DNA from: Squalus acanthias
Lineage: Eukaryota
Reading direction: 5' to 3'
Length of the DNA stretch: 64,000 nucleotides
NCBI GenBank assembly: GCA_030390025.1
Contig: CM059432.1
Coordinates: 25,794,001-25,858,000, forward strand
Made by a program: the position numbers and the translations under genes
Shown here: one piece after another, positions 1 to 64,000 of the stretch
How the letters are laid out: each line of letters begins with the position of its first letter
How positions within the stretch are numbered: the stretch's first letter is position 1
The notes under the pieces: generated by a model
The model's database searches: none
The model's input: the letters and a program-made list of their open reading frames with translations, nothing else
Told to the model about the DNA's origin: nothing

Positions 1-3000
1 GGGTCCCGACCTCGCTCCTGGGCCTTGTCCTCGCTCCTGGGCCCCGTCATCGCCCCTGGGCCTCATCCTCGCTCCTGGGCCTCATTCTTGCTCCAGGCCC
101 TCGACCTCGCTCCTGGGTCCTGACCTCGCTCCTGGGCCCAGACCTCGCCCCTGGGCCTCATCCTCGCTCCTGGGCCTCATTCTCGCTCCTGGGCCTCGTC
201 CTCGCTCCTGGGTCCTGACCTCACCCCTGGGCCTCATCCTCGCTCCTGGGCCTCGTCCTAGCTCCTGGGTCCCGACCTCGCTCCTGGGCCTCGTCCTCGC
301 TCCTGGGCCTCGACCTCGCTCCTGGGTCCCGACCTCACCCCTGGGCCTCATCCTCGTTCCTGGGCCTCGTCCTCGCTCCTGGGCCTCGACCTCGCTCCTG
401 GGCCTCGACCTCGCTCCTGGGCCTCGACCTCGCTCCTGGGTCCCGACCTCGCTCCTGGGTCCTGACCTCGCTCCTGGGCCTTGACCTCGCTCCTGGGCCC
501 CGTCCTCGCCCCTGGGCCTCATCCTCGCTCCTGGGCATCATTCTCGCTCCAGGCCCTCGACCTCGCTCCTGGGTCCTGACATCGCTCCTGGGCCTCGTCC
601 TCGCTCTTGGGCCTCGACCTCGCTGCTGGGTCCAGACCTCGCTCCTGGGCCTCATCCTCGCTCCTGGGCCTCGAACTCGCTCCTGGGTCCCGTCGTCGTT
701 CCTGTGTCCCGACCTCGCTCCTGGGTCCCGACCTCGCTCCTGGGCCCCGACCTTGCTCCTGGGCCTCGACCTCGCTCCTGCGTCCCGTCCTCGCTCCTGG
801 GTCCCGACCTCGCTCCTGGGCCGCGACCTCGCTCCTGGGCCTCGATCTCGCTCCTGGGTCCCGACCTCGCTCCTGGGTCTTGTCCTCGCTCCTGGTCCTC
901 GACCTCGCTCCTGGGTCTCGTCCTCGCTCCTGGGGCCCGACCTCGCTCCTGGGCCTCGACCTCGCTCCTGGGTCCCGACCTCACCCCTGGGCCTCATCCT
1001 CGTTCCTGGGCCTCGACCTCGCTCCTGGGCCTCGACCTCGCTCCTGGGCCTCGACCTCGCTCCTGGGCCCCGTCCTCGTCCCTGGGCCTCGTCCTCGCTC
1101 CTGGGCCTCGTCCTCGCTCCTGGGTCCTGACCTCGCTCCTGGGCCTTGACCTCGCTCCTGGGCCCCGTCATCGCCCCTGGGCCTCATCCTCGCTCCTGGG
1201 CCTCATTCTTGCTCCAGGCCCTCGACCTCGCTCCTGGGTCCTGACCTCGCTCCTGGGCCCAGACCTCGCCCCTGGTGCCTCATCCTCGCTCCTGGGCCTC
1301 ATTCTCGCTCCTGGGCCTCGTCCTCGCTCCTGGGTCCTGACCTCACCCCTGGGCCTCATCCTCGCTCCTGGGCCTCGTCCTAGCTCCTGGGTCCCGACCT
1401 CGCTCCTGGGCCTCGTCCTCGCTCCTGGGCCTCGACCTCGCTCCTGGGTCCCGACCTCACCCCTGGGCCTCATCCTCGTTCCTGGGCCTCGTCCTCGCTC
1501 CTGGGCCTCGACCTCGCTCCTGGGCCTCGTCCTCGCTCCTGGGTCCTCACCTCGCTCCTGGGCCTTGACCTCGCTCCTGGGCCCCGTCGTCGCCCCTGGG
1601 CCTCATCCTTGCTCCTGGGCCTCATTCTCGCTCCAGACCCTCGACCTCGCTCCTGGGTCCCGACCTCGCTCCTGGGCCTTGACCTCGCTCCTGGGCCCAG
1701 TCCTCGCCCCTGGGCCTCATCCTCGCTCCTGGGCCTCATTCTCGCTCCTGGGCCTCGTCCTCGCTCCTGGGTCCTGACCTCACCCTGGGCCTCATCCTCG
1801 CTCCTGGGCCTCGTCCTAGCTCCTGGGTCCCGACCTCGCTCGTGGGCCTCGTCCTCGCTCCTGGGCCTCGTCTCGCTCCTGGGCCTCGACCTCGCTCCTT
1901 GGTCCCGTCCTCGTCCCTGGGCCTCATCCTCGCTCCTGGGTCCTGACCTCACTCCTGGGCATTGTCCTCGCTCCTGGGCCCCCGTCCTCACCCCTGGGTC
2001 TCGTTCTCGCGCCTGGATCCCGTCCTTGCTCTGGGTCCCGACCTCGCTCCTGGGCCTCGATTTTGCTTCTGGGCCCCGTCCTCATTCTCGGGCACCGACC
2101 TCACTCTTGGGTCTCGTCCTCGCTCCTGGGCACCGTCCTCGCTCCTGGACACGTCCTCGCTACTGGGTCCCATCCTCGCTTCTGGGCCTCGTCCTCGCTC
2201 CTTGGCCTCGTCCTCGCTCTTGGGTCCCGACCTCGCTCCTGGGCCTTGTCCACGTTCCTGGGCCTCGTCCTCGCTTCTGGGTCCCGACCTCACTCCTGGG
2301 CCTCGACCTCGCTCCTGGGCCTCGACCTCGCTCCTGGGCACCGTCCTCGTCCCTGGGCCTCGACCTCGCTCCTGGGCCTCGTCCTCGCTCCTGGGCCTCG
2401 ACCTCGCTCCTGGGCCTCGACCTCGCTCCTGGGTCCCGTCCTCGCTCCTGGGCCTCGACCTCGCTCCTGGGCCTCGACCTCGCTCCTGGCCTCGACCTCG
2501 CTCCTGGGCCTCGACCTCGCTCCTGGGCCTCGACCTCGCTCCTGGGCCCCGTCCTCGCTCCTGGGCCTCGACCTCGCTCCTGGGCCTCGTCCTCGCTCCT
2601 GGGCCTCGACCTCGCTCCTGGGCCTGACCTCGCTCCTGGGCCTCGACCTCGCTCCTGGTCCTCGACCTCGCTCCTGGGCCTCGACCTCGCTCCTGGGCCT
2701 CGACCTCGCTCCTGGGCCTCGACCTCGCTCCTGGGCCTCGTCCTCGCTCCTGGGCCTCGACCTCGCTCCTGGGCCTCGACCTCGCTCCTGGGCCTCGTCC
2801 TCGCTCCTGGGCCTCGACCTCGCTCCTGGGCCTCGACCTCGCTCCTGGGCCTCGACCTCGCTCCTGGGCCTCGACCTCGCTCCTGGGCCCCGTCCTCGCC
2901 CCTGGGCCTCGTCCTCGCTCCTGGGCCTCGTCCTCGCTCCTGGGTCCTGACCTCGCTCCTGGGCCTTGACCTCGCTCCTGGGCCCCGTCCTCGCCCCTGG

Positions 3001-6000
3001 GCCTCATCCTCGCTCCTGGGACTCATTCTCGCTCCAGGCCCTCGACCTCGCTCCTGGGTCCTGACCTCGCTCCTGGGCCTTGACCTCGCTCCTGGGCCCC
3101 ATGTTCGCTCCTGGGCCTCATCCTCGCTCCTGGGCCTCATTCTTGTTCCTGGGCCTCGTCCTCGCTCCTGGGTCCTGACCTCGCTCCTGGGCCTCGTCCT
3201 CGCTCCTGGGCCTCGACCTCGCTCCTGGGTCCAGACCTCGCTCCTGGGCCTCATCCTCGCTCCTGGGCATCGACCTCGCTCCTGGGTCCCGTCGTCGCTC
3301 CTGTGTCCCGACCTCGCTCCTGGGTCCTGACCTCACTCCTGGGCCACATCCTCGCTCCTGGGCCCCGTCCTCACCCCTGGGTCCCGACCTCGCTCCTGGG
3401 CCTCGATTTTGCTCCTGGGCCCCATCCTCACTCTCGGGCACCGACCTCACTCTTGGTTCTCGTCCTCGCTCCTGGGCACTGTCGTCGCTCCTGGGCCTCG
3501 TCCTCGCACCTGGGTCCCGACCTCGCTCCTGGGCCTCGTCCTCACTCCTGGGCCTCGACCTCGCTCCTAGGTCCCGACCTCGCTCCTGGGCCTCGACCTC
3601 GCTCCTGGGTCCCGACCTCGCTCCTGGGCCGCGACCTCGCTCCTGGGCCTCGACCTCGCTCCTGGGCCCCGTCCTCGTCCCTGGGCATCGTCCTCGCTCC
3701 TGGGCCTCGTCCTCGCTCCTGTGTCCTGACCTCGCTCCTGGGCCTTGACCTCGCTCCTGGGCCCCGTCCTCGCCCCTGGGCCTCTTCCTCGCTCCTGGGC
3801 CTCATTCTCGCTCCAGGCCCTCGACCTCGCTCCTGGGTCCTGACCTCGCTCCTGGGCCTTGACCTCGCTCCTGGGCCCCATGTTCGCCCCTGGTCCTCAT
3901 CCTCGCTCCTGGGCCTCATTCTTGTTCCTGGGCCTCGTCCTCGCTCCTGGGTCCTGACCTCGCTCCTGGGCCTCGTCCTCGCTCCTGGGACTCGACCTCG
4001 CTGCTGGGTCCATACCTCGATCCTGGGCCTCATCCTCGCTCCTGGGCCTCGACCTCGCTCCTGGGTCCCGTCGTCGCTCCTGGGCCCCGACCTTGCTCCT
4101 GGGCCTCGACCTCGCTCCTGCGTCCCGTCCTCGCTCCTGGGTCCCGACCTCGCTCCTGGGCCTCGACCTCGCTCCTGGGCCTCGACCTCGCTCCTGGGTC
4201 CCGACCTCACTCCTGGGCCTCGACCTCGCTCCTGGGCCTCGACCTCACTCCTGGGCCTCGACCTCGCTCCTGGGTCCCGACCTCGCTCCTGGGTCCCGTT
4301 CTCGCTCCTGGGCCCTGTCCTCGTCCCTGGGCCTCATCCTCGTCCCTGGGCCTCGTCCTCGCTCCTGGGCCTCGACCTCGCTCCTGGGTCCCGTCCTCGT
4401 CCCTGGGCCTCATCCTCGCTCCTGAGTCCTGACCTCACTCCTGGGCCTCGTCCTCGCTCCTGGGCCCGTCCTCACCCCTGGGTCTAGTTCTCGCGCCTGG
4501 ATCCCGTCCTCGCTCCTGGGTCCCGACCTCGCTCCTGGGCCTCGATTTTGCTTCTGGGCCCCGTCCTCACTCTTGGGCACCGACCTCACTCTTGGGTCTC
4601 GTCCTCGCTCCTGGGCACCGTCCTCGCTCCTGGACACCGTCCTCGCTCGTGGGTCCCATCCTCGCTTCTGGGCCTCGTCCTCGCTCCTGGGCCTCGTCCT
4701 CGCTCCTGGGTCCCGACCTCGCTCCTGGGTCTTGTCCTCGCTCCTGGTCCTCGACCTCGCTCCTGGGTCTCGTCCTCGCTCCTGGGGCCCGACCTCGCTC
4801 CTGGGCCTCGACCTCGCTCCTGGGTCCCGACCTCGCTCCTGGACCTCGACCTCACTCCTGGGCCTCGACCTCGCTCCTGGGCCCCGTCCTCGTCCCTGGG
4901 CCTCGTCCTCGCTCCTGGGCCTCGACCTCGCTCCTGGGTCCCGTCCTCGTCCCTGGGCCTCATTCTCGCTCCTGGGTCCTGACCTCACCCCTGGGCCTCA
5001 TCCTCGCTCCTGGGCCTCGTCCTAGCTCCTGGGTCCCGACCTCGCTCGTGGGCCTCGTCCTCGCTCCTGGGCCTCGACCTCGCTCCTGGGTCCCGTGCTC
5101 GCTCATGGGCCTCGACCTCACTCCTGGGCCTTGACCTCGCTCCTGGGTCCCGACCTCACTCCTGGGCCTCGACCTCGCTCCTGGGCCTCAACCTCGCTCC
5201 TGGGCCTCGACCTCGCTCCTGGGTCCCGACCTCGCTCCTGGGGCTCGACCTCGCTCCTGGGCCTCGACCTCGCTCCTGGGCCTCGACCTCGCTCCTGGGC
5301 CCCGTCCTCGTCCCTGGGGCTCGTCCTCGCTCCTGGGCCTCGACCTCGCTCCTGGGTCCCGTCCTCGTCCCTGGGCCTCATTCTCGCTCCTGGGTCCTGA
5401 CCTCACTCCTGGGCCTCGTCCTCGCTCCTGGGCCCCGTCCTCACCCCTGGGTCTAGTTCTCGCGCCTGGATCCCGTCCTCGCTCCTGGGTCCCGACCTCG
5501 CTCCTGGGCCTCGATTTTGCTTCTGGGCCCCGTCCTCACTCTCGGGCACCGACCTCACTCTTGGGTCTCATCCTCGCTCCTGGGCACCGTCCTCGCTCCT
5601 GGACACCGTCCTCGCTCCTGGGTCCCATCCTCGCTTGTGGGCCTCGTCCTCGCTCCTGGGCCTCGTCCTCGCTCCTGGGTCCCGACCTCGCTCCTGGGTC
5701 TTGTCCTCGCTCCTGGTCCTCGACCTCGCTCCTGGGTCTCGTCCTCGCTCCTGGGGCCCGACCTCGCTCCTGGGTCCCGACCTCGCTCCTGGACCTCGAC
5801 CTCACTCCTGGGCCTCGACCTCGTTCCTGGGCACCGTCCTCGTCCCTGGTCCTCGTCCTCGCTCCTGGGCCTCATCCTCGCTCCTGGGTCCTCACCTCGC
5901 TCCTGGGCCGTGACCTCGCTCCTGGGCCCCGTCCTCGCCCCTGGGCCTCATCCTTGCTCCTGGGCCTCATTCTCGCTCCAGACCCTCGACCTCGCTCCTG

Positions 6001-9000
6001 GGTCCTGACCTCGCTCCTGGGCCCAGACCTCGCCCCTGGGCCTCATCCTCGCTCCTGGGCCTCATTCTCGCTCCTGGGCCTCGTCCTCGCTCCTGGGTCC
6101 TGACCTCACCCCTGGGCCTCATCCTCGCTCCTGGGCCTCGTCCAAGCTCCTGGGTCCCGACCTCGCTCCTGGGCCTCGTCCTCGCTCCTGGGCCTCGACC
6201 TCGCTCCTGGGTCCCGACCTCACCCCTGGGCCTCATCCTCGTTCCTGGGCCTCGTCCTCGCTCCTGGGCCTCGACCTCGCTCCTGGGCCTCGACCTCGCT
6301 CCTGGGCCTTGACCTCGCTCCTGGGCCCCGTCCTCGCCCCTGGGCCTCATCCTCGCTCCTGGGCATCATTCTCGCTCCAGGCCCTCGACCTCGCTCCTGG
6401 GTCCTGACATCGCTCCTGGGCCTCGTCCTCGCTCTTGGGCCTCGACCTCGCTGCTGGGTCCAGACCTCGCTCCTGGGCCTCATCCTCGCTCCTGGGCCTC
6501 GAACTCGCTCCTGGGTCCCGTCGTCGTTCCTGTGTCCCGACCTCGCTCCTGGGTCCCGACCTCGCTCCTGGGCCCCGACCTTGCTCCTGGGCCTCGACCT
6601 CGCTCCTGCGTCCCGTCCTCGCTCCTGGGTCCCGACCTCGCTCCTGGGCCGCGACCTCGCTCCTGGGCCTCGATCTCGCTCCTGGGTCCCGACCTCGCTC
6701 CTGGGTCTTGTCCTCGCTCCTGGGCCTCGACCTCGCTCCTGGGTCTTGTCCTCGCTCCTGGTCCTCGACCTCGCTCCTGGGTCTCGTCCTCGCTCCTGGG
6801 GCCCGACCTCGCTCCTGGGCCTCGACCTCGCTCCTGGGTCCCGACCTCGCTCCTGGACCTCGACCTCACTCCTGGGCCTCGAACTCGTTCCTGGGCACCG
6901 TCCTCGTCCCTGGGCCTCGTCCTCGCTCCTGGGCCTCGTCCTCGCTCCTGGGTCCTCACCTCGCTCCTGGGCCTTGACCTCGCTCCTGGGCCCCGTCCTC
7001 GCCCCTGGGCCTCATCCTTGCTCCTGGGCCTCATTCTCGCTCCAGACCCTCGACCTCGCTCCTGGGTCCTGACCTCGCTCCTGGGCCCAGACCTCGCCCC
7101 TGGGCCTCATCCTCGCTCCTGGGCCTCATTCTCGCTCCTGGGCCTCGTCCTCGCTCCTGGGTCCTGACCTCACCCCTGGGCCTCATCCTCGCTCCTGGGC
7201 CTCGTCCTAGCTCCTGGGTCCCGACCTCGCTCCTGGGCCTCGTCCTCGCTCCTGGGCCTCGACCTCGCTCCTGGGTCCCGACCTCACCCCTGGGCCTCAT
7301 CCTCGTTCCTGGGCCTCGACCTCGCTCCTGGGCCTCGACCTCGCTCCTGGGTCCCGACCTCGCTCCTGGGCCTCGACCTCGCTCCTGGGCCTCGACTTCG
7401 CTCCTGGGCCTCGACTCGCTCCTGGGCCCCGTCCTCGTCCCTGGGCCTCGTCCTCGCTCCTGGGCCTCGTCCTCGCTCCTGGTCCTGACCTCGCTCCTGG
7501 GCCTTGACCTCGCTCTGGGCCCCGTCCTCGCCCCTGGGCCTCATCCTCGCTCCTGGGCCTCATTCTCGCTCCAGGCCCTCGACCTCGCTCCTGGGTCCTG
7601 ACCTCGCTCCTGGGCCTTGACCTCGCTCCTGGGCCCCATGTTCGCCCCTGGGCCTCATCCTCGCTCCTGGGCCTAATTCTTCTTCCTGGCCTCGTCCTCG
7701 CTCCTGGGTCCTGACATCGCTCCTGGGCCTCGTCCTCGCTCTTGGGCCTCGACCTCGCTGCTGGGTCCAGACCTCGCTCCTGGGCCTCATCCTCGCTCCT
7801 GGGCCTCGAACTCGCTCCTGGGTCCCGTCGTCGTTCCTGTGTCCCGACCTCGCTCCTGGGTCCCGACCTCGCTCCTGGGCCCCGACCTTGCTCCTGGGCC
7901 TCGACCTCGCTCCTGCGTCCCGTCCTCGCTCCTGGGTCCCGACCTCGCTCCTGGGCCGCGACCTCGCTCCTGGGCCTCGAACTCGCTCCTGGGTCCCGTC
8001 GTCGTTCCTGTGTCCCGACCTCGCTCCTGGGTCCCGTCGTCGCTCCTGGGTCCCGACCTCGCTCCTTGGTCCCGACCTCGTTCCTGTGTCCCGACCTCGC
8101 TCCTGGGTCCCGACCTCGCTCCTGGGCCCCGACCTTGCTCCTGGGCCTCGACCTCGCTCCTGCGTCCCGTCCTCGCTCCTGGGTCCCGACCTCGCTCCTG
8201 GGCCGCGACCTCGCTCCTGGGCCTCGACCTCGCTCCTGGGTCCCGGCCTCACTCCTGGGCCTCGACCTCGCTCCTGGGCCTCAACCTCGCTCCTGGGCCT
8301 CGATTTTGCTCCTGGGCCCCGTCCTCGCTCCTGGGCCTCGACCTTGCTCCTGGGCACCGACCTCGCTGTTGGGTCTCGTCCTCGCTCCTGGGCCTCATCC
8401 TCGCTCCTGGGTCCCGACCTCGCTCCTGGGCCTCGACCTCGCTCCTTGGTCCCGACCTCGCTCTTGGGCCTCGTCCTCGCTCCTGGGCCTCGACCTCGCT
8501 CCTGGGTCCCGACCTCGCTCCTGGGCCTTGTCCTCGCTCCTGGGCCTCGAACTCGCTCCTGGGCCTCGACCTCGCTCCTGGGCCTCGACCTCACTCCTGG
8601 GCCTTGACCTCGCTCCTGGGTCCCGACCTCGCTCCTGGGTCCCGTTCTCGCTCCTGGGCCCTGTCCTCGTCCCTGGGCCTCATCCTCGTCCCTGGGCCTC
8701 GTCCTCGCTCCTGGGCCTCGACCTCGCTCCTGGGTCCCGTCCTCGTCCCTGGGCCTCATCCTCGCTCCTGGGTCCTGACCTCACTCCTGGGCCTCGTCCT
8801 TGCTCCTGGGCCCCGTCCTCACCCCTGGGTCTAGTTCTCGCGCCTGGATCCGTCCTCGCTCCTGGGTCCCGACCTCGCTCCGGGGCCTCGACTTTGCTCT
8901 GGGCCCCGTCCTCACTCTCGGGCACCGACCTCACTCTTGGGTCTCGACCTCGCTCCTGGGTCCCGACCTCGCTCCTGGGCCTCGACCTCGCTCCTGGGCC

Positions 9001-12000
9001 TCGACCTCACTCCTGGGCCTCGACCTCGCTCCTGGGCCCCGTCCTCGTCCCTGGGCCTCGTCCTCGCTCCTGGGCCTCGTCCTCGCTCCTGGGTCCTGAC
9101 CTCGCTCCTGGGCCTTGACCTCGCTCCTGGGCCCCGTCCTCGCCCCTGGCCTCATCCTCGCTCCTGGGCCTCATCTCGCTCCAGGCCCTCGACCTCGCTC
9201 CTGGGTCCTGACCTCGCTCCTGGGCCTTGACCTCGCTCCTGGGCCCCATGTTCGCCCTGGGCCTCATCCTCGCTCCTGGGCCTAATCTTGTTCCTGGGCC
9301 TCGTCCTCGCTCCTGGGTCCTGACATCGCTCCTGGGCCTCGTCCTCGCTCTTGGGCCTCGACCTCGCTGCTGGGTCCAGACCTCGCTCCTGGGCCTCATC
9401 CTCGCTCCTGGGCCTCGAACTCGCTCCTGGGTCCCGTCGTCGTTCCTGTGTCCCGACCTCGCTCCTGGGTCCCGACCTCGCTCCTGGGCCCCGACCTTGC
9501 TCCTGGGCCTCGACCTCGCTCCTGCGTCCCGTCCTCGCTTCTGGGTCCCGACCTCGCTCCTGGGCCGCGACCTCGCTCCTGGGCCTCGACCTCGCTCCTG
9601 GGTCCCGGCCTCACTCCTGGGCCTCGACCTCGCTCCTGGGTCCCGTGCTCGCTCATGGGCCTCGACCTCACTCCTGGGCCTTGACCTCGCTCCTGGGTCC
9701 CGACCTCACTCCTGGGCCTCGACCTCGCTCCTGGGCCTCAACCTCGCTACTGGGCCTCGACCTCGCTCCTGGGTCCCGACCTCGCTCTTGGGCCTCATCC
9801 TCGCTCCTGGGCCTCGACCTCGCTCCTGGGTCCCGACCTCGCTCCTGGGCCTTGTCCTCGCTCCTGGGCCTCGACCTCGCTCCTGGGTCTCGACCTCGCT
9901 CCTGGGTCCTGTTCTTGCTACTGGGGCCCGTCCTCGTCCCTGGGCCTCATCCTCGTCCCTGGGCCTCGTCCTCGCTCATGGGCCTCGACCTCGCTCCTGG
10001 GCCCCGTCCTCGTCCCTGGGCCTCGTCCTCGCTCCTGGGCACCGACCTCGCTGTTGGGTCTCGTCCTCGCTCCTGGGTCCTGACCTCGCTCCTGGGCCTC
10101 GACCTCGCTCCTGGGTCCCGACCTCGCTCCTGGGTCACGACCTCGCTCCTGGGCCTTGTCTTCGCTCCTGGGCCTCGACCTCGCTCCTGGGTCTCGTCCT
10201 CGCTCCTGGGTCCCGACCTCGCTCCTGGGCCTCGACCTCGCTCCTGGGTCCTGACCTCGCTCCTGGGCCTCGACCTCGCTCCTGGGTCCCGACCTCGCTC
10301 CTGGGTCACGACCTCGCTCCTGGGCCTTGTCTTCGCTCCTGGGCCTCGACCTCGCTCCTGGGTCTCGTCCTCGCTCCTGGGTCCCGACCTCGCTCCTGGG
10401 CCTCGACCTCGCTCCTGGGCCTCGACCTCGCTCCTGGGCCTCGACCTCGCGCTTGGGCCCCGTCCTCGTCCCTGGGCCTCATCCTCGCTCCTGGGTCCTG
10501 ACCTCACTCCTGGGCCTCGTCCTCGCTCCTGGGCTCCGTCCTCACCCCTGGGTCTAGTTCTTGCGCCTGGATCCCGTCCTCGCTCCTGGGTCCCGACCTC
10601 GCTCCTGGGCCTCGATTTTGCTCTTGGGCCCCGTCCTCACTCTCGGGCACCGACCTCACTCTTGGGTCTCGTCCTCGCTCCTGGGCACCGTCCTCGCTCC
10701 TGGACACCGTCCTCGCTCCTGGGTCCCATCCTCGCTTCTGGGCCTCGTCCTCGCTCCAGGCCCTCGACCTCGCTCCTAGGTCCTGACCTCGCTCCTGGGC
10801 CTTGACCTCGATCCTGGGCCCCGTGTTCGCCCCTGGGCCTCATCCTCGCTCCTGGGCCTCATTCTTGTTCCTGGGCCTCGTCCTCGCTCCTGGGTCCTGA
10901 CCTCGCTCCTGGGCCTCGTCCTCACTCCTGGGCCTCGACTTCGCTCCTGGGTCCCGACCTCGCTCCTGGGCCTCATCCTCGCTCCTGGGCCTCGACCTTG
11001 CTCCTGGGTTCCGTCATCGCTCCTGCGTCCCGACCTCGCTCCTGGGTCCCGACCTCGCTCCTGGGCCTCGACCTCGCTCCTGCATCCTGTCCTCGCTCCT
11101 GGGTTCCGACCTCGCTCCTGGGACTCGACCTCGCACCTGTGCCTCGACATCGCTCCTGGGTCCCGGCCTCACTCCTGGGCCTCGACCTCGCTCCTGGGTC
11201 CCGTCCTCGCTCCTGGGCCTCGACCTCACTCCTGGGCCTTGACCTCGCTCCTGGGTCCCGACCTCACTCCTGGGCCTCGACCTCGCTCCTGGGCCTCAAC
11301 CTCGCTCCTGGGCCTCGATTTTGCTCCTGGGCCCCGTCCTCGCTCCTGGGCCTCGACCTCGCTCCTGGGCACCGACCTCACTGTTGGGTCTCGTCCTCGC
11401 TCCTGGGCCTCGTCCTCGCTCCTGGGTCCCGACCTCGCTCCTGGGCCTCGACCTCGCTCCTGGGTCTTGTCCTCGCTCCTGGTCCTCGACCTCGCTCCTG
11501 GGTCTCGTCCTCGCTCCTGGGGCCCGACCTCGCTCCTGGGCCTCGACCTCGCTCCTGGGTCCCGACCTCGCTCCTGGACCTCGACCTCACTCCTGGGCCT
11601 CGACCTCGTTCCTGGGCACCGTCCTCGTCCCTGGGCCTCGTCCTCGCTCCTGGGCCTCGTCCTCGCTCCTGGGTCCTCACCTCGCTCCTGGGCCGTGACC
11701 TCGCTCCTGGGCCCCGTCCTCGCCCCTGGGCCTCATCCTTGCTCCTGGGCCTCATTCTCGCTCCAGACCCTCGACCTCGCTCCTGGGTCCTGACCTCGCT
11801 CCTGGGCCCAGACCTCGCCCCTGGGCCTCATCCTCGCTCCTGGGCCTCATTCTCGCTCCTGGGCCTCGTCCTCGCTCCTGGGTCCTGACCTCACCCCTGG
11901 GCCTCATCCTCGCTCCTGGGCCTCGTCCAAGCTCCTGGGTCCCGACCTCGCTCCTGGGCCTCGTCCTCGCTCCTGGGCCTCGACCTCGCTCCTGGGTCCC

Positions 12001-15000
12001 GACCTCACCCCTGGGCCTCATCCTCGTTCCTGGGCCTCGTCCTCGCTCCTGGGCCTCGACCTCGCTCCTGGGCCTCGACCTCGCTCCTGGGCCTCGACCT
12101 CGCTCCTGGGTCCCGACCTCGCTCCTGGGCCTCGACCTCGCTCCTGGGCCTCGACCTCGCTCCTGGGCCTCGACCTCGCTCCTGGGCCCCGTCCTCGTCC
12201 CTGGGCCTCGTCCTCGCTCCTGGGCCTCATCCTCGCTCCTGGGTCCTGACCTCGCTCCTGGGCCTTGACCTCGCTCCTGGGCCCCGTCATCGCCCCTGGG
12301 CCTCATCCTCGCTCCTGGGCCTCATTCTTGCTCCAGGCCTCGACCTCGCTCCTGGGTCCTGACCTCGCTCCTGGGCCCAGACCTCGCCCCTGGGCCTCAT
12401 CCTCGCTCCTGGGCCTCATTCTCGCTCCTGGGCCTCGTCCTCGCTCCTGGGTCCTGACCTCACCCCTGGGCCTCATCCTCGCTCCTGGGCCTCGTCCTAG
12501 CTCCTGGGTCCCGACCTCGCTCCTGGGCCTCGTCCTCGCTCCTGGGCCTCGACCTCGCTCCTGGGTCCCGACCTCACCCCTGGGCCTCATCCTCGTTCCT
12601 GGGCCTCGTCCTCGCTCCTGGGCCTCGACCTCGCTCCTGGGCCTCGACCTCGCTCCTGGGCCTCGACCTCGCTCCTGGGTCCCGACCTCGCTCCTGGGTC
12701 CTGACCTCGCTCCTGGGCCTTGACCTCGCTCCTGGGCCCCGTCCTCGCCCCTGGGCCTCATCCTCGCTCCTGGGCATCATTCTCGCTCCAGGCCCTCGAC
12801 CTCGCTCCTGGGTCCTGACATCGCTCCTGGGCCTCGTCCTCGCTCTTGGGCCTCGACCTCGCTGCTGGGTCCAGACCTCGCTCCTGGGCCTCATCCTCGC
12901 TCCTGGGCCTCGAACTCGCTCCTGGGTCCCGTCGTCGTTCCTGTGTCCCGACCTCGCTCCTGGGTCCCGACCTCGCTCCTGGGCCCGACCTTGCTCCTGG
13001 GCCTCGACCTCGCTCCTGCGTCCCGTCCTCGCTCCTGGGTCCCGACCTCGCTCCTGGGCCGCGACCTCGCTCCTGGGCCTCGATCTCGTCCTGGGTCCCG
13101 ACCTCGCTCCTGGGTCTTGTCCTCGCTCCTGGTCCTCGACCTCGCTCCTGGGTCTCGTCCTCGCTCCTGGGGCCCGACCTCGCTCCTGGGCCTCGACCTC
13201 GCTCCTGGGTCCCGACCTCACCCCTGGGCCTCATCCTCGTTCCTGGGCCTCGACCTCGCTCCTGGGCCTCGACCTCGCTCCTGGGCCTCGACCTCGCTCC
13301 TGGGCCCCGTCCTCGTCCCTGGGCCTCGTCCTCGCTCCTGGGCCTCGTCCTCGCTCCTGGGTCCTGACCTCGCTCCTGGGCCTTGACCTCGCTCCTGGGC
13401 CCCGTCATCGCCCCTGGGCCTCATCCTCGCTCCTGGGCCTCATTCTTGCTCCAGGCCCTCGACCTCGCTCCTGGGTCCTGACCTCGCTCCTGGGCCCAGA
13501 CCTCGCCCCTGGGCCTCATCCTCGCTCCTGGGCCTCATTCTCGCTCCTGGGCCTCGTCCTCGCTCCTGGGTCCTGACCTCACCCCTGGGCCTCATCCTCG
13601 CTCCTGGGCCTCGTCCTAGCTCCTGGGTCCCGACCTCGCTCCTGGGCCTCGTCCTCGCTCCTGGGCCTCGACCTCGCTCCTGGGTCCCGACCTCACCCCT
13701 GGGCCTCATCCTCGTTCCTGGGCCTCGTCCTCGCTCCTGGGCCTCGACCTCGCTCCTGGGCCTCGACCTCGCTCCTGGGCCTCGACCTCGCTCCTGGGTC
13801 CCGACCTCGCTCCTGGGTCCTGACCTCGCTCCTGGGCCTCGACCTCGCTCCTGGGCCCCGTCCTCGCCCCTGGGCCTCATCCTCGCTCCTGGGCATCATT
13901 CTCGCTCCAGGCCCTCGACCTCGCTCCTGGGTCCTGACATCGCTCCTGGGCCTCGTCCTCGCTCTTGGGCCTCGACCTCGCTGCTGGGTCCAGACCTCGC
14001 TCCTGGGCCTCATCCTCGCTCCTGGGCCTCGAACTCGCTCCTGGGTCCCGTCGTCGTTCCTGTGTCCCGACCTCGCTCCTGGGTCCCGACCTCGCTCCTG
14101 GGCCCCGACCTTGCTCCTGGGCCTCGACCTCGCTCCTGCGTCCCGTCCTCGCTCCTGGGTCCCGACCTCGCTCCTGGGCCGCGACCTCGCTCCTGGGCCT
14201 CGATCTCGCTCCTGGGTCCCGACCTCGCTCCTGGGTCTTGTCCTCGCTCCTGGTCCTCGACCTCGCTCCTGGGTCTCGTCCTCGCTCCTGGGGCCCGACC
14301 TCGCTCCTGGGCCTCGACCTCGCTCCTGGGTCCCGACCTCGCTCCTGGACCTCGACCTCACTCCTGGGCCTCGACCTCGTTCCTGGGCACCGTCCTCGTC
14401 CCTGGGTCCTCACCTCGCTCCTGGGCCTTGACCTCGCTCCTGGGCCCCGTCCTCGCCCCTGGGCCTCATCCTTGCTCCTGGGCCTCATCCTCGCTCCAGA
14501 CCCTCGACCTCGCTCCTGGGTCCTGACCTCGCTCCTGGGCCCAGACCTCGCCCCTGGGCCTCATCCTCGCTCCTGGGCCTCATTCTCGCTCCTGGGCCTC
14601 GTCCTCGCTCCTGGGTCCTGACCTCACCCTGGGCCTCATCCTCGCTCCTGGGCCTCGTCCTAGCTCCTGGGTCCCGACCTCGCTCCTGGGCCTCGTCCTC
14701 GCTCCTGGGCCTCGACCTCGCTCCTGGGTCCCGACCTCACCCCTGGGCCTCATCTCATTCCTGGGCCTCGTCCTCGCTCCTGGGCCTCGACCTCGCTCCT
14801 GGGCCTCGACCTCGCTCCTGGGCCTCGACCTCGCTCCTGGGTCCCGACCTCGCTCCTGGGCCTCGACCTCGCTCCTGGGCCTCGACCTCGCTCCTGGGCC
14901 TCGACCTCGCTCCTGGGCCCCGTCCTCGTCCCTGGGCCTCGTCCTCGCTCCTGGGCCTCGTCCTCGCTCCTGGGTCCTGACCTCGCTCCTGGGCCTTGAC

Positions 15001-18000
15001 CTCGCTCCTGGGCCCCGTCCTCGCCCCTGGACCTCATCCTCGCTCCTGGGCCTCATTCTCGCTCCAGGCCATCGACCTCGCTCCTGGGTCCTGACCTCGC
15101 TCCTGGGCCTTGACCTCGCTCCTGGGCCCCATGTTCGCCCCTGGGCCTCATCCTCGCTCCTGGGCCTAATTCTTGTTCCTGGGCCTCGTCCTCGCTCCTG
15201 GGTCCTGACATCGCTCCTGGGCCTCGTCCTCGCTCTTGGGCCTCGACCTCGCTGCTGGGTCCAGACCTCGCTCCTGGGCCTCATCCTCGCTCCTGGGCCT
15301 CGAACTCGCTCCTGGGTCCCGTCGTCGTTCCTGTGTCCCGACCTCGCTCCTGGGTCCCGACCTCGCTCCTGGGCCCCGACCTTGCTCCTGGGCCTCGACC
15401 TCGCTCCTGCGTCCCGTCCTCGCTCCTGGGTCCCGACCTCGCTCCTGGGCCGCGACCTCGCTCCTGGGCCTCGACCTCGCTCCTGGGTCCCGGCCTCACT
15501 CCTGGGCCTCGACCTCGCTCCTGGGTCCCGTGCTCGCTCATGGGCCTTGACCTCGCTCCTGGGTCCCGACCTCACTCCTGGGCCTCGACCTCGCTCCTGG
15601 GCCTCAACCTCGCTCCTGGGCCTCGATTTTGCTCCTGGGCCCCGTCCTCGCTCCTGGGCCTCGACCTTGCTCCTGGGCACCGACCTCGCTGTTGGGTCTC
15701 GTCCTCGCTCCTGGGCCTCATCCTCGCTCCTGGGTCCCGACCTCGCTCCTGGGCCTCGACCTCGCTCCTTGGTCCCGACCTCGCTCTTGGGCCTCGTCCT
15801 CGCTCCTTGGTCCCGACCTCGCTCTTGGGCCTCGTCCTCGCTCCTGGGCCTCGTCCTCGCTCCTGGGCCTCGACCTCGCTCCTGGGTCCCGACCTCGCTC
15901 CTGGGCCTTGTCCTCGCTCCTGGGCCTCGAACTCGCTCCTGGGCCTCGACCTCGCTCCTGGGCCTCGACCTCACTCCTGGGCCTTGACCTTGCTCCTGGG
16001 TCCCGACCTCGCTCCTGGGTCCCGTTCTCGCTCCTGGGCCCTGTCCTCGTCCCTGGGCCTCATCCTCGTCCCTGGGCCTCGTCCTCGCTCCTGGGCCTCG
16101 ACCTCGCTCCTGGGTCCCGTCCTCGTCCCTGGGCCTCATCCTCGCTCCTGGGTCCTGACCTCACTCCTGGGCCTCGTCCTTGCTCCTGGGCCCCGTCCTC
16201 ACCCCTGGGTCTAGTTCTCGCGCCTGGATCCCGTCCTCGCTCCTGGGTCCCGACCTCGCTCCTGGGCCTCGATTTTGCTTCTGGGCCCCGTCCTCACTCT
16301 CGGGCACCGACCTCACTCTTGGGTCTCGTCCTCGCTCCTGGGTCCCGACCTCGCTCCTGGGCCTCGACCTCGCTCCTGGGCCTCGACCTCACTCCTGGGC
16401 CTCGACCTCGCTCCTGGGCCCCGTCCTCGTCCCTGGGCCTCGTCCTCGCTCCTGGGCCTCGTCCTCGCTCCTGCGTCCTGACCTCGCTCCTGGGCCTTGA
16501 CCTCGCTCCTGGGCCCCGTCCTCGCCCCTGGGCCTCATCCTCGCTCCTGGGCCTCATTCTCGCTCCAGGCCCTCGACCTCGCTCCTGGGTCCTGACCTCG
16601 CTCCTGGGCCTTGACCTCGCTCCTGGGCCCCATGTTCGCCCCTGGGCCACATCCTCGCTCCTGGGCCTAATTCTTGTTCCTGGGCCTCGTCCTCGCTCCT
16701 GGGTCCTGACATCGCTCCTGGGCCTCGTCCTCGCTCTTGGGCCTCGACCTCGCTGCTGGGTCCAGACCTCGCTCCTGGGCCTCATCCTCGCTCCTGGGCC
16801 TCGAACTCGCTCCTGGGTCCCGTCGTCGTTCCTGTGTCCCGACCTCGCTCCTGGGTCCCGACCTCGCTCCTGGGCCCCGACCTTGCTCCTGGGCCTCGAC
16901 CTCGCTCCTGCGTCCCGACCTCGCTCCTGGGCCGCGACCTCGCTCCTGGGCCTCGACCTCGCTCCTGGGTCCCGGCCTCACTCCTGGGCCTCGACCTCGC
17001 TCCTGGGTCCCGTGCTCGCTCATGGGCCTCGACCTCACTCCTGGGCCTTGACCTCGCTCCTGGGTCCCGACCTCACTCCTGGGCCTCGACCTCGCTCCTG
17101 GGCCTCAACCTCGCTCCTGGGCCTCGACCTCGCTCCTGGGTCCCGACCTCGCTCTTGGGCCTCATCCTCGCTCCTGGGCCTCGACCTCGCTCCTGGGTCC
17201 CGACCTCGCTCCTGGGCCTTGTCCTCGCTCCTGGGCCTCGACCTCGCTCCTGGGTCTCGACCTCGCTCCTGGGTCCTGTTCTTGCTACTGGGGCCCGTCC
17301 TCGTCCCTGGGCCTCATCCTCGTCCCTGGGCCTCGTCCTCGCTCATGGGCCTCGACCTCGCTCCTGGGCCCCGTCCTCGTCCCTGGGCCTCGTCCTCGCT
17401 CCTGGGCACCGACCTCGCTGTTGGGTCTCGTCCTCGCTCCTGGGTCCTGACCTCGCTCCTGGGCCTCGACCTCGCTCCTGGGTCCCGACCTCGCTCCTGG
17501 GTCACGACCTCGCTCCTGGGCCTTGTCTTCGCTCCTGGGCCTCGACCTCGCTCCTGGGTCTCGTCCTCGCTCCTGGGTCCCGACCTCGCTCCTGGGCCTC
17601 GACCTCGCTCCTGGGTCCTGACCTCGCTCCTGGGCCTCGACCTCGCTCCTGGGTCCCGACCTCGCTCCTGGGTCACGACCTCGCTCCTGGGCCTTGTCTT
17701 CGCTCCTGGGCCTCGTCCTCGCTCCTGGGCCTCGACCTCGCTCCTGGGCCTCGACCTCGCGCTTGGGCCCCGTCCTCGTCCCTGGGCCTCATCCTCGCTC
17801 CTGGGTCCTGACCTCACTCCTGGGCCTCGTCCTCGCTCCTGGGCTCCGTCCTCACCCCTGGGTCTAGTTCTTGCGCCTGGATCCCGTCCTCGCTCCTGGG
17901 TCCCGACCTTGCTCCTGGGCCTCGATTTTGCTCTTGGGCCCCGTCCTCACTCTCGGGCACCGACCTCACTCTTGGGTCTCGTCCTCGCTCCTGGGCACCG

Positions 18001-21000
18001 TCCTCGCTCCTGGACACCGTCCTCGCTCCTGGGTCCCATCCTCGCTTCTGGGCCTCGTCCTCGCTCCAGGCCCTCGACCTCGCTCCTAGGTCCTGACCTC
18101 GCTCCTGGGCCTTGACCTCGATCCTGGGCCCCGTGTTCGCCCCTGGGCCTCATCCTCGCTCCTGGGCCTCATTCTTGTTCCTGGGCCTCGTCCTCGCTCC
18201 TGGGTCCTGACCTCGCTCCTGGGCCTCGTCCTCACTCCTGGGCCTCGACTTCGCTCCTGGGTCCCGACCTCGCTCCTGGGCCTCATCCTCGCTCCTGGGC
18301 CTCGACCTTGCTCCTGGGTTCCGTCGTCGCTCCTGCGTCCCGACCTCGCTCCTGGGTCCCGACCTCGCTCCTGGGCCTCGACCTCGCTCCTGCATCCTGT
18401 CCTCGCTCCTGGGTTCCGACCTCGCTCCTGGGACTCGACCTCGCACCTGTGCCTCGACATCGCTCCTGGGTCCCGGCCTCACTCCTGGGCCTCGACCTCG
18501 CTCCTGGGTCCCGTCCTCGCTCCTGGGCCTCGACCTCACTCCTGGGCCTTGACCTCGCTCCTGGGTCCCGACCTCACTCCTGGGCCTCGACCTCGCTCCT
18601 GGGCCTCAACCTCGCTCCTGGGCCTCAATTTTGCTCCTGGGCCCCGTCCTCGCTCCTGGGCCTCGACCTCGCTCCTGGGCACCGACCTCACTGTTGGGTC
18701 TCGTCCTCGCTCCTGGGCCTCGTCCTCGCTCCTGGGTCCCGACCTCGCTCCTGGGCCTCGACCTCGCTCCTGGGTCCCGACCTCGCTCTTGGGCCTCGTC
18801 CTCGCTCCTGGGCCTCGACCTCGCTCCTGGGTCCCGACCTCGCTCCTGGGCCTTGTCCTCGCTCCTGGGCCTCGATCTCGCTCCTGGGTCTCGTCCTCGC
18901 TCCTGGGTCCCGACCTCGCTCCTGGGCCCCGTCCTCGCTCCTGGGCCTCGACCTCGCTCCTGGGTCTCGACCTCGCTCCTGGGTCCCGTTCTCGCTCCTG
19001 GGGCCCGTCCTCGTCCCTGGGCCTCATCCTCGTCCCTGAGCCTCGTCCTCGCTCCTGGGTCCCGTCCTAGCTCCTGGGCCCCGTCCTCGCTCCTGGGCCC
19101 CGTCCTCGCTCCTGGGTCCCGTCCTCACTCCTGGGCCTCGACCTCGCTCCTGGGCCTCGACCTCGCTCCTGGGCCTCGACCTCGCTCCTGCGTTCTGTCG
19201 TCGCTCCTGCGTCCCGACCTCGCTCCTAGGTCCCGACCTCGCTCCTGGGCCCTGACCTTGCTCCTGGGCCTCGACCTCGCTCCTGCATCCCGTCCTCGCT
19301 CCTGGGTCCCGACCTCGCTCCTGGGCCTCGACCTCGCTCCTGGGCCTCGACCTCGCTCCTGGGTCCCGGCCTCACTCCTGGGCCTCGACCTCGCTCCTGG
19401 GTCCCGTCCTCGCTCCTGGGCCTCGACCTCACTCCTGGGCCTTGACCTCGCTCCTGGGTCCCGACCTCACTCCTGGGCCTCGACCTCGCTCCTGGGCCTC
19501 AACCTCGCTCCTGGGCCTCGATTTTGCTCCTGGGCCCCGTCCTCGCTCCTGGGCCTCGACCTCGCTCCTGGGCACCGACCTCACTGTTGGGTCTCGTCCT
19601 CGCTCCTGGGCCTCGTCCTCGCTCCTGGGTCCCGACCTCGCTCCTGGGCCTCGACCTCGCTCCTGGGTCCCGACCTCGCTCTTGGGCCTCGTCCTCGCTC
19701 CTGGGCCTCGACCTCGCTCCTGGGTCCCGACGTCGCTCCTGGGCCTTGTCCTCGCTCCTGGGCCTCGATCTCGCTCCTGGGTCTCGTCCTCGCTCCTGGG
19801 TCCCGACCTCGCTCCTGTGCCCCGTCCTCGCTCCTGGGCCTCGACCTCGCTCCTGTGTCTCGACCTCGCTCCTGGGTCCCGTTCTCGCTCCTGGGGCCCG
19901 TCCTCGTCCCTGGGCCTCATCCTCGTCCCTGAGCCTCGTCCTCGCTCCTGGGTCCCGTCCTCGCTCCTGGGCCTCGACCTCACTCCTGGGCCTTGACCTC
20001 GCTCCTGGGTCCCGACCTCACTCCTGGGCCTCGACCTCGCTCCTGGGCCTCAACCTCGCTCCTGGGCCTCGATTTTGCTCCTGGGCCCCGTCCTCGCTCC
20101 TGGGCCTCGACCTCGCTCCTGGGCACGACCTCACTGTCTGGGTCCTCGTCCTCGCTCCTGGGCCTCGTCCTCGCTCCTGGGTCCCGACCTCGCTCCTGGG
20201 CCTCGACCTCGCTCCTGGGTCCCGACCTCGCTCTTGGGCCTCATCCTCGCTCCTGGGCCTCGACCTCGCTCCTGGGTCCCGACCTCGCTCCTGGGCCTTG
20301 TCCTCGCTCCTGGGCCTCGATCTCGCTCTGGGTCTCGTCCTCGCTCCTGGGTCCCGACCTCGCTCCTGTGCCCCGTCCTCGCTCCTGGGCCTCGACCTCG
20401 CTCCTGTGTCTCGACCTCGCTCCTGGGTCCCGTTCTCGCTCCTGGGGCCCGTCCTCGTCCCTGGGCCTCATCCTCGTCCCTGAGCCTCGTCCTCGCTCCT
20501 GGGTCCCGTCCTCGCTCCTGGGCCTCATCCTCGCTCCTGGGCCTCGTCCTCACTCCTGGGTCCCGACCTCGCTCCTGGGCCTCGAACTCGCTCCTGGGCC
20601 TCGACCTCTCTCCTGGGCCTCATCCTCGCTCCTGGGTCCCGTCCCCGCTCCTGGGCACCGCCCTCGACCCTGGGCCTCGTCCTCGCTCCTGGGTCCCAAC
20701 CTCGCTCCTGGGTTTCGACCTCGCTCCTGGGCCTCGACCTCGCTCCTGGGCCCCGTCCTCGCTCCTGGGCCCCGTCCTCACTCCTGGGTCCCAACCTCGC
20801 TCCTGGGTCCCGACCTCGCTCCTGGGCCTCGACCTCGCTCCTGGGCCCCGTCCTCGCTCCTGGGTCCCGACCTCGCTCCTGGGCCTCAACCTCGCTCCTG
20901 GGCCTCGATTTTGCTCCTGGGCCCCGTCCTCGCTCCTGGGCACCAACCTCGCTCCTGGGTCTCGTCCTCGCTCCTGGGCCTCGACCTCGCTCCTGGGCCT

Positions 21001-22200
21001 CGACCTCGCTCCTGGGCCTCGACCTCGCTCCTGGGTCCCGACCTCGCTCCTGGGTCCCGTTCTCGCTCCTGGGCCCTGTCCTCGTCCCTGGGCCTCGTCC
21101 TCGCTCCTGGGCCTCGACCTCGCTCCTGGGCCCCGTCCTCGTCCCTGGGCCTCATCCTCGCTCCTGGGTCCTGACCTCACTCCTGGGCCTCGTCCTCGCT
21201 CCTGGGCCCCGTCCTCACCCCTGGGTCTCGTTCTCGCGCCTGGATCCCATCCTCGCTCCTGGGTCCTGACCTCGCTCCTGGGCCTCGATTTTGCTCCTGG
21301 GCCCCGTCCTCACTCTCGGGCACCGACCTCACTCTTGGGTCTCGTCCTCGCTCCTGGGCACCGTCCTCGCTCCTGGACACTGTCCTCGCTCCTGGGTCCC
21401 ATCCTCGCTCCTGGGCCTCGTCCTCGCTCCTGGGTCCCGACCTCGCTCCTGGGCCTCGTCCTCGCTCCTGGGCCTCGACCTCACTCTTGGGTCTCGTCCT
21501 CGCTCCTGGGCCGCGACCTCGCTCCTGGGTCCCGACCTCGCTCCTGGGCCTCGACCTCACTCCTGGGCCTCGACCTCGCTCCTGGGCACCGTCCTCGTCC
21601 CTGGGCCTCGTCCTCACTCCTGGGCCTCATCCTCGCTCCTGGGTCCTGACCTCGCTCCTGGGCCTTGACCTCGCTCCTGGGCCCCGTCCTCTCCCCTGGG
21701 CCTCATCCTTGCTCCTGGGCCTCATTCTCGCTCCAGACCCTCGACCTCGCTCCTGGGTCCTGACCTCGCTCCTGGGCCTTGACCTCATTCCTGGGCCCCG
21801 TCCTCGCCCCTGGGCCTCATCCTCGCTCCTGGGCCTCATTCTCGCTCCAGACCCTCGACCTCGCTCCTGGGTCCTGACCTCGCTCCTGGGCCTTGACCTC
21901 ATTCCTGGGCCCCGTCCTCGCCCCTGGGCCTCATCCTCGCTCCTGGGCCTCATTCTCGCTCCTGGGCCTCGTCCTCGCTCCTGGGTCCTGACCTCACCCT
22001 TGGGCCTCATTCTTGCTCCTGGGCCTCGTCCTCGCTCCTGGGTCCTGACCTCACCCCTGGGCCTCATCCTCGCTCCTGGGCCTTGACATCGCTCCTGGGC
22101 CCCGTCTTCGCCCCGGGCCTCATCCTCGCTCCTGCGTCGCGACCTCGCTCCTTGGTCCCGCCCTTGCTCCTGGGCCTCAACTTCGCTCCTGGGTACCGAC
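1..22200. repeat. 19-bp GC-rich minisatellite/satellite array, consensus CCTCGCTCCTGGGCCTCGA (~1,170 units, continues past the window start)
   Basis: The motif CCTCGCTCCTGGG recurs every 19 nt throughout. Common tail variants are CCTCGA, CCTCGT, TCCCGA, TCCTGA, CCTTGA, CCCCGT and CCTCAT. The ORF track shows the 19-aa periodicity expected from a 3x19-nt frame cycle. The array stops at ...GGGTACCGAC (~22200). Confidence 0.99.
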
Positions 22201-22211
22201 TCCCAGTGGTG

Positions 22212-23732
22212 GAGGACAACACCTTCCTGCTCGACCGACACACTTGCACTCCCACGGGGCAGTACCTCAGCATCCGGTGCAATCTGCTCGAGCAAAGATT
22301 GCTGGCATGCTCTGGCACCGTGAGAGCCCCGGGGCAATGTGGCCGACCCAGCGAGGATGGCAGCAGTCAGTGCTTGCGTGACATCAATCTGAGCCTGCAT
22401 GAGAGCAGTCTGAGACTGGATGGCACTTGCCAATGACTGAATTGCAGCACTAAGCCATTGCGTTGCATTGGCCTGTGCTGCAGCGGACTGCTCCACACTC
22501 CTAACCAGTCCATCCATGCTTTCGGGCACCCTTGTCATTGCACCCATGAGCAGAGTGTGCATGCTCAGGGCTGGCTATTCACGGCCGCGATGACGTGGTC
22601 CTCATCTGAGTCCTGTGCAGCAGGACTCGCTTGCCTACTCGCCCTCCGGGGAGCTGGCCCCCGAGCTTCCCTACCCCCATGGTGTTGCTGCAGCCTGCTG
22701 GGTCCCGGAGCTTCGCCCTCATCAGACCCTACCAACCTGCTCCCCTCCAGGTAAGGCGTGGTCCCAGTTTTGGAATGGGCTCCCTCAGGAGATGCAGGCG
22801 GTGAGGCTCCGGCTTCTTCTTCCTCCTCGCCTGGGGCATCACTGCCACTGGTAGGTTGAGGGACAGGCTGCTCAGCTGGTGGTTCACTATCTGAAAGCAG
22901 GGAGGTACCAGAGTGGCTTTAGTGTCAGGACAGGGGGGCAGTAACGGAGGAAGGACTGGAGACATTTTGTAAGTTGGATTGAAAGTATAAAAGGCTGGTG
23001 TTGTGAGGGGCAAGTAGAATGAGAGAGGAGAGAAAGCTGGTGAACATACCATTGCTGTCCCCAAGGGGGTCGACCTCTCCAGCGGCCATGGCACCTATGA
23101 CCCGGCTGGCAACGATCCTGTGCATGCGCACCTCCAAATTGGTGAGGGTGTGTAGGTCAGCCGGTCCTCCTCTCATGCATTGCTGCTGATGCCTGTTATG
23201 AGAGCTTGGCCTGCAAGAAAAAGGACGGCGTCTGAGTGAATGTGCAGCCATGTGCTTGCCTGATGTGCCTCCCATAGTCGAATAGCCCTTAATGTATGCA
23301 GCCATGTGCTTACCTGATGTGCCTCCCATAGCTGAATAGCCCTTAATGTATGCAAGGTGTGGAATGTGCGTGTGTGTTTTATGAGATGACCATAGGTCTT
23401 GGATGAGTGTTGGGAATTTGGGGTTTTTAAACCCTCTGGGCACAGAGTGAAGTTGAGATGGAGGGATGTCGAGGTATTGAAAAGCAGCCACTCACCCTGA
23501 TCACCCAAGTGAGGTCGTTGAACTTCTTACGACATTGGGTGTGGGTCCTCGGCACCAGGCTCCTGGAGGAGACGTGCTGAGCCACCTCACTCCAGACTCT
23601 TCTGTATTCATGGGGCAATGGCCTCCTGCCACTGTGTGGGTAGAGCACTGCCCGTCACCGCTCCACAGCACCAACCAGAGCCACCAAGGCCCGGTCGCTG
23701 AAGCGCTGAGCTTTTTCCCTGGGCCTATCCAT
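22212..23732 (-). pseudogene. Harbinger Myb/SANT-like gene, inactivated copy (exons 23732-23496, 23210-23050, 22890-~22212)
   Basis: Same splice positions as the intact copy. There is a TGA at codon 26 (23657-23655), a 2-bp deletion at the start of exon 2 (161 vs 163 nt), and exon 3 is cut by the satellite. Confidence 0.9.
23246..23353 (-). repeat. Two copies of the 54-bp intron-1 tandem repeat
   Basis: AGCCATGTGCTT(G/A)CCTGATGTGCCTCCCATAG...AATAGCCCTTAATGTATGC occurs twice and is homologous to the 5-copy array at 29981-30250. Confidence 0.9.
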
Positions 23733-24094
23733 TGGTGGTTCCAGCACAATTGATTTACAGGTCTCTCCAAGCCGAGATTAAAGGCTGCAATGAGCAGGGT
23801 GTGGCTGGACAGCAACATGGATCCTCCCCTTTAAGAGCTGGCCGGCGCCAGTGTGTCTGTGTTCCATTGCTAAATGACATCACCTGAGCTCCGGTAGCGC
23901 TCCGAGGTAACGCCTCGCTCCTCGACGTTAGCGCCTTAATACAGGTGTGTAGCGCCTGATTTAGTGCTCAAATCACCTCCAGGGGCAATAGAGGCCAAGT
24001 TTGCAGTCGGAGGCGATAATTAGCGCCGGGCGCTAAACTTTGCGCCCGGCCGATAATAGCGCCCCAAACAGGGCGATACCGAATTTCTCCCCCT

Positions 24095-24290
24095 ATTACT
24101 TAAATGGAAAGAAAATAATGTGTGTGGAAAATGAAAGAGATCTGGGGGTCCTGATTGCTATTAAATTGAACCTATCACAGCAACTCTCAGTGGCAGTGAG
24201 TAAAGCAAATCAGCTGTTGGGATATATTAAAAGGTCAAAATTGAGCCAAAGTAGAGATCATCCAGCCATTTTATAAATCATTGGTACGAC
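24095..24290 (+). mobile_element. CR1 LINE RT C-terminal fragment
   Basis: Translates to YYLNGKKIMCVENERDLGVLI...AVSKANQLLGYIKR, which matches the other CR1 copies in the window. Confidence 0.75.
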
Positions 24291-25740
24291 TGCATTTATC
24301 ATTATGAGCCAGATTTTGCTGGCAAAATTAGGGTGTCTGAACGACTCATACTATTATTAATGCGTAAATCGGCCAGCAACTTGGAGCGAGGAAGAGATAC
24401 CCCATGAATTTCGAATCACCAGAAGTTGCTGGCCAATTTGCGCCTCTCTGCCGTTAGCTTCGCGAAAATGGCATCCCGGGCTTAACCTCCCCGTGATATC
24501 CATAAAGTTGCTGCATTTTCACATTAATTGCCCATTATTTTCTACCCTTGGCTGCAGGTCCAGCTTGTCCTCCACCTGCTTAGACCTCTCCGGATAGCAA
24601 AATTGTGTAACATGCAACAGACAACAGCAGTCCTGATGCACATTCTTGCAAGTATACTTCGCCTCTCCATCGCACACATTTGCCAGGGGCAGGAGCGTTT
24701 CAAATTTTTACATTAAAAATGACTGACACATTCTGGTTCATTTTTAACACTTTTTTACTTCATAATTTATCAATCTTTAATCTGAAAAAAGTTATCTCAA
24801 AAATAAACAACAACTTTTTTTAACCATATTCAAAAAAACAATCAGACCTCTACTTTCCCAAAAACTAACTCAACAGTCACAAATCCATTTTACAGAGGCA
24901 TTCTCTGCCCCAATCCTCACTCTAAGTTTGCAGAGGCTATCTCTCTTTACATCTGCCCACAGCAATTCCCAGAGAAACTCTTACTGTTAGTCCTGGCTGC
25001 AGCTCCTATACGATGATTCTACTTTATTCTAGATGGCTTTGGTGTTCCCAGTGATTTCCTGGAAATTGCAGCTCATCCAAGACTGGATGTTGAACAACAC
25101 AGAGGCAGTGGAACAGGAATCGAGAGATATGATGGAGAGATAGAGCTGGATGTTGTCAGTGTACATGAGGAAGCTAAACCTATATCTTTGAATGATGTGA
25201 CCAAGGGGAAGCATGTAAATAAGGAAGAGGAGGAAGGCAAAGGCAGATCCTTGGGGGACTCCAGAGGTAATGGTGTTGGGAATGGGAAGAAAAAACATGG
25301 CTGGAGATATTCTGGCTACGATTGGATAGGTAAGAAGGGAACCAAGGACATTCCCAGTGACTGGTCAATGGAGGAGATGTTTTGAAGGATGATATGTGTT
25401 CTACAGTGTCAAAGGCTGAAGAGAGGTCAAGGATGATGAGGAGGATGCTCACAGCCACAGTGGATGTCATTTGTGAGTTCGAATAGAGCTGTTTCAGTGC
25501 GGTGGAAGGGACGCACACCTGGTTGGAGAGAATCAAACATGGCGTTGCAGAAAAGAGTGGCAAGGACTTTGGAGAGGAAAGGAAGGTTGGTGATTGGATA
25601 GTAGTTTGCAAGGTCAGAGGGGTCCAGGGTGGATTACTTGAGAAGGGCGGTGATATAGGCAGTTTTGAAAGGGAGTGGAACATACCTGAGGAGAGGAAGC
25701 CATTGACAATGTTAGCTAGCATGGAGGCTAGGGAGGGAGC

Positions 25741-26885
25741 ATAAGAACATAAGAAATAGGAGCAGGAATAGGCCACTTGACCCCTCGAGCCTGCTCCGCC
25801 ATTCAATAAGATCATGGCTGATCTTGGCCTCAAAGCCACTTCCCTGCCCACTCCCCATAACCCTTCACTCCCTTATCTTGCAAAAATTTGTCTATCTCCA
25901 CCTTAAATGTATTTAATGACCCAGCCTCCACAGCTCTCTGGGGTAGAGAATTCCACAGATTTACGACCCTTTGAGAGAAGAAATTCCTCCTCATCTCAGT
26001 TCTAAAAGGGCGACCCTTTATTCTAAAACTGTGCCCCCGCGTTGTAGATTTCCCCATGAGGGGAAACATCCTCTCTGCATCTACCTTGTCGTGCCCCCTC
26101 AGTATCTTATATGTTTCAATAAGATCACCTCTCATTCTTCTAAATTCCAATGAGTATAGGCCCAACCTGCTCAACCTTTCCTCATAAGTCAACCCCCTCA
26201 TCTCTGGAATTAACCTACTGAATCGTCTCTGAACTGCCTCCAATGCAAATATATCCTTCCTTAAATAAGGAGACCAAAACTTACGCAGTACTCGAGGTGT
26301 GGTCTCACCAATACCCTGTACAGTTGTAGCAGGACTTCCCTGCTTTTATACTCCAACCCCTTTGAAATAAAGGCCAACATTCCATTTACCTTTTTGATTA
26401 CTTGCTGTACCTGCATGCTAACTTTTTGTGTTTCATGCACAAGGACCCCCAGGTCCATCTGAACTGCAGCATTTTGTAATCTCTCTCCATTTAAATAATA
26501 ATTTGCTTTTTTATTTTTCCTGCCAAAGTGTATAACCTCGCACTTTCCCATCTGCCAAATGTTTGCCCACTCACTTAGCCTGTCTATATCCCTTTGCAGG
26601 TTCTTTGAGTCCTCTGCACAACTTTCTTTCCCACCCATCTTTGTATCATCCACAAACTTGGCTCCATTACACTCGGTCCCTTCATCCAAGTCATTAATGT
26701 AGATTGTAAATAGTTGAGGCCCGAGCACCGATCCCTGTGGCACCCCACTAGTTACCTTTTGCCAACCGGAAAATGACCCATTTATCCCGACTCTCTGCTT
26801 TCTGTTAGTTAGCCAATTCTCTATCCATGCTAATATATTACCCCCAATTCCGTAAGCTCTTATCTTATGCAGTAACCTTTTATGT
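25741..26885 (-). mobile_element. CR1 LINE, 5'-truncated
   Basis: Peptides [34 protein letters not shown] and RNFFSQRVVNLWNSLP are present. The 3' tail repeat (TTCTTATG on the minus strand) is at 25741-25755. Confidence 0.95.
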
Positions 26886-26965
26886 TAGGTGGTCAGCAGT
26901 TTAGTGGGAATTAGGTCAAGAGAGCAGGAAGTGGGTCTTATGGGCAAGATGAGCTCGATGAGTGC

Positions 26966-27752
26966 ATACATAGATACATACATAGATACATAGAAGATAG
27001 GAGCAGGAGTAGGCCATCCGGCCCTTCGAGCCTGCTCCGCCATTTAATGAGATCATGGCTGATCCTCCAATTCAGTATCCCGTCCCCGCCTTCTCTCCGT
27101 AACCCTTAACCCCTTTTGCCTGTAGAAATATATCTAATTCCCTCTTAAATATATTTAATGAGCTGGCATACACTGCCCTCTGTGGCAATGAGTTCCACAG
27201 GTTCACCACCCTCTGAGTGAAGAAATTCCCCCTCATTTCTGTCCTAAATGGTTTAGCCCTTATCCTTAAATTATGTCCTCTAGTTCTGTTCTCACCCGCC
27301 AAGGGAAACATTCCTTCTGCATCTAGTCTGTCTAGACCTGTCAGAATTTTATACACTTCTATGAGGTCCCCTCTCAATCTTCTAAACTCCAGTGTGTACA
27401 TTCCTAAACTACATAGTCTCTCCTCATAGGTCAATCCTGCCATTCCTGGTATCAGCCTGGTGAATCGCCGCTGCACCCCCTCCATGGCAAGAACATCTTT
27501 CCTCAGATGAGGCGACCAAAACTGTACACAGTACTCGAGGTGTGGTCTCACCAGTGCCCTGTACAGCTGCAGCAAGGTATCCCTGTTCCTGTATTCCAAC
27601 CCTTTTGCGATGAAGGCCAGCATACCGTTTGCCTTCTTGACCGCCTGTTGCACCTGCATGCTCGCCTTCAGTGACTGGTGTACAAGAACACCCAGGTCTC
27701 TCTGTACTTCCCCCTCTCCCAATTTATTGCCATTCTCCCAATTTATTGCCAT
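26966..27752 (-). mobile_element. CR1 LINE, 5'-truncated, ORF2 C-terminus still open
   Basis: Uninterrupted 226-aa ORF (RDLGVLV, LVRPHLEYCVQFWSP, NFFTQRVVNLWNSLP) with a TATGTATC-type tail. A ~19-bp direct duplication (TCTCCC(C)AATTTATTGCCAT) marks the 5' truncation point. Confidence 0.95.
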
Positions 27753-28367
27753 AAGGGAAGGTAGGAGAGAAATTAGAGAAAAAATGTAGGTTCAGGGCGA
27801 GGGCACCTTGGGGGAGATTTGGCCTGGTGAGCAAGTGGAAGGGGGGCTGCAGCAGAGGCAGCCAATCAGATGGTCTCAATCTTAGTGATGAAGAAATTCA
27901 TGATCTCCTCTCTCTTGTTGGAGGTAAGGGTGAAGGGGGCAGCAAAGAGGGGTTTAAGGAGATGGTTGGTATTGGAGAAAAGAACTCAAAGGTTATCTCC
28001 AGGATGATCCAGGAGTACTGTGCAGTTGTGCTGGAAGAGAGAAAGGCTCCTGCTTGAGATAGTCCAGCCAGATCTGGTGATGGCTGGGTAAACCAGCTGT
28101 GCACCAGCTATGCTCACATCTGCCTCCTTGGATCAGGGGATGAACTAGAATAGGAGATAGTAAAGGTTTTACTGGGGGCATCAAGGTCGAGGTGAGGGAA
28201 TGGTTGAGCAGATCGATAGCTGCAGAAGTATTGTGCAACATAATTTTATACTTTAGTGGGCTAGTTGCAAATGCTACCGACAACAATCTAATAACCATTT
28301 AAAATATAACACAACAATGGCTTTGAACATTTGGCCCTCTTCTATACCTACTTCCGTATAATGAGAA

Positions 28368-28560
28368 TGAAAAATTGCTAATGTTAATTGTAATTAATAT
28401 AGCCAGAACTCTGGAGGTTTACATTTGAAGAGGCAATAAAGTGTCTTTAGAGAGGCTCTGAAGGACGGAGAACATTTTTATCTAAAACCTGGCGATTAAT
28501 GATGAGTGCAAAATAAACAAGTTTAGATAAATATTTAGTGGTTAATTACAGAGTTCTTAA
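28368..28560 (+). repeat. ~200-bp AT-rich dispersed element, copy 1
   Basis: Aligns by eye with 51475-51660 through TGAAAAATTGCTA(A/T)TGTTAATTGTAATTAAT, TGTCTTTAGAGA, TTATCTAAA, AGATAA(A/G)TATTTAG and TTAATTA. Confidence 0.8.
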
Positions 28561-29602
28561 TAATGATGAGAGAAACAAACAATTTCAGAGTGTTGTGCTA
28601 CCAGTTATATTGCTGTAATCAGATTGATCTGCTGGTCTTGTTGTGGTAAAAAAAATTGTATATTAGGTGTCCTAGCAACAGAGTTAAGCCAGAGATAACT
28701 GGAACCAAGGCAGAGATTTCTTGAGATTCATTGTGGTGAGTGATATCAGGACAGAAAGAATTCAAGAAATTGTACAAAATTATAAACAAGCAACAGATTT
28801 CCTATAGCCTAGTGTATACTGAATCATCCTTTTTATCATCTCAATATTACTGATTTCAGGCTAGACATTATGTTGGTGGGAATTAAATTAGTCAAACTAA
28901 TGGATCTCATTATTTGGTAACTTTAAGCATAATCCAATAACCACATCTGTGTGAATTTTCATCAACCTATATCTGTTTTTTCTTCCAAAATAGAACAGCA
29001 GAATTTCTGCAGTCTAATATTTCCCAGGACCTCATCAATGTGGACTAATGAGCTTCTTTCATCAACGCTGTAACTGTTATGAATAGAAAGGGATGCCATT
29101 CAATAAGTGTGCATGTTGTATCTGGCAATCAGCACCACATCATTCAAGTGGATGTCAGGTATTCTGCAAGCTGCCATGATTCATTTATCCCACTGTAGTC
29201 AACAGTGCCACCATTATGTAAAGTAGCATCTAGACACCATGGGGGGAGAAATTCAGTATCGCCCCATTTGGGGCGCAATTATCGGCCGGGCGCAAAGATT
29301 AGCGCCTGGCGCTAATTATCGCCACCGACTGCAAACTTGACTTTTATCGCCCCTGGAGGTGATTGGAGTGCTAAATCAGGTGCTACACACCTGTCTTAAG
29401 GCGCAAAGGCCGAGGAGCGAGGCGCTAACTCAGAGCGCAGGCGCAGCGCAGGTGCTGTCAGTTAGCGATGGAACACAGACACACTGGCGCCGGACAGTTC
29501 TTAAAGGGGAGGGTCGATCTTGCACTCCAGCCACACCCTGCTCATTGGAGCCTTGAATCTCGGCCTGGAGAGACCTGTGCCTAAATCTTCCAGCCAAGGA
29601 CT

Positions 29603-31584
29603 ATGGAGAGGGTGAGAGAACGAGCTCAGCGCTTCAGCGAGCGGGCCTTGGATGCTCTGGTTGGCGCGGTGGAGCGCAGAAGATCTATACTCTTCCCTGA
29701 GAGTGGCAGGAGGCCTTTGCCGCGCGAGTACAGAAGAGTGTGGAGGGAGGTGGCTCAGAGCGTCTCCTCCAGGAGCATGGTGCCCAGGACCCATATACAA
29801 TGTCAAAAAAAGTTCAATGACCTCACTCGGATCGTCAGGGTGAGTGGCTTTTTTTCAATACCTCTCCATCCCTCCATCTCAACCTCACTCTATGGCCAGA
29901 GGGTCTTAAAACCCCAATGCACAACACTCATCCAACACCTATGGCCCTCTCATGAAACACACACGCACATTCCACACTATGCATACAGTAAGGGCTATTC
30001 ACCTATGGGAGGCACATCAGGTAAGACCATGGCTGCATACAGTAAGGGCTATTCACCTATGGGAGGCACATCAGGCAAGACCATGGCTGCATACAGTAAG
30101 GGCTATTCACCTATGGGAGGCACATCAGGCAAGACCATGGCTGCATACAGTAAGGGCTATTCACCTATGGGAGGCACATCATGCAAGACCATGGCTGCAT
30201 AGAGTAAGGGCTATTCACCTATGGGAGGCACATCAGGAAAGACCATGGCTGTATATTTACTCAGATGCTGTCCTTTTTCTTGTAGGCCAAGCTACCTCAT
30301 AATAGGAGACAGCAGCAACGGACGGGTGGAGGGCGGCCTCAGCTGCAACCCCTCAGTGATCTTGAGGCGCACGTCCACAGGATTGTGGCAAGCCGGGTGA
30401 TCGGTCCCGTCGCCACTGGAGATGCCGACCCCATTCTGGACAGCAATGGTAAGGTCATCACCTTTTTGTCCTCTGTCCTTCCACTTGTCCCTCACAACAC
30501 CAGCCTTTGACACTTTCAATCCAACTTACTAAATCGCTGCACTCATTCCTCCCTTACTGCCACCCTGTCCTCACGCTAAAGCCACTCTTGTACCTCCCTG
30601 CTTTCAGATGGTGATTCACCAGCTGAGGAGACGGGCCTTCAAGCTGCCAGTGGGAGTGAAGCTGCAGCCGAGGAGGAAGATGAAGGTGGAGCATCAGTGC
30701 CACCCTCTCCCGAGGAAGCCCATGCCCACACTGGGAACACGCCTTCCCTGGAGGGGAGCAGGGGGGAAGGGTCTGATGAGGGTGAAGCTCCAGGACCCAG
30801 CGGGCTGCAGCAACGCCATGGGGGTAGGGAAGAACGGGGGCCTTCTCCCCGGAGGGAGAGTATGCCAGCGAGTCCTACTGCACTGGACGCAGAGGAGGAG
30901 CGGCTCATCGCTGAAATGAACACCCAGGCGATGGACATGCACACTGAGCTCATGGGTGCAGTGGGAAGGGTGCCCGAATGCATTGAATCACTGACAAGGA
31001 GTGTGGAGCACTTCGCTGTAGCACAGGCGGATGCCACACTAAAGCTTAGTGCTGCAATTCAGTCACTGGCTGCCGTGATCCCATCTCTGACTGCTCTCAT
31101 GCAGACTCAGATTGAGGCCACGCGAGCACTGACTGCTGCCATCCTCGATGGTTCGTATACATTTCCCCGGGGCTCTCACCGCGCTGCAGCAGGCCAGCAA
31201 TCTGTGCTCCAGCAGATTGCTCCGGATGCTGAAGTGCTGCCCCGTGGGAGTGCCAGTGTGTCGGTCGAGCAGGGAGTTGCTGTCCTCTCTCAAGATGACA
31301 GCATTCCTGCTGCCACCACTGTCACTTCTCCACTGCAGTTGCCACCGCCTGTAGGACAGACTGCTGCCGCCCATGCAGAGTTGATGCAGTCTGCAGCCGG
31401 GCCCTCCAGGCCCAGAGCTGGTCGAGGCCGTCCTTCAAGGGCATCTGCAGTCTCAGGTTCTGACAATCAGCAGCCTTCCACCAGCCTTGCTGCAGCCACT
31501 GAGGTCCCATTACGGAGGAGCAGTAGGGTGGGAAGGGGGGAAGTGCGCAAGGGAAGGAGATCACCCTCGAAGGGCAAAAAGTAG
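29603..31584 (+). CDS. Harbinger Myb/SANT-like DNA-binding protein, 3 exons (29603-29839, 30286-30448, 30608-31584), 458 aa
   Basis: Exon 1 reads MERVRERAQRFSERALDALV...W..VA...RT..QC.KKFNDL (Myb/SANT-like pattern) and ends at donor GTGAGT (29840). Acceptor TTTTTCTTGTAG precedes exon 2 (AKLPHNRRQQQRTGGG), which ends at donor GTAAGG (30449). Acceptor CTTTCAG ends at 30607. Phases 0 and 1 join in frame with ORF 30697-31584, 1,377 nt in total with no stop. Confidence 0.88.
29981..30250 (+). repeat. 54-bp tandem repeat x5 inside intron 1 of the Myb/SANT gene
   Basis: Unit GCATACAGTAAGGGCTATTCACCTATGGGAGGCACATCAGGCAAGACCATGGCT, five near-identical copies. Confidence 0.97.
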
Positions 31585-31796
31585 GAGGTGTGACAAAATG
31601 TTGGTCATTTTTTTATTAAAGGCCGAGGTTCGTGGTCAAACTTTTGAACATTATCTCCAGGTTATGAGAACCAGTTATGTTAATGACTGTGTTTTTGTGT
31701 TTCTTTCTATTAGTTTGTCATGAGGAAATGACACACACAGAGTTTGTGAAATAAATAAGTTTTTGTATTCAAAATATACATGTTTAGTCTTTGGAA

Positions 31797-32963
31797 TCAT
31801 TGGTGCCTTGGCCGGCTTAGGGGTTGCGGGTTGGTTTCATTCATGTTGTTCTCAATGGCAGAAGCCATTTCCTCAGCAGGGGCCTCGAAGCGGCTTGCTA
31901 TCAGCCGTTGACGGACGGCCCTTCCAGTTTCTACATTGTAGGCCTCCCTCCCGCCTTGGTGCTGCTGATGATCATCCTCCTCCTCTTCCTCCTCCTCTTC
32001 CTCCTCCTCCTCTGGTGGTGCTCCAAGGCCTGGTGGCATTGGCTGGGTTCTGAGGATTGCCATGTTATGCAGCATGCAGCACACAACTACGAAGTGGGAA
32101 ACTCGCTCAGGCGAGTACTGCAGGGCTCCTCCAGAATGGTCCAGACAGCGGAACCTTTGCTTGAGCACGCCGATTGTGTGCTCAATGATGTTCCTGGTAG
32201 CTTGATGGCTCTCCTTGCACCACAGCTCAGCAGGGGTGTTGGGCGTACGGAGCGGTGTCATCAGCCAGGTGCTCAGTGGATATCCCTTGTCCCCGAGAAG
32301 CCAACCAACTGGCTGATGCAGTGCCTCGAAAAGTTCTGCCACAGTAGTCTGGTGCAGGATGAATGCATCGTGGCAGCTGCCAGGATAGTGGGCATTGACA
32401 GCGAGTATCAGCTGTCTGTGGTCACAGACCAACTGAACGTTCAAGGAATGGAACCCCTTTCTGTTGCGGAAATCCTCGGCATTCTCATGCGGAGCACGCA
32501 AAGCCACATGCGTGCAGTGAATGGCGCCCTGCACCATGGGGAAGCCCGCTATCCTAGCAAAGCCCATTGCGCGTTCTTGCTGCTTGTCTGGGGTCATGGG
32601 GAAAGAGATGTACTCTCGTCTCCTTTTAAAGAGGGCATTTGTGACCTGACGGATGCAGCAATGCACCGCGAACTGGGAGATATTGGCGATGTCCCCAGTA
32701 GCAGATTGAAATGAGCCAGTGGCATAAAAGTTCAGAGCCACTGTGATCTTCACTGCCACCGACAGAGACGTCCTGGACCACAGTTGAGGCTGCAGATTTG
32801 GCTGCAGCAGGTGGCAGAGCTCAGTGACTACCTCCTTGCTGAAGCGCAGCCTTCGCAAACACTGCTCCTCAGACATATTAATATATGTGAATTGTTGGCG
32901 ATATACCCTGGGAGGGTAAGGTCTCCTGTACAGAGGCCTGTTGGCCCTCCTCCGTCTGGCCAT
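31797..32963 (-). CDS. Harbinger (HARBI1-like) DDE transposase, ~388 aa from the first ATG; probably catalytically dead
   Basis: Motifs ALNFYATGSFQ, GFPMVQGAI(H)CTHV, FRNRKGFHSLNVQLVCD, PGSCHDAFIL, LLGDKGYP, RNIIEHTIGVLKQRFRCL and CCMLHN are present, with an acidic tail. The frame is open to 33113 but the first ATG is at 32963. The usual GAIDCTH reads GAIHCTH. Confidence 0.93.
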   Translation of the reverse strand: MARRRRANRPLYRRPYPPRVYRQQFTYINMSEEQCLRRLRFSKEVVTELCHLLQPNLQPQLWSRTSLSVAVKITVALNFYATGSFQSATGDIANISQFAVHCCIRQVTNALFKRRREYISFPMTPDKQQERAMGFARIAGFPMVQGAIHCTHVALRAPHENAEDFRNRKGFHSLNVQLVCDHRQLILAVNAHYPGSCHDAFILHQTTVAELFEALHQPVGWLLGDKGYPLSTWLMTPLRTPNTPAELWCKESHQATRNIIEHTIGVLKQRFRCLDHSGGALQYSPERVSHFVVVCCMLHNMAILRTQPMPPGLGAPPEEEEEEEEEEEEDDHQQHQGGREAYNVETGRAVRQRLIASRFEAPAEEMASAIENNMNETNPQPLSRPRHQ

Positions 32964-33235
32964 GATTGCCACTCTCTCTTTGCGTCTCTGTGTCCTCTGA
33001 TTCTGGTGGCGCAGGACGACGCCCACAATCAGTGCAGCCCCCACAGTCTCTTGGCAATCAAAGTTATGAAGGTCAAAAACCAAAGTACCTGCAAAGTTAT
33101 GATCAGTAGCCAAAACTACCTCACACAGCGTTGACTCAATGCAGAAGTCTCTCTTTCTCTCTCTCCGAATCTCTCTCTCTCTCCCTCAGAATGAGTGGTG
33201 CAAAATGTCAACCACAGAGAAAGACAGGAAGAGGC

Positions 33236-33389
33236 CCCCTTTAAATAGCGCCCCCCCCCCCCCAGCCCCACAGCGACTGGGAGCGTTCCAGTCTTCCGGT
33301 CGTTGGTTGCGCCAGGCGGAAAGGATGGGGGCGCCACTCAATTTCCGCTCCGGGACGGCACAAGGGCGTTGCACCCTCGTATGACGTCA
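33236..33389 (-). promoter_or_regulatory. Candidate transposase promoter: CRE palindrome TGACGTCA (33382-33389) and TATA-like TATTTAAAGGGG (~33252-33237)
   Basis: Both motifs lie upstream of the transposase ORF. Both are retained in the two MITEs (TGACGTCA at 43914-43921 and 62852-62859). Confidence 0.5.
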
Positions 33390-34469
33390 AGATCTGCGTG
33401 CGCAGGAGATCGCAGCAGTAAAGTTTAGCGCCGCCGCAAAATGTCTAGTTAATTTCGCGAGCGGCGCAAACATCGCTGCGCCCGGGCGCTAGTTGCTTTG
33501 CGCCCCATTAGCGCCCTCTTAAGGCGCTAACGGGAGGCGCAACCAACTGAATTTCTCCCCCCATGAATTGTGCTGAAAAAGGTTTCCACAAGCATACAAA
33601 TACAGCATCCATAGGCAAACTGAAGCAAAGATTCTGCTACTACTACAGCTCCACAACAGTGTCCCAAATGATAGGTGTCCTGCATGCTGCTCAATTATAC
33701 TCTCACAAGAGAAGTCACTATACAAGTGGAAGAGTCCTAAGAGGACAATGAGCCCAAGGCTGAAGAGGTATCTGCTGCATTAGACCCGTAGGAAGACAAA
33801 TCTGATAATGTCTAATAGACAACAACCCAGAGCCAGAGCCTGAATACAAATGAAAAAAAGGTTTAACTGAATAAGAATGAATGCCAAAGTAGAATGTACA
33901 CGCCTTGTCTTACTTTATTAATATTGGGGCATAGTAAGCACGGCACCAAAAAAAATGGTCAGTTGGAGTACTAGGGAAGTAGCATGCACAGCATAGAGTA
34001 AACCATTCTACATACACTGTTATTGCAGAAACACTATAGGTCACACTTCTTGTGGGGACATAAATAGTTTACATTGTGATAAATGTTGAAAGGTGTCCTC
34101 CAAACCAGCAAGACCACCGGAAACAGCATGCATTTAACATTGGAATGCACTCATAAGAGAAGGATATAGGCTGACCACTGGGTTAGCTGTATGGTGATCT
34201 CACAATTTCACTGTGAACTGGCATACTTGAAGGGAACCTACTGACTTAAAGGAACTGCCCAGTTTTAAAGAGATGGCCATGGTATTTTTGGCCTGGAGTC
34301 TGTGGACGAAGTCGGTGAGGAGAGTTTTGAAATGTACTGCCCCTGTTCAACAAGTATTCTCCTCTTATTTGTCTCATTTTAATGCTTATTCACTGTTTCA
34401 CTCATTACACAAGTGGAAAGAAAATTGGAAATCCATCAGACTGGGTGGCAATGAAAAACAACAAAAGGA

Positions 34470-36315
34470 TAGAAAGAAAGTAATAAGAGGTGCAAAAAGG
34501 AAGAATTAAAAGAAGCTTGCAAGAGATATCAAAGCTAACAGTAAACGGTTTTATAAATATATTAAGAGAAAGAGTGGTAAGGGGGAAATGTTGGCCTATT
34601 AAGGATAGATGCAGGTGATACTATAATGGAAAATAAGGAAATGACAGACTTGTTAAATGAATACTTTTATCTGTTTTCACAGTAGAGGATGAGGACAAAA
34701 TACCTGTGGTACCAAGGAAGCTAACAATATGTCAAGGGGAGTAACTTATTGGATGTAATATAAGAAAAAGATGTTAATGGAGAAAATAATGGGACTTAAG
34801 ATAAACACATCTTCAGGATCACGTGCTCTCCACTCTAGGGTATTAAAAGAAACAGGTAGGTAAATTGCTGATGCAGTAGTCACAATTTTCCAAAGCTCTC
34901 TAGCTTTGGGAATTACGCCTTTGGAAAAACTGCAAATCTCACTCCATTATTAAAGAAAGGAGTGTGAGAGAAATCAAGAAACTACAGACTTGTCAGTTTA
35001 ATGTCAGTTGTGGGGAAATTATTAGAATCTATCATCAGAGAGTTGGCATGAATTTGTGAAGGATAGTTATGTCTGACTAATCTAGTTGAATTTTTCGAGG
35101 AGGTCACTAACATGGCGAATGGGGGCAGGGGGGGGGGGGGTCTACATGGACTTCCAGAAGGCATTTGATAAGATTTCGCACAGAGATTATTAGCAAACAT
35201 GACAGTGCACAGAATTGGAGACATGGGATGGTAATTGGTTGGCAGGTAGGAACCTTACAGCATGGGATGGTATTTGGTTCGGAGGTAGGAGACAGAAAGT
35301 AGGGATAAAGGGAATGTAGTCTAGTTGGTGGGATGTGACAAGTGGTGTTCCCCAGGGATCTGTACTGGAGTCTCAGCTTTTGCCATATATATCAATTCCT
35401 TCAATAAAGGAGTAGAGAGTTTTAGATCCAAGTTTGCAGCTAACACTGAGTTCGGAGGTACAGTAAATTAAGTTGGGGGTACAGTAAGTTACGTAGATGG
35501 GAGCAAAGGGACATGAACAGATCAAATGAGTGGGAAAAACCATGGCAGATGGAGATCAATGTGGGGAAGTGTGGGGCCATACACTTTGGACCCAAGGAAG
35601 ATAAATCGGAGTATTTTCTAAATGGTGAGAAACTAAGAGCTGTGGAGGAGCAAAGAGATTTAGGAGTCTAAGTACACCAATCACTAGTAGCTAGCACAGA
35701 GGTACAAAAATTAATCAAAAAGGCTAATGAAATGTTGGCCTTTATCTCAAGGGAGTTGGAATACAAAGGGAAGGAAGTGTGCTTCAGTTGTACAGAGCCT
35801 TGGTCAGACCCCATCTTAAGTATTGCATTCAGTTTTGAGCACCGCACCTCAGGAAGGATATATTGACCTTGGAGGGAGATTCACCAGGATGTTACAAGGG
35901 CTTAAAGGCTCATAATCCCTTGAGTATTGAAGATTGGGGGGTGATCAGATTGCTATGTTTAAAATGATAAAACAATTTGATAGCGTAGACACAGCGAAGC
36001 GTTTTCCTCTGGTGGGGGAACCCGGAACAATGGGGCACAATCTTAAAATTAGAGTTCAGCCTTTCAGGAGTGAAATCAGGAAGCACTATTTCACACAAAG
36101 GGCAGTGGAAATATGGAATTCTCTCCCCCAAAAGGCTGTGGATGCTGGGCCAATTGCAATTTCCAAGATAAAGATCGACAGATTTTTATTAGGTAAGGGT
36201 ATCAAAGGATCTGGATCAAAGACGGATAAATGGAGCTGAGGTACGTATCAGCCATAATCTAATTAAATGGTGGAACAGGCTCAAGGAACTGAATGACCTA
36301 CTTCTGTTCTGATGT
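34470..36315 (+). mobile_element. Decayed CR1 LINE (ORF2 remnant plus 3' UTR)
   Basis: Contains GACTTCCAGAAGGCATTTGATAAG (DFQKAFDK), AGTGGTGTTCCCCAGGGATCTGTACTGG (SGVPQGSVL) and RKHYFTQRAVEIWNSLP, with many stops and frameshifts. Confidence 0.9.
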
Positions 36316-36358
36316 AACACAGAGGCATACATTGCACAACAGTAGCATGGCACACAAT

Positions 36359-37120
36359 GGCCTGAAAATTAAACCTAATACGCGAGAGTACGCACTGTGT
36401 ACTCTCGCTTATTAGGTCCCGAATTGCCGGTTTCCTGCATGCACTGCGCATGCGCGGGAAACCGGCACTTCGTGAATTGCAAAGGGGGCGGTTCCTAAGT
36501 GAACCGTGTGCGCGCTACAGGTTGTGCGCACGCAGTGCACTTAGTTTTTTTTTCAGGTTTGAACGCGCAGGTAAGTGGTGAAGATTTTACACATAAAGAA
36601 AGCAGGCGTAGGACCCCCTTTTAACAAGGTAAGTAGTTAATTAAGTGTTATTTTACATTTTTTTCAACAGGTTTATCTTTTTTAGAGACTTTAAAGAAAG
36701 GTAAGTTTATTTTTATAACTTTTAAAAAGATTTGAAATTTTTTCAAAAATTTAATTTTTTGTTTAAAGTGGTTAATTTATTTAACTATACTTATTTTATT
36801 AATGTGATGGCTTTTTTTAATTTAATTGAGGTTTAGCTGTTCTTTTGGGGGGGTATAGTATTCATAGCTTTGACAGCCCTTGCTGTCAAAACTATGAATG
36901 AAAGATGGTGTGCTGCCATTGGCTCTAACTGAATCACGTGATCCCAGAGCTCGCACGAACTAATTGCGCCTCTGGGATACGCAAGCACTGCACGGTTGCA
37001 ACAGGGAGAGGCTCTGAAACTAAAGTTCGTGTGGGCCCCAAACAAAAAGGTAGGCGCGGAGTGCGATATTGCGGGGAATCCTTACCCCCGCGGTAACCAT
37101 CAATGTTTAATTTCTGGGCC
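36359..37120. mobile_element. MITE family 2 (Harbinger/Tourist-like), copy 1
   Basis: TIRs GGCCTGAAAATTAAAC / GTTTAATTTCTGGGCC with flanks AAT/ATT. Colinear with 61103-61843 and has no coding capacity. Confidence 0.85.
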
Positions 37121-37244
37121 ATTATATTGGCATCTTACTTGTCACAGGCATTCCATTCTGAGAGAATAATAGATTTTTCTTTTCTACTCCTACAGGGTCT
37201 TCACAAAATGAAAGCAGCTTTTTTTTAAGTTCTTTGTTTTCATG

Positions 37245-38245
37245 ATGTGGGGACACTGACAAAGCTACATTTATTGCCCATCCCTAGTTGCCCTAAGACG
37301 GTGGTGTTGGCTGTTCTCCTTGAACCGCTGCAGTCCTTGTGCAGATGGTGCATGCACAATGGTATTAAGTAGGGATTCCAGGATTTTTGCCCAGTGACAA
37401 TGAAGGGATAGTGGTATATTGTCAGTTCAGGACGGCGTGTGTCTTAGCAGGGAACTTGGAGCTAATGGTGCTCCCATGATGATACTGCTCTTATCCTTCT
37501 TAGTGGTAGCGGTCACGGTGTTGTTGAAGTAAGCTTGGTGTGTTGCTGCAGTGCATCCCATAGATAGTGCCTACTGCAACCACAATGCAGTATTGTGGAT
37601 ATTAAGTCCAGTGGTAGAAGTGAACTGTTCTGACTTGGATGGTGTCAAGCTTCATGAGTATCGTTGCAGCTGCCTTCATCCAGATGAGTGACGACCTTTT
37701 CATTATATTCTTCACTTGAGCCTTGTAGATGGTGGAAAGGCTTTGTGGAGTTAGGAGGTGAGCCTCTCGTCGTATAGTACCCAGTCTCCACCTTACTCTT
37801 GTAGCTATGTTATTGATATGACTAGTATAAAACTCTGGTGACCTCTAGGATGTTGATGGTGAGGAAACTCTGCAATTATGGTGACATTGAAGTTCAAGGG
37901 AGATGGCTGGACCTTTTCTTGTTGGAGATGGTCATTATCTGGCATTTACATGGTAAAATGTTACCTGTTACTTCTCAGCCCAAACTGGATTTTGTCCAGT
38001 TCCTACTGTTGGCTGGTATGGGCTGGTTCATCAGTGGAGGAATTGTGAGTAGAGCTGAATACAGTACAATCATTACCAACAGCCTTACTCCCAACCTTAT
38101 GATGGAAGGAAGGCCATTGATGAATTTGTTACAGTTGGGTCTAGGACTCTAGCCTGAGGAACTCCTGCAGTAATATCCTGGGGTTGTGATAATTGGCTTC
38201 CAACAACCACGACCATCTTCCTTTGTGTCAGGCATAACTCCAGCT
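37245..38245 (-). mobile_element. Decayed LINE family B 3' fragment
   Basis: Reverse complement of the family-B tail (ATTTATTGCCCATCCCTAGTTGCCCT near 37270) and the peptide MVVVVGSQLSQPQDITAGVPQ. Confidence 0.85.
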
Positions 38246-39114
38246 GCTGGAGGGTTTTCCTCTTTCCTGGGACAAAGCACTTCACAGCATGTTGTATTAT
38301 CCACTCTACCTGCTGCAAGCACCACCACAGATCCAAGTACCCAACAGCATTTAATTAGTGAATTTGAGGATCGAATACTGGGTGATGCAGAGATCAAAAG
38401 TGAGGAGGATCAAGTGGAGGTAGCAGCATTGGAACAGCAGCATGAGACATCCCCCAGCTGCATGTGCAAGGGATTGGTATTCTATTGGCCATTCCCTTGA
38501 GACATTCATTGGAACAGAGTCTTACCAAGGGTTGTTAGTGAATGTATAATACATCTCTGATCTTTCCGCATCAATGCATGAAGGATGTTCACAGCTACAG
38601 TTCACAAAGGAGTGAGTGACTACTTCACTGGCATCTACAGGAAAGCTCTCAGGGACAGAAGAACCAGATGCTAACATAGATTCTCTCACAAATGTTGTGA
38701 CTCAGGCAAATGAGACCTTGGGTTCTAACTTACAAAAGTCTGCTGCAGCCAGACCTGATAGGCTCAGAGTTTGGCCCAAGAGAACTGTGATGGCAACATT
38801 CACACACTTCAGTAGTGCGCTACGCAAATGCAGATTGCAAATCATCCTGCAGGGCTGCACAGCACTCTGTTTGGCAGGGGAAGGGAGACATGAAGCTGCT
38901 TCATCCATCCAAAATAACCAGGCTCCTCAAAGCATTAAGTGGCAGTTTTTTGAGCAGACACTGGCAGCCAATGCCTTCTAAAACATGGTTCCTAGAGCTT
39001 CAACAGCAACTCCATCCATTAAGGCATGAAACAACCAGAATTTGCACTCCTACTCGGTCAAACATAGCACTATATTTGGGGCCGAAAGAATGAACAAATT
39101 GTGAGCATTCATAC

Positions 39115-39240
39115 GGCGTCACTTCTGACAATGCAGCACTCCCTCAGTATTGCATTGAATTATCAGCATAGATTTTGTCCTGAAGTCCTGAAGTGGGACT
39201 TAAACCCACAACTTTCTGATTTACAGGCAACTGAGCAAAG
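39115..39240 (-). mobile_element. Deu-type SINE 5' fragment
   Basis: GCAGCACTCCCTCAGTATTGCA and GTGGGACTTAAACCCACAAC are reverse complements of the SINE head at 51920-52010. Confidence 0.7.
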
Positions 39241-39464
39241 CTGGTGCCTAAAAAACATCATAAAAGATCACAGAAGGAGAGCATAGGTGTGGGGATTCAT
39301 TTTATGACAAAATGTATCACATTCAATTTGGAACATTTCATTTCTATCTGATGCAGACTGCTTCTGTTAGGAAGGACCATGTTACAAATTATAGTTGAAT
39401 GGTTTAATATGGCAGTGAATCTGCAGTAGATGGAAATGGACAGGATGATACCTCTGTGTACGAT

Positions 39465-40184
39465 GGCCCTGAATTTGTGGTCAGCAGCGAAGCGAAGGCG
39501 GTCGCTGCTGGCCCCGAAGTACGCTCTGCACCAGGATCTCGCAATCCCTGTGTCGAGAACTTCGGGTTTTCCAACCTTGAATTCAATTCAACAGAAATTA
39601 ATGGGAATCCCCTTGTGCGAACTGTTGTGACGCCAACAGACAGCAAACAAGGAAATGAGGAAGCCCTTGAAATTCTAACTTTTTTAAATAGTTAGAGAGA
39701 GCAAAAGAAAGATTGGGGTTCTCACATGGGGAAAAGGCAAACCTAAAATAAAGATGCACAAACTTAAAAAAAAAGCAAAAAAAACATTTTGACAAGTTTC
39801 TTAAAATGTTATTTTTTATTAAAATGGACAAATTTCACACTGCACAAAATTAAAATTAGTTTAGCTTTGTTTAGCAGTCAATATGCTGATAAATCCCCAA
39901 TTACACCAAATCACTTTGGGTTTAACTTTTAGTGGGGAATTTAACAGCGTATTTACTGCGGAAGAGCTGAAGTTTTCGTCAGTTTCAATGATTTCTGAGA
40001 TTTCAGATTGCCAGCTCTGTGTGGGGGGGGGGGGCGCAGCCAGTTTCGGAGCTGTCATTGACAGACCGCAACTTTGGGATTTCCGCATGCGCTTGCGGCA
40101 AATCCCGAGTTGCTGTCAGTTTCGAAGGCAGTACGACAGCGTACTCTGACAGTTCGCCGTCATACCGACTGCAAATTCAGGGCC
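39465..40184. mobile_element. MITE family 3 (GGCC-terminal, Harbinger/Tourist-like)
   Basis: Perfect 13-bp TIR GGCCCTGAATTTG / CAAATTCAGGGCC, CpG-rich ends and an AT-rich core. The TSD is unclear (GAT/ATT). Confidence 0.75.
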
Positions 40185-40419
40185 ATTATGTTTGTCTCTA
40201 AAACTTGTGCAGGGGCTTAAACTGGAAATTAATGAAAGCAATTATCAATGAGCGCCTGTCATATTGATTTTCTGGCTACAACTCAGCGTTTTCTACTTCC
40301 TCCTCCCTTTCCTCATCACCATCCTCTAGTACTCCTCGCCCATGATGACTCCTCCTTGTATAGCAAATTTATACAACACACAGCAGGCATTGTTTATTTT
40401 GGACACCTTTGCAGGGTTC

Positions 40420-40850
40420 TCCTTTCCCCTCCCTTTCTAATCCCCTTTGGCCCTTTCCTCTCTCCATCGTCTTGTCCCTTCCCCTTACCCTCTCTTCCTT
40501 TACCCTGCCATCCTCCTTTCTCCCTTCCCTCATCTCTCTCTCACCCTTCCATCCCCTCCTCTCTCCTTCTGCTCCCTCTCTCCAACCTCCCCTCTCTCTT
40601 TCCCCATCCATTCCTTCTATACTCTCTTTTTCCCTTCCTTCCCTATCCCCTTCCTCTCCCCCTCTTCTCCATGTCCTCTCTTCCCTTCATATCCTAATCG
40701 TCACTTTTTTCCCTTCCCTGTCCTCCTCTCCCACCTCCCTCCCCCTCTCCTCCCCCTCACAGTATCTCTAGTTCCTTCCCCCTCCTACATGTCTTCTCTC
40801 TTCATCCTCTCCCACTGTTCTCTCCCTTCCCTTCCATCTGCCTCCTCTCG
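40420..40850. repeat. Low-complexity polypyrimidine (CT-rich) tract
   Basis: About 430 bp that are almost entirely C/T on the + strand. Confidence 0.95.
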
Positions 40851-41604
40851 CACCTTATTGAATTATCTTTCCACTCTAACCTTGTTTGACCTGAAGAGTG
40901 TCTTTGGTCTTGACTCGCTATGTGCAATATCACGGGAGATTGACTGATTTGAAATAAGCAGGTTAATGCTTGTGTTAAACTATAAGACGGGGAAATTCAT
41001 ACTAATGTGTTCAGCATTCAGCCGCTAATACTGACATTAGCAACTTTTATGCTTTAGTCTTCCATTTATGATCCTGATGAACTAGAAAGTTTTACCAATT
41101 CACAAATGTTGATTTGTTTTTCTGCTCCTGACATTACAATCTCTTCAGTTGAGGACAACACAAAGGCAATTTACAAACAGGCACCGGTGGAGATGGCAGT
41201 TGTATAAATAAGAGTAAACTTAGATGGCTTTGAGGTCATGATGTTTATGGAGCCTGAATGATTTTTCCTCTTTTATCATATAGCCCAGAATTTCTTTTTT
41301 ATTGAGGTTAAATTGTAATGAGGATAGGACAGCAACAGATGTATCATCACCATCAGAGATAGAGAACAAATTGAATTGCAGTGTTGATTGATAACTTGCA
41401 GTCAAACTCAATATTAGATGTTTAATGCTTAGTGCCAGAAACAACAGAAGATAGAAACATCTACTCACATAGGGAGAAGTGGTAGTGGCACTGTTCGAGA
41501 GAACAGCAGGAGCAGAATTTATGGGAATAAAAGCACAAGTCTGACTTTGATAAACTTTTGGTGTGTCTATGCATTCTGCTCAATTGACTTTTGGAATCCT
41601 TATG

Positions 41605-43200
41605 CATTCTGTTTAACAATCTTTTGAAGTGCCGATAGATTCTGTTCAATAAATCTTTAACATCCAGTTAAATAGACATTTGGAGTGCTTATATATTCTG
41701 TTCAGTAGACCTTTAGAGTACCTGTATATCCTTTTCAATAGACTTTTAAACTACCTATCAGCTAATGTCCCAGACTCCCCCATCACCATCCCTAGATATG
41801 TTCTGTCCCACTGGCAAGACACAGCCAGCAGAGGTGGGGACACAGTGATATAGTCAGATAGATTGGCCCTAGGATCCTCAACATTGACTCTGGACTCTAT
41901 GAAGTATTATGGCTTCTGGTCAAACATGGTCAAAGAAACCTAGCAGCCACAGCATTAATGTGGCTGCTCCAGTTGAGTTTCCAGTCAATTATGACTCCCA
42001 GGATGTTGATGGTGGCAAACTCAGTGATGGTAACGCCATTGAATGTCATGAGGAAGTGGTTTGACTCTCTCTTGTTGGAGATAGTCATTGCCTGACACTT
42101 AAGTGGCACAAACATCACTTAACACTTATCAACCCAAGCCTGGATGTTATCCAAGTATTGCTGCATACGGGCACAGACTACTTCATTATCTGAGGAATTG
42201 CAAATGGAGCTGAACACTATGCAATCATCAGTAAACAGCACCTTATGGTGGAGGGAAGGTCACTGATGAAGCAACTTAACATAGTTGGACCTAGCAAACT
42301 CCTGCAGCAATGTTCTGGGGCTGAAATGATTAGCCTCCAACAACTACAACCATCTTCCTTTGTGCTGGGTATGACTTCAGCAATTGGAGAGCTTTCCCCC
42401 AATGGACACTAACTACAGTTTTACTAGGGCTCCTTGTGCTACACTCGGTCGAATGCTGCATGGGTATTAAGGGGAGTCACTCTCATCTCATTTGAATGTG
42501 GCCATCAGCTGCTTGCCCGTTTGGGGCAGAAGCCAGCAGCTGGCCGGCTGGGGGTGGGATGAAGTTTGGGTGGCCCGGAGGCTGCCTGCCAACACCAAGA
42601 GAATGCTGCTGCCAGCGAGGTAAGACTGCCAGCAAGGTAAGGAGGAGCAATGTTGTGAGGGTCTTGTGGTTGGGTAGGGGTTGGAGCCTGGGGCAGCAAA
42701 TGCTCGAACCTCCCATGTAGTCCTCTGAGCTCCACTAAAGAAAGTTGTTTAAACTTACCTTATAGGATCTCGCTGGCTTCGCCACAGCGTTATCTGGTGG
42801 AGCGGCTGTGATGGGCGCCACATTCATGCGTAGGTTAAAATGCCATTGAGGTCCCATGTACGCCAGGGGACGCCAATTTTCATTTATAAATGAGGCTCCT
42901 GCTGGAGTCTCATCCCCCACAAAAACCAATAGCGCTAAATGGGGAATCGGTGGGAACAAAGCAGGAAATCGAACCGCTCCATTTTAACTGCATCCTACTA
43001 CTTTCCCACTAATCATGTTTAACAACCTTCTGGAGTGTTCAATAAACTTTGGAGCACTTGTATATGCTATTCAATAGACTTTTGGTGTATTTATTTAACC
43101 AATTCAATAGACTTTTGGAGCACCTGTTCATGCTATTCAATAGACTTTTGAAGTGTTTATTTAACCTATTCAAAAGACTTTTGGAGTGCCTGTACATTTG
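41605..43200. repeat. Degenerate ~33-bp minisatellite in two parts (41605-41755, 43010-43200) separated by inserted repeats
   Basis: A TTCAATAGACTTTTGGAG-like core recurs at ~33-bp spacing in both parts. Confidence 0.7.
41762..42490. mobile_element. Two LINE family B fragments in opposite orientation (endonuclease part + 41762-41940; RT part - 41942-42490)
   Basis: 41762-41940 matches 54993-55175. 41942-42490 is the reverse complement of about 56565-57120. Confidence 0.8.
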
Positions 43201-43218
43201 GCCTTATGTAGGTTCTGA

Positions 43219-44092
43219 GGGGGAGAAATTCGGTATCGCCCCATTTGGGGCGCAATTATCGGCCGGGCGCAAAGTTTAGCGCCTGACGCTAATTATCGCC
43301 TCCAACTGCAAACTTGGCTTCTATCACCCCTGGAGGTGATTGGAGCGCTAAATCAGGCGCTACACACCTCTCTTAAGGCACTAACGCTGAGGAGCGAGGC
43401 GCTACCTCAGAGCGCTGGCGAAGCTCATGTGATGTCAGTCAGCAATGGAACACAGACACACTGGCGCCGGCCAGTTCTTAAAGGGCAGGGTCGATCTTGC
43501 TCTCCATCCACACCCTGCTCATTGCAGCCTTGAATCTTGGCCTGGAGAGACCTGTACATCAAATCTGTTGGAAAGAACAATGGAGAGACCCAGGGAAAGA
43601 ACTCAGAGTGCAGCCCCCACAGTTTCTTCTAAATCGATGCACGGAAGATCAAATCAAAAAGAACCTGCAAAGTGCTGCTCGGTACCCAAAACTCCTCAAC
43701 ACAGCTTTGAATATCTCCTGCAGTCTCTCTCTCTCACTCAGAATGCGCGGTGCAAAAATTTCGCCGACAAAAAAAGGCAGGAAGCGGTCGCCTTTAAATA
43801 GTGCTCCCCCAGTCCCTTCCCGACTGCAAAACGCTCCCCTCAACTTGTCGTTGCTAGCGGCAGGCGGTAAGACAGAGGGTGCCACTCAATATCCGGTCCG
43901 GGGCACTACCGACTGACGTCACGATCTGCGGGCGCAGGAGATCGTGGCAGTAGTGTTTAGCGCCGCCGCAAAATGTCTAGTCAATTTCATGAGCGGCGCA
44001 AACATCGCCGCGCACGGGCGCTAGTTGCTTTGCGCCCCATTAGCGCCCTCTTTAGGCACTAATGGGAGGCGCAAACCAACCGAATTTTTCCC
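43219..44092 (+). mobile_element. Non-autonomous deletion derivative (MITE) of the 29242 Harbinger, 874 bp
   Basis: TIRs GGGGGAGAAATTCGGT / ACCGAATTTTTCCC with TSD TGA (43216-43218, 44093-44095). Left and right arms are joined at CTCAGAGTGCAGCCCCCACAG (~43602-43622). Confidence 0.95.
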
Positions 44093-45865
44093 TGAATGTT
44101 TTAGAGGTCTTTTTAATTAATTTTAGATTGACGAGCAAATTTTGGATTCAGAGTAGGGAGAGGCATGAGCTATTCGGGAAAGAAGCACTGCCCTTGTTGC
44201 CCCTTCCTGGCACTACCCTGACCCCACGTGGTAGCAATGGCAAAATAATCTGGACTCTCACTTGATCCTCAGGGATGGTACTTTGTTGTATTTCCTGTCA
44301 GGAAGCCATATCCCTAGCAGGAAATTGAACAAGGAACAATGGGGGCCAATCATGTGTTCGGAAGCTTTAGAATCACAGCTGCACTTGGGTGTTCGATGTG
44401 CACTACTCATGTCTACATAATTGGAAAGTGCTCGAAGCCTGTGCAAGGCTCATCAAGACACCTAAATTTTATTCAATCAGCTCTATAATGTGCTGGAGGG
44501 CATGTGTAATGCTCCAGATGTTTGCCGTTTGTTTCAAATACAACAGGGCCCCCATTATTAAATGCTTTTCTTTTTCCTTAGAGTGTGTGCCCTTTGTTTC
44601 CTACTATTACATGCCGCTTATTTTCTCTCGTAAAGCCGCACAGCGGCATAGCGGCTTTCCTGTATTCCTGATTAGGCACAAAGGGATTTGAATCTGGATA
44701 ATAACCTTCAGCTGTACTGCATTTATCAGCTCAGACTTTTTTATCCAGGACATTTCACATTGTGCTGCCTATATTGGAATTATTTTGATCAATCCTCGAT
44801 TTGGAGCAGTAGGATTACAGAAGCCATGCCAGACAGGTAGGCTGGCACCATCTGCGCTTCTGTGTCCACCATTCTTATGTCATTACAAGGACAAGAAGGA
44901 ACTGTACCGTTGGGATAGGTTCCACCTGCACCGGGCTGTGACCAGGGTCCTAGCGGAAAGGATGAATAGGGCAGTCACAAGGATTTTAATCTACTAAATA
45001 GGGGGGAGGGCTCAGGTAGTATAAATAATAATTCTAAAACAAATGGAAGGGAAGGGAATAGAGTAATAGACAGAAATTGTACTATAGGCACTACAGGTAA
45101 AGGGTAAACTAAAATATGTAAAGTAATTAAATCAGGATTGAGAAATAACAAATGTGTGAGAAAAAGAACTTGAGAGCAGAAGGACAGGTTAGGGTGTGTG
45201 GCCCAAATAAGCATTCTTTATACAAACGCATGAGGTACAAGGAACAAACTGAATGAATTGTAGGTGCAAAAATAACTTAGAGGGTACAACATGGTAGCCA
45301 TTACTGAGACATCGCTGCATGATGGTCAGGACTGGGAACTGAATATACCTGGTTATAAGGTCTACAGGAAAGATAGAGAAACTGGTAGAAGGGGAGGAAT
45401 AGCCATAGTGATTAAGGATGAAATCATTTTAACAATAAGAGAGGATATAACGAAAGGTAAGCAGGCAGTGGAGACTCTATGGGCAGCATTAAGAAATAGA
45501 AAAGGATTTAAGACTGTAGTGGGAGATGTGTTTTGGCCCCCTGGTAGGAGCTGTGAAGTAGCAGAATGTATAAATGCAGGGATTAGACAAGCGTGTAGTA
45601 AAGGCAGAGTGGTTTTAATGGGAGATTTTAACTTTCATATAGATTGGGATAAGCAGACTAGCTCGTGTCAGAAAGGTAGTGAATTTCTTTAGTGTGTCCG
45701 GGATAGTTATCTGCAACAATATGTCCAAGAACCAACAAGGGGGCATGCCATATTAGATTTAGTAATGAGTAATGAGCCAGATTTAGTTAACAGCCTAATG
45801 TTGCGTGAACATTTATCTAATAGCGATCATAATATGATCAAGTTCAATGTTGTGTTTGAAAGGGA

Positions 45866-47358
45866 GAAAACTCTCCACTGGCTGGAGTCATACCTAGCAC
45901 AAATAATGATGGTTGTGGTGGTTGGAGGTCAATCATCACAGCCCCAGGACATCGCTGCGGGAGTTCCTCAGGGCAGTGTCCTAGGTCCAACCATTTTCAG
46001 CTGCTTCATCAATGAACTTCCCTCCATCATAAGGTCAGAAGTGGGGATGTTCGCTGATGACTGCACAGTGTTCAGTGCCATTCACAACTCTTCAGATAAT
46101 GAATCAGACCATGCCCGCATGCAGCAAGACCTGGACGACGTTCAGGCTTGGGCTGATAAGTGGCAGGTAACATTCGCGCCACACAAGTACCAGGCAATGA
46201 CTATCTCCAACAAGCGAGCGTCTAACCACTGCCCCTTGACATTCAATGGCATTACCATCGCCGAATACCCCACCATCAATATCCTGTGGGTCACCATTGA
46301 CCAGAAATTTAAATGGACCAGCCACATAAATACTGTGGCAACAACAGCAGGTCAGAGTCTGGGTATTCTGTGGCGAGTGTCTCACCTCCTGACTCCCCAA
46401 AGCCTTTCCACCATCTACAAGGCACAAGTCAGGAGTGTGATGGAATACTCTCCACTTGCCTGGATGAGTGCAGCTCCAACAACACACAAGAAGCTCGGCA
46501 CCATCCAAGACAAAGCATCCCGCTTGATTGGCACCCCATCCACCACCTTAAACATTCACTCCCTCCACCACCAGCGTACCGCGGCTGCAGTGTGTACCAT
46601 CTACAAGATGCACTGCAGCAACTCGCCAAGGCTTCTTCGGCAGCACCTCCCAAACCCATGACCTCTACCACCTAGAAGGACAAGGGCAGCAGGCGCATGG
46701 GAACACCACCACCTCCAAGTTCCCCTTCAAGTCACACACCATCCTGACTTCGAAGTATATCGCCGTTCCAGGGACTTGCGCACATAAAGCTAGGCTGACA
46801 CTCCAGTGCAGTGCTGAGGGAGTGCTGCACTGTTGGAGGTGCCGTCTTTCAGATGAGAAGTTACACCGAGACCCCGTCTGCTCTCTCAGGTGGACGTAAA
46901 AGATCCCATAGCACTATTTCGAAGAAGAGTAGGGGAATTATCCCCGGTGTCCTGGCCAATAGTTCTCCCTCAACCAACATAACAAAAATAGATTATCTGG
47001 TCATTTTCACATTGCTGTTTGTGGGAGCTTGCTGTGCACAAATTGGCTGCCGAATTTCCCACATTACAACAGTGACTCCACTTCAAAAGTACTTCATTGG
47101 CTGTAAAGCGCTTTGAGACGTCCGGTGGTCGTGAAAGGCGCTATATAAATGCAAGTCTTTCTTTCTTTTTACTTCATCATCGCTGGGTCAAAATCCTGCA
47201 ACTCCCTCTCTAACAGCACTGTGGGAGTACCTTCACCACACAGACTGCAGCGGTTCAAAATAGCAGTTCATCATCATCTTCTCAAGGGCAACTAGGGATG
47301 GGCAATAAATGCTGGCCTTGCCAGTGACGCCCACATCCCATGAACGAATACAAAAAAG
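45866..47358 (+). mobile_element. LINE family B 3' half nested in CR1
   Basis: [25 protein letters not shown] and YKAQVRSVMEY are present, with tail GGATGGGCAATAAATGCTGGCC...CCCATGAACGAATACAAAAAA. Confidence 0.92.
46770..47170 (+). mobile_element. 5'-truncated Deu-type SINE nested in LINE family B
   Basis: Near-identical to 51950-52340. It interrupts the LINE 3' region between CGCCGTTCC and TTCATCATCGC. Confidence 0.92.
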
Positions 47359-47863
47359 CTACTTAGATAATAGATTTAGGTAAGGCTGACTTAAGTGGGA
47401 TGAGACACAGACTGTCCACAGTAAACTGGGCAAGTCGATTAATGGATAAATCGACAGATTATCCGTGGGAGGTGTTCAAAAAAGAATTTAACGTGATACA
47501 GAACCAGTTTATACTCCCAAGGGGCAAGAGCTCTACTTGCCAAAAGAAAACAGGTATGGATGACAAAAGAGGTAAGGGACAACATAAAAATAAAAGAAAA
47601 AGCATACAAAAATGCAAACAATAGCATAGATCCTAGAGACTGGGAGAAATACAAAAAATGACAAAAGGTAACAAAGCAGATAGTAAGAGCTACAAAAAGG
47701 GAATGTGAAAAGAAACTTGCAAGGGATATCAAAATCAACTCAAACATTTTTTACAATTATATTAGGAAAAAGAGGATAGTCAGGAGCAATGTGGACCCCT
47801 TGAAAACTGATAAAGGCACTATTGTAAATGAAAATCAGGAAATGGCGGATACGCTGAATATTA

Positions 47864-49320
47864 GGGGAACGGTAGTGTAGTGGTAATGTCACTGGGCTAG
47901 TAATCCAGTCAGCCAGGACTAATGATTCAGAGACATGAGTTCAAATCCCACCACGGTAGTTGGGGAATTTAAATTCAGTTAATTAAATAAATCTGGAATA
48001 ATTACTAGTATCAGTAATGGTAACCATGAAACTATCGTAAAAACCCATCAGGTTCACTAATGTCCTTTTGAGAAGGAAATCTGCCATCCTTACCTGGTCT
48101 GGCCAATATGTGACTCCAGCCCCACAGCAATGTGGTTCACTCTTAACTGACCTTTGAATTGGCCTAGCAAGCCTCTCAGTTGTAATAAGCCGCTACGAAA
48201 AACAATAAAAAGAATAGAAACCGGACAGACCACCCTGCATTGACTTCGGCCACGGCAACAGCACACCCAGCCCAGTCGACCCTGAAAAGTCCTCCTCACC
48301 AACATCTGGGGACTTGTCCCAAAATTGGGAGAGCTGTCGCACAGACTAGTCAAGCAACAGCCTGACATAGTCATAATCACAGAATCATACCTTTCAGACA
48401 ATGTCCCAAACTCCTCCATTACCACCGGCAGGACAGACCCACCAGGGGTGGCGATACAGCCGGGAACGAGTGGCCCTGGGAGTCCTCAACATTGGCTTCA
48501 GGTCAAGCATGGGCAAGGAAACCTCCTGCTGATTACCACCTACCGCCCTCCCTCAGCTGATGAATCAGTACTCCTCCATGTTGAACACCACTTGGAAGAA
48601 GCACTGAGAGTAGCAAGGGCACAGAATGTACTCTGGGTGGGGGACTTCAATGTCCATCACCAAGAGTGGCTCGGTAGCACCACTACTGGCCGAGTGCTGA
48701 AGGACATAACTGCCAGTCTGGGCCTGCGACAGGTGGTGAGAGAACCAACACGAGGGTAAAACCTACTTGACCTTGTCCTCACCAATCTACCTGTCGCAGA
48801 TGCATCTGTCCATGACAGTATTGGTAGCAGTGACCACCGCACAGTCATTGTGGAGACGAAGTCCCGTCTTCAGACTGAGGACACCCTCTATCGTTTTGTG
48901 TGGCACTACCACCGTGCTAAATGGGATAGATTCAGAACAGATCTAGCAGCTCAAAAATGGGCATCCATGAGGCGCTGTGGGCCATCAGCAGCAGTAGAAT
49001 TGTATTCCACCACAATCTGTAACCTCATGGCCCGGCATATCCCTCACTCTACCATTACCATCAAGCCAGGGGACCAACCCTGGTTCAATAAGGAGTGCAG
49101 AAGAGCATGCCAGGAGCAGCACCAGGCATACCTAAAAATGAGGTGCCAACCTGGGGAAGCTGCAACACAGGACTACATGCATGCTAAAAAGCAGAAGCAG
49201 CATGCTATAGACAGGGCTAAGCGATCCCACAATCAACGGATCAGATCAAAGCTCTGCCATCCTGCCACGTCCAGTTGTGAATGGTGGTGGACCATTAAAC
49301 AACTATCGGGAGGAGGAGGC
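47864..49320 (+). mobile_element. LINE family B 5' part with a tRNA-like head followed directly by the endonuclease region
   Basis: A-box-like TAGTGTAGTGG (47873-47883) and B-box GTTCAAATC (47939-47947). About 350 bp later comes TNIWGLVPKLGELSHRL...IITESYL, VGDFN, SSDH. Colinear with 54710-55980. Confidence 0.9.
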
Positions 49321-49480
49321 GGAAGAACCAGCGGCGACATGAGGAAATATTTTTTTACACAGTGAGTTGTTGTGATCTGGAATGCACTGCCTGAATGGGT
49401 GGTGGAAGCAAATTCAATAATAACTTTCAAATGGGAATTGGATCAATACTTGAAGGGAAAAAAATTACAGGGCTATGGCA
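49321..49480 (+). mobile_element. CR1 3' fragment
   Basis: MRKYFFTQ*VVVIWNALP motif. Confidence 0.75.
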
Positions 49481-49914
49481 ATATTACATAGTGATGGAGA
49501 AGAAACTGAGCATACATTTCATTTATAAAGATTACCAGCTGCCACAATGTCCTGTATTGATCCTCTGTGCACCAGGTTTATAGTAAAGGAATATAAAGTT
49601 GTTTTGCAAGATGACCTATTAAGATGTTTTCATATACTTGCATGCTTACCTTGCCAATCTTACACATTCTTCCTCATCTACTCCTAGATTTAGGTCACAG
49701 GGTGAAACTGTGTTTATGTGCTCTGTCATGCCTGTCCATTGTGCTTTGATGGTGATCTTTATTGTTGGGTGTCCCACTCTTCCAAATAGTGTCATCCTTC
49801 ACTGAAGGGCCTCTTGCGGCAGGACCTCCAAAACCTTTTGGCTACATGGGTTTGTTGGCCAAACGTATTTCATAAATCTGAAGTACAGATTCAACAGCAA
49901 CTAACAACCCTTAA

Positions 49915-50055
49915 AGAACATAAGAAGTAAGAGCAGCAGTAGGCCCTACGGCTCCTCGAGCCTGCTCTGCCATTCAATAAGATCATGGCTGATCTTTGAC
50001 CTCAACTCCACTTTCCTGCCCGATCTCCATATCCCTTGATTTCCCTGGAGTCCAA
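49915..50055 (-). mobile_element. CR1 3' tail fragment
   Basis: AAGAACATAAGAAG...GAGCCTGCTCTGCCATTCAATAAGATCATGGCTGATCT is the same as 25741-25830. Confidence 0.85.
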
Positions 50056-51135
50056 TTAAAGAGACGTTGGTGCCAGAAATACCCTCCCCCGTGACATTAG
50101 CATACTACCAGAGTATTCTGCGCTATGTGCTGGGAGTGCTTCAAAAAATATTTAAATAAACTGACCTTGCACACACAGCTATATGAGGCAGAGGCACGCG
50201 ATTAGGCCCACAGGGGGCTCTAATTTCTAAGCAGTTATAACAGCATTTCCTCCAAATCACTGAACAACGAGACAAGAATTGGTTAATTAAAAAAAGCCTC
50301 TATGGCCAAGAGACTTTCACTTCCTCTCCCTCGTAACTTTATTCCAGGTCATATACTATTCCAGCAACTATTTGGGTTCCAGGATAGATGACATAATTTC
50401 TTACTGAAATGTATCTGAGAACTGTATTGCTAACATCTCAGGAAACAAAAGCATATTCAGCTTTTATATATTTAGTTATCAGCAAGAATGGTCCACGGCA
50501 TTTATAGTCAAAGGCGATCAAAACCTATGTCATTACAAAGTTCTAGGAAAGGGTGAAAATAGGACATCTGGATTCTGAGAAATGGGACGGGGAAACATGG
50601 GTGGGTTAATTTGTCTTTTCTCATTCTACTTTTTCTGTTCCAATCAGAAGAATTCCTATTTGAAGCTCATCCAATGGCTTAATATGTAAATGCTGCACTC
50701 AGTGTGGTACTGAGCTAACAAATTGGGAGGGTCCCAGGTTCAATCTCAGGAGCTTGTGATCTCAAACTAGGAAAATCATCCAGGGTTCTCACCCCTAATT
50801 ACAACCCACTGACATCAGCTGAAAGGTGTGTATAGGCAGACATGAGATGAAGACAGAATCTGTGATGGCAATATAGACTGTCTAGGCTCACATGTGAAGA
50901 ATGGTTGGGTTACCTTCGGGCAGCCGCCAGCTGTGGAATTAAACATCACCATAAGATCAAAGAGGAGGAACAAAATTATATGAAGGAAAAAGAATAAGAA
51001 ACTTCAAATTTTGAAGCTAAGACAATTTGACTAAATTCAATCCAGGGATCTAATTCCATTCAGAATTTTTCTTCAGAATGGGGGCTGGCCTCACCCCTTG
51101 TCCTGTGAGTACCCCTTCAGTAACTCTACAACGAT

Positions 51136-51314
51136 GGTCGTGATTTTCCACAGAGTTTGTCTCGATCTCCCGTCATTAATTTGGTAGAGGATGAGTGGAA
51201 TCCCTAGACAAATGGCATAATGGCTGAAAATGATTGTTTCGGCCTTTTCTCTGGGGATTCTACCGATATTCCACTGAAATCACAGCAGGAGAACCCCCGT
51301 GAAAATTCAGGGCC
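51136..51314. mobile_element. Short decayed GGCC-terminal MITE
   Basis: Right end GAAAATTCAGGGCC as in family 3, degenerate left end GGTCGTGATTTTC, flanks GAT/AAT. Confidence 0.45.
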
Positions 51315-51474
51315 AATGTTATTTGATGGTCCAGCATGCAAGCAGTGTAAGCTATTATTATTTACTATCGGCAAGTTGTTAATTGGTTAAAATATGATAA
51401 CACTGACTTTGAACTTTTTTTTCCTTTCTCTTGTTCCTAATTTAGAAGATTGCAATCTCCTCCAATAACGTGAT

Positions 51475-51660
51475 TGAAAAATTGCTATTGTTAATTGTAA
51501 TTAATGCAACCAAGACTCTCGAGATTTCCAATTGAGAAGTAATGAAATGTCTTTAGAGAATCTCGGAAAGAGAATATTGTTATCTAAATCCTACTGAATG
51601 CTGATAACTGCACAGTAAATATGTTCAGATAAGTATTTAGAGTTTAATTATAGTTCCTAA
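51475..51660 (+). repeat. ~200-bp AT-rich dispersed element, copy 2
   Basis: Paralogue of 28368-28560. Confidence 0.8.
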
Positions 51661-51882
51661 AAATGGTAAGGGTTACTAAATGTAATTAATATTTTAATCA
51701 GTAGCATTGCTTCAGCCAGTGATTTACAGAATCTTCTTGTATAGATATAAATAGAGAATAATGGGTAGATGGGAACACTTAAATGTAAAAAATTCAGTGA
51801 GGCGTGAATGCCAAGATTAGATCATTTTGAAACAGTCCTTTCAACACAAATTTATATTTATTTATATATAAATTTGTATCAG

Positions 51883-52343
51883 CCGTGACTCAGTGGGTAG
51901 CACCCTCGCCTCTGAGTCAGAAGGTTGTGGGTTCAAGTCCCACTCCAGAGACTTGAGCACAAAAATCTAGGCTGACACTCCAGTGCAGTGCTGAGGGAGC
52001 GCTACACTGTCGGATGTGCCGTCTTTCAGATGAGACGTTAAACCGAGGCCCCGTCTGCTCTCTCAGGTGGACGTAAAAGATCCCATGGCACTATTTCGAA
52101 GAAGAGCAGGTGAGTTATCCCCGGTGTCCTGGCCAATATTTATCCCTCAATCAACATCACTAAAACAGATTATCTGGTCATCATCACATTGCTGTTTGTG
52201 GGAGCTTGCTGAGCACAAATTGGCTGCCACGTTTCCAACATTACAACAGTGACTACACTTCAAAAGTACTTAATTTGGCTGTAAAACACTTTGGGACGTC
52301 CAGTGGTCGTGAAAGGGGCTATATAAATGCAAATCCGTCTTTC
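51883..52343 (+). mobile_element. Full-length tRNA-derived SINE with Deu-like central domain (SacSINE1/AmnSINE1-related)
   Basis: A box TGACTCAGTGG (51886-51896) and B box GTTCAAGTCC (51931-51940). The centre reads GCCGTCTTTCAGATGAGACGTTAAACCGAGG...GGACGTAAAAGATCCCATGGCACT and the tail GCTATATAAATGCAA. There is a possible TSD TATCAG (51877-51882, 52344-52349). The family name is from recall, not a search. Confidence 0.85.
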
Positions 52344-52399
52344 TATCAGATATAAAAGTCCGGCATCTAGGACACAGCAGTCACATTTCAGACATCATA

Positions 52400-53150
52400 A
52401 TCTAGAAATTAGGGAGCTCCCATTTTGGATGCTCAGAGGGGTGAAGGGTAAATAGCCTGCGCCAGAATGCTGAAGTTCGAAGCTCCCAAGAAACTTATTT
52501 CATAGACCTGGCGTGGCGCAACGGCCTGCTGGCGAAGACCAGAAGAAGTGCGAAGAAAAATTCTGCCGCGGCTAGCATCGCAATGGCCTTCAGGTAGGTG
52601 GGTCCGGGGGCAGGGGGCCGGGGCCGGGGGCCGGGTCAGGTCGGGGCCAGGGGTCAGATGTACTAGAGTCCACGATTGGCAGTCAGGGGACCTAGAAACT
52701 GCAGTCGCGGGTCCGGGGATCTGCAGTCCATGATTGGCAGTCAAGGCCGGGGGGGGGGGGGGGGGGCGGGAGGATTGGGATTTGGGAGCAGTAGTGATGG
52801 GGGGGAGGTCGGGAGTGGTAGCGATGGGGGATAGGTCAGGAGTGGTGATCCGGTCATCCAATGTGGGGTTGGAAGGAGCACACCTGCTCCTCTGGGCTGC
52901 ACATTCAGAAAAGTGACTTACTTTCTTGGTTGGCAGGCGATCCATAGGGCTGGTTTCTCTGAGTGCAGCCAGTGATAGCGTTGGCTGTCTCAGGGCAAAC
53001 TGATGTTGGAGCGGAGACCTCAAGCAGGCCCCTTATTTGCAGGCATAGGTAAAGTATGCCTCTTATTTGTCCTTCCTGCCTGCCATTTTGGGCCTTAGCA
53101 GGCCACGTAATGTTTGACAATCGGGCACTACATCGCCCAATTTCTCGGCC
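52400..53150. mobile_element. Probable non-autonomous DNA element (GC-rich, one clear TIR-like end)
   Basis: Right end CCCAATTTCTCGGCCC resembles the Harbinger-type termini in the window. The left end matches only partly (CTAGAAATTAGGG). Confidence 0.4.
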
Positions 53151-54709
53151 CATACTTCAAAGAATCATACTTTATTCATGTAAAATAATATTGATTTTTT
53201 TAAAAAGACAGTCTTTGAATTGCAGCCTGAAATTTCTGAACAATTTATTGTCCTCTAATTGACCTCAGGTATCAATCAGCCACCATTACAAGCAGCTACA
53301 ACTACTTGGTTTCCCATTGGGCTTACTTGGCCATAAAAGGATAAGCCACATTAGCAGCTAAACATCAGAGTTGTGATGTTTTCTCAATACCCCAGATTAC
53401 TTATGAGCAAATGCCATGGGAGATGTGCTAGTAGGATGGAACAGGGTAGGAGAAAAGTTTAATAGCCTTCATTTTTCTTTATCACTCTCTCCCAGAATAC
53501 TGCCAGCCCCCAGAACCCCCAGTCACATTTATCTACTCATTCCTTATTTAACCTCTCAGTCTACCAATGCTAGACACCCTCAGTCTCATTTCTCCACTAT
53601 CTCCTCTTTGACCTCCTGATACCTTATTATCCCCCCATCCCACAAAGCACTGTTTGGTGCCAGTCGGCCACTGCCGACATCAGTGAGTGACACAGGAGGA
53701 TAATGGTGTGGGAAGAAGATTAGGATGGAAGACTGGGGGTAAGATCAGACCCTGGTGAGGGGTCAACAGCTTCCAATTGGACACCAGAGATGAGTAGCTA
53801 TGTGAGACCAGAGGAGGACGTTGATTCTTTGCAAGGCTCCTGCTATGCTACCAGAACCCTGAACACATGCTGCCAGGCACTGGGTAGCCTCCTCCTTGTG
53901 CTGTCAGACTCCATTCATGTTGATGATGGTTTGTCCATTGTTGTTGATGATGACAGCCTATAATTCATCTCCAATTTAATACAAGTTGTGGGTTCTCATA
54001 TAAATGCAAAATCCAATTTTCACCAGAAATGTTTTCCGACACACAGGACATGATTGAGCTAAGGGCAAGTCTTTTGTTGATATCCTCTGGGCTCTCTATT
54101 GTTCAGTTTCCTTCAAGCTTTGTCGTGCCATTGTGAATCATCTTTTGCCACTTTTTACTGTCACAAGCATTCCATGGGTCAGTTTAGATACCACATTTAT
54201 TTAGACTGGTCTTCATGCAACCCTTATAGATTCTGAACTGACGACCACGAGAGCATTTACCAAGCTTCAGCTTATATTGAGTATCTTCTTAGATAGAAAG
54301 TTACTGGACAGAAAGTACTCGGAGATAAAGAAACATACCCCATCAAGAGAGCTGACTGCACAACGCTAATGCATCCTGGGAAATTGGGTACACTGCACAT
54401 GCTCAGACTGCAGAATCCAAATTCTGCTCACAGGGCAAAACATATCAGGCAGAATTTTTTGGGGGGTCAGCGGGCACATTTGGTGGCGGGTCAGGTGGGA
54501 AATTTTATTTTTTCACAGCGGCTAGTTTCCCAGATATCGGGTCTGTCATTGCTGAACAGACCCGACACCAAGTGGTGGGGGAGGCAATTTAGATCATTAA
54601 GAGCTTGTTAACAGGCACATAAAAACTACTTTAAGCTCACCTTTACATTTTACAAGTTCGTCCATGGGTTCCCCGCTGCGCGGGGATCATGTCAGGTAAG
54701 CAGGTTGGG

Positions 54710-57700
54710 AGCAATGTGGTTGACTCTTAACTGCCCTCTGAAATGGCCTAGCAAGTCACTCAGTTGTAACTAACCGCTACGAAACACAATAATAAGAATG
54801 AAACAGGACGGACCACCCGGCATCGACCTCGGCACCGGCTGCGGACACGGCAATGGCACACCCAGCCCAGTCAAACCTGCAAAGTCCTCTTCACCAACAT
54901 CTGGGGACTTGTGCCAAAATTGGGAGAGCTGTCCCACAGACTAGTCAAGCAACAGCCTGACATAGTCATACTCACAGAATCATACCTTTCAGCCAATGTC
55001 CCAAACTCCTCCATCACCATCCCTGAGTATGTCCTGTCCCACCGGCAGGACAGACCCACCAGGGGTGGCGGCACAGTGGTATACAGTCAGGAAGGAGTGG
55101 CCCTGGGAGTCCTCAACATTGACTCTGGACCCCATGAAGTCTCATGGCTTCAGGTCAAGCATGGGCAAGGAAACCTCCTGCTGATTACCACCTACCGCCC
55201 TCCCTCAGCTGATGAATCAGTTCTCCTCCATGTTGAACACCACTTGGAAGAAGCACTGAGAGTAGCAAGGGCACAGAATGTACTCTGGGTGGAGGACTTC
55301 AATGTCCATCACCAAAAGTGGCTCGGTAGCACCACTACTGACCGAGCTGGCCGAGTCCTAAAGGTCATAACTGCGAGTCTGGGCCTACGACAGGTGGTGA
55401 GAGAACCAACACAAGGGAAAAACCTACTTGACCTCATCCTCACCAACCTACCTGTCGCAGATGCATCTGTCCGTGACAGTATTGGTAGCAGTGACCACCG
55501 CACAGTCATTGTGGAGACGAAATCCCATCGTCACACTGAGGACACCCTCCATCGTGTTGTGTGGCACTACCACCGTGCTAAATGGAAGAGATTAAGAACA
55601 GATGAAGCAGCTCAAAAATGGCATCCATGAGGCGCTGTGGGCCATCAGCAGCAGCAGAATTGTATTCCACCACAATCTGTAACCTCATGGCCCGGCATAT
55701 CACTCACTCTACCATTAACACCAAGCCAGGGGACCAACCCTGGTTCAATCAGAAGTGTAGAAGAGCATGCCAGGAGCAGCACCAGGTGTAACTAAAAATG
55801 AGGTGCCAACCTGGGAAGCTGCAACACAGGACTACATGCATGCTAAAAAGCGGAAGCAGCACACTATAGACAGGGCTAAGCGATCCCACAATAAACGGAT
55901 CAGATCAAAGCTCTGCAGTCCTGCCACATCCAGTCGCGAATGATGGTGGACCATTAAACAACTAACGGGAGGAGGAGGCTCCAAGAATATCCCCATCCTC
56001 AATGATGGTGGAGACTAGCATGTGAGTGCAAAAGACAAGGCTGAAGCGTTTGCAACCATCTTCAGCCAGAAGTGCCGAGTGGATGATCCATATCGGCCTG
56101 CTCCCGAGGTCCCCACCATCACAGAAGCCAGTCTTCAGCCAATTCAATTCACTCCACGTGATATCAAGAAACGGCTGAGCGCACTGGATACAACAAAGGA
56201 TATGGGCCCCGACAACATCCCGACTATCATGCTGAAGACTTGTGCTCCAGAACTAGCCGCGCCTCTAGCCAAGCTGTTCCAGTACAGCTACTACACTGGC
56301 ATCGATCCGACAATGTGGAAAGCTGCCCAGGTATGTCCTGTCCACAAAAAGCAGGACAAATCCAATCCGGCCAATTACCGCCCCATCAGTCTACTCTCAA
56401 TCATCAGCAAAGTGATGGAAGATGTCGTCGACAGTGCTATCAAGCAGCATTTACTCACCAATAACCTGCTCACTGATGCCCCGTTTGGGTTCCGCCAAGA
56501 CCACTCAGCTCCCGACCTCATTCCAGCCTTTGTCCAAACATGGACAAAGGAGCTGAATTCCAGAGGTGAGGTGAGAGTGACTGCCCTTGACATCAAGGCA
56601 GCATTTTACCGAGTGTGGCATCAAGGAGCCCTAGTAAAACTGGAGTCAATAGGAATCAGGGGGAAAACGCTCCACTGGCTTATGTCATACCTAGCACAAA
56701 AGAAGATGGTTGTGGTGATTGAAGGTCAATCATCACAGCCCCAGGACATTCCTCAGGGCAGTGTCCTAGGCCCAACCATCGTCAGCTGCTTCATCAATGA
56801 CCTTCCCTCCAACATAAGGTCAGAAATGGGGTTTTCGCTGATGACTGCACAGTGTTCAGCGCCATTCACAACTCCTCAGATAATGATGCAGTCCGTACCC
56901 GCATGCAACAAGACCTGGACGACGGTCAGGCTTGGGCTGATAAGTGACAGGTAACATTCACGCCATACAAGTGCCAGGCAATGACTATCTCCAACAAGCG
57001 AGAGTCTAACCACCTCCACTTCAACGGTGTTACCATCACCGAATTCCGCACCATCAACCTCCTGGGGTCACCATTGACCAGAACCTTAACTGAACCAGCC
57101 ACATAAATACTGTGGCAACAAGTGCAGGTTAAAGGCTAGGTATTCTGCAGCGAGTGTCTCACCTCCTGACTCCCCAAAGCCTTTGCAACATCTACAAGGC
57201 ACAAGTAAGGAGTGTGATGGAATACTCTCCACTTGCCTGGATAAGTGCAGCTGCAACAACACTCAAGAAGCTCGACACCATCCAGGACAAAGCAGCCCAT
57301 TTGATTGTCACCCCATCCACCACCTTAAACATTCATTCCCTCCACCACCAGCGTACCGTGGCTGCAGTATGTACCATCTAAAAGATGCACTGCAGCAACT
57401 CGCCAAGGCTTCTTCGGCAGCACCTCCCAAACCCGCGACCTCTTCCATCTAGAAGAACAAGGGCAGCAGGCGCATGGGAACACCACCACCTCCAAGTTCC
57501 CCTTCAAGTCAAACACCATCCTAACTTAGAAGTAAATCGCTGATCCTTCATCGTCGCTGGGTCAAAATCCTGGAACTCCATACCTAACAGCACTGTGGGA
57601 GTACCTTCACCACACGGACTGCAGTGGTTCAAGAAGGCGGCTCACCACCACCTTCTCAAGGGCAACTAAGGATGGGCAATAAATGCTGGCCTTGCCAGCG

Positions 57701-57730
57701 ACGCCCAGATCCCATAAGCGAATAAAAAAA
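54710..57730 (+). mobile_element. Near full-length LINE family B (APE endonuclease + RT, CR1/L2 group), frameshifted
   Basis: ORF pieces 54911-55630 (APE), 56022-56954 ([34 protein letters not shown]) and 57154-57381. The 3' tail ends in GAATAAAAAAA. Confidence 0.95.
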
Positions 57731-59202
57731 TCACCATGGGATCATTTCTTAACTTGACAGCTGCAAATGTGCTATAAAAGCTCCCATTTCACAGCTGTTC
57801 ACTTTCCAAGGTCAGAAGCTGTTGCTTACTGCATTTGGAAGACAGACTGAACTTTATGCCGCTTCAAGTGTATAGAGCAAACTCTGTATCCAGTGTCACC
57901 TCATTGGAACAACGACTCCCACCATTGACAGATCGCTTCTGTCATCTCTACTTCACCTGCCATCTATTCCATCAGCATCGGTGCCCTTGAAACTATCTCT
58001 CCTTGGTCCTCAGAATCCCACCACGATCAGCCCCAACACCAGCAGCACCAGGCACACCAGCAGCACCAACAACAACACCAACCTTCTCCGCAATCAACTG
58101 ATGCTGCACAGGACACAGGGTATCAGCACCCGACCACATTGCTGCCCGGGACGCCAGGGATAGCCTCACCATGGCCAGATTTACTTCACTTGATGCTGTA
58201 CACTCTGGCTGCCACATGATGCACCAGGTTGGCAGCACCCCACACCAGCACCATAAAGCATCCCTACAATGCCTAAGCCATTCCTTTCACACTCAATGCC
58301 ATTGCGGGGGGTACCGTTATATTTCATCATTCACTGTAACTCACGAAGCCACTTCCAAAGGTGCACACAAATCTGTTCAAGAATGCAAAGTGTTGAAAAT
58401 AAAGATTTCAATGTTTGATAGCACATTAACAGAAACTTCACATGAACATTGGCTAAAACACACAAGTGCATACCCTTGTGTGTTTTTAGTTGGCATGATT
58501 GGACTAGGATGAGGGTGAGTGTGTGGGTTGACTAGTGAGATGGGGAAGTAATAATGTAGATAGAGAGGGATGGGTGGAGGTCCAAGGTAAGTTGGTGTGA
58601 GTAAGGATGTGCAGGAGTAGGGTAGGGAAGGCAGAATGATGGGGATGTGATGAGTGGCACAGCAGGATGAGGTTGAGTGTGGCTTGGCAGTAACGTACTG
58701 AGATCATTGAAAGGTTTGCGCCATTGCACCCAGGTCCTCCTAACGACAACCCTGCTTGCGCACTCCTGTGCAATGTGCAACCAGGCTGCGTTGATCTCCT
58801 GGGGAGTTCTCTTCCGCCCATGGGAAGGGAAGAGAACCTCCCTGTGTGCTGTGACTCCCTCCATAAGCATATGGAGGGAGTCATGGGAGAGCCTGGGTGC
58901 AGCCGTGCACCTCTGTGCAGTGCTTGTCAGTGTTTGCAGCAACTCAATGCTGTAGAACACTGACAGCACAACTGTCAAAATCAATTTGCGTATGGTCCCT
59001 TTAAGGAAACCGGCTGATGATGTCATCAAGTGACATCATCAGACCCACATCCTTCAACTGGTTGGGAAATGCGCTGCGCGGGCATAACAAGCCCAATCGG
59101 CGTAAGATCATTTTGGACAGCAGGCTGGAGCCAGCAGTGAGGCCGCAACCCACCACCGACCCCAGCCACACCAGACCCACCGAGGTAGGTGAAATTGTGG
59201 CC
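57731..59202 (-). mobile_element. Remnant of a second Harbinger family with a decayed Myb/SANT exon (~58915-58700)
   Basis: Minus-strand peptide AAPRLSHDSLHMLMEGVTAHREVLFP...AW...RTWVQWRKPFNDL aligns with exon 1 of the 29603 gene. A TIR-like GAAATTGTGGCC lies at 59191-59202. The left boundary is uncertain. Confidence 0.7.
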
Positions 59203-59501
59203 TTCAAGTTGAAGCCCAGGCTTTGGGGAGGCTGAGACCTGCAAGTAAAACCTTAACTGACGGCATTAAAAACAAAAACAAAAACACAAATGTAATCTTG
59301 TTATTGTGAAATATGTAATTTTTTTGAATCTTTTATTTTTTACACCCTTATTTAGCTATTAGAAATTTCAGTTACTGAGAGAAAAAAATGACACTTAAAA
59401 ACTTTTCAGAAAATATATTGGGAGATTTATGGGAACTCAGTGGCCAGATAACACAAATTTAGGGTACTCTATAACAGATAAAATATTACATTTTAAACTT
59501 C

Positions 59502-59650
59502 TTGATTAGATTCCAGGCTGTAATTCACTCCCAGGAATCCATTATTCTATATGTGAAGCATTTGAACCCTTTGATTAGATTGTAGCCTGAAATGCACTTT
59601 CAGGTATCCATTATTCCAAATATAAACTATCCAAACAGTTTTATTAGATT
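59502..59650. repeat. Diverged ~70-bp tandem duplication
   Basis: TTGATTAGATT...CAGG(A/T)ATCCATTATTC occurs twice, followed by a third TTATTAGATT. Confidence 0.6.
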
Positions 59651-59824
59651 ACTGCTTTGTTTTTCTCCTGATTATCTATAATAGCAGGAGGACATAGACA
59701 GAGTGGTGAAATAGGCAGATACATTTAACGCAGAGAAGTGTGAAGTGATGCACTTTGGAAGGAAGAATGAGGAGAAGTAATATAAACTAAATGGTGCAAT
59801 TTTTAAGGGGGTACTGGAACACAA

Positions 59825-62600
59825 GATCATAAGAATCAGGAGCAGGAGTAGGCCATACGGCCCCTCGAGCCTACTCTGCCATTCAATAAGATCATGGCTG
59901 ATCTTTGACCTCAACTCCACTTTCCCACCCTACCTCCATATCCCTTGATTCCCCTAGAGTCCAAAAATCTATCTATTGCAGCCTTGAATATACTCAACAA
60001 CTCAGCATCCACAGCCCTTTTGGGTAGAAAATTCCAAAGATTCACAACCATCTAAGTGAAGTAATTTTTCCTCATCTCAGTCTTAAATAGCCGACCCCTT
60101 ATCCTGAGACTATGCCCCATAGTTCGAGGCTCTCCAGCCGGGGGACACAACCTCTAAGCATCTACCCTGTCAATCCCCTCAGAATCTAATATGTTTCAAT
60201 GAGATCACCTCTCATTCTTCCAAACTCCAGAGCGTATAGGCCCAGTCTACTCAATCTCTCCTCATAGGACAACCCTCTCATCCCAGGGATCAATCTAGTA
60301 AACCTTTGTTGCATCGCATTCCTCAGATAAGGAGACCAAAACTGTGCACAGTACTCCAGGTGTGGTCTCACCAAAGTCCTGTACAGTTGTAGTAAAACTT
60401 CCTTACTCTTATACTCCAATCCCCTTACAATAAAGGCCAACATACCATTTGCCTTCCTAATTGCTTGCTGTACCTGCACGCTAACTTTCTGTGTTTCCTG
60501 TGTTCCTAAATCTCTCTGACCACCAACATTTAATAATTTCTCACCATTTAAAATAAATTCTGTTTTTCTATTCTTCCTACCAAAGTGAATAACCTCACAT
60601 TTCCCCACATTATACTCCATCTGCCACTTTATTGCCCACTCACTTAATCGGTCTATATCCCTTTGTGTCCTCCTTACAGCTTACTTTCCCACCTAGCTTT
60701 GTTTGTATCATTAGCAAACCTCGATATATTGCACTCAGCCCCTTCATCCAAGTCATTAATATAGATTGTAAATAGCTGAGGCCCAAGCACTGATCCTTGC
60801 GGCACCCCACTAGTTACAGCCTGCCAACTGGAAAATGATCCGTTCATCCCTACTCTCTGTTTTCTGTCCATTAACCAGTCCTCTGTCCATGCTAATATAT
60901 CATCCCTAATTTCATGAGCCCTAATCTTACTTATCAACCTTTTATATGGCACCTTATCGAATGCCTTTTGGAAATCCAAATATACTACATCCACTGGTTC
61001 CCCTTTATCTACCCTGCTAGTTACATCCTAAAAAAATTTAAATAAATTTGTTAAACACGATTTCCCTTTCATAAAACCATGTTGACTCTGCCTAATCATA
61101 TTGACCCAAAAATTAGTGCCGCTATGCGAGAGTACGCACTGCGTACTCTCGCGTATTCTGTCTCCAATTGCCGGTTTTCTGCATGCACTGCGCATGTGCT
61201 GAAAACCGGCACTTGGTGAATAAAAAGGGGGCGGGTCCTAGGTGAATCGCGTGCGCGCTACAGGCTGCGCACACGCTGTGCACTTAGTGGTTTCAACGCG
61301 CAGGTAAGTACGGAAGATTCTACACCTAAAAAAAGGAGGAGTAAGACCCACTTTTAACAAGGTAAGTAGTGAATTAAGTATTATTTTGAATTTTTTTTAA
61401 CAGGTATATCTTTTTTAGAGACTTTAAAGACAGGTAAGTTTATTTTTATAACTTTTTAAAAGATTTAAAAAAAATTCAAAAATTTAATTTTTTATTTAAA
61501 ATGGTTAATTTATTTAACTATACTTATTTTATTAATGTGATGGTTTTTTTTAAATTTAATTGAGGTTTAGCGGTTCTTTTGGGGGGCTATAGTATTCATA
61601 ACTTTCACAGCACTTATGTGAAAGTTATGAATGGAAGATGGTGTGCTGCCATTGGCTCTAACTGAGTCACGTGATCCCACAGCTCGCACGAATTAACTAC
61701 GCCGGTGGGATACGCAAGCCCAGCACAGCAGCTGTCCAGAACATCAAGTTCGTGCGAGCTGGAACTGAAAAAGCCAACGCGGAGTGAGAGATCGCGGGGA
61801 GGCCTTACCCTCGCACGAAGGCTTCCTCACGAATTTTGGGGCCATTATGATTTTCTAAGTGCCTTGTTACCACTTCCTTAATAATGGATTCCAGCATTTT
61901 CCAATGACTGATATCAGGCTAACTGGCCTGTAGTTCCCTGTTTATTTTCTCTCTCCTTTCTTCAATAGCACGGTAACATTTGTTACATTCCAATCCACTG
62001 GAACCATTATAGAATCTAGGGAATTTTGGAATATCATAACCAATGCATCCACGATCTCTGCAGCCACCTCTTTTAGAACCCTAGGATGTAAGGCCATCAA
62101 GTCCAGGGCATTTGTCGACTTTTAGTCCCATTAGCTTCTCAAGTATTATTTCTCTACTGATATTAATTTCTTTAAGTTCCTCACTCTTATTAGCCCCTAG
62201 GTTCCTCACTATTTTTGGTATGCTTTTTGTGTCCTCTACTGTGAAGACAGGTACAAAATATTTGTTTAATGTCTCTGTCATTTCCATGTTTCCCATTATA
62301 AATTTTCCTGTCTCAGCCTCTGATTGACCAAATTTTGCTACTCTCTTCCTTTTTACGTACTTATAGAAGCTCTTACAATCTGTTTTTATATTTCTTGTTG
62401 GTTTACCCTCATATTCTATTTTCTCCCTTTTTATCAATTTTTTGATCATCCTTCACTGATTTCTAAAGCTTTCCCAATCCTAAGCCTTATTACTACTCCT
62501 TGAAACATTATAAGCCTCTTCTTTTAATCTAATACTATCCTCAACTTCTTTAGTAAGCCACGGATGGATCACTTTTCCTGTGGAGTTTTTATTTCTCAAT
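59825..62600 (-). mobile_element. Decayed CR1 LINE interrupted by a MITE
   Basis: [29 protein letters not shown] and LVRPHLEYCAQFWSP are present, with the CR1 tail at 59825-59900. A small + strand CR1 fragment precedes it (~59680-59822). Confidence 0.93.
61103..61843. mobile_element. MITE family 2, copy 2
   Basis: Ends GACCCAAAAATT / AATTTTGGGGCC with TSD ATT (61100-61102, 61844-61846). Colinear with 36359-37120. Confidence 0.9.
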
Positions 62601-64000
62601 TGTAAGATCCGGATCACAGGCCACACACAGATTACCCAAAAGGGTTTTAGAAGTTGTAAGGCTTTTATTAAAGAGCTAGGGGGGAAAAATTCAGTTGGTT
62701 GCGCCTCCTGTTAGCGCCTTAAGAGTGCGCTAATGTGGCGCAAAGCATCTAGCGCCCAGGCGCGGCGAAGTTTGCGCCGCTCGCGAAATTAACTAGACAT
62801 TTTGCGGCGGCGCTAAACACTACCGCCACGATCTCCTGCGCCGGCAGATCATGACGTCAGTCGAGTGTGCAATGCCCCGGTATCGCCCCGGAGCGGATAT
62901 TGAGTGGCGCCCCCTGCCTTACCGCCTGACGCTAGCAACGACAGGTTGAGGGGAGCGTTCTGCAGTCATGAAGGGAAAGGGGGAGCGCTATTTAAAGGTG
63001 ACCGCTTCCTGCCTTTTATTGTTGGTGCCATTTTTGAACTACGCATTCTGAGAGAGAGAGGGAGAGACTTCTGGAGAGATTTAACGTTGTGTGAAGGAGT
63101 TTTGGGTACTGAGCAGCACTTTGCAGGTTCATTTTGATTTGCCATTCCTTGTATCGATTTAGCAGAGACTGTGGGGGCTGCACTCTGAGCTCTTTGCCTG
63201 GTACTCTCCATTGTTCTTTCCAGCACATTTGATGTGCAAGTCTCTCCAGGCTGAGATTCAAGGCTGCAATGAACAGGATGTGGATGGAAAGCAAGATTAA
63301 CCATCCCCTTTAAGAACAGGCCCGTGCCATTGTGTGTGTGTTCCATTGCTGACTGACATTACATGAGCTTCGCCAGCGCTCTGAGTTAGCGCCTCACTCC
63401 TCGGCCTTTGCGCCTTAAGACAGGTGTGCAGCACCTGATTTAGTGCTCCAATCACCTCCCGGGGCGTTAAAAGTGAAGTTTCCAGTCAGTGGCGATAATT
63501 AGCACCAGGCGCTAATTTTTGCGCCCGGATGATATTTGCGCCCCAAATGGGGCGCGACTGAATTTTTCCCCCCTACAGTTTTAAAGCATAATCAGGTATT
63601 ACATATGGTTTAAGCCGAGTATAATAGACATACAACCCGTGACAGTAGGAGCGATCTACGACTCCCGAATCAGAATGCCACGACCGGACGGACAGGGAGG
63701 CAGTACGGTGGTCTCGGATTGGGTGGATTCCTGCAGTCTGCTGCAGCGGTCACTTCCGTTGGGTCATCTCTCAAGCTGTTGGAGGTGTTAGGCCGACAGC
63801 CACCTTAGACGCTAAACTTGACTAAAGTGTTAGGCCGTAGCCACTCGGGGAAACCTTCGCCCCTAACTGCCTGATTTCCTCTCTCGGTCGTCTATATTTA
63901 TAGTTATTTCAGTGGGCTGGTAGTCACCTGGTGTCAATCATTTGATCCCCCATCCTATTATCCAATTGTGAAGCGGGAAGGCATCCCTCGCCGTCCCTTT
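62601..64000 (-). mobile_element. Probable LTR (partial), interrupted by a Harbinger MITE
   Basis: CR1 homology stops at a TGTAAG start (CA end on the minus strand). There is a minus-strand AATAAA at ~62669-62664 and a TATAAAT at 63902-63896, in LTR order. The other end is outside the window. Confidence 0.5.
62679..63572 (-). mobile_element. Non-autonomous deletion derivative (MITE) of the 29242 Harbinger, 894 bp
   Basis: TIRs GGGGGGAAAAATTCAGT / ACTGAATTTTTCCCCC with TSD CTA (62676-62678, 63573-63575). It has the same internal junction as 43219-44092 (CTGTGGGGGCTGCACTCTGAG at ~63169-63189). Confidence 0.95.

Follow-up and report, generated by a model that had tools for sequence, protein, structure and literature searches.

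Possible origin of a 19-bp shark satellite array in the Myb exon of a decayed Harbinger transposon

A GC-rich 19-bp satellite in the shark Squalus acanthias is probably linked to the PIF/Harbinger transposon family that it abuts, when the three readings that connect the two are taken together. The leading one of these readings, to which, as a matter of judgement, we give roughly an even chance, is that the array was born in place, expanded from the Myb exon of a decayed Harbinger copy. The window, meaning the whole stretch of 64,000 nucleotides analysed here (GenBank assembly GCA_030390025.1, contig CM059432.1, positions 25,794,001 to 25,858,000), contains the array at 1..22203 on the + strand (~1169 units) and shows it extending beyond the window's 5' end. 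An earlier, sequence-only reading had proposed that the satellite grew from the left subterminal region of the Harbinger element. The tie to the family survives our analysis as the probable state of affairs; the proposed source fares less well, as the edge of the array falls in Myb exon 3, and other sequence is better placed than the left subterminal site. What could be established for the Myb-exon origin concerns geometry, orientation, match statistics, and the age of the motif.

Tandem-repeat detection places the array at 7-22193, with ~1169 copies and 82% matches. Units carry on average 2.2 differences from the consensus, which is itself found in 180 of 1174 array units. Two 1-kb blocks (10407-11406 and 17717-18716) are 99.7% identical at an offset of 7310 bp, which argues for recent amplification, and further offsets with 90-97% identity indicate recent multi-kb duplications within an otherwise diverged array. 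The array (1-22203) has an observed/expected CpG ratio of 0.75, compared with 0.52 for the Harbinger element and 0.42 for the flank. An exact 32-bp satellite pattern had no matches in metagenome contigs, a collection that is uninformative for shark DNA.

The flank holds four copies of the Harbinger family: a full-length element, two MITEs, and a truncated copy. The full-length element (29241..33562, + strand) carries TIRs, a 3-bp target duplication (TSD), and the two genes of the PIF/Harbinger superfamily, encoding a Myb/SANT-like protein and a DDE transposase. The Myb/SANT-like gene (29603..31584, + strand; exons 29603-29839, 30286-30448, and 30608-31584) matches PF13873 with an E-value of 1.7e-10, and its spliced coding sequence, which has no internal stop, yields the 458 aa given by the sequence-only reading. 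The transposase frame (31797..33185, - strand) matches DDE_Tnp_4 (PF13359) with an E-value of 3.2e-36. One MITE lies at 43218..44092 (+ strand) and is absent from the earlier reading; the other lies at 62679..63573 (- strand). The truncated copy (22204..24094, - strand) has its left TIR at ~24094 and a broken Myb gene, and touches the array. All four share a left end (276-309 of ~340 columns), and together they occupy 7985 of 41797 flank bases. Because the family covers 19% of the flank, a Harbinger copy beside the array is not in itself a rare arrangement.

The three two-ended copies have target duplications of ATG, TGA, and TAG in element orientation (29238-29246, 33557-33565, 43216-43223, and 62676-62685), and the best-fitting element ends have 5 G (left) and 6 C (right). 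Similarly, zebrafish Harbinger3_DR has a Myb-like gene, a DDE transposase, TIRs, a 3-bp TSD, and MITEs, as cited in PMC2836001 and PMC3016246. Unlike Harbinger3_DR, the shark family has its own TIR and its own subterminal motif, GGCGCWAA, a candidate binding site only. Intron 1 of the Myb gene contains a 54-bp tandem repeat, with ~5 copies in the full element (29980-30255) and 2 in the truncated copy (23243-23354); this is a true internal variable repeat of the family and a ready satellite seed. Elsewhere in the flank, a decayed Myb/SANT-like frame (58532-59035, - strand; PF13873, E-value 1.6e-8) is unmatched by the main element and belongs to a different Harbinger family. A 33-bp AT-rich repeat forms two short arrays, at 41533-41758 and 43024-43218, the second of which stops exactly at a MITE's left end (43218). 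Decayed LINE-like fragments, with reverse transcriptase and endonuclease frames recognised by eye, lie at 25000-27800, 45200-57500, and 59800-62500.

The edge shared by the array and the truncated copy is internal to the element. The truncated copy, which is 82-85% identical to the full-length one, runs from the left TIR through Myb exons 1-3 into satellite. It is colinear with the full element to 31287 in exon 3, continues with 8 bp that correspond to 31314-31321, and then passes into the array, placing the break at element position 31287/31321. A plain TIR-bounded insertion at the array edge was rejected, as the edge is not a TIR. A 315-aa open frame over the junction (21627-22574) was likewise rejected as a gene: the truncated copy has lost the Myb frame through a 26-bp deletion and carries a stop in exon 1. 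The part of this frame translated from satellite, used as a protein query, found no match among 8000 candidates scored.

In the intact element, a satellite-like site lies 83 bp past the last homology of the truncated copy, so that the array edge adjoins this candidate source and has the same orientation. The site (31405..31429, - strand) lies in Myb exon 3, where it encodes SRPRAGRG, and forms an imperfect direct repeat with 17-bp spacing. When satellite multimers were aligned to the whole element, it gave the top local match, agreeing with a satellite dimer in 23 of 27 columns across two 1-bp gaps and lying on the array's strand, and it is also the best local match in the 41.7-kb flank, with a score of 30 versus 27. 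Element-wide, this score was reached in 0.45% and 0.55% of 2000 shuffles. On the required strand it was reached in none of 20000 dinucleotide shuffles of the 150 bp past the break and in 25 of 20000 for 300 bp, both windows having been picked after the site had been seen. Permuted units compared with the real sequence of the same 150 bp succeeded in 1, 1, 1, 1, 8, and 2 of 800 cases under six scoring schemes. Cyclic edit distance is a stricter metric, as the built-in direct repeat earns no credit. Measured in this way, the site as a monomer is 3 edits from the unit, two of them insertions, a distance attained locally in 52 of 20000 shuffles and element-wide in 130 of 1000. Because a 3-edit match arises this often across the element, the case for the Myb exon rests on position.

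An HMMER search with the Myb exon-3 protein returned 11 relatives, and the 6 of these 11 that were looked up come from the genera Pristiophorus, Heptranchias, and Heterodontus. The peptide at the site (alignment consensus AAGxSxPRAARGRP) is kept in the homologs of those three shark genera; the motif has therefore long belonged to the element and was not captured from the satellite. Given the age of the peptide and the presence of the subterminal site in all four copies, the direction would be from element to satellite if either similarity is by descent. Word-index protein searches that used Myb exon 3 and the Myb domain as queries returned no match, whereas HMMER had found its 11 relatives, so negative results from that index carry little weight. 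Three gene models, P0001, P0009, and P0010, fuse Harbinger Myb exon-3 sequence to other-looking sequence, and P0010 is named V-set/Ig-like. These fusions are probably annotation artefacts and possibly exonisation.

Other samples also bear on the gap between parent and array. The Myb exon was found in 20 of the 22 sequencing runs listed, from 9 studies, and for four runs, representing three coded organisms, between 7567 and 16633 contigs per run were mapped to 31120-31720 only, with the proviso that contigs drop rare variants. Several contig joints skip from 31298-31321 to 31378-31468, among the 15 of 57 joints listed, most of which carry no defined intervening sequence. These joints suggest that the loss of ~83 bp was a local deletion of an ordinary kind. 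The contigs show substitutions at 31404, 31417, 31424, and 31428; no insertion in 31405-31429 was present among the 9 indels listed for the four runs at a 1% threshold. Neither satellite nor an array-element joint was found among the 24 of 1289 contig loose ends listed.

These data are consistent with the following pathway for the Myb-exon origin. Slippage at the 17-bp-spaced direct repeat of a dead copy may have seeded the tandem, and two 1-bp insertions and one substitution, fixed early, would have produced the 19-bp unit. The array would have grown beyond 22 kb through block duplications and unequal exchange, and small deletions of 26 bp and ~83 bp would have trimmed the flank. The remainder of the element (Myb end, transposase, and right TIR) would lie, now or formerly, on the far side of the array. 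The subterminal 17-mer would then be a coincidence at the ~1% level, and the array would be passive DNA unconnected with the family's proteins. Points that count against this pathway include the ~83 bp missing from parent to array, the lack of intermediates in the four window copies and among the contig rows listed, and the subterminal match, which is left unexplained. Transitional units at the array edge and pieces of the element within the array were looked for, and none were found. None of 1136 gap-free units finishes like the first repeat of the Myb-exon site. Units at the array edge are more diverged (3.0 versus ~2.2 differences, n=9), yet not in the direction of the element.

The second place of likeness is the left subterminal site (29406..29424, - strand). 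As the sequence-only reading stated, the 17-mer that is the reverse complement of 29406-29422 matches the ...CCTT variant of the satellite at 16 of 17 positions, and it has exactly one occurrence in the window. The variant had been described as common, a label that does not hold, as this form begins only 40 of 1136 gap-free units. Against the consensus unit the 17-mer matches at 15/17, and the stretch 29407-29424 is 2 edits away; the single base that mismatches the variant, a C at unit position 11, occurs in none of 1136 units. The site does sit between two GGCGC(A/T)AA subterminal repeats, GGCGCAAA at 29400 and GGCGCTAA at 29421. It is present in all four copies, matching the ...CCTT variant at 16/17 in the full-length element, 14/17 in the truncated copy, 14/17 in the MITE at 43218, and 15/17 in the MITE at 62679. 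The sequences quoted earlier for the latter MITE (63392-63408) and for the truncated copy (23913-23926) were both recovered as quoted. The MITE site matches the CAC form, which begins 9 of 1136 units, at 16/17 and is 3 edits from the consensus; the site of the truncated copy (23912..23929, + strand) is single and 4 edits from the unit.

A shuffle check of this match, which the sequence-only reading had called for, places it modestly beyond chance, at ~0.5-3% element-wide, with a weaker outcome when every array 17-mer is accepted as a target. Shuffling was done over the whole element or in 300-bp blocks, 1000 times each. A 17-mer with at most one mismatch to any array 17-mer appeared 89 and 77 times, respectively; the counts fell to 28 and 25 when the target had to be a variant of at least 5 copies, and to 6 and 6 for at least 20 copies. 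Of 2000 shuffles, 1.6% and 2.6% reached a local score of at least 27, that of the subterminal match. As a tandem unit, a sequence no more than 2 edits from the consensus arose 9 times when 1000 elements were shuffled and twice in 10000 shuffles of the left end. The subterminal match is thus roughly a 1% event, modestly above noise yet no proof.

With 2 edits, this site offers the closest monomer match, and a Harbinger-terminal source has a precedent in VaccSat7 (PMC7290377). A satellite of subterminal origin would descend from the 18-bp stretch between the two motifs, in the haplotype shared by the full-length element and the MITE near 63 kb, and would have grown elsewhere before a deletion brought it against the truncated copy. 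We consider this unlikely. An array born at the subterminal site would border the 165-bp TIR-side end and not the middle of exon 3; the visible edge is therefore on the wrong flank, joining Myb exon 3 at a distance of 1.7 kb from the site. Furthermore, the copy that abuts the array has the 4-edit haplotype with a single unit. Copies with several units at the site, which the sequence-only reading had envisaged, do not occur in the window: the site is single in each of the four copies, versus 3-5 units in VaccSat7 elements. Finally, a subterminal origin leaves the Myb match by the junction to chance, and units carrying 4 random substitutions of the subterminal site reached the Myb-exon score in none of 20000 trials.

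By sequence alone, the two sites tie, and position favours the Myb exon. It takes 2 edits to turn the subterminal site of the full-length copy into the consensus unit and 3 for the Myb-exon site, and of six scoring schemes three score the former higher and three the latter. Units carrying 3 random edits of the Myb-exon site reached the subterminal match in 16 of 20000 trials. Only three places in the 41.7-kb flank come as close as 3 edits to the unit: the Myb-exon site, the subterminal site, and the copy of the latter in the MITE at 62679, all in the Harbinger family. If the Myb exon is the source, the case would illustrate how scoring a brief GC-rich match against many satellite variants can mislead as to origin.

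A third connection between satellite and family would make the unit a mosaic, in which template switching or conversion placed a 6-10-bp piece from the subterminal site within the Myb-exon repeat, and this hybrid expanded in place. No consensus position lacks a match at one or other of the sites, and where the Myb-exon site departs from the unit, its three differences cluster in a single tract identical to subterminal sequence, so that both matches would be explained without coincidence. However, disjoint sets of mismatches are expected ~70% of the time by simple counting, the sites lie 2 kb apart, and their direct alignment spans only 6 bp. Moreover, no hybrid of Myb-exon and subterminal sequence was found among the matches listed from the contigs of the four runs. 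A mosaic is accordingly quite improbable in our view. If true, it would mean a monomer composed from two parts of the parent transposon 2 kb apart, in an array of more than 22 kb with the parent attached.

Some of the same observations fit a satellite that owes nothing to the family. The unit's resemblance to transposon sequence goes weakly beyond chance at the two sites, each single match being a 0.5-3% event element-wide under most schemes and a 13-40% event under some. A BLASTN comparison of the whole flank with the array gave no hits at E<0.01, the Harbinger family is abundant in the flank at 19%, and no intermediate arrays were seen in the four window copies or among the listed matches from other samples' contigs. 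The satellite may have arisen elsewhere and a Harbinger copy landed beside or in the array, after which turnover removed the right part of the copy; the fortuitous resemblance at 31405-31429 may have guided this loss. Both matches would then be coincidences of GC-rich, CCTCG-type sequence. Such a history is a genuine though minority possibility. It requires two independent coincidences, one of which would have to fall no more than ~100 bp from the break and on the correct strand, and it does not account for the fact that all three flank places within 3 edits of the unit fall in the Harbinger family.

The sequence-only reading had further suggested that Harbinger proteins recognise the satellite. 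Such a functional pair, in which the Myb protein binds the array and the array titrates or recruits the transposition machinery, is compatible with the other readings and draws on two observations. For Harbinger3_DR, PMC2836001 cites binding of the Myb-like ORF1 to the ends of the element; in the shark element, the subterminal site sits inside the end region. However, the end motif GGCGCWAA, the putative binding site, occurs 30 times in the four copies and not once in the 22.2-kb array; in the full element there are 5 copies per end and none internally. The subterminal match itself spans the spacer between two of these motifs. Recognition by Harbinger proteins is thus unsupported, and we regard it as very improbable.

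Satellites derived from transposons, including Harbingers, are already known, and the mechanism considered here is not new. In the case of VaccSat7, a satellite derived from Harbingers, non-autonomous elements carry 3-5 units in tandem close to their 3' terminus (PMC7290377). The shark case differs in that none of the four element copies has the unit in tandem, the unit measures 19 bp, and coding sequence is the source with the better position; target duplications also differ, being TAA/TTA in the Vaccinium Harbingers (PMC7290377). In Lathyrus sativus, long arrays of Ogre-derived satellites arose from short repeats inside the element (PMC7004042), and the shark array resembles them in its fixed position and orientation relative to the coding domains of the element. 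On the other hand, the Ogre satellites come from 3'UTR repeats of an LTR retrotransposon and have many intermediates (PMC7004042), whereas the shark array is known from one locus with one visible flank and no intermediates.

Any segment within a transposable element, open reading frames included, can seed tandem repeats (PMC9659126). Examples from reading frames include chicken HinfI from CR1, Phodopus PROsat from L1, and rye E900, and Xstir and miDNA4 derive from MITEs (PMC9659126). The reading-frame examples in section 2.2 of that review are all retrotransposons, in contrast to the DNA transposon that would be the parent here, and the word Harbinger is absent from its main text. The portions of PMC9026859 and PMC11406177 consulted describe no Harbinger-derived satellite, and we found none reported from a shark in the open-licence literature, supplements aside.

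If the Myb-exon origin is true, this locus would be a clear snapshot of a vertebrate satellite that formed out of a cut-and-paste transposon's coding sequence and is still joined to its parent. It would add, by a mechanism already known, to the picture of shark genomes building arrays of tens of kilobases from decayed mobile elements.
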